DNA of 64,000 bases from a bacterium (lineage in GTDB: Bacteria > UBA8248): contig CBDBZU010000004.1 in the NCBI GenBank assembly GCA_965213625.1, positions 96,001 through 160,000 of the forward strand. The letters are read 5' to 3'. The stretch's first letter is position 1, and every line of letters starts with the position of its first letter. The notes beneath the pieces are model-generated. The model saw only the letters and a program-made list of their open reading frames with translations, ran no database searches and was not told the origin of the DNA. The position numbers and the translations under genes were made by a program. This document shows, piece by piece, positions 1 through 64,000 of this stretch.

Positions 1-1593
1 CCTCGGGTCGAACGCGAAGGCGAAGGGTATCAGGAACGAAACGAGGCTCAGGCGAAAGGCGATGAGGCTCGTCTCCATCGAGCCCGCTCCTGAAATTCCC
101 GCTGCGGTGAACGACGCCAGCGCCACCGGCGGCGTGACCATCGAGAGCACGCAGTAGTACATGACGAAGAAATGGGCGGGAAGCTCTGCTATGCCTAAAT
201 CCTTGAGCGCAGGCGCGAACAGAATCGCTCCGATGATGTAGGCGGCGACCGTCGGCAGGCCCATCCCCATGATGAGGCAGCCGATGATGATCAGGAACAT
301 GGCGAAAAACAGCTTGCCGCCCGATGCGCCAATGAGCCCCGAGGAGAACTTGAGCGCCAGGTTCGACTGGATGGCGACGGCGATGATAATCCCGATGGCG
401 GCGATGGGCACGGCAATTTCTGCGGCCTGTCGCGCGCCGTTCCGCACAACTTCGGCCCAGCCTGCGAGGCTCAGCCAGCTCCTGCGGCGAAAGTATGCGA
501 CCACGGCGCACGAAGCCGTACCGATGACGGCGGCGTAGGTGGCCGAAAAACCCGCGACCAGCATGGCGATCAGCGCAAGCGGCGGAAGAAGAAGATAGAG
601 CCTTCCCGCGATGGGTTCCTCGGGTGTCAGTTCGCTCGCCCCGAGCGCGAGCGCGCCCTCGGCCCGTGCCCGCAGGTCGATGAAGATGAAGATAGCGGCG
701 TAGAACGCGAGTGCCGGGATGAGTCCCGCCACTGCGATGCGCGCGTAGGATATCTGCAGCAACTCCGCCATCACGAACGCGGCAATGCCCATGATGGGCG
801 GCATGAGCTGGCCGCCTGTCGAAGCGATGGCCTCCACAGCGCCCGCGTGCGCAGGGCCGTAGCCGGTCTTTCGCATCAGCGGGATGGTGAAGACGCCCGT
901 CGTCGCCACGTTCGCCACCGCGCTGCCGCTGATCGAACCCATCAGGCTCGAACTCACGACAGCGGCCTTCGCAGCGCCTCCGGCGAAGCGTCCCGCCACC
1001 TTGAGCGAGAGGTCGATGAACAACTGCCCGCCGCCTATCCCTGAGTAAACCGCACCGAAGAAAACGAAGTAGAAGACGAACTGCAGCGAAGTCGCCGTCG
1101 TGATCCCCAACACGCCGTTGGTCGTCATGGTCATGATCTCGACCACTTCGTCAATCGTGAAACCCCGGAAGCCGAGTGCGCCGGGCAGCATCTTGCCGAC
1201 GAACGCATAGGCGAAAAATACGAGCAGAACGCCCAGAAGCGGCCAGCCCACCGTGCGGCGCACCCCCTCGAACAACAACACCATGATGAGCGCGAAGGCC
1301 GCCACGTCGACGGCGAGGACCGGGTCGATGGTCTCCATGCGTTCGGTGAGGCGTGTGGATGAGAGGGCGTAATAGGCGAAAACAGCCGCCGTGCCGGCGA
1401 GCAGCAGACCGTCCGTCAGGCGATTGCGCCGCGCCTGAGCGCCAGTTTTATTCAGTGGGTTAAAGAGCAGGACGAGCGCCAGCGCCAGAAGCAGGTGGAT
1501 GGGCCGCTCGACCAGCGGCGCCTGCGGGTAGAAGACGATCCACATCTGGAACGCCAGCCAGACGCCGTCGATACCAAGCTTTTCCATGCGCAT
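1..1593 (-). CDS. TRAP transporter 4TM/12TM fused permease (3' end runs off the window)
   Basis: Open minus-strand frame from ATG at 1593 (MRMEKLGIDGVWLAFQMW...) to position 1. Highly hydrophobic, with DctM-like motifs (GSISGSAVANVATTG, GGQLMPPIMG, GMGLPTVAAY, VTPPVALA). Lies directly downstream of a TAXI receptor. Confidence 0.9.
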   Translation of the reverse strand, partial: MRMEKLGIDGVWLAFQMWIVFYPQAPLVERPIHLLLALALVLLFNPLNKTGAQARRNRLTDGLLLAGTAAVFAYYALSSTRLTERMETIDPVLAVDVAAFALIMVLLFEGVRRTVGWPLLGVLLVFFAYAFVGKMLPGALGFRGFTIDEVVEIMTMTTNGVLGITTATSLQFVFYFVFFGAVYSGIGGGQLFIDLSLKVAGRFAGGAAKAAVVSSSLMGSISGSAVANVATTGVFTIPLMRKTGYGPAHAGAVEAIASTGGQLMPPIMGIAAFVMAELLQISYARIAVAGLIPALAFYAAIFIFIDLRARAEGALALGASELTPEEPIAGRLYLLLPPLALIAMLVAGFSATYAAVIGTASCAVVAYFRRRSWLSLAGWAEVVRNGARQAAEIAVPIAAIGIIIAVAIQSNLALKFSSGLIGASGGKLFFAMFLIIIGCLIMGMGLPTVAAYIIGAILFAPALKDLGIAELPAHFFVMYYCVLSMVTPPVALASFTAAGISGAGSMETSLIAFRLSLVSFLIPFAFAFDPR

Positions 1594-1667
1594 GGTTCAT
1601 GAAACCCCGATGCGAGGAAACGGAGCGGAAGACGAAACTCGTCGTCCCCCGCCCCGTCGTGGTCGGT

Positions 1668-2681
1668 CTACAGCCAGCCTTTTTCCTTGAAATACTTCGC
1701 GGCGCCCGGATGGAGCGGCACCCCGACGTTCGCCGTTTTGCCACCATTTTTGGGCTTGAAGAATCTCCAGGCCGCGTGGGCCTTGCCCATGGCCTTCTTG
1801 TTCTCGGCCAGCGTTTTCGTGATGGTGTAGGCGAGTGAATCCGACATGTCCTTGTGCGCGATGAGCACCGTTCCGAGGTCGACCGCCATTACCTTGCCCT
1901 TGATGCCCTTGAACCACTTGCCCGGCACGGCCGCCGTCCGCAGGCCATTGGCGGCGAGGGCCTTGAGCGCCTTTTGGGGGAAACTCAGGAAGCGCATCGC
2001 GTTGGTGGTCGTGACTTCCGTCACCGTCGGGTGCCTCGGGATGGCGACCTCGAAGTAGAGGTCCGCCCTGCCGTCCTTGATGATCGCCGGAATCTGGTTC
2101 GCGGCCACCTGGATAATCTTGCCGCCCCGCGCCTTCATGTCCTTGCGGCTGGTTCCCAGCGCGGCCATGAGCATGTCGGCGACGACGGGGACGGTGCTGC
2201 CCGCAGGCTTCATGACGATGCGCGCGGGCGGCTTGGAGAGCATCGCTTTTTCGAGCGTGTCGTTGCCCGTCCGCTTGATGTAGCTCTCCGTCACCATAGC
2301 TGTGACGCGCACCTTGTTCAGTCCGCCGATGAGCGCGCGGATGTTGTTGTGCTTTTGCTTGTATACACCCTTCAAGCCGTTGTATGCCCAAAGTGCGGAG
2401 GCGACGTTCGAAAGCGCGATGGTCGCCTTTTTCTTGTCCACGGCGGCGGGATTGCTCACGCCTCCGCCGCGCGCGATCACTTCGGGGTTGCTGCCCTTGG
2501 GCAGGCTGGGCTTGAGCAACTGCGCCAGCGTGGCGCCGAAGACGTACCAGGCCGAACCGGGCCGCATCGCGCCGATACTGAAAGAATCGGCGGCGTATGC
2601 CGCAGGGCCCGCGCCCGTTATCAGGGCCGTCAGTAAAAGGCCGAGCATCAACCCCTTGAAGCGCATTCTTTTTCTGAGCAT
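1668..2681 (-). CDS. TAXI-family TRAP solute-binding protein
   Basis: Signal peptide, 'GAMRPGSAWY' N-terminal motif and 'VPLHPGAAKYFKEKG' C-terminus typical of TAXI receptors. Confidence 0.9.
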   Translation of the reverse strand: MLRKRMRFKGLMLGLLLTALITGAGPAAYAADSFSIGAMRPGSAWYVFGATLAQLLKPSLPKGSNPEVIARGGGVSNPAAVDKKKATIALSNVASALWAYNGLKGVYKQKHNNIRALIGGLNKVRVTAMVTESYIKRTGNDTLEKAMLSKPPARIVMKPAGSTVPVVADMLMAALGTSRKDMKARGGKIIQVAANQIPAIIKDGRADLYFEVAIPRHPTVTEVTTTNAMRFLSFPQKALKALAANGLRTAAVPGKWFKGIKGKVMAVDLGTVLIAHKDMSDSLAYTITKTLAENKKAMGKAHAAWRFFKPKNGGKTANVGVPLHPGAAKYFKEKGWL

Positions 2682-2723
2682 GGGTTTCCTCCCCTCTTTG
2701 GTTTGTCCTTGAGAGACGAATGT

Positions 2724-3677
2724 TTATCCGGTAGTCGCGGTTTCGAGTTTCAGCAGGCCCGATTGCTCCACGGCGTTTTTGATCGCCTCGAACGTGCGTC
2801 CCTTGGCCACCTCGCTCGGCGGACGCACGACGGGCGATTTGAAGCGCCCGGCGAGCACCATCGCCGTTTTCATGCGCGCGTGCGCCTCCCCTGAGGGCTC
2901 GCCGCTCGAATATACGACTTCCTTGAGCGGTAGAATCTGCGCCTGTATCTCCTGCGCGCGGTGCAGGTCGCCCGCCTTGACGGCCTCATAGAGCGCCACG
3001 ATGAGGTCGGGAATGAACGAGGCGAACCCGACGAGCGCGCCGTCCACGCCCTGCACCATCGAGGCGAGGAGATATTCGTCGTGACAGGTGAGGATCGTCG
3101 TATCGGGCGCGTTCTCGCGGATGGAGGCGATGTCGCGCGCGTATTGGGACATCTCGCGCGTGCCGACCTTGAAGCAGGTCACCCAGGGAATCCTCCCGAG
3201 TTCGCCCAGAAGCTCCGAGCTGTAGCTCGCCTTCGTCCACGCGGGATACACGTGCACCACCAGGTTCAGGTCGGACGCCTCGCCGACTGCCGTGAAGTAG
3301 TCGATGACGTGCTGCGGCCGGTGTCCGAAACGCAGCCAGTGGTGAAACGGCATCACGAGCAGCCCGTCGGCACCGGCTTCCCGGGCCATCTTGGCTTGTT
3401 CGATACCGTCGCGGATGCCCTCGCACGCAAGACCCGAGATGACCGGCACGCTTCCGCCTACGGCGTCAGCGACGATCCGCGTCACCTCGGCGCGTTCGCG
3501 TGCGGTAAATGAGAATACCTCGCCCGTGTGGCCGTTGGTGACGAGCCCGTTCACACCCTCGAATCCGGCCAGCCACCGGGAAAAACGGCGAAGCTCGGCC
3601 TCATCAATATCCATGTTGTCCAGCATGGGAACCTGCATCGCGGGCAGGATTCCCGAATAGCTTCTGCGTTCCACCAT
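2724..3677 (-). CDS. Dihydrodipicolinate synthase (DapA/NAL) family lyase/aldolase, not true DapA
   Basis: TIM-barrel family motifs. NGHTGE replaces GTTGE; probable Schiff-base Lys in CFKVG. Confidence 0.85.
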   Translation of the reverse strand: MVERRSYSGILPAMQVPMLDNMDIDEAELRRFSRWLAGFEGVNGLVTNGHTGEVFSFTARERAEVTRIVADAVGGSVPVISGLACEGIRDGIEQAKMAREAGADGLLVMPFHHWLRFGHRPQHVIDYFTAVGEASDLNLVVHVYPAWTKASYSSELLGELGRIPWVTCFKVGTREMSQYARDIASIRENAPDTTILTCHDEYLLASMVQGVDGALVGFASFIPDLIVALYEAVKAGDLHRAQEIQAQILPLKEVVYSSGEPSGEAHARMKTAMVLAGRFKSPVVRPPSEVAKGRTFEAIKNAVEQSGLLKLETATTG

Positions 3678-3900
3678 ATCGTGCTCTCCTTCTTGACGTT
3701 TCCGCCGCCGGGTTCTGCGGCGAAATAAACGGATTTTTCAGCGCCGGGGCGCTCATCTGTCGAACCAATGGTAGTCGGTTATTTTAGCCGAGCGGATATG
3801 AAATGCAATCGGGAGACTCGATCCTCACTTCATCTACAGCAAGGAATTCCCGGCTCACGCCTCTCGACCGGCCATTTTCTGTGAAACCAGTACGCCCGCC

Positions 3901-5427
3901 TTAGTCATCGATAACGCTCACCTCTGGCTCCAGTTCCATCAGAGCGGCCAGGGCCTCGAAGCGGCGCACGACGACCTCGCCTAGCATATTCCGGTCGCGG
4001 CGGCGGTACTTCAGCTTGAGAGAACCCCGGCGCGTCGACGGCTTGACCGAAAAACGCCCCAGCAGGCCGGGAACGCCGCCGCACAGAGTCTCGCCCAGGC
4101 GCACGGCGGAGCCGATGATGCGCGCGCGACCGGCGGTCTCCTCATCCAGCAGCCGCACGACGGTGCGCAATTCCCCTTGGGTATCCCGGCTCGTATAACG
4201 CCCGTAAACGGCCAGCGCGAGAAACACCCGCTCCTCGTGGCTGACGTGTAATGCGCGCGCATGCAGCACCTCGGCGCAGGCCTGGGCGGCCCGGTAATCG
4301 GGGTGCACCCGCCAGCCGACGTCGCTGAGCAGGCAGACGGCGTGACGCAGGCGCAGCTCGGACGCGCTCTCGCTGGGAAAAAGGCTTTCCGTCCACTCGA
4401 GCAGTTCAGGAGCATGGTCGGGAAACCGCGCGGTGCGGGAATGAATGTCGCCCACCGCACTGAGCAGCGGGTCCTCGTTCCGGACCCGCTTCCCCAGACA
4501 AGCATAAGCGAGTCCCTCGCGCAGACCGTGCGCGGAGAAGACGACGTCACGCGGCGCAGTGACCGCCAGCAGGCGTTCCATCACAAGTGCGGCGAGCGGC
4601 AGCAAATCGAGCCGCCTGCCCGATACGCCCCGAATTCCCGTCAGCGATTCCCGGCTCTGGCGGGATATCAGATCGGCGATTTGCTCGAGGTCGCCGCGGC
4701 TCAGCCGGTAATGATGAATGATGTTGAGCGGATAGCCCGAATGCGACATGTGGGCGTGCGCCAAAGCCCGCCAGTTGCCGCCGACGGCATAGAAAGTACG
4801 CTTGCGCATTTTGGTGAGCCAGGGCAACTCGGCCAAAGCCTCTTCGATAATCTTGCGCGCGCGCTTGCGCTGGCCGCCCGAGGCGGCGAAGAGGTTGAGC
4901 GGCCCGAGGGGCAGCGTCGCCTGCTCGGATATAACGCCATCGACCAGGTGGACCAGTTCGAGGCTGCCGCCGCCCAGGTCGCCCACGACGCCGTCCGCCC
5001 CCGGCGCTCCGCTCAACACGCCGAGCGCCGCCATCTCCGCTTCTTCGGCGCCGGAGAGCACACGCACGCGAAAACCGCACCGCCGCTCCACCTCGTCGAC
5101 GAACTTGGCCCCATCCTCGGCGTCGCGCACCGCCGCGGTGGCGATGGCGTCGAAGCGCGTCACCCCCATCGCGCGCAACAGGACGCCAAAGCGCTCGATG
5201 TTCAGGAGCGCCTGTTCGATGCCTTCCGGATTGAGCCTGCCGGTATCGTGTAAATTGCGGCCCAGGCCGCACAGGATTCTTTCGTTGAACAGAGGCAGGG
5301 GCGCGCGCAGCAACCCCTCGAACACGACCAGTCGGATCGAGTTGGAACCAATGTCGATTACGCCGTAGCGTTCGTGAGAGCCGGTCGCCTCATCGACGAG
5401 GCCTGGTCGTTCAACCGTCTTCCGCAA
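3901..5427 (-). CDS. ppx: Exopolyphosphatase Ppx/GppA
   Basis: [26 protein letters not shown] and GLREG motifs; overlaps the ppk1 stop. Confidence 0.93.
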
Positions 5428-7570
5428 TACGCAACCTCGCCGGGCCGCCGGCCCGCCTGAGCGCGCTTCCGCGACCGGACAGACTCGGATTTGTCATGAA
5501 ATAGGTGTGCGCCGTAAAATCTTCTTCCCCGAGCGGCGCGCGCTCGTAGTCGCCGTCGCCGGCCATGTTCCAGCTTTGCGCATCGTCCTTGTAATTCGCC
5601 ACCATGATCTGGTCGAGCACCTGCTGGTGCACGGTATCGTTCTCTATCGGCACCAGCACCTCGCAGCGGCGGTCGAAATTGCGCGGCATCCAGTCGGCCG
5701 AGGTGATGAACACCTTCGCGTGAGGCGAGGGCAGCGGGTGGCCGTTGGCGAAACACACGATGCGCGAATGCTCCAGAAAACGCCCGATGATGCTCTTGAC
5801 CCGGATGTTCTCCGACAAACCCGGCACGCCCGGACGCAGGCAGCAGATGCCGCGCACCACCAGGTCGACCTGCACGCCTGCGGCGCTCGCCTGGTAGAGC
5901 TTGTCGATCACCGTCCCGTCGACGAGAGAATTCATCTTCGCCCACACCCCCGCCGGCCGGCCCGCTTCGGCGTTGGCTATCTCATCGTCAATCATCTCCA
6001 GGACGGATTTCCGAAGCCCCGAGGGCGCCACGGCGACGCACTCGAAACTTGCCGGCAGCGCATAGCCGGTCGTCAGGTTGAACACTTGCGCGGCGTCATG
6101 GGCGAGACGCTCATCGCAGGTGAAAAACGAGAGGTCCGTATAAATGCGTGCGGTAATCGGATGGTAGTTGCCTGTGCCGAAGTGCACGTAGCTCCGCAGA
6201 TCTTCTCCCTCGCGCCGCACGACGCAGGTGACCTTGGCGTGGGTCTTGAGCTTCATGAAGCCATAGACCACGTGGACGCCGGCGCGCTCCAGCGAGCGAG
6301 AGAGCTTGAGGTTGGTCTCCTCATCGAAGCGCGCCTTGAGTTCCACCATCGCGGTGACCGATTTGCCCGATTCCGCCGCCGCAATGAGCGCCCTGACGAT
6401 GGGCGACTCGTCAGTCGTCCGGTAGAGCGTCTGCTTGATGGCCAGCACGTTCGGGTCGGCCGCCGCCTGCTCGAGAAACTGCACCACCACGTCGAAACTC
6501 TCGTAGGGGTGGTGGACGACAATGTCCTTGTGGCGGATCGCCGCGAAGCAATCGTTGTCGTACTCGCGGATGCGCTCGGGAAAGCGCGCCCGGTACTCAG
6601 GGAAAATCAGGTCCGGCCGCCCGCAATCGATTAGCTCATCGAGTTGCGCCATGCCGATGGTGCCGGTCAGTTCCACGATGTCATCGGGCTGCGCGTCGAA
6701 CTCGTCAATCACCAGCTCGCGCAGCGAATCCGGCATATCGGCGCTCAGGTTCAGGCGCACCACACCACCGAGCCTTCGCCTGCGCAGCATGGTCTCGAAC
6801 AACAGGACGAGGTCTTCGGCCTCTTCTTCATATTCGATATCGCTGTCGCGGATGAGGCGGAACACGCCGCTGCCGACGATCCGGTAGCCGGGGAACAGCT
6901 GATCGATGAACAGTCGCACCAGATTCTCCAGCGCGATGAAGCGGACCTCCTCTCCCGGCAGGCGTATGAAGCGGCGCACCTGATCGGGCAGCGGCACCAG
7001 CGCCCGCATCTTCCGGGCGCCCTCGATGGCTTCGAGCTCCAGCGCCAGGGAGAATCCGCGATTTGCAATGAAGGGAAACGGGTGCGCCGGGTCGATGGCG
7101 AGCGGCGTCAGCACGGGGAAGACCTGCTTGAGGAAGTAGTCGCCCAGCCATTCGACCTCCTCCGCACTCAAGTCTTTTGCAGCGACCACCGATATACCGA
7201 CCTCGGCGAGTTCAACTTGTAAACGCCGCCACACCGCTTCCTGTTCGCGAATCAGCCGCGCGCTCTCCCGGGAGACTTCGGCCAACTGCTCGGCGGGCGT
7301 GCGGCCATCGAGGCTTTTCTGGGTCACGCCGTTCGCCACCTGTCCCTTGAGGCCCGCCAGACGCACCATGAAGAATTCATCGAGGTTGCTCGCCGAAATC
7401 GAGAGGAAGCGCAGGCGCTCGAGCACGGGGTGGCGGGGGTTGCTCGCCTCAGCGAGCACGCGCCAGTTGAAGGAGAGCCAGGAAAGCTCGCGATTCAGAT
7501 AGCGGCGGCGCGGATCGAGGATAGGCTCGGCGGCGACGGCGGAGGATTCATCTTCGGCCAGGCGCGACAT
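5411..7570 (-). CDS. ppk1: Polyphosphate kinase 1
   Basis: [44 protein letters not shown] and SADWMPRN motifs. Start chosen at ATG 7570. Confidence 0.96.
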
Positions 7571-7808
7571 GCTCTGCGTCCTCTTTGGATGCCTTGTGGA
7601 ACATACCGAATCAAGGCGACGCGAACCCGGACGGATTGTTCGTAACAACCGGAAAGACCCGGGCGACGCCGCCTCGAAGTCGGACGCATTGTAATCCGCG
7701 TGAATTGCGGAATGCAATGGAGCGCAGGGCTAAGATGGTTTGGAATTCAAGAGAATTGGGTGAACATGGCGGTGAACGTAAAGATGTGACCACATCACGG
7801 CCACCATA

Positions 7809-8060
7809 CTAGTTTCCGAACAGGCGCTGATTCACTTCATCCCGCGTCAGTCCAAAGCGCACAGCGACATCGGATACTATCGCGCTTAAAGTGCCCACAC
7901 GTATATGGCTATGTTTCGGGATAGTGACGTTATGCTCCGCCCCCTGGACTACGGCAGTCAGTGTCATGTGACTGCCTTTCTGGCGAGCGTGTCGATAGCC
8001 GAAGTGGCGTCTTAACAACCCGGCCAACTCATCACCGGATATATCACGGGGCAATCTCAT
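7809..8060 (-). CDS. hicA: HicA-family toxin
   Basis: 83 aa basic protein with RQKGSH motif and 'VTIPKH...GTL..I'; overlaps the upstream HicB-like ORF by 4 nt. Confidence 0.85.
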   Translation of the reverse strand: MRLPRDISGDELAGLLRRHFGYRHARQKGSHMTLTAVVQGAEHNVTIPKHSHIRVGTLSAIVSDVAVRFGLTRDEVNQRLFGN

Positions 8061-8272
8061 ACTGCGATAACTTCGTCCTTGACGAGATGTAACCTGACTA
8101 TTCCGGGCGCGTCCTCTTCCCCGAAATGGCAAAGCACCGCTTCTCTGACCATAGACTTCAGGTCGTCCCAGTCCTTCCCCTGGGTGAAGATACTGTAGCC
8201 CAGCGCCTTGGCGTCATAGCCGCCTTCTACGGCTTCGGTCACTTCGAAAATTACTTCGCTTGGTTTCATCAT
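8057..8272 (-). CDS. hicB: Short HicB-family antitoxin (no C-terminal DNA-binding domain)
   Basis: EGGY.A....SIFTQG.DWDDLK.MVREAV pattern of the HicB partial RNase H fold; paired with hicA. Confidence 0.75.
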   Translation of the reverse strand: MMKPSEVIFEVTEAVEGGYDAKALGYSIFTQGKDWDDLKSMVREAVLCHFGEEDAPGIVRLHLVKDEVIAV

Positions 8273-8761
8273 CAGCCTCGCGTTCACGAAAAACAAAATA
8301 TAGCAAGTAATGGTTTAGCAAACTAGCCCAAATGAGGATGCCTGAGCCAATACTTTCATCTCAAAAACTTACCCATCCTCATTGAAACCGGTTTGGAGGG
8401 CAGTATGAAGTACGATGACCTCCCCTTCATTCGGCCCGGACCGGCCGGGTTCTGATCAATGCGAAGCTCACACCGGCCGACACGCATTTTCTCCATATTG
8501 ACGGAGATTCGTCTTGTTCCCGTATTTCATGAATCACCCGCATTCAAACCCGCATCCCGGCGCATATTCGGGGTCGACGTGAATAAGGTTTTCCGGCGCC
8601 CGGCGGTCCCGACAATCCTGACCTCGGTTGTAACGCTCGCTGCTTCGCAGAAAGGACTTTTTCGCCTACGATGGGGCTATGCCGAGAGAGAGGCGGAAGC
8701 CCCGCCCCCGAACCTCGATCATATCGCCGAGCCCGGTCTAAAACGTCTTAAGGAGCGAGAA

Positions 8762-10276
8762 ATGCAAACGAGACCGAACGTCCTCTTGATCAATACCGAC
8801 CACTGGTCCTCGCCCCTGCTTGGGGCGGCGGGGCACCCCTGCATCCTGACGCCGACGCTCGACACCTTCTGCAAAAACGGCGTGCGCTTCACGAACGCTT
8901 ATTCCGAACACCCGTTCTGCATACCGGCGAGGCGGTCGCTCATGACCGGCGCCAGCGCCCGCGCCCACGGCGACCGCGTTTTCAGCCCGACGATGCTGAT
9001 GCCCGACCACCTGCCGACGATGGCGCAGACCTTCCGCGACGCGGGCTATCAGGCGTACGCAGTGGGGAAGATTCACGTATATCCCCAGCGCGATCGCATC
9101 GGCTTCGACGACGTCATCCTGGACGATGAGGGCCGCTCGATTTACAACGTCGCGGATGATTACGACATTTATCTCGGCGACATCGGCTACACGGGCCGCC
9201 AGTTCGATCACGGCATGGGGAACAACCAGTACACCTACCGGGCATGGCATCTGCCCGAGGCGACGCACCCCACGAACTGGACCACCCGCATGATGGCGCG
9301 CACAATCAAGAGGCGCGACCCGATGCGGCCGGCTTTCTGGTATCTCTCCTACCGCCATCCGCATCCGCCGCTCGTGCCGCTGCAGGCCTACCTGGATATC
9401 TACCGCGATATTCCCATCGACGAGCCGTTCGTGGGCGAATGGGCGCGCGAGCGCGACAGGCTCCCCTATAACGCGCAGGCCACCCAGTCGCGCGGCGACC
9501 TGTACGGTGAAGGGGCGATTATCGACGCGCGCCGGGCGTTCTACGCGCTGTGCACCCATATCGAGCACCAGATCCGGATCATCATCGGCACCCTGCGCGA
9601 GGAAAGCCTCACCAACGACACGATAATCTGCTTCACGTCCGATCACGGCGACATGCTCGGCAACCACGGCATGTGGGCCAAGCGCGTCTTCTACGAATAC
9701 TCCGCCGGGATTCCGATGATCCTGGCGGGTCTCCCGGACGATGCACGCGTAGGCTCGGGCCGCGTCGACGACCGCCTCGTCTGCCTGCAGGACGTCATGC
9801 CCACCCTGCTCGACCTATGCGACATCGATATCCCCGAGACGGTGGAGGGCCTCTCGATGGTCGGCGAGGAGAAGCGGGAATTCCTCTTCGGCGAGGCGGG
9901 CGAGGATGCGCATTGCTCCCGAATGGTTCACGACGGGCGCCACAAGCTCATCTACTACCCGGTCGGACACTTCTTCCAGCTCTTCGATTTACAAGTTGAC
10001 CCGAACGAACTCGTGGACCTCTTCACGGACCCCGACTACGCTGACGTACTATCCCGGTTGAGTGAGACGCTGGAGGGACAGATGTACGGAAGCGACGAAA
10101 AGTGGCTCGAAAACGGAAAGCTCGTCGGCGAGCCGGGCCGGCGGTTCAAGCCTGGCCCCGACCGCACGCTGTCCGCCATGCGCGGAGACCAGTGGCCGTT
10201 TCCCCCGGCCACCGAAGAAGGCTTTCTGGAGTGGTTCCCGGAGACGAAGAGCAAGGAGACCGACGACGCCGGTTGA
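8762..10276 (+). CDS. Cys-type sulfatase (arylsulfatase/choline-sulfatase family)
   Basis: PNVLLI.TD, CIPARRSLMTG (CxPxR), GKIH, PHPP and SDHGDMLG motifs. Start chosen at ATG 8762. Confidence 0.92.
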   Translation: MQTRPNVLLINTDHWSSPLLGAAGHPCILTPTLDTFCKNGVRFTNAYSEHPFCIPARRSLMTGASARAHGDRVFSPTMLMPDHLPTMAQTFRDAGYQAYAVGKIHVYPQRDRIGFDDVILDDEGRSIYNVADDYDIYLGDIGYTGRQFDHGMGNNQYTYRAWHLPEATHPTNWTTRMMARTIKRRDPMRPAFWYLSYRHPHPPLVPLQAYLDIYRDIPIDEPFVGEWARERDRLPYNAQATQSRGDLYGEGAIIDARRAFYALCTHIEHQIRIIIGTLREESLTNDTIICFTSDHGDMLGNHGMWAKRVFYEYSAGIPMILAGLPDDARVGSGRVDDRLVCLQDVMPTLLDLCDIDIPETVEGLSMVGEEKREFLFGEAGEDAHCSRMVHDGRHKLIYYPVGHFFQLFDLQVDPNELVDLFTDPDYADVLSRLSETLEGQMYGSDEKWLENGKLVGEPGRRFKPGPDRTLSAMRGDQWPFPPATEEGFLEWFPETKSKETDDAG

Positions 10277-10346
10277 GGGGCCTGAGTGAATCTCGGCAGG
10301 GGGGGTAATTACACGGCGTCTTTTCGTTCCTGAGAAGTCAGTTTGG

Positions 10347-10377
10347 TTGTATTTCTGGTGGAGACGGCGGGGAATCG
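10347..10377 (-). repeat. Degenerate duplicate of the tmRNA 3' end (att-like scar)
   Basis: TTGTATTTCTGGTGGAGACGGCGGGGAATCG here versus TTGTATTTTGGTGGAGGCGGCGGGAATCG at 11268-11296. Confidence 0.75.
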
Positions 10378-10410
10378 CGCAAGGCTACCGTCGCGGGCGT
10401 CTTCGCGCGC

Positions 10411-11226
10411 CTATTCGTCGAGTTGCGCGCTCTTCACGATGTATCCGCCGGACTTTTTGTCGAATTCCAGTTTCAGCATCCCGCGGGCTTTCGCGTCTTC
10501 GAGCAAGTGTTTGAACGTTTTGTATCCGTGATAGGATTCGCTGAATCCCGGTTTGCGGCGTTTCAGGGCCTGCTTCACCATCGATCCCCAGACCTTTTCT
10601 TCCTCGCCCCGCTCCCGGGACAAGTCCTCGGTCGTCTCCAGGACCAGATTGAGCCCTTCCAGCCGTTTTTCCTCGTCGCCGTCGACGACTTTCTTTCTTC
10701 CGGCGCGGGCGGTCGGCCGCTTCCGTTTGGCCTTTCCCTGTTTTTCGGTCTCGCGCATCAAGTCGTCGTAAAAGATGAACTCGTCGCAGCTCGAGGTCAG
10801 CAAGTCGGAGGTCGAGTTCTTTACGCCGACGCCGACAACCACCTTGTTGTTCTCGCGGAGCTTGCTGACCAAAGGCGAAAAATCGGAATCGCCGCTGATA
10901 ATCACGAAAGTATCGACGTGCGCCTTGGTATAGCAGAGGTCCAATGCGTCGACGACCATGCGGATGTCGGCGGAGTTCTTGCCGGACATGCGGACATGCG
11001 GTATTTCGATCAACTCGAAGGCCGCCTCGTGCATGGGAGCCTTGAATTCCTTGTAGCGCGCCCAGTTGCAATATGCCTTCTTGACGACAATGCTGCCCCT
11101 GAGCAGTAAGCGCTCCAGCACTCTTTGAATATCAAAATCCGCGTATTTGGCTTCGCGCACGCCAAGGGCGATATTTTCGAAATCACAAAACAGAGCCAAG
11201 TTCTGAATCGTGCTTTTTTCGTTCAT
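10411..11226 (-). CDS. NYN (LabA/DUF88, PIN-like) domain protein with C-terminal OST-HTH/LOTUS domain
   Basis: LFCDFEN, KNSADIRMVVD and SGDSDF motifs; C-terminal 'FSESYHGYKTFKHLLE'. Confidence 0.9.
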   Translation of the reverse strand: MNEKSTIQNLALFCDFENIALGVREAKYADFDIQRVLERLLLRGSIVVKKAYCNWARYKEFKAPMHEAAFELIEIPHVRMSGKNSADIRMVVDALDLCYTKAHVDTFVIISGDSDFSPLVSKLRENNKVVVGVGVKNSTSDLLTSSCDEFIFYDDLMRETEKQGKAKRKRPTARAGRKKVVDGDEEKRLEGLNLVLETTEDLSRERGEEEKVWGSMVKQALKRRKPGFSESYHGYKTFKHLLEDAKARGMLKLEFDKKSGGYIVKSAQLDE

Positions 11227-11243
11227 TTAAACTCCTGTTCGAT

Positions 11244-11264
11244 TGGCGGCGCATGGCGCCGCCA
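11244..11264 (-). terminator. GC-rich hairpin just downstream of ssrA
   Basis: TGGCGGCGC-ATG-GCGCCGCCA perfect 9-bp stem; lacks a clear U tract. Confidence 0.45.
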
Positions 11265-11275
11265 GTATTGTATTT

Positions 11276-11636
11276 TGGTGGAGGCGGCGGGAATCGAACC
11301 CGCGTCCGCAAGGCTTCCGTCGTGAGCGTCTACGCGCGTAGCCGGTGGAAAGGGTTTCGCCCGGTCTCAAGCCCACCGGCGGGCCATCCTCCGGGCTAGT
11401 CCGATTAGATTTCGCCTAGCAGGCTCCGGACCGAAACCTGGGTCGGCTAGTCCGCATCATGACGTTCCGCACCTCCCCCGCGGACGAGGCGAGGGGGAAC
11501 GCTCGCTAGCGTTTAAGCAGCGAGAGCCAGCTCGTTGTCGGCTGGTGTGATTTTGCCACATTGATAACGGGGCCAAGTGGCGTCCCCGGCGCGCAGCTCA
11601 GACTTCAAATCCTCCCGTCGAAGCCAGATCGCCCCC
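11276..11636 (-). ncRNA. ssrA: tmRNA (one-piece), tag (A)ADNELALAA*
   Basis: 5' GGGGGCGATCTGGCTTCGAC and 3' GGACGCGGGTTCGATTCCCGCCGCCTCCACCA. Tag ORF at 11542-11513 ends LALAA-TAA. Lies next to smpB. Confidence 0.97.
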
Positions 11637-11697
11637 ATAAGAAATGAAGCAGAGGCTCCGAGGCGGCGATCATGGCCCCGGGCCCGTTTCTTATACG

Positions 11698-11904
11698 CTA
11701 TTTACGTCTCCTCCACATTTCGGGATAGAAGTCGTAGCTCAGATATGCGGCGGGGAGCAGGAATACCAGCCATATCCACAGCAGCCAGCCCTCGAAGGCT
11801 CCCGGCCAAGTAGCGCCTATGGCCAGACCGAACGCGGCCAACGAGATTTTCAGCAGACTCACCTGCCACCAGCGCATCGTGTAGTCCTTGAAAATGTGCA
11901 TCAT
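11698..11904 (-). CDS. Small membrane protein of unknown function (2 TM, 68 aa)
   Basis: Two hydrophobic Trp-rich segments and a basic C-terminus; the start overlaps the smpB stop (ATGA). Confidence 0.65.
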   Translation of the reverse strand: MMHIFKDYTMRWWQVSLLKISLAAFGLAIGATWPGAFEGWLLWIWLVFLLPAAYLSYDFYPEMWRRRK

Positions 11905-12368
11905 CCCCGGTTCCTCTCCCTCAGCGCGCGCTCAATCTCGCGGTTCGCGGTGCGTTTTTTCAGCTCCTCGCGGCGGTCGTGGAACTTCTTGCCCTTCCCC
12001 ACGCCAATCTCCACCTTCGCGCGGCCCCGGGCGAAATACATCTTCATTGGCACGAGCGTCATGCCCCGCTCGTTCACCCGGCCGATCAAGCGTCCAATCT
12101 CGCGCTTGTGGAGCAGCAGCTTTCGCCTGCGCGTGGGCTCGTGGTTGTTGATGTTGCCGTGTCCGTAGGGGCTGATGTGGCAATCGACCAGCCATGCTTC
12201 GCCGTTGATGATGTCGCCGAAGCTCTCTTTTAAGTTCGCGCGGCCCTCGCGGAGCGCCTTCACCTCCGTACCCGTGAGGACGAGGCCCGCCTCATAGGTC
12301 TCATCGATCGCATAATCGGCGCGGGCGCGCCTGTTCTCGGCAACGATTTTTATCCCGCCCGCCATCAC
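11901..12368 (-). CDS. smpB: SsrA-binding protein SmpB
   Basis: NRRARADY, EAGLVLTGTEVK, RKLLLHKREI and GKKFHDRRE motifs. Confidence 0.97.
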   Translation of the reverse strand: MMAGGIKIVAENRRARADYAIDETYEAGLVLTGTEVKALREGRANLKESFGDIINGEAWLVDCHISPYGHGNINNHEPTRRRKLLLHKREIGRLIGRVNERGMTLVPMKMYFARGRAKVEIGVGKGKKFHDRREELKKRTANREIERALRERNRG

Positions 12369-12529
12369 GACACCTCACGAATCCTGAGAAAAAGAAAAAG
12401 GAGCGCATCGCTCCCTGAGTCTCTCCCATATCGAGAAACAATATAGCCCTTCACGGAATTTTTCGCCACAAGGAAAAATTCATGGCTGAATCAATTATCG
12501 CCAATCAGACGTCAAGGAGGCTGGGAGGC

Positions 12530-14821
12530 TCAGGAGCGCTTTCTCCGCTTAATCGCCGCTTTACCCTTCTTCTTGCGCCGTGGGCTCGAGGGTTTCTTCT
12601 TCCCGGAGCGACGACGCTCGGTGGAAATCGCCGCGCGGCGCGATTCCGCCGCATCGCCGACCAACTCCCTCGTCCCGCCCGCCATCAACTGGAACGTGAC
12701 GCGTCGCGAGGCCAGCTCCACGCCCTCCACCCGCACCGTGACGGGATCGCCCAGGCGGAATCTGCGGCCGGTCCTTCGGCCCAGCACGGCGTGTTCCTCT
12801 GGTATATAGGCGTAGTAGTCATCCGTCATGAATTCGAGCGGGACCATGCCCTCCACAAAAATATCCTCTAATTCCACGAAAATCCCGAAATTCGCGACGC
12901 CCGAGACGTGTCCCCGAAAGCGCTCGCCGACCTTATCGCGCATGAAGAGCGCCTTCATGAAATCGACCATCTCGCGCGAGGCGGCCTCCGCAGTCCTGTC
13001 TCGCTCGGAAATATCTTGGCAAAGGGCGGCGAGCGGCTTCACCTGCGGCTTTCCGCCTTCGCCGTGAATGAGCCGCGCGAGCCTTCTGTGGACGCACAGG
13101 TCAGCGTATCGGCGGATGGGCGAGGTGAAATGCGTGTAGCGCTCGAAGCCCAGTCCGAAGTGAAGGGCGGGCGCCGCCTCATAGCGCGCAAGCTTCATGC
13201 TCCTGAGCGCCGCGAAGTTCACATAACGCTCCACGTCCGACCCCTCCACGGCGTCGAATACCTCCTGAAGCCCGCCGGGACGCTTGAGTTCCTCCAGACG
13301 CGGCGCTTTCATGCCCAGTTTTGAGAGAATCGCCCTTAAACCCTGGAGATTCTCCTCCGCCGGCGCCTCATGGACGCGGAAGACGGAAGCCCCGCCCGCG
13401 CAGGCGATATATTCCGCCACCGCCCGGTTCGCCGCCAGCATGCATTCTTCAATCAGGCGGTGCGCGGAAGTTCTGGGAGCGCGCTCTATGCCCGTCGGCA
13501 ATCCCTCCTTATCGAGCAGCACCTGGGCTTCGGGCAAATCGAAATCGAGACTGCCCCAGCGCATACGACCCGCGTGGAGCTTCTCCGCAAGCGCCGATAA
13601 CTCCCGGAGCGGTTCTTCGAGCGCGCGTGCGCTTTCCGCCTCGTTCACCTCTGGAATCTCCTCGCCTTCCAGAACCGCAGCCGCGCCGCGATAGGTCAAG
13701 GATGCGCGCGAGCGAATGCGCGCAAAGGTGAGGCGCATTTCCGATTGGTTCCCGTATCGGTCAAAATCGATGAAGACGCTCAAGGTCCTGCGAACGGCCC
13801 CCTCGCCCAGAGAACACACCTCGCCCGTGAGGCGGGGCGGCAGCATGGGCACTGCCCTGTCCGGGAGATAAACGCTCGTCCCCCGATCGAGGGCTTCTTT
13901 GTCTATCGCGCCGCCTGGTTTCACGTAATGGCCCACATCGGCGATGTGGACACCCAAGCGGCAGCCGCCGAACTTGAGTTTTTCTATAGAAACCGCGTCG
14001 TCACGGTCACGCGCGTCGAAAGGATCGATGGTGAACGCGCACAGATCCCTCAAATCTTCCACACCCTCCGGGAAAGGAGTATCCTCCCCCGGCGGAGATA
14101 TTTTCTTTTCCTCATCCAGAACTTTTTTTGGGAAATCCTCGCGTATTCCGTGCTTGGCGAGCACCATCCGCCCCTCCGCGGCGGGGTCTTCGGGATAGCC
14201 GAACGACCTCAGGATACGCCCTCTGGCGGGCTCTTTCTGCGTGGGATAGCGGGTAATCTCCACCTCCACCCACTCGCCCCGCTTCGCTCCTCCCCGCTCA
14301 CCTGCGCCCAGCACCACGAGGTGCGGTATGCGCCCTCCCTGGGGCTCCACCCACGCGCTACGTCCCTCCACGCAGAGCCTGCCCACCAGGGTTTCGTGCG
14401 CGCGCTCTATCACGTCGAGCACGGTGCCCTCGAGCCTCCCGTCGGGATGGACCTTCTCCACCCTGGCGGAGACCGTATCGCCGTCCATTGCGCCCCGTGT
14501 GCGGGTTTTCTTGATCATGATGTCGGGAGACTTTTCTTTATCGCCGGATTGGCCTGGAGCCACGAACCCGTAGCCTTGCGCGTGTCCCCGGAATCGCCCC
14601 TGGTATATGGAGAGGGAACCCGGCGTCGAATAGCGGCCGCGCACGCGGACGAGCGCACCCTCTTCCGCCATGACGCGCAGGCGTTTTCTGAGCGCAGGCC
14701 GCGCGTCGGAGGGTACTTCGAGCAGGCGCACGAGTTCTCGCACGGCCATCGGCCTGTCCTCACGGGCGATCAGGCGGAATATCTTCTTATCGTCTGGAAT
14801 TGCTGCCTGGTTGCGCCTCAT
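12530..14821 (-). CDS. rnr: Ribonuclease R
   Basis: TIDPFDARDRDDA, HIADV, RGTSVY and YTHFTSPIRRYADL motifs, S1 domain and basic tail. Confidence 0.95.
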   Translation of the reverse strand: MRRNQAAIPDDKKIFRLIAREDRPMAVRELVRLLEVPSDARPALRKRLRVMAEEGALVRVRGRYSTPGSLSIYQGRFRGHAQGYGFVAPGQSGDKEKSPDIMIKKTRTRGAMDGDTVSARVEKVHPDGRLEGTVLDVIERAHETLVGRLCVEGRSAWVEPQGGRIPHLVVLGAGERGGAKRGEWVEVEITRYPTQKEPARGRILRSFGYPEDPAAEGRMVLAKHGIREDFPKKVLDEEKKISPPGEDTPFPEGVEDLRDLCAFTIDPFDARDRDDAVSIEKLKFGGCRLGVHIADVGHYVKPGGAIDKEALDRGTSVYLPDRAVPMLPPRLTGEVCSLGEGAVRRTLSVFIDFDRYGNQSEMRLTFARIRSRASLTYRGAAAVLEGEEIPEVNEAESARALEEPLRELSALAEKLHAGRMRWGSLDFDLPEAQVLLDKEGLPTGIERAPRTSAHRLIEECMLAANRAVAEYIACAGGASVFRVHEAPAEENLQGLRAILSKLGMKAPRLEELKRPGGLQEVFDAVEGSDVERYVNFAALRSMKLARYEAAPALHFGLGFERYTHFTSPIRRYADLCVHRRLARLIHGEGGKPQVKPLAALCQDISERDRTAEAASREMVDFMKALFMRDKVGERFRGHVSGVANFGIFVELEDIFVEGMVPLEFMTDDYYAYIPEEHAVLGRRTGRRFRLGDPVTVRVEGVELASRRVTFQLMAGGTRELVGDAAESRRAAISTERRRSGKKKPSSPRRKKKGKAAIKRRKRS

Positions 14822-14833
14822 GAACGATTCAAC

Positions 14834-15496
14834 TTATTCGACATCGTGGACGAACACCTGGTGGCAGTCCACGATGCCGGCATCGGCGAGCTGCACGCAG
14901 GTCAGGCACCCGCCGTTTACGGCGCGCGTGTCTATCCCCAAATAATACGGGAGTCTGTTATTGAGCCCGTCTGTCTGCGTGTGCCCGAAGATGACGGGAT
15001 TTCCGAAATCATATTCCGCGTAAAGGAATTCCTCCCGTATCCAGACCATATCCATCGGGTCCTGTCGGTCGATGGGAACGCCCGGCCTCAAACCGGCATG
15101 CACGAAGATGAATCCGCGGCTCGTATGAATCCACTCGAGGGCATTGAAGAATTTCAGATGCTCAGGCGGCACCAGAACGTCGCCTCCCTCATCACGGTAG
15201 TTTTCCAGCGTCGCGTCGCCGCCGTTCATGAGGTAGACGCCCGAATAATAGTTCCCGCCGCCCGCGAGATAATCCAGGAGCATGTCCTCATGATTGCCCC
15301 GCAGGAAAACGGCTTTTGGGTATTCGCGCTTGAAGCGGAGCAGCAAATCGACCACGGCCTTGGAATCGCGACCCCTGTCAATGTAATCACCGAGAAAGAC
15401 GATCTGGTCCTCCTCCTGGAAGGGCACGCGCTCCACCAGGGCTTCGAGCATGTGAATCTGGCCGTGGATGTCGCCGACCGCGTAGAGGTTGGACAT
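14834..15496 (-). CDS. Calcineurin-like metallophosphoesterase (PrpA-like Ser/Thr phosphatase)
   Basis: GDIHG, GDYIDRG, LRGNHE, FVHAG and GHT motifs. Confidence 0.92.
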   Translation of the reverse strand: MSNLYAVGDIHGQIHMLEALVERVPFQEEDQIVFLGDYIDRGRDSKAVVDLLLRFKREYPKAVFLRGNHEDMLLDYLAGGGNYYSGVYLMNGGDATLENYRDEGGDVLVPPEHLKFFNALEWIHTSRGFIFVHAGLRPGVPIDRQDPMDMVWIREEFLYAEYDFGNPVIFGHTQTDGLNNRLPYYLGIDTRAVNGGCLTCVQLADAGIVDCHQVFVHDVE

Positions 15497-15514
15497 GACG
15501 AACGTGCACCTCCG

Positions 15515-18247
15515 CTACTTGAGCTCGCCCCAGTTATCGCCCGTGCTCACGTCCACGTCGAGGGGTACGCGTAATGGCATCGCGCCGCGCATCTCCTCTG
15601 CGACGAGGGCGGAGACGCTTTCGATCTCTGCGGGCGGTATCTCGAACAAGAGCTCATCGTGCACCTGGACGAGCATGCGCGCTTCTTTTTCTTCGCTCTT
15701 CAGGCGATCGGCGATGGCAATCATCGCGAGCTTGATGATGTCGGCGGCGCTGCCCTGGATCACCGAGTTCACCGCCGTCCGTTCGGCGGCGTTTTTCGCG
15801 TTGCGGTTCCGGCTGTTCAGATCGGGGAGATACCTGCGCCGCCCCATGATGGTGGAAACGTAGCCGCGCGTCCTGCCGCTCTCGATGGTCTCATCCACGA
15901 AGGCGGGCACGGAGGCGAAGCGCTCGAAATAGGTGTCGATGAACGAGCGGGCTTCTGACTGGGGGATGCCGATGGCCTGGGAAAGGCCAAAGGGCCCCTG
16001 CCCGTAGATGATCCCGAAATTCACCGCCTTGGCGACACGGCGCATCTCCGAGTCCACCCCGTCTAGGGCCACGCCGTAGACGGCCGAGGCGGTCGTTGCG
16101 TGGATGTCCTCTCCCTTGCCGAAGGCGTCGACGAGGGCCGGGTCGTTCGTGAAATGCGCCAGCACCCTCAGTTCAATCTGGCTGTAATCCGCGGATAGGA
16201 GCTTCCAGCCCTCCTCGGGCAGGAAGGCCCGGCGAATCTGGCGGCCCAGATCCGTGCGGATGGGGATGTTCTGCAGATTGGGGTCCGAACCGCTCAGCCG
16301 GCCCGTGGCGGCGACCGTCTGGTTGAAGCGCGCGTGGATGCGGCCCGTCCGCGGATTCACGAGTTCGGGCAGGGTATCCACATAGGTGCTCTTGAGCTTG
16401 GAGAGCTGTCTGAAACTCAGGATTTCCTGGGGCAAGGGGTGCTGCGGCGCCAGCCTCTCCAGCGTGTCGATGTCGGTGGAAGGCCCCGTTTTCGTCCTCT
16501 TGATCACGGGAAGGTTCAGCTTTTCGAACAGGATGACGCGCAGCTGCTTGGTGGAATTGATGTTGAACTCCTCGTCCGCCAGCCCGTGGATTTCGCTCGT
16601 CATCTGCTCAAGGCGCGTTTCGAGCTCCTTGCCCATGTTCTGCAGGAATTCCCGATCCAGCCGGATGCCCGCGCGCTCCATTTCGAGCAGCACGCGCAGG
16701 AGCGGGACTTCGAGTTCCTCGAAGAGGCTCACCAGCCCGTCGTTTTCGAGTTGCGGGGCCATCTCCTGGGCCAGGCGGTACGTGATATCCGCATCCTGGC
16801 AGGCGTAAGGGGCCGCCGCCTCGACCGGCACGTGGGAGAAGGGAATCTCCTTGGCACCCTTGCCGCAAAGATCGGCGTATTTGATGGTCGTCACCCCGAA
16901 ATACTCCAGCGCCAGATGGTCCATCCCGTGGCTCCGGCGGCTCGAGAGCAGGAGGTAAGAGGCGAGCATGGTGTCGAACAATGGGCCGCGAACCTCGCGG
17001 CCGGCCTCTTTGAGCACCGCGATGTCGTACTTGATGTTCTGGCCGATTTTCTCGATTTGAGTCGATTCCAGCAGCGGCGAGACCTCACGGAGCACGTCTT
17101 CGAGCGGAAGCTGGGGGCCTGCGTCCATCATCTCGTGTCCCACCGGCACGTAGAACGCGCGGCCGGCGGCGGCGGAGAAGCTGAAGCCCACGATGCGCGC
17201 CTTCATGGGGTCGAGCGATGTGGTCTCCAGGTCGAACGCGAAGCGCCCTGCCTTTTCGAGTTCTGCGAGCATCGACTTGAGATCATCGAGAGTTCTGATG
17301 GTGTGGTAGTCGCGCTCCTCCTCTACCGCTGGAGTAGCCGCCTCCTCTGCCGCGGCTTCTTCCCCCTCTGCTGCGCTGTAGCCGGGGAGTTGCTCGACGA
17401 TGTTCTTGAATTCAAGCTCCTCGAGGAAGAGTTTCCTGCCCGCCTCGATGTCGGCGTCGCCCAGACGGCACGATTCCAGGTCCCCTTCGAGCGCCAGGTC
17501 ACGCTTGATGGTGCAAAGCTCCCGCGAGAGCTTCGCCATCTCGACGTTTTCCTCGATGTTCTCCCGCTGCTTGGGACGTTTTATCTGATCCGTGGATGCG
17601 AGCACTTCTTCCAGCCCGCCGAACTGCTGGATGAGGGCGACGGCTGTTTTCTCCCCGATGCCCGGCACGCCCGGAATGTTGTCCGCCGTATCGCCCATGA
17701 GCGCCTGGATATCCACGAATTTCTCGGGCGGCACGCCCCATTTCGCTTCGATCTCCGCAGGCCCCATCTCCTCGTCCTTCATCGGGTCCCAGATGCGCAC
17801 GTTTTCAGTAACCAACTGGGCGAAATCCTTATCCGCCGTCACCAGGACGACCTCGAAATCCTCCGCCTCCGCGCGCGCGGCCAGCGTGCCGATGATGTCG
17901 TCGGCCTCGGCGCCCACCTGTACGAGCAGGGGAATCCGCAGCACCTCGACCACACGGTGCATGAACGGGATCTGCTCGACCAGGTCTTCCGGCGCCGCGT
18001 CGCGGTTACCCTTGTAGGCAGGGTAAATCTCGTGGCGGAAAGTGGGTTCGGGGCGATCGAAGGCGATGGCGACGTACTCGGGCGCGCGCTCGCGAATTAC
18101 CTTCAGGAGCATTCTGGCGAAGGCCAGCGTACCGCCCGTGGGCACGCCCTTCGAGTTCGAGAGCCGCTGGCGCATCGTGCCGTAATAGGCGCGGAACATG
18201 TAGCCCGAGCCGTCTATCAGAAAGATTCGTTTTTTATCTTCCGTCAT
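15515..18247 (-). CDS. polA: DNA polymerase I with apparently intact 3'-5' exonuclease motifs
   Basis: 5'-3' exonuclease domain; FDLET, NIKYD and YACQD exo motifs; DYSQIELR, KAVNFGIIYG and QVHDEL polymerase motifs. Confidence 0.97.
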   Translation of the reverse strand: MTEDKKRIFLIDGSGYMFRAYYGTMRQRLSNSKGVPTGGTLAFARMLLKVIRERAPEYVAIAFDRPEPTFRHEIYPAYKGNRDAAPEDLVEQIPFMHRVVEVLRIPLLVQVGAEADDIIGTLAARAEAEDFEVVLVTADKDFAQLVTENVRIWDPMKDEEMGPAEIEAKWGVPPEKFVDIQALMGDTADNIPGVPGIGEKTAVALIQQFGGLEEVLASTDQIKRPKQRENIEENVEMAKLSRELCTIKRDLALEGDLESCRLGDADIEAGRKLFLEELEFKNIVEQLPGYSAAEGEEAAAEEAATPAVEEERDYHTIRTLDDLKSMLAELEKAGRFAFDLETTSLDPMKARIVGFSFSAAAGRAFYVPVGHEMMDAGPQLPLEDVLREVSPLLESTQIEKIGQNIKYDIAVLKEAGREVRGPLFDTMLASYLLLSSRRSHGMDHLALEYFGVTTIKYADLCGKGAKEIPFSHVPVEAAAPYACQDADITYRLAQEMAPQLENDGLVSLFEELEVPLLRVLLEMERAGIRLDREFLQNMGKELETRLEQMTSEIHGLADEEFNINSTKQLRVILFEKLNLPVIKRTKTGPSTDIDTLERLAPQHPLPQEILSFRQLSKLKSTYVDTLPELVNPRTGRIHARFNQTVAATGRLSGSDPNLQNIPIRTDLGRQIRRAFLPEEGWKLLSADYSQIELRVLAHFTNDPALVDAFGKGEDIHATTASAVYGVALDGVDSEMRRVAKAVNFGIIYGQGPFGLSQAIGIPQSEARSFIDTYFERFASVPAFVDETIESGRTRGYVSTIMGRRRYLPDLNSRNRNAKNAAERTAVNSVIQGSAADIIKLAMIAIADRLKSEEKEARMLVQVHDELLFEIPPAEIESVSALVAEEMRGAMPLRVPLDVDVSTGDNWGELK

Positions 18248-18485
18248 GTCTCAACGCGTGAAAGAGGAAAGGAGGCGGTCCGGCCCCAAGTTTGCACGGA
18301 AGCACTTTTCCCGCAACCCGCAGCGGCGAACCCCTGTTCGCCTCGCCGCAGGGGTCTCTGCGGGCGGCCCATCCGTTTGCGGGTAAGGCTCGATGAGTGC
18401 GTACACCCGCAATTTTCAGAGGTGGAGGAGACCCGATAATTACAAGGCGCAATGGTTCCCGAAGTAAAAATCGTCTTCTCGCCGG

Positions 18486-19526
18486 CTAACCGATGACTTC
18501 GTCCCCCGTAATGGCCGCTTCGCCATAAACTTCGGGGTTGAAGACGTCATACGGCCGCTTTCCGACGATAAAACGCTCGATATTCATCACCGTGCGCAAG
18601 GCCATCTCCTCGCGCGTCTCTCGACCCGCGCTGCCCATGTGCGGGGTAAGGACGACGTTCGGCAGATCTTTAAGCCCCGCTATCGGCCCCGGATTGGGCT
18701 CGGGAACCTCGGTCTGATAGACGTCCAGCCCGGCGCCCCGGATTCGCTTTTCTCTCAGGGCTTTCTCCAGGGCCGCCTCGTCCAATACGAGGCCACGCGA
18801 AGTGTTGATCAGGATGGCGCTCGGCTTCATGAGAGAGATGAGGTGTTCGTCGATGAGACCCACCGTCTCTTTGGTGAGCGCCGGGGTCAACGCGATGAAA
18901 TCCGCTTCTCTGAACAAATCGTCCAGGGTGCGGAATTCGGCTGAACCGAGGACAAATTCCTCCGCCGGGCTCAGCGGGGTGCGCTTGTTATAGGTAATGC
19001 GCATATCGCATGCGGCGGCTTTGCGCGCCACCAGTTGCCCGATCCGGCCCATCCCGACGATTCCGAGCGTCTTGCCGAAGAGGCGCGTACCCATGAAAGC
19101 CATCGACTGATTCTGCCGCCAGCGGTCCTCCCGGAGGAACGTATCCGCCTCCGGCAATCGCCACGCCGTCGCCATCAAGAGGGCGAACGTGAATTCCGCG
19201 GTTGTTTTCTGTGTCATGCTTTTTTGGCCCGAGACCGGAATGTTGCGGCGCGTCGCCGCTGCAAAATCGATGAACTTCGCCGACCCGTGCATGACGGAGA
19301 CGAACTGCAACTCTTTCGCCGCGTCGAACACTCGCTCGTTGAAGGGAATCTCCCCGATGCCGAACAGAATGTGTTTGTCGCGCACGGCTTCGAGCAGCTC
19401 TGCTTCCGGAATCATGCGGTCGACGTGCGGATATGTGGTCACCTCGCCCAGAGTATCAAGCTTGGCGGCAGCGGCCTCCGGAATCGGTTGCGGCACAAAA
19501 ATTCTTTTCATGATTTTCCTTTCCAT
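18486..19526 (-). CDS. D-isomer-specific 2-hydroxyacid dehydrogenase (glyoxylate reductase-like)
   Basis: GIVGMGRIG, INTSRG, GLDVY and TPHMGS motifs. Confidence 0.9.
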   Translation of the reverse strand: MERKIMKRIFVPQPIPEAAAAKLDTLGEVTTYPHVDRMIPEAELLEAVRDKHILFGIGEIPFNERVFDAAKELQFVSVMHGSAKFIDFAAATRRNIPVSGQKSMTQKTTAEFTFALLMATAWRLPEADTFLREDRWRQNQSMAFMGTRLFGKTLGIVGMGRIGQLVARKAAACDMRITYNKRTPLSPAEEFVLGSAEFRTLDDLFREADFIALTPALTKETVGLIDEHLISLMKPSAILINTSRGLVLDEAALEKALREKRIRGAGLDVYQTEVPEPNPGPIAGLKDLPNVVLTPHMGSAGRETREEMALRTVMNIERFIVGKRPYDVFNPEVYGEAAITGDEVIG

Positions 19527-20063
19527 TATTTTGGAGCCGAAAAAAGTTCATACACAGAAAGTCGATCGGCCACATTTGCCGACGCGCGAGTCATCCTCAA
19601 TTCTGACTTGGTCGGCGGCTCCCGGCTATTCGGCTCCGCGACGGAAGCGCATGAAGGGCGGTTTACCCATTGCCGAGAGATGTCTAAGCAAGGTTCCGAC
19701 TGCACCGCCGGGTGTCGCAGACGCGATCTCCTCGAGCCCATCGACGTAGAACAGGCCACCATCCCTCCCTGCACGCTCATACCAAGACTCGAGGAAAACG
19801 GTATGCATGGATACAATGTACATGTTATCCACCCGGCTCTTGAACCACCCTACTCCGAGCGGGGAAGAATGACTACCTCTCCTCGGTATACTCGACTCCC
19901 CGCACCGTAGTTAGCGGCATCGGGCATACTTGGAAGTGAGGCGCGATTCCCCCTCTATCAAAAAAATTCCACTTCCCCTCTCCCCCGCATCCTTGCTATC
20001 CTGAATACGTTTCAATGAGTCGACTCCAAAAGCGCAAGACCAGTGGCAAGGAGGTTCCTGTCC

Positions 20064-20840
20064 ATGTCCGCAGAATGCTGCGATAATGTAGGGCAAATCA
20101 AAAGCGCCGTTCGAGAGCTCTATGCGAAAGTCGCCGCCGGGGAAGTTTCCTGCTGCGGGGAGGCGGACGCCGAGATGCCCATGGGCGCCGAAAACGTCGA
20201 TTGCATCGGATATTCGGCAGCGGTCGTGGAGGAACTTCCCCCGGACGTTTTAACCGCCAACGCGGGATGCGGGAATCCCATTGAGGACGCGCATCCCAAG
20301 CCGGGCGAGATGGTGCTAGATCTGGGCTCGGGCGCGGGGCTGGATTGTTTTCTCGCCGCGAAGGAGGTGGGGCCGGAGGGGAGCGTGATCGGCCTCGACA
20401 TGACGGACGCCATGCTGGAAAAAGCCGAGAGAAACAGACGGAACATGGGGCTTCAGAACGTCTCGTTCAGAAAGGGCGAAATGGAGAATATGCCCTTAGA
20501 AGACCAATCGGTCGACGTCATCAGCAGCAACTGTGTCATCAATCTCTCGCCGGACAAGACGGCTGTGTTCCGCGAATCTTTTCGCGTCTTGCGTCCGGGC
20601 GGGCGCTTCGTGGTGTCGGACGTCATACGGTCGGGCGATGCGTCGGGAGACGAAACCACCGAGTCACCCACAGAAGCCTCCATCGAGGATTGGTGCGCTT
20701 GCATCGCGGGCGCCATCAGCGAGGATGCGTACACCGCCGGTTTGCGCGAGGCCGGTTTCACCGACGTGGAAATCATTGGGCGTAAACCTTACGTTTCGCC
20801 TGAACTCGCGAGCGCGACCATCCGGGCCGTCAAGCCCTGA
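20064..20840 (+). CDS. arsM: Arsenite S-adenosylmethyltransferase (ArsM-like)
   Basis: [27 protein letters not shown] and WCACIAGA motifs; AAGGAGG RBS before ATG 20064. Confidence 0.8.
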
Positions 20841-20957
20841 CTTATCTACCTCCAGCCGAAGCAAAAAAATTGTGAATCCACAACCGGGCGGAAAGACGCC
20901 TTATCATTGACACCCCTCGTTCGCGGGTGCTAACAATCCGGTTCGGCTTTTCCCATC

Positions 20958-21956
20958 ATGGAGACGACAAGAATGCACATCGACGCTCATTGCCACATAT
21001 ATCCCGATGAATACTTTGAGATCCTGGAAAATGAGGGCCCGCGCTACGGAGTGAAGCTCACCACGAACGCGGATGGCAAGCGCATCGTGGACATCAAGGG
21101 CATGATACACCCGCCCATCGAGCCTTTCACCAACGTGGACTTGAGGCTCGAGACCATGGACGAGATGAGCCTGGACATGAACATTCTCTCCTTCTCATCG
21201 AACCCGGGTTGCTACTGGGCGGACGACGGCCTGGCCGATGAACTCTGCAAGGCGGCGAACGACGCCTACGCCGACATCATCGAGAAACACCCCACCAAAT
21301 TTCATGGCCTGGCCTCCCTGCCCGCGCAGAACATCGACCTCTCGGTGAAGGAGTTGGAGCGCTCCGTGAACAAGCTTGGGCTCAAGGGCGGGTTTTTGAG
21401 CACGAACGTGAATGGCCGGTATCTCGATGACGAGAGTTTCTATCCCATCTACGAGGCGGCGGCGGGCATGGACGTGCCCATCATCGTTCATCCGGCCAAT
21501 CCGGCGGGCGCGGCGCAGATGAAGGATTACCACCTGTTCAACCTCGTCGGCTTCCCCACGGAGAGCGCGAACAGCATCGGACGCCTCATCTTCTCCGGGA
21601 TATTCGAGAGGCTGCCGAACCTCACCTTCATCTTCCTGCACGGAGGGGGAACCGTGCCCTATCTGGTCGGCCGCTTCGCACACGGCTGGAAGGTGCGGCC
21701 CGAATGCAAGAACATATCTCGCGCGCCCATCGAGTACCTGCGCTCGAACTTCTATCTGGATATGCTGGTCTTCCATCCGCCCGTCGTGCGCTTCCTGGTG
21801 GACGTCATGGGAGGAGACCGGGTCGTGCTGGGCACGGATTTGCCCTACGACATGACAGACACCGATGCGGTCGAAACGCTCCGGCAGTCGGGACTGAGCC
21901 AGGAAGAATACGAGAACGTCTCGCACAAGAACATTCAGCGCTTGTTGAACCTCTAG
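20958..21956 (+). CDS. Amidohydrolase_2 family decarboxylase/hydratase (ACMSD-like)
   Basis: IDAHCH, IVHP, LHGGGTVPY and GTDLPY motifs. Confidence 0.88.
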   Translation: METTRMHIDAHCHIYPDEYFEILENEGPRYGVKLTTNADGKRIVDIKGMIHPPIEPFTNVDLRLETMDEMSLDMNILSFSSNPGCYWADDGLADELCKAANDAYADIIEKHPTKFHGLASLPAQNIDLSVKELERSVNKLGLKGGFLSTNVNGRYLDDESFYPIYEAAAGMDVPIIVHPANPAGAAQMKDYHLFNLVGFPTESANSIGRLIFSGIFERLPNLTFIFLHGGGTVPYLVGRFAHGWKVRPECKNISRAPIEYLRSNFYLDMLVFHPPVVRFLVDVMGGDRVVLGTDLPYDMTDTDAVETLRQSGLSQEEYENVSHKNIQRLLNL

Positions 21957-21974
21957 CCGGAATCGTCCGTACCG

Positions 21975-22718
21975 ATGTGGCCAACCTGGGATATCACGCT
22001 TCTTGTCTTCGCCGCGGCCTTCTTAGAGGGAGCCGCAGGAATCGATTTCGGCCTCCTGGCGACGCCTGCGCTGGGCGCCCTCATCGGGGTGCGCGATTCC
22101 GTGCTCACACTCTCACTGCCAAACTTGATCCTGGTGGCGATTCGCGCGATCGGCGGCGGCGTTCCCACCCCATCGCTCAAACGCCTCATGCCTTTCCTGG
22201 GTGCGGGTGCTGCGGGCGCCGCCGTAGGCGTGCTGACGCTCATATCCAGCCCGCCCACGTTCCTCAATTGGTCGGTGGGCGTCCTCGTCCTGTTGTTCGC
22301 CGTCTACAGCATCTCGCGCCAGAGGGTCCAACTCGATATGCGCGATGAGACCTTTTTCAACTATCTAGCTGGATTTTTCGCAGGCGGCCTGAGCGGCTTT
22401 TCATACGCGGGCAACCCCATAAGCATCATGTATCTCGATAGCACGGGCGCCGGCCGCGCCCGGATGATGCGACTCGCCTACACGAGCGCGCTGGTATTCG
22501 CGAGCGTTCAGATAATCATCCTGAGCGGCTCGGGCACGCTGGGGGCCTTCGAATCGGCGCGCTCCGCCGTATCGATCCTGCCGGCAGTCGCCGGATTCCT
22601 CATGGGAAGGCTGCTGCGCGGACGCATTCCGCCCGCCATCGGCTTCACGGTTGGCCTGGGGCTGATGATAGCCGCAGCGCTCGCCCTTTTAATTTTCGGG
22701 CCTTCGGGGTGGAAGTGA
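21975..22718 (+). CDS. TauE/SafE-family (sulfite exporter-like) membrane protein
   Basis: About 8 TM segments with the two-fold 'G..G.DFGL..P' / 'GGLSG...GNP' architecture. Confidence 0.75.
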   Translation: MWPTWDITLLVFAAAFLEGAAGIDFGLLATPALGALIGVRDSVLTLSLPNLILVAIRAIGGGVPTPSLKRLMPFLGAGAAGAAVGVLTLISSPPTFLNWSVGVLVLLFAVYSISRQRVQLDMRDETFFNYLAGFFAGGLSGFSYAGNPISIMYLDSTGAGRARMMRLAYTSALVFASVQIIILSGSGTLGAFESARSAVSILPAVAGFLMGRLLRGRIPPAIGFTVGLGLMIAAALALLIFGPSGWK

Positions 22719-22784
22719 GGAACGGGCCGAGGCAGTTCCTGGAAGTTCTGGAAAAATTTCCCTGACTCTTTCACGGGGAAACGG

Positions 22785-23747
22785 CTACACCACGCTTGCC
22801 CGCAGTAGATGGTGCAGGTGCAGCACACCCGCCAGACGTACGTCCGCGCCCGCGGTGACCGCCAGGCACGTAATGGCGCTCGCCTCCATCATCTGAACCG
22901 CGGCGGCGGCCATTTCATCCTCATCAATCGTCTTCGGAGTTGTCGTCATCAGATCTTTGGCCGTAAGCCCGGGCAGATCTCCAATCTTCTCCATCGCGCG
23001 CCTCAAGTCCCCGTCCGTAATGACACCGAGTAGTTCCTGCCCGGAGCCCATCACGCACGCCATCCCCAGCCTCTTGGCGCTCATTTCGCGCACGACCCGG
23101 CCCAGGGAAGCCGCCTCGTCCACGCGCGGCACGTCATCGCCCGTGACCATCAACTCTTTCACGCGAATGAGCCTTTTCCCCAAAGCCCCGCCGGGATGAA
23201 AACGCGCAAAATCCTCGGGCTGAAACCCCCGCGCCTCCAGCACGGCCATCGCCAGCGCATCGCCCATCGCCAACGTGGCGGTGCTGCTCGCCGTGGGCGC
23301 AAGCTGAATCGGGCAGGCTTCTTCTTTCACGTGAATGTTCAGCACGGCCTGCGCCGCCCGCCAGAGGGTGGAATCCTCGGTTCCGGTGATGGCGATGAGC
23401 GGCGCGCCCAGACGGGCGAATACGGGCAGGATGCGCACCACCTCGTCCGTCTCGCCGCTGTAGGAGAGCGCGACGATGACGTCGTCTTTCGTCACCATAC
23501 CCAAATCACCGTGAACGCCCTCTGCGGGATGGAGAAAATAAGAAGGCGTGCCCGTGCTCGCGAGAGTGGCGGAAATCTTCTGTCCGATCAGTCCGCTTTT
23601 CCCCATGCCGGTGACCGCGACCTTGCCCTTGCACCCCAGAACGATATCGACCGCCTCGATGAACCCCTCATCCAGCCGCTCGATGAGACCGGAAAGCGCC
23701 TCGGCTTCGATACGAAGCGTCCGCACACCCCTTTCGACGGGATTCAT
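22785..23747 (-). CDS. kdsD: Arabinose-5-phosphate isomerase (KpsF/GutQ, SIS + 2 CBS)
   Basis: GMGKSG, HPAEGVHGDLG, EEACP..LAPTASS and FHPGGALG motifs. Confidence 0.93.
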   Translation of the reverse strand: MNPVERGVRTLRIEAEALSGLIERLDEGFIEAVDIVLGCKGKVAVTGMGKSGLIGQKISATLASTGTPSYFLHPAEGVHGDLGMVTKDDVIVALSYSGETDEVVRILPVFARLGAPLIAITGTEDSTLWRAAQAVLNIHVKEEACPIQLAPTASSTATLAMGDALAMAVLEARGFQPEDFARFHPGGALGKRLIRVKELMVTGDDVPRVDEAASLGRVVREMSAKRLGMACVMGSGQELLGVITDGDLRRAMEKIGDLPGLTAKDLMTTTPKTIDEDEMAAAAVQMMEASAITCLAVTAGADVRLAGVLHLHHLLRASVV

Positions 23748-23989
23748 GGAAGATACTGTTTTTCGAGAGATCAGAACCCATCCTCCCCGGAAACGTCTGG
23801 CGGAAAAATATCACCCCGTCACCAAGGTGTCCACGCGGGGCTTTTCGAGACCGGACCCGGCAGGCCCAAGTCTTTACTCTCACCGCCCCCCATGCTAGAA
23901 ATTATAGTCAGAATGCCTCATGAAGACGAATGCCCTTCGGATGGAGAGGGATAGAACCCCACCGCAGGAGAATCGCAGGAGTACCCGTC

Positions 23990-24739
23990 ATGTCCGGTCA
24001 TTCCAAATGGAGCACCATCAAGCGGAAAAAAGGCGCACTCGACGCCAAGCGCGGCAAGATATTCACCAAACTCATCAAGGAAATCACCATCGCGGCCCGG
24101 CTCGGCGGAGGAGACCCCGACGGCAATCCCCGGCTGCGCACGGCGATTCAGACGGCGAAAGGGGCCAACATGCCCCAGGACAACATCGCACGCGCCATCG
24201 CCAAGGGAACGGGCGACCTCGAAGGCGTGAGTTACGAGGAATGCGCCTATGAGGGCTACGGCCCCAACGGGGTGGCGGTTCTCATCGCGGTGCTCACCGA
24301 CAACCGCAACCGCACGGGCGCGGAAATCCGCCACATCCTGACGAAGAACAACGGCACCATGGCGGAGCCGAACGCCGTTGCGTGGAACTTCGAGAAAAAA
24401 GGATTGTTCCTCGTACCCCAGGAAAGCGTGGATGAAGAAACGCTCATGGAACTCGTTCTGGAAGCGGGGGCGGAGGACTTTGAATCCACCGACGATCTGT
24501 TCGAAATCCATACGTCGCCGGATGCGTTCGAAGACGTGCGCGAGGCGCTCGAGCAGAGCGATATCCCGACGGAATCCGCCGAGCTCGCCATGCTGCCCAA
24601 ATCGACGGTGAAGCTCGAGGGCAAGGAAGCGGATCAGATGCTACGCCTCATGGAAGCGCTAGAGGACAACGACGACGTACAGAACGTCTACGCGAACTTC
24701 GACATCTCAGAAGAACAGATGGCGGAAGCTTCTGCATAA
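23990..24739 (+). CDS. yebC: YebC/PmpR family protein
   Basis: [21 protein letters not shown] and TDNRNRT motifs. Confidence 0.96.
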
Positions 24740-24745
24740 ACGCAC

Positions 24746-24772
24746 AACCCACCGCCCGTGGGGTTCTTTTTT
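24746..24772 (+). terminator. Possible intrinsic terminator between yebC and ruvC
   Basis: AACCCAC-CGCCC-GTGGGTT stem followed by C and a T6 run. Confidence 0.5.
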
Positions 24773-25304
24773 GAAGCAACCTGAAAACACATTTCGCGTG
24801 CTGGGCGTGGACCCCGGTCTGGGCGTGACGGGCTACGCCGTCTTGCGCCTCGATGAAGGCGAATACGAACCGCGCCTGGTGGACGGCGGCGTCCTCAAGA
24901 GCGACTCAAATGCGCCCCTCGAGAAGCGTCTCTACGAGTTGCACAAGGATCTTGCCCAGATTATCGAGGCGAACGAACCCCACGTAATGGCCGTGGAAAA
25001 CCTCTACAGCCACTACAAGCACCCCCGCACCTCCATCATCATGGGACACGCCCGGGGGGTGATCTTCCTCGCCGCCTCGCAGGCGGGCGTTAAGGTGGTG
25101 AGCTATGCGGCCACGGAGATTAAAAAATCACTCGTCGGCGCCGGACGCGCCACGAAAACGCAGGTGCAGCACATGGTCCAGCAACGCTTGGGATTGCACG
25201 ATTTACCGGAACCCCCGGACGTGGCCGACGCCATCGCCGCGGCGTATTGCCACATCGACCGCAGCCACTTGAGAAGTGCGCAGATTATCGGGAGCAGGTC
25301 ATGA
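24771..25304 (+). CDS. ruvC: Holliday junction resolvase RuvC
   Basis: LGVDPG...TGY, AVE, ARGVI, EIKK...G.GRATK and DVADAIA motifs. Confidence 0.95.
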   Translation: MKQPENTFRVLGVDPGLGVTGYAVLRLDEGEYEPRLVDGGVLKSDSNAPLEKRLYELHKDLAQIIEANEPHVMAVENLYSHYKHPRTSIIMGHARGVIFLAASQAGVKVVSYAATEIKKSLVGAGRATKTQVQHMVQQRLGLHDLPEPPDVADAIAAAYCHIDRSHLRSAQIIGSRS

Positions 25305-25936
25305 TCCGCCAGATATCGGGAGAGATCGTCGACGTCCTGGCCGAATGCGTCATCCTCAATACGTCGGCCGGCATCGCTTATGAAATACAGGTGGGCGGGT
25401 ATGCGATCCATGAGCTTCAGGCGCTCATGGGCGCACGCGAGGCGGTGGAACTCCACACCCACCATTACCTGGAAGGAAACGTGGCCACGGGCCAGCTTCT
25501 GCCCCGATTGGTGGGGTTTCTCTCCGTGGAAGAAAGATCTTTTTTCCTCTCTTTCATCAAAGTGCCCGGCATCAGCCCCAAAAGCGGGGTCCGGGCGATG
25601 AGTCTCCCTCCCCTTCAAATCGCAGAAGCCATCGCGACGGCGAACACCGTCATGCTCACCAAACTGCCCGGCATCGGCAGAAAAAAAGCCGAGCAGGTAA
25701 TATCTACGCTCAGAGAAGAAATAGCGGAACTTCAACTGGTGGGAGAGGCTGCGCTCCCGACTGGGGAGCGTCAAGACGCCACGCCCTTACACGGGGACGT
25801 CATGGCCGTGCTGGTGGGGCAGTTGGGCTACCGCACGCCCGAGGCGGAGAATCTCGTGGAGCGCGCCGTCGCCTCGCTGGGAGCGGAGGCCGAGGCCGAG
25901 GCCATCTTGCAGGAAGTGTTCCGGCTGAGCCGATAG
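25301..25936 (+). CDS. ruvA: Holliday junction branch migration protein RuvA
   Basis: OB-fold N-terminus, two HhH motifs (VPGISPK, LPGIGRK), C-terminal LGY domain; lies between ruvC and ruvB. Confidence 0.92.
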   Translation: MIRQISGEIVDVLAECVILNTSAGIAYEIQVGGYAIHELQALMGAREAVELHTHHYLEGNVATGQLLPRLVGFLSVEERSFFLSFIKVPGISPKSGVRAMSLPPLQIAEAIATANTVMLTKLPGIGRKKAEQVISTLREEIAELQLVGEAALPTGERQDATPLHGDVMAVLVGQLGYRTPEAENLVERAVASLGAEAEAEAILQEVFRLSR

Positions 25937-25946
25937 GGAGAAAACC

Positions 25947-27011
25947 ATGGTCATCGAGCGGCGCGTGAGCGCGAAGGCGGCGAGCCCGGCGGAAGAGCGA
26001 ACTTTCACCTCGCTGAGGCCCACGCAGCTTGAAGAGTACGTGGGCCAGACCGACCTGGTGGCGAAACTGCGCATCGCGCTCGAGGCCTCGCGCAGAAGAA
26101 ACGAACCCCTGGGCCACATTCTCTTCCACGGCCCGCCGGGTTTGGGAAAAACCACGCTTTCGCACATCATCTCGGAAGAAATGGGCACGCGCCTCGTCAA
26201 GACCTCCGGTCCTTCCCTCTCCAGACCGGCCGACCTCATGGGAATACTGACGGGCTTACAGCAGGGAGACGTGCTATTCATTGACGAGATCCACCGGATG
26301 CCCAGCGCGGTGGAGGAATTCCTCTACCCCGCAATGGAGGACTACCGCGTGGACTTTGTCGTCGATAGCGGACCCATGGCGCGCACCATCAATTTTCCGC
26401 TCAAGATATTCACGACCGTGGGCGCCACGACGCGTCCCGGCGCCCTGACCGCCGCCTTGAGAGAGCGCTTCTATCTCGTCTACCACGTGGATTTTTATTC
26501 CGAAGAAGAACTCGTGCAGATTCTCCTGCGAAGCGCAGTGCGTCTCGACACCCCGATTGAAGAAGAGGCGGCGCGCGAACTCGCCCGAAGAAGCCGGGGT
26601 ACGCCACGCACGGCGAACAGGCTCCTGCTCTGGACGCGCGATTTCTGCCAGGCGCGGGGCGACGGGGCCATCAGTCTCGCCATGGCGCGTGAGGCGCTCG
26701 CTATGGAGGGCGTAGACGAACTGGGACTGGACGGGCTGGACAGGAAGTATCTGCGGACGATCATCGACCAATACGGCGGCGGCCCGGTGGGGGTGGAGGC
26801 CATCGCCGCCACCATGAACGAGGAGTCCGACACTCTCGTCGACATGGTGGAGCCATTCCTGTTGCGATCGGGTTTCGTACAGAGAACACGCGGCGGGCGG
26901 CGCGCGCCCTCGGCGGCGTATTCACACCTTGGTGTCGCCCTGCCCAAAGGCGTTCAGCGAGAACTTTGGGACGCCAGCGCGACGGATGAGGAAACCGAAA
27001 CATCCCCTTAA
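25947..27011 (+). CDS. ruvB: Holliday junction helicase RuvB
   Basis: LRP..LEEYVGQ, GPPGLGKTT, FIDEIHR, GATTR, SRGTPR and GGPVG motifs. Confidence 0.97.
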   Translation: MVIERRVSAKAASPAEERTFTSLRPTQLEEYVGQTDLVAKLRIALEASRRRNEPLGHILFHGPPGLGKTTLSHIISEEMGTRLVKTSGPSLSRPADLMGILTGLQQGDVLFIDEIHRMPSAVEEFLYPAMEDYRVDFVVDSGPMARTINFPLKIFTTVGATTRPGALTAALRERFYLVYHVDFYSEEELVQILLRSAVRLDTPIEEEAARELARRSRGTPRTANRLLLWTRDFCQARGDGAISLAMAREALAMEGVDELGLDGLDRKYLRTIIDQYGGGPVGVEAIAATMNEESDTLVDMVEPFLLRSGFVQRTRGGRRAPSAAYSHLGVALPKGVQRELWDASATDEETETSP

Positions 27012-27026
27012 GAGGAAAGATCGTAG

Positions 27027-27251
27027 ATGGAGCCTTTCGGCGGTTTTGGGAAAACGCTGATTCTGCTCGGCGCGGTTCTGATGGTCTTGGGCGTGGTGTT
27101 TCTTGTGGCGCCCAAGATTCCGTTTCTGGGGAAACTGCCGGGAGACATACACCTGAAGGGTAAGAACTGGAGCTTTTCCTTCCCGGTCGTGACCTGCATC
27201 GTCATCAGCGTCGTACTGACGCTGCTTTTGAACCTCTTTTCGAGAAGATAA
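27027..27251 (+). CDS. DUF2905 family membrane protein
   Basis: LGKLPGDI and FSFPVVTCI motifs; this family usually follows ruvB. Confidence 0.9.
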   Translation: MEPFGGFGKTLILLGAVLMVLGVVFLVAPKIPFLGKLPGDIHLKGKNWSFSFPVVTCIVISVVLTLLLNLFSRR

Positions 27252-27262
27252 CCTGGCGCGTC

Positions 27263-28027
27263 CTACTTCCACCCCCCGCCGCCGTTTGCGTACACGGTGT
27301 CCGCCGTCATGAACTCACACGCATCCGAACACATGAACAACACAAGTTCGCCAATCTCTTCCGCCGTGCCGAAGCGGCCCATCGGTATCTGAGCGCGCAT
27401 CGACTCCTTGAGTTCCTCCGAGGAGACGTCGTGAAACGGCGTGTCGATGGGGCCCGGTGATATCGACATGCACCGGATGCCCCTGTCCGCAAACTCGCGG
27501 CCCACGCCCATGCTCATCGTCACCACCGCGCCCTTGGCCGCCGCGTAGTGCACCGAGTGGCCCGGCCCCCCGCGCTTGTGGGCCATGCTCCCGATGTTGA
27601 CGATGACGCCACTGCCGTTTTCGAGCATTTCGGGAATCGCGGCCTGCATGCAGTAGAAAACGCCCTTTACGTTCAGATCGAACGTCCGCTCCCACAGGTC
27701 GTCTTCAATGCCCAGAAAATCAGAACGGCGCAGCGCGGCGCCTGCGGAGTTGAGCGAAAAATCGACCCGGCCGAACCGCTCCTTGGCGCGCCTCGTCATC
27801 TCGAACGCTTCTTCGCGCGAGGTGACATCCACCTTCATATGCACGCCCCGGCCACCGTTCTCCGTTACGCGCTCGGCTATTTCGGCGGCGCCTTCCTCGT
27901 CCAGGTCCGCGCAGAAGACGTTGGCCCCCTCGCGCCCGAATATGAGCGAGGTCTCCTTGCCGATGCCGCTGGCCGCGCCGGTGACGATGATAGTTTTTCC
28001 ATTGAAATATTCAGGTGTCTTGGGCAT
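27263..28027 (-). CDS. SDR-family oxidoreductase
   Basis: TGAASGIG, NSAG and YAAAK motifs. Confidence 0.92.
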   Translation of the reverse strand: MPKTPEYFNGKTIIVTGAASGIGKETSLIFGREGANVFCADLDEEGAAEIAERVTENGGRGVHMKVDVTSREEAFEMTRRAKERFGRVDFSLNSAGAALRRSDFLGIEDDLWERTFDLNVKGVFYCMQAAIPEMLENGSGVIVNIGSMAHKRGGPGHSVHYAAAKGAVVTMSMGVGREFADRGIRCMSISPGPIDTPFHDVSSEELKESMRAQIPMGRFGTAEEIGELVLFMCSDACEFMTADTVYANGGGGWK

Positions 28028-28064
28028 CTATGAACTCCAAAAGTTAGAAGAGTCTTTTCCCGGT

Positions 28065-29066
28065 TTACGCGTTCGCATCGGCGGTGATGATGCGCTGCAT
28101 CTCGTATTCCTCATCCGGCACGAGCCCAGGAATCGGCTTGCCCGCCAGGAAGCACAGGACGTTTTCCGTCGCGTCGAGTTCCATCTGCAACCGCGAGGAG
28201 CGCGCACGCGCGCCCAGGTGAGCTGTGAGAATGCAGTTGGGCGCTCCCACGAGGACACCCCGGTAGGGTTCTTCTGGGAAAACGTCGATCCCCGCACCCC
28301 CCAGATGGCCCGAGCGCAGCGCGCGCGCAAGCGCCTCATCGTCCACGATGACGCCGCGCGCCGTATTGATGAGCAAAGCGCCTTTTTTCATCATCTCGAT
28401 TTCGTCTTCCCCCAACATGTGAATCGTCTTCGGCGTAGCGGGTACGTGTAAGGAGACGGCATCGGCGCGCCGGTAGATTTCTTCTTTCTCGGCCCATTGC
28501 ACGCCGTAGCGCTCGCCGAATTCCGCATCGGGAGCCAGGTCGTTCGCGATGATTTTCGCACCGAAGCCGGATACGTGGCGTATCACCCGCTTGCCGATGC
28601 GCCCCACGCCGATGACGCCCAGTGTGATCTCATCGAGCGTGCGGCCCATGTATTGGAGCCACTCTCCGCGCAAAAGCGCGTCATGCGAGTGATGCACACC
28701 CCGCAATAGCGAGAGCAGGAGGCTCAGCGTCAGTTCCGCCACAGCTTCCGAGTTGGCCCCGGGAGTATTCGCAACGAGAATGTCCCGCTCGCGCGCCGCA
28801 TTCAGGTCCACCGTCTCGAGACCCACCGTGGCCCGCGATATGAACCGCAGTCCCTTCGCCAAATCCAGTATCCTCGGCGTGAACGGTTCCAGGCCCGCTA
28901 TGACGGCGTCGAAGCCACCTAGAATCATCTCGGCGAATTCGTCTTCATTCGGCCGCTTGCCCAGCGTGTTGCGCACGTACTCCACGCCCGCGCTCTCGAG
29001 CATCTCGACGGGCTTGGGGTCGATTTCACCGAATGGCGTCGTGGAGACGAGTATGCGGGTAGCCAT
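28065..29066 (-). CDS. Phosphoglycerate dehydrogenase-like 2-hydroxyacid dehydrogenase
   Basis: NTPGAN..AVAE, GVGRIG, INTARG and DVF..EP motifs; no ACT domain. Confidence 0.88.
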   Translation of the reverse strand: MATRILVSTTPFGEIDPKPVEMLESAGVEYVRNTLGKRPNEDEFAEMILGGFDAVIAGLEPFTPRILDLAKGLRFISRATVGLETVDLNAARERDILVANTPGANSEAVAELTLSLLLSLLRGVHHSHDALLRGEWLQYMGRTLDEITLGVIGVGRIGKRVIRHVSGFGAKIIANDLAPDAEFGERYGVQWAEKEEIYRRADAVSLHVPATPKTIHMLGEDEIEMMKKGALLINTARGVIVDDEALARALRSGHLGGAGIDVFPEEPYRGVLVGAPNCILTAHLGARARSSRLQMELDATENVLCFLAGKPIPGLVPDEEYEMQRIITADANA

Positions 29067-29439
29067 GGGAAATCTCCCGAAAAACACGAGAAACAAAACC
29101 AACCCATATAGCGGTTGGTGCAAGAATTATCTCAATGGGTTAAAGTGTTTGAAAACCCAGCGGAGATTATATGCCTCGATAAAGCGCTGTCAAACTCAGA
29201 GAGGCATCTGACAGAATCGAATATCATCCCCCGGTGGTGGAGGTGCGCTTATGCTCATTTGGCGCTCACCCTAAAAGTCGAGCCGGTGAATATATGTGAT
29301 GAAAATCGTCTATAGATGGAGCTTATAATGAATTGAACACGAGATGCGTCGGGCATGTCCTCCCGCTCGGCCCTTTGCAGAACGCCGTCTGGATGATCGA
29401 GGCGAGGCGCTTTTCACCTCGATGAACAGGAGGAATAAA

Positions 29440-30660
29440 ATGTGTCCCAAAACCGCGGCGAGTAAGTCATACGAAACGCTGATGGATCTGAAATACGACA
29501 AAACTATCATCGACAAAATCAAAGCCCTCACGCCACAGATGGCCGAGATGGCGGCCGAGATCGACCGAGAAGGCCGCTTTCCCACCGAGAACTACAAACT
29601 GCTCACCGACGCGGGCCTGAACGCCCTTTGCATCCCCGAAGAATGGGGCGGCTCGGGCGCGAATTCCCTCACCTACAACATGGCGCTCGCCGAACTGGGC
29701 AAGGCGTGCGCCTCCACCGCGCTGACCTGGAACATGCACCAGACCTGCGTGAGCCTCTTTTTCGACCTGGCGAATGAAGAACAGAAAAAACGCGTACTCC
29801 CCGACATCGTCGAAAACGGCAAGCTGTTTTCCTCCGTCACAGCGGAACGCGGCATGAGCTTCCGCCACCTCGTGACGCTCAAGTCCATTTTCTCTCCCGT
29901 CGAGGGGGGCTACCGCCTCAGCGGCAGGAAGATTTCCGCCTCGATAGGCGAGCACGCCGATTATTACTTCACCACGGGGTTTCTCGAAGGGAAGAAGACC
30001 GCTGCCGAGGCCATCATGACCGCCGTGCTCCATAAGGATTACGGAGGTTCATCCGTACAAGTGGTGTGGGACACGATGTCGATGCGGGGAACGGCGAGCG
30101 ACGACATCATTTTTGAGGATACATTCGTGCCGCACGAGGATATCCTGGGAGGTGAGAACTTCATCGGCGCGCTGGGGAAAATCGACATCACCATGTTCCA
30201 CTTAGGCTTTGCCGCCGCCTACCTCGGCATCGCGGAGGGAGCCTACAATCACCTGGTAGAATACGTGAAAACAACGCAATACCCGCCCAACCCCGAACCG
30301 CTGAGCCACAACGAGATGTACCAGAGCAACATCGGCGAGTTGAGCTCCGAGCTCCGGGCCGCGCGGATGCTCCTCTACGAGGCCTGTCACGTGAAGGAAC
30401 AGGGCGACGGCATGGCGAACCAGAACACGGTGAAAACAGTCATGCAGTCCAAATACATTTCGTGCGAGGTCTGCGCCAAGGTGGTGCAGCACGCGATGCG
30501 GCTCGTTGGGGGTCGCTCCATCGCGCGGCGTTATCCCTTCGAGCGGTTCTACAGAGAGGGCATCACCGGCGTGGTGATGCCGCCTGCGAACTCGCGCTGT
30601 ATCGAGGTGGCCGGCTGCATCGAATGCGGGATCACCGGCATGGTACTGCAATACGGCTAG
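29440..30660 (+). CDS. Acyl-CoA dehydrogenase-fold flavoprotein, possibly a monooxygenase type
   Basis: IPEEWGG, STALTWNMH, WDTMSMRGTAS and ERFYRE motifs; no obvious catalytic Glu. AGGAGG RBS before ATG 29440. Confidence 0.8.
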   Translation: MCPKTAASKSYETLMDLKYDKTIIDKIKALTPQMAEMAAEIDREGRFPTENYKLLTDAGLNALCIPEEWGGSGANSLTYNMALAELGKACASTALTWNMHQTCVSLFFDLANEEQKKRVLPDIVENGKLFSSVTAERGMSFRHLVTLKSIFSPVEGGYRLSGRKISASIGEHADYYFTTGFLEGKKTAAEAIMTAVLHKDYGGSSVQVVWDTMSMRGTASDDIIFEDTFVPHEDILGGENFIGALGKIDITMFHLGFAAAYLGIAEGAYNHLVEYVKTTQYPPNPEPLSHNEMYQSNIGELSSELRAARMLLYEACHVKEQGDGMANQNTVKTVMQSKYISCEVCAKVVQHAMRLVGGRSIARRYPFERFYREGITGVVMPPANSRCIEVAGCIECGITGMVLQYG

Positions 30661-30765
30661 GGGGCATCTGCTCCACCACCAAGAGGCGCACGTTTGTCCG
30701 GCGTGAGCCGTGGAAGTTACTGTTTTTCAGGAACCGATCAGAATCGCGACAAGGATTAACAAGTC

Positions 30766-31110
30766 TCATTCCAGCAGCGAAATGGGACGGCGGCCGGCGA
30801 ACCCCGCTTCGTAGCGGTGAAAATGTTCGATGTCGTCTTCACCGAGTTTCCAGCAATAATAATAGCCGTCTCCCGAATCGAAATCCGCCAGCCACAGGCC
30901 TTTGACTTCAACCCCTAAGTTTCTGACGGCCTCGACCCACTCGCCCACCGCGTCGTTCATGAGTCCTTCGAGGCGCTTGACGTCTTGCGACTCCTCGATG
31001 TTTTCCAGTTGTCCGCGCATCTCCTCGACGACGTCATAATAATGCTGCGTCACTTCCTTGACCTGCGGCAGCAAATCGCGGGCTTCCTGCAAGGTAAAGA
31101 TAGCCATCAT
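30766..31110 (-). CDS. DUF2203 family protein
   Basis: FTLQEA..LLP, GVEVKG...DF, CWKLGE..I.HFH and GFAGRRP motifs. Confidence 0.85.
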   Translation of the reverse strand: MMAIFTLQEARDLLPQVKEVTQHYYDVVEEMRGQLENIEESQDVKRLEGLMNDAVGEWVEAVRNLGVEVKGLWLADFDSGDGYYYCWKLGEDDIEHFHRYEAGFAGRRPISLLE

Positions 31111-31226
31111 GGTTCCTTTGCTATAAGTACAGGATTTATCTGCTCTTTCCAGGGACATTCCAGCCCCAATATGCCAGGCGGACGCGAGCCGCTATCATGA
31201 GTCACACCCTTTTGATCGGTGTTTTC

Positions 31227-32387
31227 TCACTCTCCCCGGCGCTGCGAGAATTTTCTCCCGAATATACCCGAGGCGATCACGTTTCGCTGCGCCTGGGTGG
31301 TGCCGCCGCCGATGGTGAACATCCGCACGTCGCGCGCCATGCGTTCGATCGGCAGATCGCGCGAATAGCCCGCGGCCCCGAAAATCTGGAGTGCGTCGTT
31401 CGTCACCTTGATCGAGGCTTCCGCCGAAAACGTCTTGGCGATGGCGGCGAGGTGCATGTCGGGAAAGCCCGACTTTGGATCTTCTTGGACAGCCGCACGG
31501 TGGAGCAGGAGCCGAGCGGCGTCTAGCTGAATGCGTCCATCCGCCAGAATCCACTGAAGCCCCTGGAATTCCGATATCGGGCGCCCGAACTGCTCGCGCT
31601 TTTTTGCATATTCCACCGCCTGCGCAAATGCGCCTTCGGCAAGGCCCAATGCCACCGTGCCGGCCCCCACCCTTTGGGCGTTATAAGCGGCCATCAGGCG
31701 GCCGAAGCCCACCGTCACCAGGTTTTCACTCGGCACACGGCAGTTCTCGAAAATTTCCTCGCTCTCAGGAATTCCTCTCAAACCCATCATGAAGGCGCGC
31801 TCCCCGATGCGGAAGCCCTCTGTTCCCAATTCCACGATCAGCGCACCGATTCCCTGCTCGTCCCCCCCGTGCACCACGCGGGCGAACACGAGGTTGATGT
31901 GGGAGACGCCCGCGCCGGTAATCCACTTCTTCTTGCCGTTCAGGATGTATTCATCGCCGTCGAGCACGGCCCGCGTCGTCATGTCGGTGGCGGCGCTGCC
32001 CGCTTCGGGCTCGGTAATGACGATGGCGGGCTTATCCCCCTGGAGCACCATGGGCAGATACTTCTTCTTCTGCTCCTCGGTCCCGTATTTGATGATCGCC
32101 CCCACCACGCCCATGTTGCTGTCCACCACGATGCGCCCCGTGATGCCGCAGACCTTGGCCATCTCCTCCACCACCAAAACAGCCTCGATGAGCGGGCGTT
32201 CGGGGCCGCCGAATTCCTTGGGGATGTTCATGCCCATAAAGCCTGCATCTGCGAGAATTCGGGCGTTCTCCCAGGGGTATTCCTCGGTCTGGTCCCAGAA
32301 CGCCGCTTTGGGCGCTATCTTGCTGGTGGCGATTTCGCGGGCTTTTTTCTGGATTTCCCGTTGAGAGTCGGTGAGGTCGAAGTCCAC
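31227..32387 (-). CDS. acdA: 3-sulfinopropionyl-CoA desulfinase-like protein (acyl-CoA dehydrogenase fold)
   Basis: Close match, from memory, to AcdA signature segments: EEYPW.N, GRIVVDSN.G, GDKPAI.ITEP.AGSAA, KWITG.GVS, MG.RGIPE, LM.AYNAQRVGAG.VALG, RMFTI.GGT. No ACAD catalytic Glu. Confidence 0.8.
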   Translation of the reverse strand: MDFDLTDSQREIQKKAREIATSKIAPKAAFWDQTEEYPWENARILADAGFMGMNIPKEFGGPERPLIEAVLVVEEMAKVCGITGRIVVDSNMGVVGAIIKYGTEEQKKKYLPMVLQGDKPAIVITEPEAGSAATDMTTRAVLDGDEYILNGKKKWITGAGVSHINLVFARVVHGGDEQGIGALIVELGTEGFRIGERAFMMGLRGIPESEEIFENCRVPSENLVTVGFGRLMAAYNAQRVGAGTVALGLAEGAFAQAVEYAKKREQFGRPISEFQGLQWILADGRIQLDAARLLLHRAAVQEDPKSGFPDMHLAAIAKTFSAEASIKVTNDALQIFGAAGYSRDLPIERMARDVRMFTIGGGTTQAQRNVIASGIFGRKFSQRRGE

Positions 32388-32498
32388 CTCGGCCTCCTTT
32401 CAGTGATAGTGGAGGAAGGCTTGCGAGAATCCGTTATGCAACGACTCGCACGAGCGCGCAAGGGGGGAGTGGGAACCAGCGGGGTGACCCCCTAGGAT

Positions 32499-32581
32499 TG
32501 TAGTTGGGACAACCCTTTTGGGTTGTCCTGCCCCCTATAATTGTCCTTCACGAGGACAGGCACAGGGGCCTGTCCCTACGG
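32499..32581. repeat. REP-like palindrome pair (GTAG family)
   Basis: GGACAACCC-TTTT-GGGTTGTCC hairpin, plus GGACAGGC...GCCTGTCCCTAC, which reads GTAGGGACAGGC... on the minus strand. Confidence 0.55.
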
Positions 32582-32604
32582 AATACGTATGGCCAACCCA
32601 TCTC

Positions 32605-33360
32605 CTACTTCCCCGTAAATCGCGGCGGTCTTTTCTCCTTGAAGGCGCGTACGCCTTCTCCTGCGTCCTCGGTCTCCAGAAGGCGTTTCAGGATCACGTC
32701 GCCGAAGCGAAGGGCGTCTTCCATCGTCATGTCGCGCGCGCGAACGGTGATCTCCTTGATGGCGCGCACCGCAAGCGGCGCGTTCGCCAGGACCTGCCGC
32801 GCGATTTTCTCGGTCTCCTCCAGTACTTTCTCTTTCGGCACCACCTTGTTTACGAGGCCGAGCCTGAGCGCGGTTTCGGCATCGATGGGCTCGCCGGTGA
32901 ACAAATGGTAGTGCGCGAGATTGAAGGGCAGTTGCTTCGCCAACAGAATCGGCCCGCTGACGGAAGAGATGCCGCGCATCACCTGGGGCCAGCCGAGTTG
33001 GGTATCCTCGGCCATCACGCGCACGTCGCAGGAGAGCGCGATGCCTGCCCCGCCCGCCAGACAAAACCCGTTGATCGCCGCGAAGCAGGGCTTAAAAAGC
33101 TCCATGATGACCTGATAGAGGTCGGAAACGGGTTTCACTTCCCTGTCCTCGGGCGGCGGCTCGGTGAGGTCGTGCCCACTGGAGAAGGCCTTTCCGTTTC
33201 CCGTAATCAGACAACCCCACACATTTGGATCGCGCTCCATCTCGTCGAAGAGCGCGAAAATGCGCTCGCTCATCTCGTGGTTGATCGCGTTCATCTTCTC
33301 CGGCCTGTTCAGCGTGATGCAGGCCAGCTTGTCTCTCACTTCATATTCGATCAGCGCCAT
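32605..33360 (-). CDS. Crotonase (enoyl-CoA hydratase/isomerase) superfamily protein
   Basis: ITLNRPEKMNA, FSSGHDL, KP..AAING..LAGG and AFKEKRPP.F motifs. Both usual catalytic Glu positions are substituted. Confidence 0.9.
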   Translation of the reverse strand: MALIEYEVRDKLACITLNRPEKMNAINHEMSERIFALFDEMERDPNVWGCLITGNGKAFSSGHDLTEPPPEDREVKPVSDLYQVIMELFKPCFAAINGFCLAGGAGIALSCDVRVMAEDTQLGWPQVMRGISSVSGPILLAKQLPFNLAHYHLFTGEPIDAETALRLGLVNKVVPKEKVLEETEKIARQVLANAPLAVRAIKEITVRARDMTMEDALRFGDVILKRLLETEDAGEGVRAFKEKRPPRFTGK

Positions 33361-33383
33361 GTCGTTCTCTCCGTTTCATGTGT

Positions 33384-34172
33384 CTAGCCGCCCGGCAGAT
33401 GCGGCATCAGTTCATCGAGCGTCTTGACTTCCAGGTCCGCCGTCACGTCCGGGTCCCCGGCAATCACGCCCCAGCGGTTCACCCATACAGTGTCCATGCC
33501 CACCTTCTGGCCGCCCGCGATGTCCGTTCTCAGATTGTCCCCCACCATCACGGCGTGGCGCGCCTCCACGCCCAGTTCAGCGAGCGCTTCTTCAAAGAGA
33601 AAAGGCTCGGGCTTCCCGAAAAACACCGGCTCCCGGCCAGCCGCCGCCTGAACCGACGCCATGATGGCGCCCCCGCCGAGAGAGAATGAACCGTCCTCGC
33701 TCGGCAATCGAACGTCGGGGTTCATGGCAACGAAATGCGCTCCCCGGCTCACCGCCCGCGCGGCTGCGCTCAGTGTCCGGTAGGTGAGATCCTCATCGAG
33801 ACCGACAAGCACAACATCGGCCTCATCTTCTTCGTCATGCCCCAGTATCTCGAATCCGCCCGATGCGACCGCACGTTTAAGCGAATCCGTCCCCAGCACA
33901 TACGCCCTTCCCGAGCCGAAGTTCTTCCTCAAAAACGAGCCGACCCGGTCCAGCGCGGCCACGATGAGGTTCTCCCCCGGGTCCAAGCCGATTCCCGCCA
34001 TGTGGGCGCGAATTTCCGCAGCCGTGCTGCGGCTGATGTTCGTGATGAAGCGATGGGGGAGGTTTCTCGACTTGATGGCCCGCATCAACTCCCGCCCGCC
34101 GGACATCACCTCGTCTCCGGCGAAGAAGACCCCTTCCAGGTCGAACACGAAAGCCTTTTTGTCATGAAACAT
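33384..34172 (-). CDS. HAD subfamily IIA hydrolase (NagD-like)
   Basis: FDLEGV, FITN, NPD, GKP and VGDNLRTDI motifs. Confidence 0.88.
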   Translation of the reverse strand: MFHDKKAFVFDLEGVFFAGDEVMSGGRELMRAIKSRNLPHRFITNISRSTAAEIRAHMAGIGLDPGENLIVAALDRVGSFLRKNFGSGRAYVLGTDSLKRAVASGGFEILGHDEEDEADVVLVGLDEDLTYRTLSAAARAVSRGAHFVAMNPDVRLPSEDGSFSLGGGAIMASVQAAAGREPVFFGKPEPFLFEEALAELGVEARHAVMVGDNLRTDIAGGQKVGMDTVWVNRWGVIAGDPDVTADLEVKTLDELMPHLPGG

Positions 34173-34182
34173 GACGGGCCCC

Positions 34183-35391
34183 TTAAATCGCCTTGCGTGC
34201 TTTCAGCCTTTCGATTTCCTCATCACTCAGATCGAGCACTTCCATGAGCACTTCTTCGGTGTGCTCGCCCATCAGGGGAGGCGCCGAGGGCGTCGCACCC
34301 CAGGTACCCTCCATCTTGATAGGCGTGTTGAACGTGCGCATCTCGCCGAGTTCGGGGTGGGTCATCTCCACCACCATCTCTCGCGAGCGCGTCTGAGGAT
34401 CGTTGAGCGCTTCGTCGATGCTCTGGATCGGCCCGCAGGGAACGCCGTGCGCCTCGATTCTCTCTATCCAGTGTGCGGCGGTGTTCGTCTTGTAGACTTC
34501 CGATAGCTTGTCGTCCACATATTCTCGATTCTCGAGGCGGGTGGGGCGATCCTTCATCCTCGGGTCGTCCTTCCATTCGGGATGACCCAGCGCGTCGCAA
34601 AGACCATCGAAGAAATGATCCAGAATGGCGTCGAGCACGAGCCACTTGCCGTCCCCGCACTGGTACGCGCCGATGGGAACGGCGGATGCGTGGCCCGTGC
34701 CCATCGGCTTGGCCACGTCGCCCGCCGTCAGATAGTACTGCGAACGGTAGCTTGCGAGATACAACTGGGAATCCAAGAGCGAGACGTCCACCTTCTGGCC
34801 CACACCCGTCCGCTCGCGCTTGTATAATGCCGCCAGAATCCCGTGGGCGGCGAACATGCCCCCGCCCATGTCACCCATGGGAACGCCCAGGCGCACAGGC
34901 GGCCTGCCCGGCTCCCCTGTGAAACTCATGATGCCGCCTCGCCCCTGGATGATGAGGTCGAGCGCGGGCTTATCCTTCTGGGGGCCGGTGAGGCCGTAGC
35001 CGGTGACGGAGGCGCTGATGATGCGCGGATTCACTTTCTTGAGCGTTTCATAATCCGCGCCCAGACGCTCCAAGACGCCGGGGCGATAGTTGTCATAGAC
35101 GACGTCGGAGCGCTTCACCATCTCGCAAAAGACGCGATAGCCCTCCTCGTCCTTCAGATTCAGGAAAATGCCCCGCTTGTTCCTGTTGAGCGCGATGAAA
35201 TAGGCGCTCGTCTCCCCCACGTAGTGCGGCGGCATGGTGCGGACGAGGTCGCCCCTGCCCGGCACTTCTATCTTGATGACGTCCGCACCCAGATCGGCCA
35301 GCACCATGCTGCCGTAAGGACCTGCAAGCAGGGCGGAAAGATCGAGTATGCGCACGCCCTCCAGCGGCTTTTCCAAAACTGATTCCCCCAC
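34183..35391 (-). CDS. CoA-transferase family III (CaiB/BaiF)
   Basis: LAGPY...LADLGADVIKIE, NRNKR, NYRPG and ALDLIIQ motifs. Confidence 0.93.
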   Translation of the reverse strand: MGESVLEKPLEGVRILDLSALLAGPYGSMVLADLGADVIKIEVPGRGDLVRTMPPHYVGETSAYFIALNRNKRGIFLNLKDEEGYRVFCEMVKRSDVVYDNYRPGVLERLGADYETLKKVNPRIISASVTGYGLTGPQKDKPALDLIIQGRGGIMSFTGEPGRPPVRLGVPMGDMGGGMFAAHGILAALYKRERTGVGQKVDVSLLDSQLYLASYRSQYYLTAGDVAKPMGTGHASAVPIGAYQCGDGKWLVLDAILDHFFDGLCDALGHPEWKDDPRMKDRPTRLENREYVDDKLSEVYKTNTAAHWIERIEAHGVPCGPIQSIDEALNDPQTRSREMVVEMTHPELGEMRTFNTPIKMEGTWGATPSAPPLMGEHTEEVLMEVLDLSDEEIERLKARKAI

Positions 35392-35407
35392 GAAAGATGC
35401 GCCGCCG

Positions 35408-35821
35408 CTAAACCGCGCCGGCAGCTGCGTTGTTCCTGATGTATGAGACGACTTCGGTCATTTCCGCATGGTGGTTGAAGACTTCAGCGACGCCTAAGGA
35501 TTTAAGCCCCGCTACGTCACGCTCGAGAATGTTCCCGCCAAAGATAACGAGGCAATCATCGAGGTCCTCTTCCTTGATTCTCGCCATGAGCCTGCGCGCA
35601 ACCCCCATGTAGGAGCCAGAAAGGATGCTCAGGCCGATGACGTCCACGTTCTCCTGGATCGCGACGGCGATAATCTGCTCGACCGTCTGACGAAGCCCTG
35701 AATAGATCACCTCCATGCCGGCGTCTCTCAACGCGTGGATGATGACCTTGACCCCCCTGTCGTGCCCGTCGAGACCCGGTTTCGCCATCAGCACCCGTAT
35801 GCGCTTATTTGTGTTCATCAT
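35408..35821 (-). CDS. Cobalamin-binding small subunit of an acyl-CoA mutase
   Basis: KPGLDGHDRG (DxHxxG), SILSG and FGG motifs; start overlaps the large-subunit stop. Confidence 0.94.
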   Translation of the reverse strand: MMNTNKRIRVLMAKPGLDGHDRGVKVIIHALRDAGMEVIYSGLRQTVEQIIAVAIQENVDVIGLSILSGSYMGVARRLMARIKEEDLDDCLVIFGGNILERDVAGLKSLGVAEVFNHHAEMTEVVSYIRNNAAAGAV

Positions 35822-37470
35822 CAAACGACCGACGGCTCCACGTAGGCCCCGAAAGCGCCGCGCATCACTCCTGTCATCTCCCCCACGGTGAGACGCGCGC
35901 GTGCGGACTCCATGAGATAAGGCACCAGATTCTCTTTCGATTCGCACGCCCTGGCCAGCTTTTCGAGTTGCGCAGCCACCTCGCCCGCATTGCGGGCGGC
36001 CTTCACTCGCGCGAGACGCTCTTTTTGTTTTTCGAGCGCCGAATCGTCCACCTCGTAGAGGCCCTCGCCCGCGCTCATGCGGTCTTCCTCTTCAGAAGTA
36101 AACTTGTTCACCCCCACCCACACCTGCTCGCCATCGGCGATCTTTCGCTGATGCTCATAGGCCTGCCGCGCGAGCAGCCTCTGAATTTCGCCGCTCTCGA
36201 TGAAGGGAACGATCCCTCCGCGCGATTCGTAATCATCCACGATGGCCTGAATCTCCTCTTCCACCTGTCCCGTCACGGCTTCCACCGCATAGCTGCCCGC
36301 CAGGGGGTCCACGGTGTCGGCCACGCCACTCTCATGGGCGATGACCTGCTGAATGCGCAGCGCCGTGCGGATGGACTCGTCCGAGGGAATCTCAAAAGCC
36401 TCGTCGAAACACGCCATGTTCACCGAGCGCGTGCCCCCCATGACAGCGGCCAGTGTGTAGAGCGTCTGGCGCACGATGTTGTTGAGCGGCTCGCGCGCCG
36501 CCATGCGGCTGCCGCAATTGCCGGTCGAGAACTTGAGCTGCATGGTTTTGGGGTTTTTCGCGCCGTATTTCTCCTTCATCGTGCGCGCCCAAATGCGCCG
36601 CGCCGCGCGCAGCTTGCCGATGGATTCGAGCAGGTTGAACGGTCCGACGCCGCCGCCGACCGAGAGGTGAAACGACATCGTGGGCACGAAGTCATCCACG
36701 TGGAGGCCGCGCCCGGTCAGCTCTCGTATGTAGGCCAGCGCGTTCAGGATGGGAAAGGCGACGTCCTGCGCGAGGGTGGCGCCCGTCTCGGCGATGTGGG
36801 TTGCCGAGACGCTGATGGCGTTCACCCGCGGGCAGTGCTTCGCGTTGTACTCGATGATATCGGCCACCAGGCGCATGGAGGGTCTCGGGGGGAATATCCA
36901 CGTTCCCCGGCCGATGTATTCCTTGAGCATGTCATTCTGGAAGGTGCCGCGCAGCTTATCGAGCGCGACTCCCTGGCGCTCGGCGGCGATGAGCCAGAAC
37001 GCCTGGATAATGGCGGCTGTGGAGTTGATGGTGTGAGAGACGCTTACCTTATCGAGCGGTATCCCGTCGAAGACGTCCGCCATGTCCTGGGCGGTATCCA
37101 CGGCGACGCCCAAGCGGCCCACGTCGTCCTGCGCCGTCTCGTCGTCCGAATCCAGGCCGAGTTGCGTGGGCAGATCGTAAGCCATGGAGAGGCCCGTCTG
37201 GCCGTTTCCGAGCAGGAAGTGGAACCGCGCGTTGGTGTCCGCAGAGGTGGAAAAACCCGCGTACTGGCGCATCGTCCACAGCGAACCCCTGTACATCGTG
37301 GGGTATATGCCCCGCGTATAGGGGTATTCCCCCGGCGCGCCGAGCTTTTCCCGATATTCCTCATCCGGCGCGTCCGGCCCATAGACCACGGGCACGGGCT
37401 TGCCCGAGTTGTAGGCCGCTTCGCGGATGGGACGCTCTTTTTTCGCGCCGTTATCCTTGGGCTTAGCCAT
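35821..37470 (-). CDS. Methylmalonyl-CoA mutase-family large (substrate-binding) subunit, divergent active site
   Basis: PGEYPYTRG, WTMRQYAGF, GLSMAYDLPTQ, QND.LKEY and DPLAGSY motifs. Confidence 0.93.
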   Translation of the reverse strand: MAKPKDNGAKKERPIREAAYNSGKPVPVVYGPDAPDEEYREKLGAPGEYPYTRGIYPTMYRGSLWTMRQYAGFSTSADTNARFHFLLGNGQTGLSMAYDLPTQLGLDSDDETAQDDVGRLGVAVDTAQDMADVFDGIPLDKVSVSHTINSTAAIIQAFWLIAAERQGVALDKLRGTFQNDMLKEYIGRGTWIFPPRPSMRLVADIIEYNAKHCPRVNAISVSATHIAETGATLAQDVAFPILNALAYIRELTGRGLHVDDFVPTMSFHLSVGGGVGPFNLLESIGKLRAARRIWARTMKEKYGAKNPKTMQLKFSTGNCGSRMAAREPLNNIVRQTLYTLAAVMGGTRSVNMACFDEAFEIPSDESIRTALRIQQVIAHESGVADTVDPLAGSYAVEAVTGQVEEEIQAIVDDYESRGGIVPFIESGEIQRLLARQAYEHQRKIADGEQVWVGVNKFTSEEEDRMSAGEGLYEVDDSALEKQKERLARVKAARNAGEVAAQLEKLARACESKENLVPYLMESARARLTVGEMTGVMRGAFGAYVEPSVV

Positions 37471-37658
37471 CGTCTACTCCCGCGCAAGGGACCACAAAAC
37501 CACTCTCATATGAGAACGAAAAGTAGCAGAAATTCTCCCTATTGATTATCACACTCTCCCCCCAAGGCCAACGAGAGGGACCTGCGCCCATTGACCCGGA
37601 ACGCCCCGGTGGAGAGAATCGAGAAAAACCCGACACCCCTAAAAAGGAGAACCTAAAC

Positions 37659-38438
37659 ATGAGTCAAACTCTATTCGATCTGAGCGGTGCGAAGGCGCTC
37701 ATTACAGGCGCCGCGCGCGGCATCGGACGTACGCTGGCCGAGGGCTTCGCCGCCGCGGGTGCTGACGTCGCCATCGCGGACATCGACATCGAACCCGCCG
37801 GCGAGGCGAAGGAAGCCATCGAGGGCATGGGCCGCAAGTGCGCGCTCATCCAGGCCGACGTGACCAACATGGAATCGGCCGAGCGCATGGTGATAGAAGC
37901 CGCTGCAGCATTGGGCGGCCTGACCATTCTGGTGAACAACGCGGGCACGAACGTGCGGAAAACGCTCTGGGACATCAGCGAGGCGGACTGGGACAGGATC
38001 CTCGACCTGAACCTGAAGAGCATCTTCTTCATCACGCGGCGGGCGGGTGAGGAGATGAAGAAATCGGGCGGCGGCAAGGTGATCAACATCTCATCCTTGA
38101 TGGGCTGGTCCGTCTTCAGGAACCCCCGGCAACAGTGCTACGGACCTTATACGTCCTCGAAGAGCGGCCTCATCGGCCTGACGCGCGTTTTCGCCCGCGA
38201 GTATGCGACGGACAACATCCAGGTGAACGCCATCTGCCCCACCTTCATCGAGACGGAGCTCACCGCTTCCCTGCAGGAAGACGAACTCATCTACGACGCC
38301 ATCTGCGAGAGAACGCCCATGGGCCGATTCGGACAGATGAGCGAACTGGTGGGGCCGGCCATCTTCCTGGCTTCCGAGGCAAGCAGCCTCGTTACCGGCA
38401 CATCGCTCCTGGTGGACGGCGGGTGGTATGCCACCTGA
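37659..38438 (+). CDS. SDR-family oxidoreductase
   Basis: TGAARGIG, NNAG and YTSSK motifs; AAGGAG RBS before ATG 37659. Confidence 0.92.
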   Translation: MSQTLFDLSGAKALITGAARGIGRTLAEGFAAAGADVAIADIDIEPAGEAKEAIEGMGRKCALIQADVTNMESAERMVIEAAAALGGLTILVNNAGTNVRKTLWDISEADWDRILDLNLKSIFFITRRAGEEMKKSGGGKVINISSLMGWSVFRNPRQQCYGPYTSSKSGLIGLTRVFAREYATDNIQVNAICPTFIETELTASLQEDELIYDAICERTPMGRFGQMSELVGPAIFLASEASSLVTGTSLLVDGGWYAT

Positions 38439-39681
38439 AGAGGGAGAGCGCGTTCTCCTGTTGATGACGACGGCCACCTACCGCGCGTCCGCCTACATGG
38501 CGGCTGCTCAGGAGATGGGCGTGCGGGTCACGGTGGGAACCGACCGGCCCGACCTTCTGGCCGAGTTGAACCCGGGCGGCTCCATTACGCTCGATTACAA
38601 CGAACCCGAAGCGGGCGCGGCCTTTATCAGCTCGTTCGCAAGTCAGTTTCCGCTCGACGCGATAGCGCCTGTGGACGACGACACGCTCATCTTGGGCGCG
38701 ATGGCCGCCGAAGCGCTGGGGCTGCCTTACCACCCCGTTGAGGCCTCCCGAACGACGCGAAGCAAGTACGAACTCAGAAAAGTACTCTCGGAAGAGGGTC
38801 TGCCCTCGCCCTCGTTCCGCCTGGTTTCCGCGCAGGAGGAACCGGAGAAAATTGCAGAGGGCATCCGCTATCCCTGCGTGCTCAAGCCTACCTTTCTCGC
38901 CGCCAGCCGGGGCGTGATTCGCGCGAACGACGAAGCCGAATTCGCAGATGCCTACCGCCGGGTCGGCGCGATACTCGAAGATCCAGAAACCATCGCCCGC
39001 GGCGGCACCGAGGCGGGGATGATCCTGGTGGAGGATTACCTTGAGGGCATTGAAGTGGCGGTCGAAGGCCTCGTCGTCCGTGGTGAGGTGCACATTCTCG
39101 CGATTTTCGACAAGCCCGATCCGCTCGAAGGTCCTTTTTTCGAGGAAACCATCTACGTCACGCCCTCAAGACTGCCGGATGAGACGCAAAACCGTATCCG
39201 CGAGGAAACCGCCCGCGCCGCCCGCGCCATCCGCCTGCGTGAGGGGCCCCTCCATGCGGAGCTGAGAATCAACGATGCGGGCGAAATCCGGGTGATCGAC
39301 GTGGCGAGCCGCTCCATCGGCGGAAAATGCTCGGGCGCGCTCGAGTTCGGGGGCGGCACCTCGCTCGAATGCCTCATCCTCTCCCAGGCGCTGGGCGTTG
39401 CGCCCCCCTCCATGGAGCGTGAGAAAACCGCATCCGGCGTCATGATGATCCCCATACCCGGCGAGGGGGTGCTCAAGAGGGTAGACGGCAAAGAGGAGGC
39501 CCTGGCCGTGCCCGGAATCGTGGAGGTCGACATATCCATCCACATCGGCGGGCGCGTCGTACCGCTGCCCGAGGGAGAGAGATATCTGGGTTTCATCTTC
39601 GCCAAGGGAGAGCAGCCCGAAGAGGTGGAAGCCGCCCTCCGCGCGGCGCATGAGAAACTCCGCTTCGATATCGGAGAATAG
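38428..39681 (+). CDS. ATP-grasp domain ligase
   Basis: YPCVLKP...AASRGV, VEDYLEG.E and HAELR motifs; overlaps the SDR stop. Confidence 0.88.
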   Translation: MPPEEGERVLLLMTTATYRASAYMAAAQEMGVRVTVGTDRPDLLAELNPGGSITLDYNEPEAGAAFISSFASQFPLDAIAPVDDDTLILGAMAAEALGLPYHPVEASRTTRSKYELRKVLSEEGLPSPSFRLVSAQEEPEKIAEGIRYPCVLKPTFLAASRGVIRANDEAEFADAYRRVGAILEDPETIARGGTEAGMILVEDYLEGIEVAVEGLVVRGEVHILAIFDKPDPLEGPFFEETIYVTPSRLPDETQNRIREETARAARAIRLREGPLHAELRINDAGEIRVIDVASRSIGGKCSGALEFGGGTSLECLILSQALGVAPPSMEREKTASGVMMIPIPGEGVLKRVDGKEEALAVPGIVEVDISIHIGGRVVPLPEGERYLGFIFAKGEQPEEVEAALRAAHEKLRFDIGE

Positions 39682-39687
39682 GCCCAA

Positions 39688-39719
39688 AGAAAAAAGGCCG
39701 GCCAAGAGGCCGGCCCTTC
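39688..39719 (-). terminator. Intrinsic terminator downstream of nfuA (between convergent genes)
   Basis: GGCCGGCC stem pair flanked on the left by an A-run, which is a U tract on the minus strand. Confidence 0.65.
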
Positions 39720-39738
39720 ATCTTCCAGTGAGGAAAAC

Positions 39739-40287
39739 TTACTTTTTCGTCGGCGCGTAGTAGGGGTTCGCACCCGAGGCGTGGTCGGTGGTGTCGATCA
39801 CCTGAATCTCGGGGTCGAGCTGCTGCAGGCGCGCCTCGACGCCTGACTTGAGCGTCACGTCCGCCATGCCGCAGCCCGCGCAGCCGCCGCCCATCTGCAC
39901 GAACACGCGCTTTTCCTCTACGTCCAACAGGTTGATAACGCCGCCGTGGGACGCGACGGCCGGGTTGATCTCCGTGTCGATGATCTCCTGAATCTGCTCC
40001 AGGAGGGACGTATCGCCCTCCGTCATCTCGCGCGTCACCTTGAACCCGCTCGTGGGGCCTTCGGTCACGAACTCGATCTGGGCCTTCTCCGCTCTGTCGA
40101 CATGATCGGGCGAGGCGAAGACACCCAGCAGAGGGTTCTCCACCCGGATGTACTCGGCCGCATCCTCATCCTTCACCAGGTCGAGCTTGTAGCCGCCCTC
40201 GAAGCTGATGAGAATTCCGGCGAAGCCCCCGCCGTTTTGCTCCATGATTTCCTTGACTTTACCGGCTGCCGCCTCGGTTATCTTCAT
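39739..40287 (-). CDS. nfuA: Fe-S cluster biogenesis protein NfuA-like
   Basis: Degenerate A-type N-terminal domain, INPAVASHGG, GGCAGCG and TDHASGANPYY motifs. Confidence 0.88.
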   Translation of the reverse strand: MKITEAAAGKVKEIMEQNGGGFAGILISFEGGYKLDLVKDEDAAEYIRVENPLLGVFASPDHVDRAEKAQIEFVTEGPTSGFKVTREMTEGDTSLLEQIQEIIDTEINPAVASHGGVINLLDVEEKRVFVQMGGGCAGCGMADVTLKSGVEARLQQLDPEIQVIDTTDHASGANPYYAPTKK

Positions 40288-40436
40288 GACATCACTCCCG
40301 AATGATTTGTCTCGTATATATGCGCCAATTCCCCATACCCCTCAAGAATACCACGGCGTGCGCAAAAGGCAAAAGATAAAACACATGGCGCAACGAATCC
40401 CAAATTCCGCCGACCCTGGAATGCGTAGATGATTGG

Positions 40437-41294
40437 CTACAGCGGCGTACGCGCCTTGATGTCCTCTTCGGTCACGTCGCCCATGTAGACGTAACCCGTC
40501 TCCTCCACGCTCCCGCTGCCGATGTAGATGCCCACCGCCTCGATGGGATCGGTATCGCTCAGGTTGTGGAGCCAGTGCTCCACCCCTTTGGGGATATAGT
40601 GGAAGTGACCGCCGCGCACCTCGACGCGGTCGGGCCCCGCGCCCGCCAGGCCGTGGCCGCTGATGATGTAGTAAATCTCCTCGCAGTTGTCGTGCCTGTG
40701 CTTCTTGTGAATCGCGCCCGGGAAGAACCGCGCGCGGAACAGCGTCGTATCGCTGCCGTTGTGACTCCCCAGAGGGAGCCTGAAGTCGGTGATCGACCAG
40801 CCTTCGCCCTCGTTCATGTTCTCGGGGGGCACGTCGTCGAGGTGCACGAGGATTCCCTCGGTCAGCCCCTCGCGCGGCATGTCGAGGTCGGCCCGGGTCA
40901 CGTCGCCGTGGAACTCATAGCCCGTGCCCGCCACGCTCGGCGCGCCGAGGTAGAAGCCGACCACCATCGCCTCCTCGTCTTTCGTCTCGTTGTAGAAGAA
41001 ATGCGTCGACCCCTTCGGCATGAGGCGGCAGTGGCCCTCGCGCACCTCGGCGCGTTGGTCGCCCTGGCCGACCACGCCGTTTCCCTTCAGGTAGACCGCG
41101 ATTTCCTCGCACTCGGTATGGAGATGCTTCGCGTGGGTGGAGCCAGGCCGGAAGATGGAATGAAAGACCGTCGTCGAGCTTCCGTGCGCGCCTGTGATGG
41201 GCAGGCGGAACTCCGAGATCGCCCAGCCTTCCTTTTCTTCCATCTTCTCGGGCGTGACGTCGTCGACGTGGATCAGGGGGTATTGAAGCGGCAT
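40437..41294 (-). CDS. Bicupin protein
   Basis: Two internal repeats with HLHTECEE and HRHDNCEE metal motifs and PKG..H motif 2. Confidence 0.88.
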   Translation of the reverse strand: MPLQYPLIHVDDVTPEKMEEKEGWAISEFRLPITGAHGSSTTVFHSIFRPGSTHAKHLHTECEEIAVYLKGNGVVGQGDQRAEVREGHCRLMPKGSTHFFYNETKDEEAMVVGFYLGAPSVAGTGYEFHGDVTRADLDMPREGLTEGILVHLDDVPPENMNEGEGWSITDFRLPLGSHNGSDTTLFRARFFPGAIHKKHRHDNCEEIYYIISGHGLAGAGPDRVEVRGGHFHYIPKGVEHWLHNLSDTDPIEAVGIYIGSGSVEETGYVYMGDVTEEDIKARTPL

Positions 41295-41334
41295 AGACAA
41301 GTTCCTCACAAAATGGATGTTCTACAGGGAATAT

Positions 41335-42207
41335 CTATTCGATAGCGCCCGTTCGCTGTTTCAGGTCTTCATCCGTCACGGGGCCTAAGTATTCAAAGCC
41401 GCTCTCATCGAGTCCGCCCACGCCGATGTACCAGCCCGGCGCCGAGAGGTCTTCGGTGTCGCTGATGTTCGCGAGCCAGTGCTCCACTCCGGCGGGCATG
41501 TAGTTCACGTCGCCTGCGAACACTTCCCCGCGATCTTTCCCGATTCCCGCGAGTCCGCGGCCCTTCAGGATGTAGCAAATCTCCTCGCAGTTGTTGTGGC
41601 GGTGCTTCATGTGCACGGTTTTGGGGCCGAAGTAGCCCTGCATCCAGCACGAGCCCGCCCCGTGGCTGCGGTTGAGCGGCTCGTTGAAATAATCCTGCGT
41701 CCAGCCCTCCTCATGCGATACCTTGACGTGGGGAACCTCGTCGTTGTGAACGAGGGGATGCTGCAGGGCAGCGGCGCTCAGCGTGCGCGGGGCGGTGATG
41801 TCGGCCTCGGTGACCTCGCCCAAATAGACGCGGCCGGTGTCCTTGAAATAGGGAACGCGGTCGTAGAACCCGATGATGACGAGCGGATCGTGCCTGCCCA
41901 GGTTCACGAGCCAGTGCTTCACGCCCTTGGGAATCTGGTGGAAGTGGCCCGCATGCACCTCCACGCGGTCCTCCCCCGCGCCCGCCAGGCCGTGGCCGCT
42001 CACGACGTAATACTGCATCTGGCAGTTCTCGTAGCGGTGCTTGTGGTGGCGATCACCGGGGGCCAGGGTGGCGTGGTACATGATGGAGGAGGAACCCTCC
42101 TTCCCGCTGACGACGACACGGAAATCGGAGACGCTCCAGCCCTCTTTTTCGTCGAGCTTCTCGGGCGTCACGTTGGCGATGCGAATGTATGGGTGCTCAA
42201 AAGACAT
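41335..42207 (-). CDS. Bicupin protein (paralog of the downstream gene)
   Basis: Two repeats, HRYENCQM (degenerate) and HRHNNCEE; GGAGG RBS before ATG 42207. Confidence 0.88.
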   Translation of the reverse strand: MSFEHPYIRIANVTPEKLDEKEGWSVSDFRVVVSGKEGSSSIMYHATLAPGDRHHKHRYENCQMQYYVVSGHGLAGAGEDRVEVHAGHFHQIPKGVKHWLVNLGRHDPLVIIGFYDRVPYFKDTGRVYLGEVTEADITAPRTLSAAALQHPLVHNDEVPHVKVSHEEGWTQDYFNEPLNRSHGAGSCWMQGYFGPKTVHMKHRHNNCEEICYILKGRGLAGIGKDRGEVFAGDVNYMPAGVEHWLANISDTEDLSAPGWYIGVGGLDESGFEYLGPVTDEDLKQRTGAIE

Positions 42208-42238
42208 GACGACCTCCTTGATTTCTGGAGACAAGCGC

Positions 42239-42419
42239 GGGGTTGTTGAAAAACTCCCCCCGAGGAGGGGGTTTGTAGGGGTCACATAGATGCGACCCGG
42301 ATTTTTCACGCCGCCCCCGAACGGGCCGCATGATATGCGGCCCCTACCAAACCAACCCCCCGGCCCCTTGCCACGGGGGTAAAGGCGACGCCCCCTGCGA
42401 GGGCTCTTTCAACATCCCC
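42239..42419. mobile_element. MITE-like element A with internal inverted REP pair
   Basis: Ends GGGGTTGTTGAAAAA / TCTTTCAACATCCCC. Inside are GTAGGGGTCACATAGATGCGACCC and GGGCCGCATGATATGCGGCCCCTAC. Confidence 0.65.
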
Positions 42420-42440
42420 GCCCGCGCAAGTTGGCGGGCG

Positions 42441-43469
42441 TCAGTTCGCTATCTCTATTACCGCCCGGAGCGTGCCGCCGTCACCCCCTGAGTCGACGAA
42501 CTCGAAGCCCTCTTGAATGTCATCGAGCGCGAAGTGGTGCGTGACGAGGGGTTCCAGGTCAATCTGCCCGGTCGCCACCAGACGGATGGCGCTCTCGAAA
42601 TCCTCCGGCAGACCTGCGCGCGAGCCGATGACGGTCAGGTCCTTGAAGTAATAGGCCTGGCCCGGCACCCCGTCTACCTGCGCCGGCCCGATGCCGAACT
42701 GCAAAATCGCGCCGCCGGGCCGCACCATCTCGTAGGCCTGCACCATGGTCTCGGCAGCGCCCGCCGTCTCGATGACGATGTCCGCCCCCAGGCCGTCGGT
42801 AAGCTCACGCACGGCTTCGACGGGGTCCACCTCGCCCGCAGGCACGATTTCATCCGCACCCATCTCTTTCGCCACCTCGAGCTTCCACTTGCTCCTCGTC
42901 ACGGCGATGACGGACGAAGCGCCCGACACTTTCGCCAACTGCGTGTGGAGCAGGCCGCTGCTCCCCTGCCCCAGGACGGCCACGCGCGAACCCGCGATGT
43001 AGGGCGCCTTTCGCTGGCTGTAGACGACCGTGTAGAGACCCACGAAGTTCGTCGCCGCGGCGAAACTCACCTGCTCGGGGAAGGCGAACGCTTCGGTCTC
43101 GCGCACGGCGATGTACTCGGCGAAAGTGCCCGGCACCTCGCGACCCCTGAGCCCGCCGTGCAGGCAAATGTTCGTCAGCCCGCGCACGCAGTAGAAACAA
43201 GTGCCGCAACTCGAAAGGGGGTTCAGCACGACCCGGTCGCCCACTTTCAGGCGCGTGACGCTCTCGCCGACCTGCTCCACCGTGCCCGTGCACTCGTGGC
43301 CGGGAATCAAGGGGATGCGCGCGGGCATTTTTCCGGCCCAGATGGATACGTCCGTGCCGCAGATGGCCGAAGTGGCCACACGCACCAGCGCGTGGTCGGC
43401 GGGCAGGCCGGGGTCGGGCTGATCGCCCACGCTCATCACGCGCGTTTTTTCAAGCAAAGCCGCTTTCAT
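42441..43469 (-). CDS. Zinc-dependent medium-chain alcohol dehydrogenase
   Basis: ICGTD, GHE and CGTCFYC...C motifs; GQGSSG nucleotide-binding loop. Confidence 0.92.
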   Translation of the reverse strand: MKAALLEKTRVMSVGDQPDPGLPADHALVRVATSAICGTDVSIWAGKMPARIPLIPGHECTGTVEQVGESVTRLKVGDRVVLNPLSSCGTCFYCVRGLTNICLHGGLRGREVPGTFAEYIAVRETEAFAFPEQVSFAAATNFVGLYTVVYSQRKAPYIAGSRVAVLGQGSSGLLHTQLAKVSGASSVIAVTRSKWKLEVAKEMGADEIVPAGEVDPVEAVRELTDGLGADIVIETAGAAETMVQAYEMVRPGGAILQFGIGPAQVDGVPGQAYYFKDLTVIGSRAGLPEDFESAIRLVATGQIDLEPLVTHHFALDDIQEGFEFVDSGGDGGTLRAVIEIAN

Positions 43470-43613
43470 GAAATTCTCCGCCAGAACATGAGGTTACGTT
43501 TCAGGAAAATTGAGATTCGATTCGCCCCAAGAATACGGCATCGCGCCGATATGGAAAAGCGGGTTTGGTACTAAAACCACAAGCCCGCGAACCACACCGG
43601 AAAGAAATTCTCC

Positions 43614-44777
43614 TCAGCGTGCCTCGAAGAAGCGGCGCACGGCGTGGTCGGGGGTGAAGCGGCCCTCTATGGCGTCGCGGAGCCAGTCGGCCACCATGAG
43701 GTAGAAATCGGGCAGGCGTCCGCCCATCGTGTGGGTTTCGTTCTCATACACCCAAAGCTCCCTCGCGCCGCCGAGGAGGTCGAAGAGTTGCTCGGCGTCC
43801 TCCAGGGGACAAAGCTCGTCGAACTCGCCCATCGCCAGAAGCGTGGGACACTCGATGTCGCCCGCGATGTGCTCGAGCGTCATCTGCCCGGCCATCGCAT
43901 CGAAGGCGTCCTCATCATAGGTGTCGGACATGTACTTGTAGTTCGCCCGGTAGGCGGGCTTTCCGCTCTTGAAGATGGAGTCCTTCTGGAGGTAGACGCC
44001 CATCGCGCCCACGCAGGCTTTCAGGCGTTTATCGTGCGCCGCCACGCACGGCCCCCAGTAGCTGCCCATGCTCCAGCCGTAAAGGCCGATTTTCCCTGAG
44101 TCCACCTCGGGGCGTGATTCCAGGAAATCGATGGCCGCAGAACCCGCGCGCTCAAAGTTATCGAGCGTCACCCAGGTCTCGCGCGTGTTGCTCTCCCCCT
44201 GGCCGGGGCCGTCGATGCTGAGCGTGGCGAGGCCGCGCCGCCTGAAGTGGTTATGGTAGGGATTGGGGAGAAACTCCTTGATGGTGTCCATCCCCGGCAC
44301 GATGATAACGCAGGGCGCGTTTTCGACCCCCGGCACGGTCTGCAAAATGCCGGGAATCGTCTTGCCGTTCTCGAAAGGAATCTCCACGCGCTCGACTGGA
44401 GCCTCATCGAATAACTCGATGAACTTTTTGTAGCAGGCGATCATCTTCCCATAGATTTCGAGCTTCTGCGGTGTGTTCTTGTGGATGACGCCGCAGGCGG
44501 GGCCGTAATAAAGGGCGGCGCGGTGGTAGAACTCCGCCGCCGATTCTCGGTGGCCCGCCGCTTCCGCTTCTCTCGCGAGCGCTTCTTCCTGAGCGGCGGT
44601 GCGCGCCCACTCCTTGGGCACGGAGCCTGGCGTCTTGATGCGCTCGGTGGTCCTCCGCACGTCGGCGGGACGGAAACCCCACTCCACGTACATCACCGAG
44701 CGGAAGGCGTAGACGTCGTGAACCTTGTAGAACTCCTCCGTCACCCACTGCTGGCCGCGGCGGCTCCCCTCGCTCAC
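43614..44777 (-). CDS. Alpha/beta hydrolase of the FrsA / 2,6-dihydroxypseudooxynicotine hydrolase type
   Basis: GMDTIKE, DGPGQGES and GWSMG nucleophile-elbow motifs, with C-terminal Asp/His. Confidence 0.82.
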   Translation of the reverse strand: MSEGSRRGQQWVTEEFYKVHDVYAFRSVMYVEWGFRPADVRRTTERIKTPGSVPKEWARTAAQEEALAREAEAAGHRESAAEFYHRAALYYGPACGVIHKNTPQKLEIYGKMIACYKKFIELFDEAPVERVEIPFENGKTIPGILQTVPGVENAPCVIIVPGMDTIKEFLPNPYHNHFRRRGLATLSIDGPGQGESNTRETWVTLDNFERAGSAAIDFLESRPEVDSGKIGLYGWSMGSYWGPCVAAHDKRLKACVGAMGVYLQKDSIFKSGKPAYRANYKYMSDTYDEDAFDAMAGQMTLEHIAGDIECPTLLAMGEFDELCPLEDAEQLFDLLGGARELWVYENETHTMGGRLPDFYLMVADWLRDAIEGRFTPDHAVRRFFEAR

Positions 44778-44785
44778 GAGAAAAC

Positions 44786-45508
44786 CTACGCGCGCCGGGC
44801 AGTCGCGAGATGCTCGCGCATCAGCGCGCCGCCTGCGGAGGCCGCTTCGTCAAAACCCGCCACCCGGAGCGTGTGCCACATGGCCGTTGTGTTGCTCGTG
44901 AGCACGGGCTTTCCGAGCGCGGCTTCGAGCACATCCACCGATTCGAGCGAGCGGAAGTTCGTGCAGCTGATGAAGATACCGTCCGCCTCCGCGCAATCCA
45001 CCTCGCGCGCGAGAGCTTCCGAGTTCTCGGGCGGCAGGAAGGCGGGGCACTCGACGTTCTGACCCCGCTCGGCCACGACTTCGATTCCCTTGTCCTTTAA
45101 GAATACCGTGAGCCTCTCGTTCAGCCATTCTGGATAGGGGGAAGCGAGCGCCACCTTGGCGACGCCCATCTCGCGCATGGCCTCGGTGAGGGCGGTGGAG
45201 GTCGTGGTGGCGGGGATGCCGGTTCGCTCCTGGATGACCGCGATGATGTCGTCATCCATGCCGGGGCGCACGAAGCTGCCGCCGGTGCAGCCGAAACAGA
45301 TGGCGTCGAGACTCGCGTGGCCGAGCAGATCGGCGAGTTCGGGCACCACCTCTATCATGTGCAGGAGGGTTTCTTCCTCATCGTCCGTGTGGGCGATGCG
45401 GGTGAAGTGGACCGAAACGCCTTCGGGCGCCATGCGCTGGCATTCGTACTCCATCACCGTGTTCCAGGATGGGACGATGAAGCCGAGCTTTTTCTTCCAA
45501 TCCGTCAT
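44786..45508 (-). CDS. Maleate cis-trans isomerase / arylmalonate decarboxylase family protein
   Basis: VPSWNTVME, FGCTGGS, SPY and ISCTNF motifs, with both catalytic Cys. Confidence 0.88.
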   Translation of the reverse strand: MTDWKKKLGFIVPSWNTVMEYECQRMAPEGVSVHFTRIAHTDDEEETLLHMIEVVPELADLLGHASLDAICFGCTGGSFVRPGMDDDIIAVIQERTGIPATTTSTALTEAMREMGVAKVALASPYPEWLNERLTVFLKDKGIEVVAERGQNVECPAFLPPENSEALAREVDCAEADGIFISCTNFRSLESVDVLEAALGKPVLTSNTTAMWHTLRVAGFDEAASAGGALMREHLATARRA

Positions 45509-45677
45509 GGGGATGTCCTCCATCAGGAAAGTCGAAATCCGTTTGATGCGGAAATGATAAAGAAGGCGAAGTTATAAGTCCATCGCCCGGAAAAGATCCC
45601 GTGATTGGGTTTTTGAGAAAGCTCTATGAACGAAGGCTTGACGCGTCTAATGAGGGAAAAATTACTTCCCCCTTGAG

Positions 45678-45880
45678 GGGGTTGTTGAAAAATACCGGAC
45701 TCTGCGGTTCGGTTCGACGTATGTGAATGTGTAGGTCGGACATATATGTCCGACATATATGCGCCCCGCATTAATTTCCCACCAAAAGGGCCGCATACTA
45801 TGCGGCCCCTACACACGTTTTGACATCCCGACCAAGTGGAATTGGATCGATCCGATCCGCTAGGGATTTTCGACAACCCC
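45678..45880. mobile_element. MITE-like element B with internal REP-like palindromes
   Basis: Ends GGGGTTGTTGAAAAAT / ATTTTCGACAACCCC. Inside are GTAGGTCGGACATATATGTCCGAC and GGGCCGCATACTATGCGGCCCCTAC. Confidence 0.65.
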
Positions 45881-45920
45881 GTATATCGGGTGTTCTTGGT
45901 CCCTCGCCCGGCGTTCGCGC

Positions 45921-45953
45921 AAAAAAAGGGCGGCTCATTTCGAGCCGCCCTTT
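45921..45953 (-). terminator. Intrinsic terminator downstream of the LeuA-like gene
   Basis: AAAGGGCGGCTC-ATTTC-GAGCCGCCCTTT stem with an A7 run on the left (U tract on the minus strand). Confidence 0.7.
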
Positions 45954-46063
45954 CCGTACAATCTTCAACCCGCGCATCGGGGCGGAGAGCTTGAAGCCGC
46001 TGGGTCCGGCCGGCGAACCGGCGCGGCCTAGCTCATCCGCCCCCGAGCGATGCGGGTTGAAAA

Positions 46064-47284
46064 CTAATTCGCTCCCGCCAACTCCTTGAACTCGTCCATC
46101 GTGAGCAGGCGATGGAGGCTCAGGGATTTTTCCTTCACGTCCATCAGGAGCGCCATTTTCTCTTCCTCAGAAGCCGTGATGCCCAACTGCTCCAGGAACA
46201 GGTTGATGGAATCGATGCCGCTGCCCTTGCCGATGACGGGCTCGGGTTCGCTCTGACCGACGAGGCCGGCGCGGAAGGGCACGAGTTCGGTCGGGAAGTC
46301 CTTCTCGCAGTTCTTGAGCCAGCTGACGATGATGCCGCTCTCGATGTCGTAAAGGTTATCGCCCACCACGCAGCGGTTGGGTGCCAGGCTGATGCGCCCG
46401 CATTCCTGCACGAGGCGCGATACCTCGGTGAACTTCTCCGTCTTTAAGCCCATATCCACGTCGTACATGGTGAGCATGGCCAGGGCGAGTTCCTCATACG
46501 CCGCGTTGCCGGCGCGCTCGCCGATGCCGCTAACGGAAGTCTGCGCCACCTGGCAGCCCTCGGCCATCGCCATCAGCGTGTTGGCGACGCCCATTCCGTA
46601 ATCATCGTGGAAGTGGGGCTCGAAGGGCTCGTCCGGGAAGACCTCGCGCATCTTCTTGATGACGTAGGGCACGGTGTGCGGGCTGAGCACGCCGAACGTG
46701 TCGACGATCGCCAGCGCGTCCATGTGGCCTTCGGTCGCCACCTTCTTGAGCAGGCCCAGCACCCAGTCCAGCGGGGCACGGGAGAAGTCGATGGGGAAGA
46801 ACACGGTGTAGAGGCCGCACTCTTTTGCCACCTGCGTGGCCTTGACCGAGGTTTCGATGGCCTTGTCGAGTTCCCACTTGTAGGCGCGCTCGATCATGTG
46901 CGTGGAACTGGGCACTTCCATGACGACGCCCTTCACGCCCGTGTCGGCGGAGCGCTTCACGTCGTCCGCCATGCAGCGCGCGAAGCTGAACACCTCGGTG
47001 TCCGTGCCTTCGAGACGCTTGACGATCTCGCGGATCGCCGCCTCGTCAGACGGCGAGACCACAGGCATACCGGCCTCGATGCGGTGCACGCCCGTCTCGG
47101 CCAGGGCTTCGGCGATTCTGATTTTCTCGTCCTTGTTGAACATGACGCCCGCCTGCTGCTCGCCGTCACGGAGCGTCACGTCGTGGATCTTGGGATTGGG
47201 GTCGAAATTGATATTGGAGGTCACCTCGCCCTCGAAGTTCCACGGGCTGGTGAACCACATATCGTTGTTCCAGGGTTCGCTCAT
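46064..47284 (-). CDS. DRE-TIM metallolyase (LeuA/homocitrate synthase-like, no regulatory domain)
   Basis: DVTLRDGEQ, HFHDD.GMG.AN and GIGERAGNA motifs. Confidence 0.88.
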   Translation of the reverse strand: MSEPWNNDMWFTSPWNFEGEVTSNINFDPNPKIHDVTLRDGEQQAGVMFNKDEKIRIAEALAETGVHRIEAGMPVVSPSDEAAIREIVKRLEGTDTEVFSFARCMADDVKRSADTGVKGVVMEVPSSTHMIERAYKWELDKAIETSVKATQVAKECGLYTVFFPIDFSRAPLDWVLGLLKKVATEGHMDALAIVDTFGVLSPHTVPYVIKKMREVFPDEPFEPHFHDDYGMGVANTLMAMAEGCQVAQTSVSGIGERAGNAAYEELALAMLTMYDVDMGLKTEKFTEVSRLVQECGRISLAPNRCVVGDNLYDIESGIIVSWLKNCEKDFPTELVPFRAGLVGQSEPEPVIGKGSGIDSINLFLEQLGITASEEEKMALLMDVKEKSLSLHRLLTMDEFKELAGAN

Positions 47285-47398
47285 CTCATGATTCTCCTAT
47301 TCGCCTTTTCGGGAGGCGATTTCCCCTGCACTGCGAATATGAAAAAACGCTCCCGCCCGCGCCCCAGGCGGCAGGGACGCGGACGGGAAGCAAAACCG

Positions 47399-48748
47399 TT
47401 ACGCGGGCAGCTCGAAGCGAGGCTCGCCGCGCGATTTCGCCGAGAAGTCGAAGTACGGCGAATCCTCGATGCACTCGTCGTAGTGCGAGGAACCCGTGAA
47501 GACGACGGGGCCGTCGGGGCCGACGAGGACGTTCTCTTCCAGGCGTACCGTCTGGGGAAGCCCGGGGTGACCGGCGAACGTCTCGATGGCGAAGTACATG
47601 TTCTCCTTGATCTCCACCGGATAATCGAGGCTGTAGGCGCGGCTGATCCACATGCCCTCATACAAGTCCAGGCCGATGGAGTGCGCGAACTGCTGGAGCG
47701 TCACCGTGCCGTACTTGTCATCGGCGTAGACGGGGAACTGCTCGGCCACGTCCTTGGACGTCTTGCCCGGCACGAGCTGGCTCATGCCCGCGTACATCGT
47801 GTCGTAGACCTCTCTGTAAAGCTCTTTTTCCTTCTTCGTCCAGCCGCCGCCGCACTTGAAGCAGCGCACGTAGTCGACGAAGTAGCCGCCGGGGCCGATG
47901 GCGTTGATGTCGACGACGACGAGGTCTCCGTCGCGGATCATCTTGTCGGTGTGCCAGCGGCGGTAAGGGCTGGTGTTGCCGCCCGAGGCGACGATGATGT
48001 CGTAAACGAAATCGAAGCCCTCTTCATAGAGCAGGTTGTTCACCCACGCGGTGAGATCGCACTCGCGAATGCCGGGCTTGAGCCACTCGTTCCTGATCTT
48101 CCACATGCAGGTGTCGCCGATGGTCGAGCTGATCTTGAGGCACTCGATCTCCTCGGGCGTCTTGATGACGCGCGCCTCGCTCATCGCCGGCCACGCGTTC
48201 ACCAGGTTCACGCCCTTTTCGGTGAAGGCGCTGTAGGCCTGCATGTCCATGATGTCGATGCCGATCCGCCCGTTGAGCGGAATGTTGTTCTCCTTGAGAA
48301 CGTCGATGACCGAATCCGCCATGCGGTTCACCATCATCTGCTCAGCGGTCTCGGACCACTTCCAGGTGATGGCGGGACGGATGTTGCCCTCGAGCCAGGG
48401 CGCGTCGATCCGGGCGCACTCATAGTCCGATCCTGCGGTCTCGAAGAGCACCGGCGTTTCCGCACCGCGACAGAGCACGGCGTAGCGGATGAAGATGTTG
48501 TTCTTCCAGTTGCCCTGGAAGACCGACGCGGTGTAGCGGATGTTCTCGCCCTTGTACATGATGATGGCGTCCATGTCGTGCTTTTCCATCATCGCCTTGG
48601 CGCGGGCGAGCCTGTCCTTACGCATCTGCTCGAAGTCCACGCGGCGCTGCCAATCGCTGCCCGTCTGGCTGTAGACGCGCCGGGGGGACTGGTAATGCTC
48701 TTTCTGCAGAAAGTCCATCGGCATGCCTTGTTTGCTCATTTCCACCAT
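47399..48748 (-). CDS. M24 (Xaa-Pro peptidase/creatinase fold) metallohydrolase
   Basis: RVIKTPEEI; metal ligands D (VVDI), D (YFVD), H (HSIG), E (AIET) and E (RLEE). Confidence 0.88.
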   Translation of the reverse strand: MVEMSKQGMPMDFLQKEHYQSPRRVYSQTGSDWQRRVDFEQMRKDRLARAKAMMEKHDMDAIIMYKGENIRYTASVFQGNWKNNIFIRYAVLCRGAETPVLFETAGSDYECARIDAPWLEGNIRPAITWKWSETAEQMMVNRMADSVIDVLKENNIPLNGRIGIDIMDMQAYSAFTEKGVNLVNAWPAMSEARVIKTPEEIECLKISSTIGDTCMWKIRNEWLKPGIRECDLTAWVNNLLYEEGFDFVYDIIVASGGNTSPYRRWHTDKMIRDGDLVVVDINAIGPGGYFVDYVRCFKCGGGWTKKEKELYREVYDTMYAGMSQLVPGKTSKDVAEQFPVYADDKYGTVTLQQFAHSIGLDLYEGMWISRAYSLDYPVEIKENMYFAIETFAGHPGLPQTVRLEENVLVGPDGPVVFTGSSHYDECIEDSPYFDFSAKSRGEPRFELPA

Positions 48749-48848
48749 GAAAATTCCTCCTATTCGGAAATGGGGTTGAAGCGTTCAAAAAACGACATCA
48801 ATAAAACGTCCGACAACTACGACAACCATAAAGCGCGCCCGCACTTCC

Positions 48849-49583
48849 TCAGACGCGCAACCGTCCTCCGTTTCGCGATACGGCCAGCGCCTCTTTGAGC
48901 CGCGCGCCCTCCGCCGCCATGTGCTCGCGCATGGCGAGCGCGGCTGCTTCCGGGTCGCCCGCATCGATCGCAGCCAGGAGCTTCTCGTGCTGTAGAAGCG
49001 CCTCGTCCGGCTGTCCGGGCGTTCCGATAATCCTCCGCTGGCTCTTTTCGATAAGACCCGCGATGGCCTCCCACACCGTCCTTAAAACGGCGTTTTCCGC
49101 CGCCTCGCAAAGCGCGCGGTGCCAGGCGACGCCCGCGCGCACGAAGGCTTCGGGCTTGTCGATGCGCTTTCGCATCTCCTCGGTGTGGCTCCTCAGGCGC
49201 TCGATATGTTCTTCGGTTCTGCGCTCCGCGGTCAGGCGCGCGACCTGTTCTTCCAGCCCCTGCCGCACCTCCCAGAGTTCGAGCAGGGTGTCTTCCTTCA
49301 CGTCGAGTAGAAACGCCAGGCTCTCGCGCACCGTGGCGAGATAGGGGTCCACCGTGAGGTTGCGGAGATATGCTCCCTGCCCGCTCCTCACCTCGATGAG
49401 CCCCGTTGTGTCGAGCGCGCGCAAAGCCTCCCGCACCGAAGGCCTGCCGATGCCGAGCGTCGCCGCGAGTTCACGCTCGGACGGCAACCTGTCGCCGGGC
49501 GTGAGCTTTCGTTTGCGGATGAGCTGCTGAATCTGCTCCACCACGTCTTCGTAGAGCCTCGTTTTTCTCACCGGCTTGAGCAA
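48849..49583 (-). CDS. GntR/FadR-family transcriptional regulator
   Basis: PGDRLPSERELA...GRPSVREAL wHTH plus FCD domain; TTG start after AGGAGG. Confidence 0.93.
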   Translation of the reverse strand: MLKPVRKTRLYEDVVEQIQQLIRKRKLTPGDRLPSERELAATLGIGRPSVREALRALDTTGLIEVRSGQGAYLRNLTVDPYLATVRESLAFLLDVKEDTLLELWEVRQGLEEQVARLTAERRTEEHIERLRSHTEEMRKRIDKPEAFVRAGVAWHRALCEAAENAVLRTVWEAIAGLIEKSQRRIIGTPGQPDEALLQHEKLLAAIDAGDPEAAALAMREHMAAEGARLKEALAVSRNGGRLRV

Positions 49584-49672
49584 GAAACCGCCTCCTGGGG
49601 ACGCAAACCATCCCGAGCGATGAGGGAAAACCACGCGGGGATTGTTATTTTTTTGTACGAGACCGGAAGTCC

Positions 49673-49691
49673 TGGTCAGATGGTATGACCA
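49673..49691. promoter_or_regulatory. Putative FadR/GntR operator
   Basis: TGGTCA-GATGGTA-TGACCA inverted repeat containing TGGT-N3-ACCA, about 90 nt upstream of the regulator. Confidence 0.65.
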
Positions 49692-49847
49692 ATACTAGTC
49701 TGCACGCCCCCTTGTCAACAGGCTCAAGTCCTTTTTTCATCCGGCATTAACAAGCATCCGCCCCCGCGTTGCCGCTCCGGTATTCCAGGGCGTATAATCG
49801 GCCCCCATCAAGCGCGCGTTACCGCCCCCTTCATCGAAGGAAATCCC

Positions 49848-50699
49848 TTGTCACCCGACTACGCCCTCTCGGCGCATCTGTTCGCCTATGAACCGCTTCG
49901 CTTTGAGCACCTGAAAGAGGCGGCCGAGGCCGGTTTCCGGAAAATCGAGCTGTGGGCGATGACGCCCAATTTCGACGTAAGCGATGTCGCGAAGCTCAAA
50001 ACCCTCAAAAGTCGGCTGGCGGACCTCTCCCTCACGACATCCACCTTCCATGCGCCCTTTTACGCCGATCTGAGCGATGCGAGAGCCGGACGCTGGCTCT
50101 CCCTCGCCGATCCTGAGGCAGATGCGCGTGAGGCGGCCATCGAGAAAACGATTCGGGCTCTTCGCGCATTCCGCCCCCTGGGCGCGCGCGTGGTTATCAT
50201 TCATCCGAGTGCGCCGGGTAAGGCGGGGGATGGGGATACCTACGAAGCCCTGGAAGATAGCATCGAGCGGCTCCTGCCCGTGGCGGAGGAGACCGACACG
50301 GTTTTGGCGCTCGAAAACATCCCCTCCGCCCTGGGCCGTGCGGAACCGCTGGCAGGGTTCGTCGGGCGGATCGACCACCCGAGACTAAAAATCTGCATCG
50401 ACACCGGCCACGCCCTCATCACCGAGTGGGAAAACACCAAAAGCGCCATCGAGCGGCTGGCGCCCTTTTGCGCCGCAACGCATCTGCACGACAACGACGG
50501 CAGGAACGACGCGCACCTGATTCCCGGCGAGGGCGCGTTCGAGTGGCCCTCTTTCTTCACGACGCTCGACGCTCAAAACTATTCGGGAACGCTTGCGCTC
50601 GAACTCAGGAGAAAAGAAGAACCCTACGCCAAGACGCTGACCGACGCAGCGCGCGCCATAAAGGCCCTCGCCTCACACATCAAGCCGAATCCCGCATGA
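49848..50699 (+). CDS. Sugar phosphate isomerase/epimerase (xylose isomerase-like TIM barrel)
   Basis: FHAPF, LALEN, IDTGHA and HLHDN.G..DAHL.PG.G motifs. Confidence 0.88.
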   Translation: MSPDYALSAHLFAYEPLRFEHLKEAAEAGFRKIELWAMTPNFDVSDVAKLKTLKSRLADLSLTTSTFHAPFYADLSDARAGRWLSLADPEADAREAAIEKTIRALRAFRPLGARVVIIHPSAPGKAGDGDTYEALEDSIERLLPVAEETDTVLALENIPSALGRAEPLAGFVGRIDHPRLKICIDTGHALITEWENTKSAIERLAPFCAATHLHDNDGRNDAHLIPGEGAFEWPSFFTTLDAQNYSGTLALELRRKEEPYAKTLTDAARAIKALASHIKPNPA

Positions 50700-51718
50700 A
50701 GGCGAACATCGCGGAGCAGACACGAGCACACGAGCACCTGAAAACCTTGGCGCGCGCGCATTTCGGCGTCGGCGTTTCTTCTATAACCCCGCTTACCGGC
50801 GACGCATCGACACGCGACTACGCCCGGCTCATCCACGCAGGCGGCACTTACCCAAGTTCTATCGGGATGATCATGCCGGAGCCTTTTCGCAAGGAGACGC
50901 TCCCCTTCATCGACGTGCAGGCGCATTTGGGGGAGATCGGCGTGAAAGTACCTGAAATTTACGCGGTGAATGAGGAGGCGGGCGTCATACTGCTGGAGGA
51001 CTGCGGCGATGAATCGCTCGAAGACGCATGGCGGGGCGGCGGATGGGAGCGGGCGGAACCGCTCTACTCAACCGCCATGGATATAATGGCCGCCATGCAG
51101 GAAGCTCCGGGCGCGCCCGCAGTCGGGAGAATCGCGCTCACGCGGCGCTTCGACGCTGAATTCTTCACGAACGAACTTCACCACACCCGTAAATACGCCT
51201 TCGAAAGCCTCCTGGGGATGGAAACGGATGAGCGCACCCTGGATGCGGCGTTCCGCTCGTTGTGCGAAGAGATCTGCCGGATTCCGTTTCGCCTCACGCA
51301 CCGCGACTACCACAGCAGGAACCTGATGGTGCGGGACGATGCGGTTTTCGCCATCGATTTTCAGGACGCGCGCATGGGGCCCGCCACCTACGATTTAGCG
51401 TCTCTCGTCTTCGACAGCTACGTCGATCTCGGAACCGAGGCGCGGGATTACCTCACCGTCCGCTACTGGGAGACTTGCGGCCACCGCCTCTTCTCGGCTA
51501 AAGAAGAATACGAACGCGCCCTGCGGGCTACCGCCATACAGAGAAACTTGAAGGCCATCGGCACTTTCGCCTATCAAAAGGCGGTGCGCGGAGCGGAACG
51601 CTATCTGGAGAGCATTCCGCATACCGCCAGGATGGTGGAGAAACATTTCGAGAAGAGGAAGGACTTGGGACCTCTCCACACATTGCTCGAACCTTTCCTC
51701 GACGCGCTTCTCAAATAA
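50696..51718 (+). CDS. amgK: AmgK-like anomeric MurNAc/GlcNAc kinase (APH fold)
   Basis: GDASTRDYAR, LLEDCGD, HRDYHSRNLM, IDFQDARMGP..YDLASL and QRNLKAIGTF motifs. Confidence 0.78.
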   Translation: MKANIAEQTRAHEHLKTLARAHFGVGVSSITPLTGDASTRDYARLIHAGGTYPSSIGMIMPEPFRKETLPFIDVQAHLGEIGVKVPEIYAVNEEAGVILLEDCGDESLEDAWRGGGWERAEPLYSTAMDIMAAMQEAPGAPAVGRIALTRRFDAEFFTNELHHTRKYAFESLLGMETDERTLDAAFRSLCEEICRIPFRLTHRDYHSRNLMVRDDAVFAIDFQDARMGPATYDLASLVFDSYVDLGTEARDYLTVRYWETCGHRLFSAKEEYERALRATAIQRNLKAIGTFAYQKAVRGAERYLESIPHTARMVEKHFEKRKDLGPLHTLLEPFLDALLK

Positions 51719-51733
51719 AGGAGTCATTCTCAG

Positions 51734-52327
51734 TTGGATTTCCTGAAATCGACATTTCTCACGTCGGTGGAGCTTTGTCTCTATGATTTTCCGCACCCCA
51801 CCGAAATACCGCCGAGCGAGGCGAGAATCGAGGTGGAGCACATCATCCTCGACGAGGCGTCTGAGAATCGCCACCTGATAACCGAGGTTCAGGGCGAGAG
51901 CCTGACGGGGAGGCGCTTCGAGCGGGGCGAGAAGTGCTTCGTCGCGCTCGAAGACGGCAAGGCGGTGAGCTACATCTGGGGCGCGCGCGGCGTGGTGGGC
52001 GTCGAGGAAATCGACAAGGGCGTGAAGCCCGAGGCCAAGGAGATATACCTCTACGATGCTTTCACCCTGGAGCCCTGGCGGGGAAAAAACCTCTACCCCG
52101 CCGTGCTCAGGCGCGCGCTGGAATACGGCGAGAAGCTGGGCCTCACGCGCTCGCTCATTTTCGTGGAGGCGAAGAACACGCCATCGAGGCGCGGGGTGGA
52201 CAAGGCGGGCTTCATCCAGTTTCAGACGCTCTACCACAACCGGTTTTTCGTCTTCACCCGCTCGAACCTCTCGGACCCCCTGGAGGGGCACCCGTCGGCC
52301 ACGTTCGTCGGTCTGGAGTTCGCGTAG
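51734..52327 (+). CDS. GNAT-family acetyltransferase
   Basis: YLYDAFT.EPWRGKNL and N.PSRRG..KAGF motifs. Confidence 0.8.
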   Translation: MDFLKSTFLTSVELCLYDFPHPTEIPPSEARIEVEHIILDEASENRHLITEVQGESLTGRRFERGEKCFVALEDGKAVSYIWGARGVVGVEEIDKGVKPEAKEIYLYDAFTLEPWRGKNLYPAVLRRALEYGEKLGLTRSLIFVEAKNTPSRRGVDKAGFIQFQTLYHNRFFVFTRSNLSDPLEGHPSATFVGLEFA

Positions 52328-52376
52328 CGGACAAAATCAACGCGCCCACAGGCGCGATGGATGCGAAGGAATCCCG

Positions 52377-53396
52377 ATGTCGCAAAGTTCATGCTCCTCA
52401 TTGCAGTTAGAAAAATACACGTCGCCCGAGGCGTTCACGGAGTTAGAAGCCGAGTGGCGCGCGCTCATGGCGCGCTCCGCCCACGCGCACCCGTTCTACG
52501 ACCCCGCGTGGCACGCCGCGTGGTGGCGGAACTTCGGCGCGGGCGAGCTGCGCGTCTACGCCCTGCGGGATGAGAACGGCGCGCTCGCCGGCGTGGCGCC
52601 CTTCGTCCTGAGCGAGGGCGGACGCCTGCGCTTAACAGGAGGGGACGACCTCTCGGATTACCTCGACATCATCGCCGCAGACGGTGCGCACCTCGCCTGC
52701 TGGCGGGCGGTTCTCGCAGCCCTGGGTGAGCCGGACGCGCCCGATTGGCGCGAACTCTCCCTGCGCGGGATTCCCGAGACCTCCCCTACCATCGCGGCTA
52801 TCGAGGAGTTGACGGGCGGGGCGGCCTCGATATCCGAAGAAGAAGTCTGCCCCGTCATCGCGCTTCCCGATTCATGGGATGAATACACCGGGATGCTCGC
52901 CCCCCGGGACGAGCGCGACCTGAGGCGGAAGATACGAAAAGCCAACATGGAGGCGGGACTGGAATACGAGAGAACCGAATCGGCGGACGCGCTGGCCGCC
53001 GATCTGGAAGACTTCATCACCCTCCACGCACTGAGCCAGCAGGAAAAGGCGGATTTCTGGAACGCCGACAGAAGGGCCTTTTTCGGTGACGTGACACAGG
53101 CGATGCTCGCGCTTGGCTGTCTGGACTTGAGCGTCATGCGTGTGGACGGCCATCCCGTCGCCGCCAATCTCTCGTTCGATTACGGCGACCGGATATATCT
53201 GTACAACTCGGGCTTCGACCCTGTGGAGCACGAACTGAGCGCGGGCCTGGTGCTGCTCGCCCACAACGTGGAAGAGGCGATTCAGGCGGGGCGCGCGTCG
53301 TTCGACATGTTGCGGGGCGATGAGGCCTACAAATACCGCTACGGCGCGCAGGATGAGCGCGTGATGCGCGCTTTGATCGAGAGGAGCGGACTATGA
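52377..53396 (+). CDS. GNAT-family protein (CelD/BcsL, Acetyltransf_6 type)
   Basis: SDYLD, LP.SWDEY, YNSGFD..S.G.VL and FDMLRGDEAYKY motifs. Confidence 0.85.
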   Translation: MSQSSCSSLQLEKYTSPEAFTELEAEWRALMARSAHAHPFYDPAWHAAWWRNFGAGELRVYALRDENGALAGVAPFVLSEGGRLRLTGGDDLSDYLDIIAADGAHLACWRAVLAALGEPDAPDWRELSLRGIPETSPTIAAIEELTGGAASISEEEVCPVIALPDSWDEYTGMLAPRDERDLRRKIRKANMEAGLEYERTESADALAADLEDFITLHALSQQEKADFWNADRRAFFGDVTQAMLALGCLDLSVMRVDGHPVAANLSFDYGDRIYLYNSGFDPVEHELSAGLVLLAHNVEEAIQAGRASFDMLRGDEAYKYRYGAQDERVMRALIERSGL

Positions 53397-54697
53397 CCCC
53401 TGAGTCGACCCGTCTCGCCATCCTCTCGATGCACACCGACCCGCTCGCTCCCCTGGGAGGGGACCTGACGGGCGGGATGAACGTATACGCCCGCGAGATC
53501 GCAAAGGCGTTCGCAAGCCTCGGCGTACAGGCGGACGTCTTCACCCGCCTGGAATCGGACTCGTCCGCCAGAGAAGTTCCCATCGCCGACGGCGCGCGCC
53601 TCATACGGGTCGAAGCGGGACCAAAGGATAGGCTCGACAAGGACGCGCAAGTCGAATGGACCGACGACTTCGCCGAGGGGATTCTCGCCTTCGCGGAAGA
53701 AGACGGGGCGCGTTACGATGGCGTTTCCGCGCATTACTGGCTTTCGGGCCTTTCCGGCGAGATATTGGCCGAAACGTGGGGCGTTCCCCTCGCAGTTCGC
53801 TTCCACACCCTGGCCGCGCTTAAAAACGACGCGCTGCCCGCAGACACCAGGCGCGAGTCGGATATACGACTGGCGAGCGAACCCCGGCTCGCACAGTCGG
53901 CGGATTCAGCTTTCGCATCATCGCCCGACGAGGCGCGTGCGATTGGGGAGATATCGGGCGGGGCGGAAGTCCACGTCGTCCCCTGCGGGGTGGACCTCGA
54001 AACCTTCTTTCCCCATCCCAAGACAGAGGCGCGCGCGCGTCTTGGCTTCGAGCCTTATGACACATACGTCCTGAGCGTGGGCCGCATCGAGCGCGTGAAG
54101 GGACTGGATCGCCTGATCGAGGCCTTCGCCGTCATGCGCCGGGAACGACCGGGGCTGGATGCGCGTCTTCTGCACGTAGGCGGCGAGATAAGAAAAGGCG
54201 CGGTGAGAATCGGCGGAAGTTACCACGCAGGGGATTTCGCCTCGCAAACACAGGGAGCGGAAGTCGCTCGCCTGGAGAAACTCGCGCGCAGGCTCGGCGT
54301 TGCGGACGCCGTCATCTTCACGGGCGCAAAGCCGCAAGAGGCGCTCCCGCTTTACTATTCCGCAGCCGACGTCTTCGCGCTGCCGTCGCGCTACGAGAGC
54401 TTCGGCATGACGGCCGTCGAGGCGGCCGCGTGCGGACTGCCCACACTCGCCTTCGACGTGGGCGGCATCTCCCAAGCTGTGAGCGAGGGCGTGAGCGGCC
54501 ACCTCATCGCGGACGGCGACACGAACGCCTACGCGCGGAAAATGACGGAAATGCTCGAAAACCCCCCTGAGCGACCCAGCCGGGCGGCTACCAGGTGGGC
54601 GGAATCGTTCGCCTGGACGCGGATCGCGGAGGCGGAGTTCGACGTATGGGCGCGCCTGCGTCACGAGGCCGCGCTCTCATCACCCCACGCATCATAG
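53393..54697 (+). CDS. GT4 glycosyltransferase, MshA-like
   Basis: SMHTDPL...GG..GGMNVY, HYWLSG, HTLAALKN and PSRYESFG motifs as in D-inositol-3-phosphate glycosyltransferases. Confidence 0.85.
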   Translation: MTPESTRLAILSMHTDPLAPLGGDLTGGMNVYAREIAKAFASLGVQADVFTRLESDSSAREVPIADGARLIRVEAGPKDRLDKDAQVEWTDDFAEGILAFAEEDGARYDGVSAHYWLSGLSGEILAETWGVPLAVRFHTLAALKNDALPADTRRESDIRLASEPRLAQSADSAFASSPDEARAIGEISGGAEVHVVPCGVDLETFFPHPKTEARARLGFEPYDTYVLSVGRIERVKGLDRLIEAFAVMRRERPGLDARLLHVGGEIRKGAVRIGGSYHAGDFASQTQGAEVARLEKLARRLGVADAVIFTGAKPQEALPLYYSAADVFALPSRYESFGMTAVEAAACGLPTLAFDVGGISQAVSEGVSGHLIADGDTNAYARKMTEMLENPPERPSRAATRWAESFAWTRIAEAEFDVWARLRHEAALSSPHAS

Positions 54698-54715
54698 ACA
54701 AGGAAGGAAACGCTA

Positions 54716-55408
54716 GTGAGTCACACGGAATTCAGGAACATTCTCGTCATCGTCGCCCACCCTGACGATGCGGAACTATCCTCGGGAGGCAGCATCGCCC
54801 GCTGGACGCAGGAGGGCGCCACCGTGCGGACGGTCGTCTGCACGAACGGGGACAAGGGCACGAAGGACGACATCAGCCCCTTCGACCTGGCCAAGATACG
54901 CGAGGCGGAACAACTCGAAGCCTCCCGCATTCTGGGCGTTGCGGAGACGATCTTCCTGCGCCACCGCGACGGGGAGCTCGAGGACACGCGCGCGTTCAGG
55001 AACCAGATCGCCTTCCTGATCCGCCACTTCAAGCCCGACACCATCCTGACCCACGACCCCTGGCGCACCTACTACCAGCACCCCGACCACCAGGCCATCG
55101 GACACGCCACGTTCAAGGCGGTGGTCTACGCGCGGGATCACCATTTCCTGCCCGAACTCACCTACGCAGGCATCGAGGCGCACCACACGAACAACCTCCT
55201 CTTTATCAATACGCGCGTACCCAACTTCTTCGTGGACATTACGGAGACCTTCGATACGAAAGTCCGCGCGGTGTGCGCGCACAAGTGCCAGATCAAGAAT
55301 CCGAAAGCATTCGAGAAACGTACGCGCCAGCGCCTCGAAGACGCAGGATCCGCGGCGGGCCTCCCGATGGCGGAGCCTTTCGTCATCACTAGGATGCGCG
55401 AGGGCTAG
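54716..55408 (+). CDS. PIG-L family deacetylase (MshB/BshB-like)
   Basis: AHPDDAE, T.GDKG, R.AEQ and HPDH motifs. Confidence 0.9.
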   Translation: MSHTEFRNILVIVAHPDDAELSSGGSIARWTQEGATVRTVVCTNGDKGTKDDISPFDLAKIREAEQLEASRILGVAETIFLRHRDGELEDTRAFRNQIAFLIRHFKPDTILTHDPWRTYYQHPDHQAIGHATFKAVVYARDHHFLPELTYAGIEAHHTNNLLFINTRVPNFFVDITETFDTKVRAVCAHKCQIKNPKAFEKRTRQRLEDAGSAAGLPMAEPFVITRMREG

Positions 55409-55417
55409 GGCGCGCGC

Positions 55418-56515
55418 ATGAACGAAGAGGCGCCCGAGGTCAGAGCCGGGCAGCACGTCATGGCCGGTTTCGAGGGGTCAGCGGCCCCGGCTTCCCTCCT
55501 GGCTCGCATAAGAGCGGGCCGCATCGGCGGCGTCATCCTCTTCAAGAGAAACATCGAGTCCGCCGGGCAAACCGCCGCGCTCATCGCCTCCTTGCAATCT
55601 GCAGCCCTCACCTCACCGCTCGAAGCGCCCCTGCTCGTGGGAATCGATCAAGAGGGCGGACGCGTGAGCAGGCTCTCTGGTGACTTCACCACCTTCCCGG
55701 CGGCACGGAGTTTCGGGGACACAGGCGCCCCCGCCCTCGTAAGGGAAGCGGCAAGGGTCACCGGGGCCGAGCTGGAGGCGGTCGGCGTGAACGTAAACTT
55801 CTCGCCCACCGTGGACATCTTGACGAACGCAGATTCCGCCGTCATCGGCGACCGCGCATTCGGGACTACTCCAGAGGTCGTCGGCCTGATGGGTGCGGCC
55901 ACAGCCACCAGTCTCCAGGAGGAAGGCGTCGCAGCCTGCGCCAAGCATTTCCCCGGCATCGGGGACATGGCGCCCGACCCACACGACGTGCTGCCGACTT
56001 CCGGCCTCACGCTCGATGATTTGAGGGCTCGCGAACTGCTGCCATTCCAGCACCTCATCCGCCGCGCACCGCCCGCCTGCGTCATGGTGGCCCACGCGGA
56101 CTTTCAAGAGATAGACGCTGCCGCGCCCGCGAGCTTATCCCCCCTTTTCTTTCAAGAGGTTCTGCGCGAGGAACTCGGTTTCCGGGGCGTCGCGATCACC
56201 GACGACCTCGACATGGGCGCGATAGACGACCCCGCAGAGGCCGCGCTTCGAAGCATCGTCGCCGGGGCCGACATCGCCCTCATCTGTCATTCGGAAGATG
56301 CGCAGGAGAGCGCCTGCGACGCCATCGCGCGAGCCATCCGGGAGAATTCCATGCTCCCCGAGCAGGAGGCGGCCTCATCGGACCGGATACGCAGGCTCAA
56401 GGAGAGCTATTGCCGCCCGAACTGGCGCGCGGAGATGCTCGAAGTAATCGGGTGTGAGGAACATCAAAGAGCGAGAGAGAGGATTCTCGCGGCTTTGGAG
56501 AAAGCCAGGCGGTGA
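55418..56515 (+). CDS. nagZ: Beta-N-acetylhexosaminidase (GH3)
   Basis: GGVILFKRN, DQEGGRV, KHFPGIG....DPH and TDDL.MGA motifs. Confidence 0.88.
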   Translation: MNEEAPEVRAGQHVMAGFEGSAAPASLLARIRAGRIGGVILFKRNIESAGQTAALIASLQSAALTSPLEAPLLVGIDQEGGRVSRLSGDFTTFPAARSFGDTGAPALVREAARVTGAELEAVGVNVNFSPTVDILTNADSAVIGDRAFGTTPEVVGLMGAATATSLQEEGVAACAKHFPGIGDMAPDPHDVLPTSGLTLDDLRARELLPFQHLIRRAPPACVMVAHADFQEIDAAAPASLSPLFFQEVLREELGFRGVAITDDLDMGAIDDPAEAALRSIVAGADIALICHSEDAQESACDAIARAIRENSMLPEQEAASSDRIRRLKESYCRPNWRAEMLEVIGCEEHQRARERILAALEKARR

Positions 56516-56766
56516 GGGGGTTGTTGAAAAAGTCCTCCTCAAAGGGAAACTGCCTGTAGAGCATTCGTCGCCCTTGCCCGTAATACCATCTTCATCCCGA
56601 GTAGGCGCGCTTGCGCGCCGTATCGAGGGGCGCCCTTCGATACGCCGCCTTCGGCGGCTACTCAGGGTGAGGTCAATACGGCGGCATGTAAGACGATGGC
56701 TTGACCCGACCGAAAAGGGAGGGTCAAATGCCCCCGCTCCCAATACCGGCTTTTTAACACCCCCTC
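56514..56766. mobile_element. MITE-like element C enclosing a four-way palindromic repeat
   Basis: Ends GAGGGGGTTGTTGAAAAAG / CTTTTTAACACCCCCTC. The internal segment 56592-56670 folds into an outer stem plus three hairpins. Confidence 0.62.
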
Positions 56767-56772
56767 TGCCCA

Positions 56773-57834
56773 TCACACGTTGAAGCGTACGTGAAAGATG
56801 TCGCCGTCTTTTACGACGTATTCCTTGCCTTCCAGCCTCAAGGTTCCCCTGTCCCGCGCGGCTGACAACGAGCCCGCCGCCATGAAGTCGGGATACGAGA
56901 TGACCTCCGCGCGAATGAAGCCGCGCTCGAGATCGGAGTGAATCGTCCCCGCCGCATGGAGCGCGACCGTGCCCGCTCGAATCGGCCAGGAGCGAACCTC
57001 ATCCTCCCCCACGGTGAAGAAACACCTGAGATTGAGCAAGGAGAACGACGCATGAACCACCTTGTCGAGCGCTGAGGATTCGAGGTCGTAATCCGCCAAA
57101 AATTCCGCCTGCTCCTCACCGGGCAACTGCGCGAGTTCCTCCTCAAGACGCGCGGCCAAGGCGACGGGCGTCTCGCCTTTCAGCTTGGCGAAAGCGTCCG
57201 CCTCTCCCAGTTGCTCCTCGCCCACGTTCACCACCACGAGGAGCGGCTTGGCGGAGAGAAATCCAAACCCTTTGATAATACGCGTTTCATCTTCACCCAG
57301 ATCGAGCGCGCGTACCGGGCGGCTGTCTTCGAGCACCTCGCGGATGCGGCCCAGCAGGGCGAACTCGGCAGCCTCGGCCGCGTCTTTCTTGACGCGCACC
57401 AGCTTCTCCAGCCGCTCCATGCGGCGCTCGACGACCGAGAGGTCACGCAACATCAGGTCGAAGCGCACGTCCGCCAGATCGCGCGCGGGGTCGATGCTCT
57501 CCCTGGGATGCGGAACGCCCGCGTCCTCGAAGGCGCGCACGACCACCAGCAGCGCGTCCGCACCCTCCAGCGCCTGCGGGATGGCCTCGGCGTTCTTGGC
57601 AGCGCCCCCGTCTCCCACGCCGGCATCCACGAAATTGACGCCCGCGTATGTCGTTTTCTTGGGGCTGAAAACCCCGCTCAGGGCGTCCACCCGCGCGTCC
57701 GCCACCGCCGCCGCGCCGATGTTCACGCGCGCGGCGCCGTAGCCCCCCGTGGAGGCCGCGCCGCCCGTGAGCGCGTTGAACAGCGTCGTCTTGCCGCTGG
57801 CTGCGGGACCGATGATGCCTATCTTCAAATTCAA
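56773..57834 (-). CDS. ychF: Obg-like ATPase YchF
   Basis: G....GKTTLFNALT, FFTVG.DEVR.W, IHSD.ERGFIRAEV and EGKEYVVKDGD motifs. Confidence 0.93.
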   Translation of the reverse strand: MNLKIGIIGPAASGKTTLFNALTGGAASTGGYGAARVNIGAAAVADARVDALSGVFSPKKTTYAGVNFVDAGVGDGGAAKNAEAIPQALEGADALLVVVRAFEDAGVPHPRESIDPARDLADVRFDLMLRDLSVVERRMERLEKLVRVKKDAAEAAEFALLGRIREVLEDSRPVRALDLGEDETRIIKGFGFLSAKPLLVVVNVGEEQLGEADAFAKLKGETPVALAARLEEELAQLPGEEQAEFLADYDLESSALDKVVHASFSLLNLRCFFTVGEDEVRSWPIRAGTVALHAAGTIHSDLERGFIRAEVISYPDFMAAGSLSAARDRGTLRLEGKEYVVKDGDIFHVRFNV

Positions 57835-58054
57835 GCTCCTGATTGAACCATGAACGAACAAACGCGCGGGAGTGTATGGGAACGGGGGCAAGAGGTCAAA
57901 AGGGTCAGCCCCGATGGGAATGTAGGAGCGGACCCGCGCGTCCCTCCGCGTAACAGGGTTTTTGCCACCTGAACTTTCCGCAGCACCATTAATACAGCCC
58001 CTTCCGGTGTGAGCCGGAAGGGGTTTTGTTGTTGTGTCAAACTCGACTGAGGAT

Positions 58055-58231
58055 GGGTTGTTGAAAAATCCGGCCCTAGGAGCGGGCGATATGTAATCTC
58101 ACGCGGCGGTGAAGGGGAAGCCAGCTCGGAGCGAGCAAGTGTGATTGGTGTGTAGGTCAGACATATATGCGACCCCTTCAACTTCACATCCGTCGAACCG
58201 ATTCACGAAATCAGGGTTTTTCAACAACCCC
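58055..58231. mobile_element. MITE-like element D
   Basis: Ends GGGTTGTTGAAAAATCC / GGGTTTTTCAACAACCCC. Internal GTGTAGGTCAGACATATATGCGACCCC resembles element B. Confidence 0.65.
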
Positions 58232-58274
58232 GAATAAGGGAGGGTACTGATAGATAATAGAGGGGGCGAGACTC

Positions 58275-58507
58275 ACTCCTCCTTGAGGGGTTTGACGATG
58301 AATATGGTCAGGATTCAACGAGCGCGATCCTCGCGCAGCATGACTACGCTGTCGGTCTGCCGCATATCGAGCGTCCGGGAGAGGAGTTACCGTGTGCGCT
58401 CTCAAAACCTCCTTCTTCGGTCGGTTTTGACCCTGACAAGGGGGGGTAGGGGGGGTTGCTTTTACTCACTCAAGAACTTTTTCAACAGCCCCCTCAAGGG
58501 GGGAGTG
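58275..58507. mobile_element. MITE-like element E (degenerate left end)
   Basis: CACTCCTCCTTGAGGGG on the left is inverted to TTTTTCAACAGCCCCCTCAAGGGGGGAGTG on the right. Confidence 0.5.
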
Positions 58508-58569
58508 GTTCCTGGTAAACTCATCTTGTCGCAAAAGAAAGGGTGATGGGGTGTGCTCTCTGATAAAGC

Positions 58570-59226
58570 TTATTGTTCGTCGAGTTTTTGAAGCTCCTGC
58601 TCCGCCAAGGAAATCAGGCTTTCATCACCGGCATTGCCAGCCAAGTCAAGTGCGGTCGTTAAGTCTTCTCGCGCTTCATCTGCAAAACCCAATTCAGCTT
58701 TCGCTATCCCCCGGCTGATGTAGCAGGTTTCGACACAGTGAATCATCCAAAGGTCTTTATTAGAGCGTTTTTTATTCCTATAGCTAGAAATAGCTCTATC
58801 AAAATCCTCAACAGCAGCCTCGTAATCACCCATCATGGCCTCTGCGAGACCACGATTTCGGTATGCTTCGCCTAAGTTTCGGTCTAGTCGGAGAACCTCG
58901 TCGAAAGCCCTGGTAGCAGCTTGAGGATGGGCCGACTCCAGGTAAACGCGACCCGCTGATATCATACGTTCAATTTCGAAACCCGGAGCTGTCCAACTGG
59001 CAAGGATAATTATGCCAATCGATGTAGTTAGAAGAATTACCCCTATGACGACCAGCAACAAGACAAGAATGCCTGCCAGAGAATTAAGCTCTTGCAACCA
59101 AACATTTACAGCCACCCCCACTACTATAGAAACAGAAACAATTATACTGATAAGCGTCGACTCTCTCGAAGTCAACATCTTCCATATCCACCACCAAATT
59201 TTTTGATGTTTTTCGTCTAAAGCCAT
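58570..59226 (-). CDS. Membrane-anchored TPR protein
   Basis: Two N-terminal TM helices, then TPR motifs (AYRNRGLA...GDYEAAVEDFDRAI; YISRGIAK..LG...AREDL). Visibly AT-richer DNA. Confidence 0.8.
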   Translation of the reverse strand: MALDEKHQKIWWWIWKMLTSRESTLISIIVSVSIVVGVAVNVWLQELNSLAGILVLLLVVIGVILLTTSIGIIILASWTAPGFEIERMISAGRVYLESAHPQAATRAFDEVLRLDRNLGEAYRNRGLAEAMMGDYEAAVEDFDRAISSYRNKKRSNKDLWMIHCVETCYISRGIAKAELGFADEAREDLTTALDLAGNAGDESLISLAEQELQKLDEQ

Positions 59227-59365
59227 TATCCTTGACTGGGCACTCTTCTGAAAAAAGTGCAAGATTTCGACAATCCTGAATTCATCATCAACCATCTAAC
59301 TCGTTGTCTCCATCAATCGACTTTCTGAAATGGACTTCACATGCGCGTCAATCTGAAAACACCCC

Positions 59366-61591
59366 TCACCCCACCCTGTTCACGTAAATCGGACTCGACC
59401 AGGCCTGGCCACCGTCGACCTGCAGGACGCGCACCCAGTAGGGGTTGCCGGCGTCGGTGGAGGCGTCCTCGTCCGTGAACTGAAAGCGCGCGCTCCAGTC
59501 CTTGAGGGTCGGGGCGAGTTCCGAGACAAGTACGCGGATGTTCACGCCGCCGGCTTCGATGATGGTGGGAGTCTCTGTGATATCGCCCAGGGGAATATCG
59601 AAACTCTTGACGCTGCTGAAGAAGGAGAGCGTGGCGTCGGCGGGGGCGTCCAGGTCGATGAGCACGCCGTCCGGATCGCCCGAGGTGGCGGTGGCGAAGC
59701 GGAGCAGCTTGTTCGATACGCGGGTGATCGCGTCGTCGTACTGATCGAGCGCGTAGGGCGTGTGCGAGAGCATCGCGCCCTTGTCGAGCGCGATGCCGCC
59801 GCGCCATTCGACCTTCTTGTCGCGCCCGCTCTTTTGCGTCACCCCGCTCCACTGCACGCGGACCCGCCGCGCGCGGGACTCGCCCTGGACGGCGTTCAAG
59901 GGATGGCGGTGGATGGTTTCCCCGCCGCGCTTCAGTTCCACGTCCAGAAGCGGCGCCGTGCCGTGGACTTCCACTTTAATCGTCGGCGGTCCTTCGGCCT
60001 CCACCTCCCCGCCCATGAGGGCTTCGCCGCATGCGGTCTTCAAGTAAATGCGCTCGCCGTTCGTGGCGTAGGTCCTCCTCGCGCGCATCGCCTCCCAGAC
60101 GGCCTCGCGCGTGAGTTCGCGCGCATAGAGGCCCATCAAGCCGCCCTTCACGTCGAAGGTGACGACGTTGTTAGAACGCCTGTTGGGATAGACCAGCCCC
60201 TGGCGGCCCGTGTGATCGTCGCTCCCGCCGATGAAGCCGACCCTAAAGCCGCGCGCGAGCACTTCTTCCGCGAACCACTCGAAGGTGCCGTGGTGTGAGT
60301 GGATTTCCGCGAGATGCACGAATTCGGGATCGAAGAAATCGAGGTTGCACGCCCGCCCCCCCACGTGGGCGACGCTCATCACGTCCGCGCGGCCTCGGAA
60401 GGTCTCCCAAAGCGCCGAGATGGGGAACCTGTCGTCATGAACATCCGATAAATCGTCCACGCCCGCGTGTGAGCTTCTGTGGATTACTCCAGCATCGCCC
60501 GCGTAGTAAATGTTGTAATCGCCGCCGCCCGAGCGCGTGCCTGACCATTCATAGCCCAGGAGCGTGACGAAGCGGCCCGGTTCGTTGAATGCCTTACACT
60601 CCCGAACGACCTCCGCCCAGTCTTCCTTGCGGACCCTGAAATCGTTACCCTGCCACGCGGCGACATCCACCCCCGCCTTGTCGCGCGCGAAGCGGAAGTA
60701 TTCCTCCACCGTGCCCGTACCGACCGTGGAGCGCGTCTGTCCGTGGATGTCCCCCCAGAAAAGCGAGTAGGGATCGTCAGGCGCTTTTGGCAGAATCGGC
60801 GGACTTAAAGAGACCAGCCCCGCCGGGTCCTCGAGTCTTAAGCGATAAGGACCCTCGCCCGTCAACCTCGCGCCGCCTATGCGCTTCACGCCGCCGTCAT
60901 CCGAGGTGAATTCCACTTTACCTGGGGCCTCATCCTCATCGCGCCACCGCGTAAGACTCTTGTTGACCGATACCTCTCCCGTGAATTCCTCCGCCGGGTT
61001 CCCCCAGCTGTCCACGCCGCGCACGATGGCGGAGAACGTCTCCCCCCGCACGGGCGTCTGGGGACACGCGAGATGCCAGGTTTCTGGCGCACCGCCCACG
61101 ACGCGGATGTCCGGATCTTCGGCCAGCTCGTAGAAATGCTTTCTGTTGAATGTGTCCACCACGATCTTGAACGTGTGGCGCGTCTCGGGAAAAGTCTGCG
61201 CGCGGATGCCGGGACCGCCGCCTGTGGTATCGCCCAGGATGAGCGTTACCTTATCGCCTTCGCACAAGAAACCTTTCGACACGCGGACCGCGACGCCGGA
61301 GCGCCAATCGTCCAGATAGCCCTGTTCCTGGTAGGAGAGTGCAAGGCCCACATTTTCGTTCGAACACGTGACGCTCACATAGCCCGACGCCGCCGGGTCC
61401 TCGAACTGGGGGATTTCCATGTCGCTCGAGAGCCGCTTGCACACGAGAATCTGCGCGCCCTCATCCACCCCGTACCTGCCCGCCGTGAAGATGATTTTTC
61501 TGGTGAAGAACGCCCCCGCCACGATGGGGGTTTCGGGCTCCACGCGGGCGCTTCCTACGTCGAAGCGGTAGGGGTCGAGTCGCTTGTCCAT
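59366..61591 (-). CDS. DUF3604-type large PHP-like metallohydrolase
   Basis: FWGDIHGQ, GYEWS, GFIGGSDDH.G, RRTYAT.G and YWVRV.Q.DG..AWSSPI motifs. Confidence 0.8.
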   Translation of the reverse strand: MDKRLDPYRFDVGSARVEPETPIVAGAFFTRKIIFTAGRYGVDEGAQILVCKRLSSDMEIPQFEDPAASGYVSVTCSNENVGLALSYQEQGYLDDWRSGVAVRVSKGFLCEGDKVTLILGDTTGGGPGIRAQTFPETRHTFKIVVDTFNRKHFYELAEDPDIRVVGGAPETWHLACPQTPVRGETFSAIVRGVDSWGNPAEEFTGEVSVNKSLTRWRDEDEAPGKVEFTSDDGGVKRIGGARLTGEGPYRLRLEDPAGLVSLSPPILPKAPDDPYSLFWGDIHGQTRSTVGTGTVEEYFRFARDKAGVDVAAWQGNDFRVRKEDWAEVVRECKAFNEPGRFVTLLGYEWSGTRSGGGDYNIYYAGDAGVIHRSSHAGVDDLSDVHDDRFPISALWETFRGRADVMSVAHVGGRACNLDFFDPEFVHLAEIHSHHGTFEWFAEEVLARGFRVGFIGGSDDHTGRQGLVYPNRRSNNVVTFDVKGGLMGLYARELTREAVWEAMRARRTYATNGERIYLKTACGEALMGGEVEAEGPPTIKVEVHGTAPLLDVELKRGGETIHRHPLNAVQGESRARRVRVQWSGVTQKSGRDKKVEWRGGIALDKGAMLSHTPYALDQYDDAITRVSNKLLRFATATSGDPDGVLIDLDAPADATLSFFSSVKSFDIPLGDITETPTIIEAGGVNIRVLVSELAPTLKDWSARFQFTDEDASTDAGNPYWVRVLQVDGGQAWSSPIYVNRVG

Positions 61592-61650
61592 CAGGATGGT
61601 TCCTCAGGGTTTGTGATGTTCAAGAAAGTAACCGCCCGGCCTCACGCTTC

Positions 61651-62406
61651 TTAATCCGAGTAGGCGCGGGCCTCGTCCACGAAGCGGGAGAAGAGTTGCG
61701 CCGCTCCGTCCATATCGGCGTAGCCGTAGGCCGACATGGATTCGGGGTGCCACTGTACGCCCACGACGAACTGGTGCGAGGGAGACTCGATGGCCTCGAT
61801 GACGCCGTCTCCGGTCTTGGCCGATACGCGCACGCCCGGCCCCACCTCGCGCGCGCTCTGGTGGTGGTGGCTGTTCACCACGGACGAACTCCCGAGCACC
61901 TCGCCCAGGATGGACTCGCCGATCTCGATTTCGTGGAAGGTGTAGGTGTTCTCGTCCGTGTTATCGGGGCGGTGCGTAAGCGCGTCCGGCACCTGGGAGG
62001 GGATGTCCTGATAGAGCGTGCCGCCCGCCGCGATGTTGATGACCTGCATGCCGCCGCAGATGCCGAGCACGGGCATGTCGCGCGACATGGCTCCCCGGCA
62101 GGCCGCCATCTCCGCCGTCTCGCGCTTGGGGTTCGTGGGGCTGCACTCGGGAATACGCTCCTCGCCGTAAAGCATGGGGTCGATGTCGTGCCCGCCGCCC
62201 GAGATAATCAGCCCGTGGATGCCGGTGAGCAAGGAGACGCTCGCCTGCTCATCCTCCACCGCGGGGAGCAGCAGGGGCGCGCCGCCCGCCTTGATGACGG
62301 ACTCCACATAGGCGTCCATGAGAACGTGACGCGGGCGCACCTTGGGTTCTTCGGGGTAATTCCTTTTGCCCACGTCGCAGGTGATTCCGATTCTCGGCCG
62401 TTTCAT
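61651..62406 (-). CDS. Peptidase C26 gamma-glutamyl hydrolase (PuuD-like)
   Basis: GG.DIDP..YG, LGICGGMQ..N, VNS.HHQ and VQWHPE motifs. Confidence 0.92.
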   Translation of the reverse strand: MKRPRIGITCDVGKRNYPEEPKVRPRHVLMDAYVESVIKAGGAPLLLPAVEDEQASVSLLTGIHGLIISGGGHDIDPMLYGEERIPECSPTNPKRETAEMAACRGAMSRDMPVLGICGGMQVINIAAGGTLYQDIPSQVPDALTHRPDNTDENTYTFHEIEIGESILGEVLGSSSVVNSHHHQSAREVGPGVRVSAKTGDGVIEAIESPSHQFVVGVQWHPESMSAYGYADMDGAAQLFSRFVDEARAYSD

Positions 62407-62700
62407 TCGTTGCTGCCTCCCTTGCCAGAAACACAAAAAAATACTGAAAACCCATCAAAAGCGCACGCACCTATGAATCTCAGACGGAATGCGAATATCA
62501 CCACATTTCGGGCGAAACGAAAACCACCCGCCCCCGAAAGCCGAAAACGGGTTACGCCTCAGGCCTACTGCGGCGCAGGGGTGGATTCCGGCGTCCGCGC
62601 ACTTTATAGTCCGAAGCGAGTGTTCCAAGACACGCTGCCGGATAAATCCCGCGCCGGATGCGGATCGTTTTGTTCGAGGCTGTATGGAGGTTTATCACAC

Positions 62701-63006
62701 TTGTTCCGTCTTTACTTCACGCGCCTGATACTGCCCATCGTCTTCGTGGCAGGGATGGTGGCGATTCCCTTCGTCTGGCTGCCGGAAATCACGCCGCCGG
62801 AGAAAACCCCCGCTGCGCAGAAAGCCTCGGGCGAGGTGGATAAAAAAACCAGGCGCGCCACGCCGTTCCAGAAGACGATGACGATAGGCTTCGCGCTCAT
62901 CCTCGTCTCGGTGACGGCGGGGGGCTACATGCTCTACCGCATCACGCGCTCCCAGACGGCGAGCTGGCGGCGGCGCTTCGCGCCCGCGAAACGCCGGGGG
63001 CGGTGA
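62701..63006 (+). CDS. Hypothetical 2-TM membrane protein
   Basis: GGAGG RBS before TTG 62701; two hydrophobic segments and a basic tail. Confidence 0.55.
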   Translation: MFRLYFTRLILPIVFVAGMVAIPFVWLPEITPPEKTPAAQKASGEVDKKTRRATPFQKTMTIGFALILVSVTAGGYMLYRITRSQTASWRRRFAPAKRRGR

Positions 63007-63185
63007 GGGCGCGAACCTTCCCTTCTCGGGGTTACCCCACAGGACGCGACTACAGATAAAGAGCACATGATTGCAAGTGCGTATTTTTGCGCCCGTCCTC
63101 TCCCGGTTGATTGCGGAGGGTGGGCGATCGGATATAATGAAATCAACCACAGCCGCCAGGGGACCCAACTCAAAGGAGAAAGCAC

Positions 63186-63548
63186 ATGACAACCTTTGAA
63201 AGTTGGAGTCTCCTCGCCGCCTATCTCAACCTCATCGCTTCATTCGGCGGACTCGGGCTGCTCTACTACGGCATCCACGTGATGGCGCGCGGCGCGGAAA
63301 TGCGGGCGGCGGACTCCGAGAGCAAACACAACGAAAGGATGGCGGAGTCCCGGCGCAGGGACGAAGAAGCGAAGCGCAGGCACGACGAGTGGATGCGCAA
63401 GCATGATGAAGAGTCCGCGAATTCCAGGCGCAGGCATGAGGAGAGAATGACGACCCATGCCGAAAGCCGCGATACTTTACGCGCGCTCATCGACGGACAG
63501 GCCGAAAGCCGCATGGCCCTGCGCGAACTCATCGAGCGAACCGGTTAG
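63186..63548 (+). CDS. Hypothetical protein: N-terminal TM plus charged helical repeats
   Basis: AAGGAG RBS, one TM segment, repeated (R/K)H(D/E/N)E..M units. Confidence 0.7.
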   Translation: MTTFESWSLLAAYLNLIASFGGLGLLYYGIHVMARGAEMRAADSESKHNERMAESRRRDEEAKRRHDEWMRKHDEESANSRRRHEERMTTHAESRDTLRALIDGQAESRMALRELIERTG

Positions 63549-63712
63549 CAACGGCGAGCGGATACAAAAGCCCTCCCCTATGAACGCCGCATCCCGAGGG
63601 ACGCGCCGCTCAGCACGGACGACCCCGCCGCGAAGGCCAGGCACATGAGATGGGTTGCGGTATGTTGACCTGCCCCAAGAATGTGATTATTTTTATGGAA
63701 AGGAGGCGCGAC

Positions 63713-63850
63713 ATGGCCGACACGGAAATGACCCGCACCCCGATTCCAAACGAGGAAACCCGCGAAGCCATTCGGCAGGCGCGCGCCGGGGAAGGGCTGA
63801 GCACGTATAGCGGCGTCGAGGAGTTGATCGCCGAACTCGACGATGCGTGA
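63713..63850 (+). CDS. Short RelB/DinJ-like antitoxin (C-terminal toxin-binding part only)
   Basis: AGGAGG RBS; PNEETREAI..AR.G.GL..Y..VEEL..EL resembles the DinJ C-terminus. Confidence 0.7.
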   Translation: MADTEMTRTPIPNEETREAIRQARAGEGLSTYSGVEELIAELDDA

Positions 63851-63900
63851 ACTTCGCGCAACCACGTAGTTAAAAAGAGACCTCAGAATAAACGCTCGTA
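63843..63900 (+). pseudogene. Remnant of a YafQ/RelE-type toxin
   Basis: ATG 63843 overlaps the antitoxin end and reads MRELRATT*LKRDL, resembling the YafQ N-terminus (T.QFKRD.K), with TAG at 63867. Confidence 0.55.
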
Positions 63901-64000
63901 TAATCTGCGATTTTTCCGTATTCCGAACGACGCACTGCATAATATTCGCTAAGCGCGAGTGATATCCTTAACCATCACGTCTGCAGTGATCAGGTACTTG

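Follow-up and report, generated by a model that had tools for sequence, protein, structure and literature searches.

Only a handful of acyl-CoA mutases have an established substrate: MCM, ICM/IcmF, ECM, HCM/RCM, PCM and IaaGH. In E. coli, the scpA-argK-scpB-scpC operon (sbm; succinate to propionate) brings together a mutase, a crotonase-fold enzyme and a CoA-transferase. ScpC is annotated as a propionyl-CoA:succinate CoA transferase, and we take it to belong to a different CoA-transferase family from the transferase studied here. The iaa operon of Aromatoleum aromaticum groups a split mutase and an ACAD without the catalytic Glu with a family III CoA-transferase (PMC8360864). In V. paradoxus, the family III transferase gene act lies next to acdA with crotonase genes nearby, and a mutase is named only for the downstream use of propionyl-CoA (PMC6370202). 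We analysed a 64-kb stretch of DNA from a sponge-associated bacterium (the window; C4:96001-160000 in genome coordinates) that carries genes of several of these kinds. Literature searches on a desulfinase-mutase link, on mutase specificity and on the lineage gave no description of this gene cluster in the library covered.

Six genes, all on the minus strand, encode a split MCM-family mutase (mutL and mutS), a family III CoA-transferase, a HAD-IIA protein, a crotonase and an AcdA-type ACAD (Table 1). An earlier note, made from the DNA letters, had described them as six co-oriented genes of these identities with the first five tightly spaced. Open reading frames and domain profile searches bear this out, with intergenic distances from mutL to the AcdA gene of -1, 16, 10, 23 and 217 nt. 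The departures from family active-site residues that it noted in four proteins are also seen: the mutase, HAD and crotonase are changed, and the ACAD has no catalytic Glu, as is usual in AcdA. It was likewise right that MeaB, epimerase and carboxylase genes are missing, since our search of the 64-kb window found no MeaB, epimerase or carboxyltransferase. Genes for these functions lie elsewhere in the genome (C4:390719, C4:2997556, C4:314916 and C4:3914845) and include a PCC-beta and an epimerase-like gene. The mutS reading frame is listed from 35947, and its plausible start is an ATG at 35821 that overlaps the mutL TGA by 1 nt (TGATG); in two orthologous loci (L021 and L023) mutS starts after the mutL stop. 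We predict that mutL, mutS and the CoA-transferase gene are probably co-transcribed with the HAD and crotonase genes in this genome.

Table 1. Features of the mutase-desulfinase locus, in window positions.
Feature	Position	Strand	Basis
mutL, large subunit of split non-canonical AdoCbl acyl-CoA mutase (549 aa)	35821..37470	-	PF01642, TIGR00641
mutS, small B12-binding subunit (~137 aa from ATG)	35408..35821	-	PF02310, TIGR00640
Family III CoA-transferase, SUGCT-like	34183..35391	-	PF02515
HAD-IIA hydrolase with Glu at motif I D+2	33384..34172	-	TIGR01460
Crotonase-fold protein without both hydratase glutamates	32605..33360	-	PF00378
Spacer, 217 nt, dispersed palindromic REP-like repeat and second hairpin	32388..32604		Sequence, folding, repeat counts
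AcdA-type ACAD-fold protein, probable 3-sulfinopropionyl-CoA desulfinase	31227..32387	-	5af7 match, NF042439
Divergent SDR and ATP-grasp ligase-like gene	37542..39681	+	Pfam matches

The spacer before the AcdA gene has a fold energy of -84.5 kcal/mol (z = -2.45). Individual 18-mers of its hairpin have as many as 14 occurrences genome-wide and a loose pattern for the repeat matches 56 times, so that the label "REP-like" given by the earlier note is fair. Consensus scans called no terminator-like or promoter-like site in this gap, and the numbers from these scans were near the shuffled expectation. An Rfam scan of positions 27000-41000 gave no match and thus no cobalamin riboswitch there. In orthologous loci the spacing between crotonase and AcdA genes ranges from about 44 to 1747 nt, as judged from tblastn edges. 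On the other side of the cluster, the divergent SDR frame opens at 37542 with its SDR domain beginning near residue 45. At all loci inspected, including L022, L103 and L109 where identity falls to 68-70%, this gene and the ATP-grasp ligase-like gene adjoin mutL, and the pair is kept in a genome that has lost the mutase (G009). An NCBIfam search of the neighbouring genes returned generic names only. A TauE-family gene lies 9 kb away.

The mutase belongs to the MCM family of AdoCbl enzymes. MutL matches PF01642 (586 bits) and TIGR00641 (594 bits), and MutS matches PF02310 (76 bits) and TIGR00640 (125 bits) and carries the B12-binding DxHxxG motif as GLDGHDRG. Alignment with 1req shows that the MCM ligands Tyr89, Gln197, Arg207 and His244 are kept in MutL as Y70, Q178, R188 and H225, as is the residue at position 370; the identities of the ligand residues were confirmed in 1req. 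MutL therefore has the carboxylate and carbonyl ligands of methylmalonyl-CoA mutase proper and departs from it in the pocket at 243, 328, 330 and 366 (Y243 to T224, H328 to S315, Q330 to G317 and N366 to A353), positions that we presume to be functional in MCM. The changes fall within altered segments, with Ser-Thr-Gly in place of His328-Ser-Gln330 and Asn-Met-Ala in place of His-Thr-Asn366. MutL also carries a 5-residue insertion and has, within segment 311-327, two additional Arg, which could bind a sulfur oxyanion. This residue signature is invariant across orthologs of 77-100% identity. The score against the NF006944 equivalog is 514 with a cut-off of 876, for a model that describes the fused 721-aa form.

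HCM and ICM fit no better. The best solved match of MutL is HcmA (4r3u, 453 bits; MCMs score 358-382 bits), with which it shares a split architecture. The Ile of MRQIAGF and the Asp of STDFD in 4r3u are Tyr and Ala in MutL, unlike in HcmAB, and these markers are present in an HcmA-like paralog that adjoins MeaB (parC), so we rejected an HcmA-like identity. HCM has Ile and Asp at the positions of MCM Tyr89 and Ala116, and ICM has Phe and Gln at Tyr89 and Arg207; MutL has Tyr, Ala and Arg. The genome holds four mutase large-subunit paralogs, one of which has the canonical MCM residues (parB). Because of this canonical paralog and the changed pocket residues, the mutase is, on its sequence, distinct from the housekeeping MCM, as the earlier note had held.

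The same features recur well beyond this genome. All of the best 120 database homologs of MutL have the F-S-T-G and N-[ML]-[AP]-C cores, and in the quick tree search on which the mutase phylogeny rests, they group in a single clade of 18 rows (SH-aLRT 98), separate from the rows that resemble MCM, ICM or HCM. The window mutase sits on a long branch inside this large super-clade as its most divergent lineage, a lineage of uncultured MAGs, several of which have sponge-metagenome labels. No specific NCBIfam model matched the super-clade, and the sources searched give its mutases generic names only.

The CoA-transferase matches PF02515 over profile positions 1-366 (441.6 bits), a full-length domain, and its best solved match is human SUGCT (9br7, 284 bits); it reaches no NCBIfam equivalog cut-off. 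It contains a GDMGGG segment that we take to be the equivalent of the segment with the catalytic Asp of formyl-CoA transferase. By comparison of loci, this protein is the cognate partner of the mutase and the two form one unit, because mutL, mutS and the transferase gene are adjacent on two distant metagenome contigs (L108 and L186; MutL 56-58% and transferase 54% identical), the best paralog of the transferase within the genome is only 43% identical, and one deletion removed mutase and transferase together in G009. The iaa-like adjacency of CoA-transferase and split mutase is present on both contigs and in all orthologous loci.

The two proteins encoded next both depart from their families. 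The HAD-IIA protein scores 142 bits against TIGR01460 (cut-off 100) and has the TN, GKP and GDxxxTD motifs. Its motif I reads D-L-E-G-V, with Glu at D+2 in place of the second Asp of the DxD of HAD-IIA phosphatases, and all 15 orthologs compared, the most distant of them 55% identical, keep this DLEGV/DIEGV motif. The gene is single copy in the genome, and a Protein Atlas search for it gave generic HAD-IIA clusters only. The crotonase (PF00378, 178 bits) has Gly and Gln in place of the two hydratase glutamates in an alignment with 5zai; both are lost in all 11 orthologs compared, which sets the protein apart from enoyl-CoA hydratases. Its identity to E. coli ScpB is 28%, and it scores 134 against NF008506 (cut-off 257). 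Its His63 aligns with ScpB His66 and ScpB Tyr140 is unmatched, both being residues that we presume to have roles in ScpB/YgfG (methylmalonyl-CoA decarboxylase). The crotonase gene is absent from L021 and L023 and fragmented in L106.

The last gene product is of the AcdA type, as the earlier note had proposed. It matches 5af7/5ahs, the AcdA of Advenella mimigardefordensis, at 431 bits with about 57% identity to 5af7 by eye from the alignment, and shows the features of AcdA: GRIVVDSN against GRITVDSN, which retains the Arg at the AcdDPN7 Arg84 position, and GGG against AGG. The homologs aligned all retain the Arg of GRIVVDSN, the Gln of NAQR and the GGG that replaces YEG; we presume that Arg84 and Gln246 are functional in AcdDPN7. 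The score against the AcdA equivalog NF042439 is 551.5 bits, below the cut-off of 600. The protein is a probable 3-sulfinopropionyl-CoA desulfinase, and its clade is far broader than that of the mutase.

Set against the described systems, the cluster shares parts with each. It resembles the published description of IaaL, IaaGH and IaaF in clustering a family III CoA-transferase, a split B12 mutase and a Glu-less ACAD (PMC8360864). Unlike in iaa, the ACAD is of the desulfinase (AcdA) branch rather than the IaaF branch and is separable from the mutase, and the ligase and hydantoinase-like genes of iaa are missing. ScpA differs in being a fused canonical MCM, 42% identical to the window mutase, and the scp operon includes MeaB/ArgK, which this locus lacks. 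The closeness of ACAD, family III transferase and crotonase genes recalls act-acdA of V. paradoxus, a module with no mutase among its described members (PMC6370202); here, by contrast, the transferase follows the mutase in evolution, and no Mdo is nearby.

We consider it about evenly balanced that the locus holds two separable units, a CoA-transferase and mutase acting on a substituted succinyl- or malonyl-type acyl-CoA and an independent 3-sulfinopropionyl-CoA desulfinase. In this scheme the SUGCT-like transferase would load CoA, most likely from succinyl-CoA, onto a carboxylated acid of the substituted-succinate type. As judged by alignment, the AdoCbl mutase would hold the free carboxylate and the thioester carbonyl through the equivalents of Tyr89, Gln197, Arg207 and His244, in a pocket rebuilt with Thr at position 243, Ser-Thr-Gly, Asn-Met-Ala, the insertion and the two extra Arg. 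It would interconvert a substituted succinyl-type acyl-CoA and the isomeric substituted malonyl-CoA, much as IaaL and IaaGH act with phenylsuccinyl-CoA. The Glu-less crotonase may perhaps decarboxylate or otherwise process the product. The desulfinase, by likeness to the crystallised Advenella enzyme, would convert 3-sulfinopropionyl-CoA to propionyl-CoA and sulfite, independently of the transferase and mutase.

The earlier note had instead joined these enzymes in one pathway with the mutase feeding the desulfinase, which we now regard as unlikely. Spelled out here, the transferase would activate a sulfino- or sulfo-substituted succinate, and the mutase would rearrange the CoA ester into one of (sulfinomethyl)malonyl type. 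Decarboxylation by the Glu-less crotonase would then yield 3-sulfinopropionyl-CoA, which AcdA would convert to propionyl-CoA by desulfination. We infer a chemically sensible order for four of the five enzymes, with the HAD left unexplained. The co-oriented and mostly tightly spaced genes, the intact AcdA features, the anion clamp and added Arg of the mutase and the TauE-family gene favour the scheme, as does the complete set being kept at 11 loci besides the window, among them G019 (87% identity, crotonase-AcdA gap about 44 nt). Within the genus, 19 of 23 genomes have both orthologs. Mutase relatives of 54-58% identity keep the CoA-transferase and have no AcdA-clade neighbour. We gave genus synteny little weight and rejected it as functional evidence, because the whole region including ruvB is collinear. 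Contigs L022, L103 and L109, from beyond the genus, end before the AcdA position. Gene losses count against the scheme. In the genus survey, G001 and G015 have the mutase without AcdA, G009 has AcdA without the mutase, and G017 (79% complete) has neither. G001 (a single contig, 99% complete), G015 and G024 all keep the mutase, and searches of them gave no AcdA ortholog. In G009 (99% complete), mutL, mutS and the transferase gene are deleted at the same locus and the crotonase is broken, with AcdA intact at 91% identity; G007 is without a crotonase, and both G001 and G009 keep the HAD. The window also has no thiol dioxygenase; the genome's sole CDO-family match scores a weak 34.9 bits and lies about 1 Mb away. 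A joint sulfur pathway is thus not supported, because each part persists in related genomes that lack the other. The close packing of the genes between mutL and the crotonase, together with full-set retention at 12 loci, would also fit one pathway, and the losses, which fall in small genomes (2.9-3.1 Mb), could stem from a dispensable pathway having recently decayed and would then be no sign of independence.

Ordinary catabolism is a very unlikely alternative to the two-unit reading. An Act-like succinyl-CoA:3SP CoA-transferase and AcdA would yield propionyl-CoA, from which an MCM would regenerate succinyl-CoA, in keeping with the act-acdA adjacency described for V. paradoxus (PMC6370202), the retained Tyr89, Arg207 and His244 equivalents, and the PCC-beta and epimerase-like gene elsewhere. 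This makes the mutase redundant with parB, leaves its four invariantly changed positions unaccounted for, and is at odds with a transferase that travels with the mutase rather than AcdA and with the lack of MeaB, epimerase and carboxylase in the window. Least probable is a biosynthetic role, in which mutase and transferase would supply an unusual building block, a substituted malonyl-CoA or succinyl-CoA. ECM-type mutases are reported to act in actinonin and matlystatin warhead synthesis (PMC5719088), secondary metabolism is reported to be abundant in sponge-associated Tectomicrobia, and the ATP-grasp ligase-like gene is a constant neighbour. Against this, a search of the 64-kb window turned up no biosynthetic core gene, whether for a PKS, an NRPS or another type, and the neighbours of related mutases look catabolic (transporters, ACADs, hydratases and decarboxylase subunits).

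If the single pathway were true, its enzyme would be the first carbon-skeleton mutase dependent on cobalamin to act on an acyl-CoA that bears a sulfinate or sulfonate, and sponge symbionts would have a B12-dependent way to use organosulfur acids. Gene adjacency inside a single genus is the basis of the link to sulfite release, and naturally occurring gene losses speak against that link. What the locus marks out is a large mutase clade, delimited by a distinct active-site signature and by the CoA-transferase that is its conserved partner. With generic names only and no specific NCBIfam model, this clade is a defined target for substrate discovery.

The six-gene cluster is best read as two separable units, one pairing a family III CoA-transferase with a non-canonical adenosylcobalamin mutase, the other consisting of a desulfinase of the AcdA (3-sulfinopropionyl-CoA desulfinase) type. 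Six open reading frames lie on the minus strand with intergenic gaps of -1, 16, 10, 23, and 217 nt in cluster order, and their coordinates are listed in the table with those of other features. ORF calls and profile matches bear out an earlier note in describing six co-oriented genes with these domain identities. The same note correctly stated that methylmalonyl-CoA epimerase, MeaB, and propionyl-CoA carboxylase genes are missing from the window: no MeaB, epimerase, or carboxyltransferase gene is found within the 64-kb window, and such genes are present elsewhere on the chromosome. The first hairpin in the spacer preceding the sixth gene is a dispersed palindromic repeat, GGGACAGGC-N-GCCTGTCC. 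Its 18-mers occur in up to 14 copies in the genome, with 56 loose-pattern matches genome-wide, and the palindrome belongs to a REP-like family in this lineage.

Features of the cluster, its surroundings, and related loci (window positions unless a contig is named; C4 is the contig that holds the window)
Feature	Position	Strand	Remarks
Six-gene cluster	37470 down to 31227	-	
Mutase large subunit (mutL)		-	first gene; PF01642, 549 aa
B12-binding small subunit (mutS)	likely ATG at 35821	-	overlaps mutL stop as TGATG
Family III CoA-transferase		-	third gene
HAD-IIA hydrolase		-	fourth gene
Crotonase		-	fifth gene
ACAD-fold protein (AcdA-type)		-	sixth gene, past the 217-nt gap; match to Advenella desulfinase structure 5af7, 431 bits
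Spacer	32388-32604		
Long co-oriented run	39739-49634	-	GntR regulator, M24 peptidase-like, HMGL-like synthase/lyase, arylmalonate-decarboxylase/EutA-like, FrsA-like esterase, Zn-ADH, two bicupins, NifU
Second ACAD-fold gene	29344-30660	+	divergent from acdA-DUF2203
TauE/SafE-family anion exporter	21975-22718	+	adjoins amidohydrolase
Sulfatase	8459-10276	+	
parA (mutase paralog)	C4:3359870-3361420		
parC (mutase paralog)	C4:388927-391516		
Chloroflexota MAG mutase locus	L063:9923-15592		
DNA methylase insertions	L021:14401-16550; L023:17072-19194		with an unknown ORF

We mapped the mutase residues by alignment to P. shermanii methylmalonyl-CoA mutase (MCM; 1req). MutL retains MCM positions 89, 197, 207, 244, and 370 (Tyr, Gln, Arg, His, and Glu) and differs from 1req at four others (Tyr243 to Thr, His328 to Ser, Gln330 to Gly, and Asn366 to Ala). 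In addition, five extra residues (GGGVG) are inserted, and the AGSxLTAQQ of canonical enzymes is replaced by CGSRMAARE. The functional roles attached to the mapped positions come from the MCM literature; the alignment itself establishes residue identities. This signature is unchanged in every ortholog at 77-100% identity. The window mutase is not the housekeeping MCM, because the same genome has three other large-subunit paralogs, one of which, parB, has canonical residues at all of these positions. ParA is non-canonical (AGAH for GYH, GVVCGG for HSQTAG, and FTC for HTN). ParC is HcmA/RCM-like, with Ile in MRQIAGF, Asp in STDFD, and Gln for Arg207; it is directly adjoined by a MeaB gene and is probably a 2-hydroxyisobutyryl-CoA-type mutase in this symbiont lineage. 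Altogether, the genome encodes 4 mutase large subunits, 26 ACAD-family matches, 19 family III CoA-transferases, and 19 crotonases. Another genome, G039 (3.1 Mb in 550 contigs), has 26 mutase large-subunit matches, unusually many for its size.

A search of 5.8 billion proteins gave only about ten 90%-identity clusters at 69% or more identity to mutL, with the next relatives at 57%. The best 120 matches all have F-S-T-G at 328-331 and N-[ML]-[AP]-C at 364-367, and none of them bears a name beyond a generic one; no NCBIfam equivalog covers the four clade members tested. In a quick IQ-TREE run, the F-S-T-G sequences form one clade (18 rows, SH-aLRT 98), within which the window lineage sits on a long stem (0.57). 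Its successive sisters are the Chloroflexota mutase L063 and then parA, and the MCM-, ICM-, and HCM-like rows lie outside this group. The L063 mutase is itself divergent (QGH and ANGAGAP) and is followed by a small subunit, MeaB, a family III CoA-transferase 43% identical to the window's, and a crotonase, a second mutase-transferase-crotonase layout. The related contigs in public databases are MAGs that carry either a Nitrospinota or a Candidatus Tectomicrobia label, and several have sponge-metagenome labels.

The CoA-transferase stays with the mutase in more distant relatives. Two metagenome contigs, L108 and L186, whose mutases are 56-58% identical to mutL, keep the order mutL-mutS-family III CoA-transferase. 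Their transferases are 54% identical to the window's, which has a best paralog in its own genome at 43% and a best solved match in human succinate-hydroxymethylglutarate CoA-transferase (284 bits). L186 also holds an MFS transporter, an FAA-hydrolase-family protein, MaoC dehydratases, a crotonase, an ordinary ACAD, and a ligase fragment. Deltaproteobacterial mutases (54-55%) adjoin a TctABC transporter, an RraA-like protein, a carboxyltransferase, a glyoxalase-fold (epimerase-like) protein, a family I CoA-transferase, and an OAD-beta subunit; this is the gene complement of a route that activates, rearranges, and decarboxylates dicarboxylates. No AcdA-clade gene is present in L108, L186, or the deltaproteobacterial loci, where the ACADs are 31-42% identical to the window's.

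The window ACAD scores 551.5 bits against NCBIfam NF042439, slightly below the 600-bit cut-off. It has Arg in GRIVVDSN, Gln in NAQR, and GGG in place of the dehydrogenase YEG, features kept across aligned AcdA homologs at 59-98% identity. Labelled homologs bear the names Tectomicrobia, SAR324, Chloroflexota, and Rokubacteria, two homologs carry the JGI name 3-sulfinopropanoyl-CoA desulfinase, and the AcdA clade is far wider than the mutase lineage. The second ACAD-fold gene gives 163 bits to AcrC and weak matches, far below cut-offs, to SfnB (117 bits) and DszC (108 bits). Housekeeping genes (yebC, ruvCAB) lie between the cluster and the TauE/SafE and sulfatase genes.

At the two positions where hydratases carry Glu, the crotonase has Gly and Gln; it is a non-hydratase crotonase. 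Aligned with E. coli methylmalonyl-CoA decarboxylase (28% identity), it matches His66 with a His and leaves Tyr140 unmatched, and it can be proposed only tentatively as a decarboxylase. HAD motif I reads D-L-E-G-V, with Glu replacing the second Asp, in 15/15 orthologs.

The earlier note proposed a single sulfur pathway in which the mutase feeds the desulfinase. A chemically coherent form of this can be written, but presence and absence across genomes argue against an obligate link, and we consider the single pathway very unlikely. Among 23 genus genomes the mutase ortholog occurs in 21 (absent from G009 and G017) and the AcdA ortholog in 20 (absent from G001, G015, and G017), so that G001 and G015 have the mutase only and G009 has AcdA only. 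In G001 (99% complete, one contig), mutL-mutS-CoA-transferase-HAD is retained, and a DNA-methylase insertion occupies the stretch that would hold the crotonase, AcdA, DUF2203, and the following ACAD; the second ACAD-fold gene of the table is lost there along with AcdA. G009 (99% complete) has at the same locus a 5' mutL stub fused to a decayed C-terminal CoA-transferase remnant, a crotonase in frameshifted pieces, and intact HAD (84% identity) and AcdA (91%). G007 lacks the crotonase alone, and G024, an 87%-complete genome of another genus, encodes the mutase (78% identity) and gives no AcdA match. A DNA methylase together with an unknown ORF interrupts the locus of two small-genome relatives, at a different site in each; the insertion in L021 coincides with loss of crotonase through ACAD2.

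The full gene set occurs in the window, G019, and 10 other loci, with a crotonase-AcdA spacer of ~44 to ~1747 nt by tblastn edges. Conserved gene order within the genus is weak functional evidence because collinearity extends to the entire neighbourhood, with ruvB and a long run of upstream genes. The long minus-strand run in the table is likewise collinear across the genus. In L108 and L186, conservation holds for mutL-mutS-CoA-transferase, and co-localisation of AcdA-clade genes with related mutases was not found in L108, L186, or the deltaproteobacterial loci. Contigs L022, L103, and L109, which come from outside the genus and belong to the mutase lineage at 77-83% identity, stop before the AcdA position.

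On the two-unit reading, the CoA-transferase and mutase would act as a pair on a carboxylated acyl-CoA, most likely a substituted succinyl- or malonyl-CoA. Their architecture resembles the E. coli scp operon and IaaL/IaaGH (PMC8360864). The AcdA-type protein, which resembles the Advenella desulfinase and the Variovorax enzyme (PMC6370202), would function as a desulfinase independent of the mutase pair.
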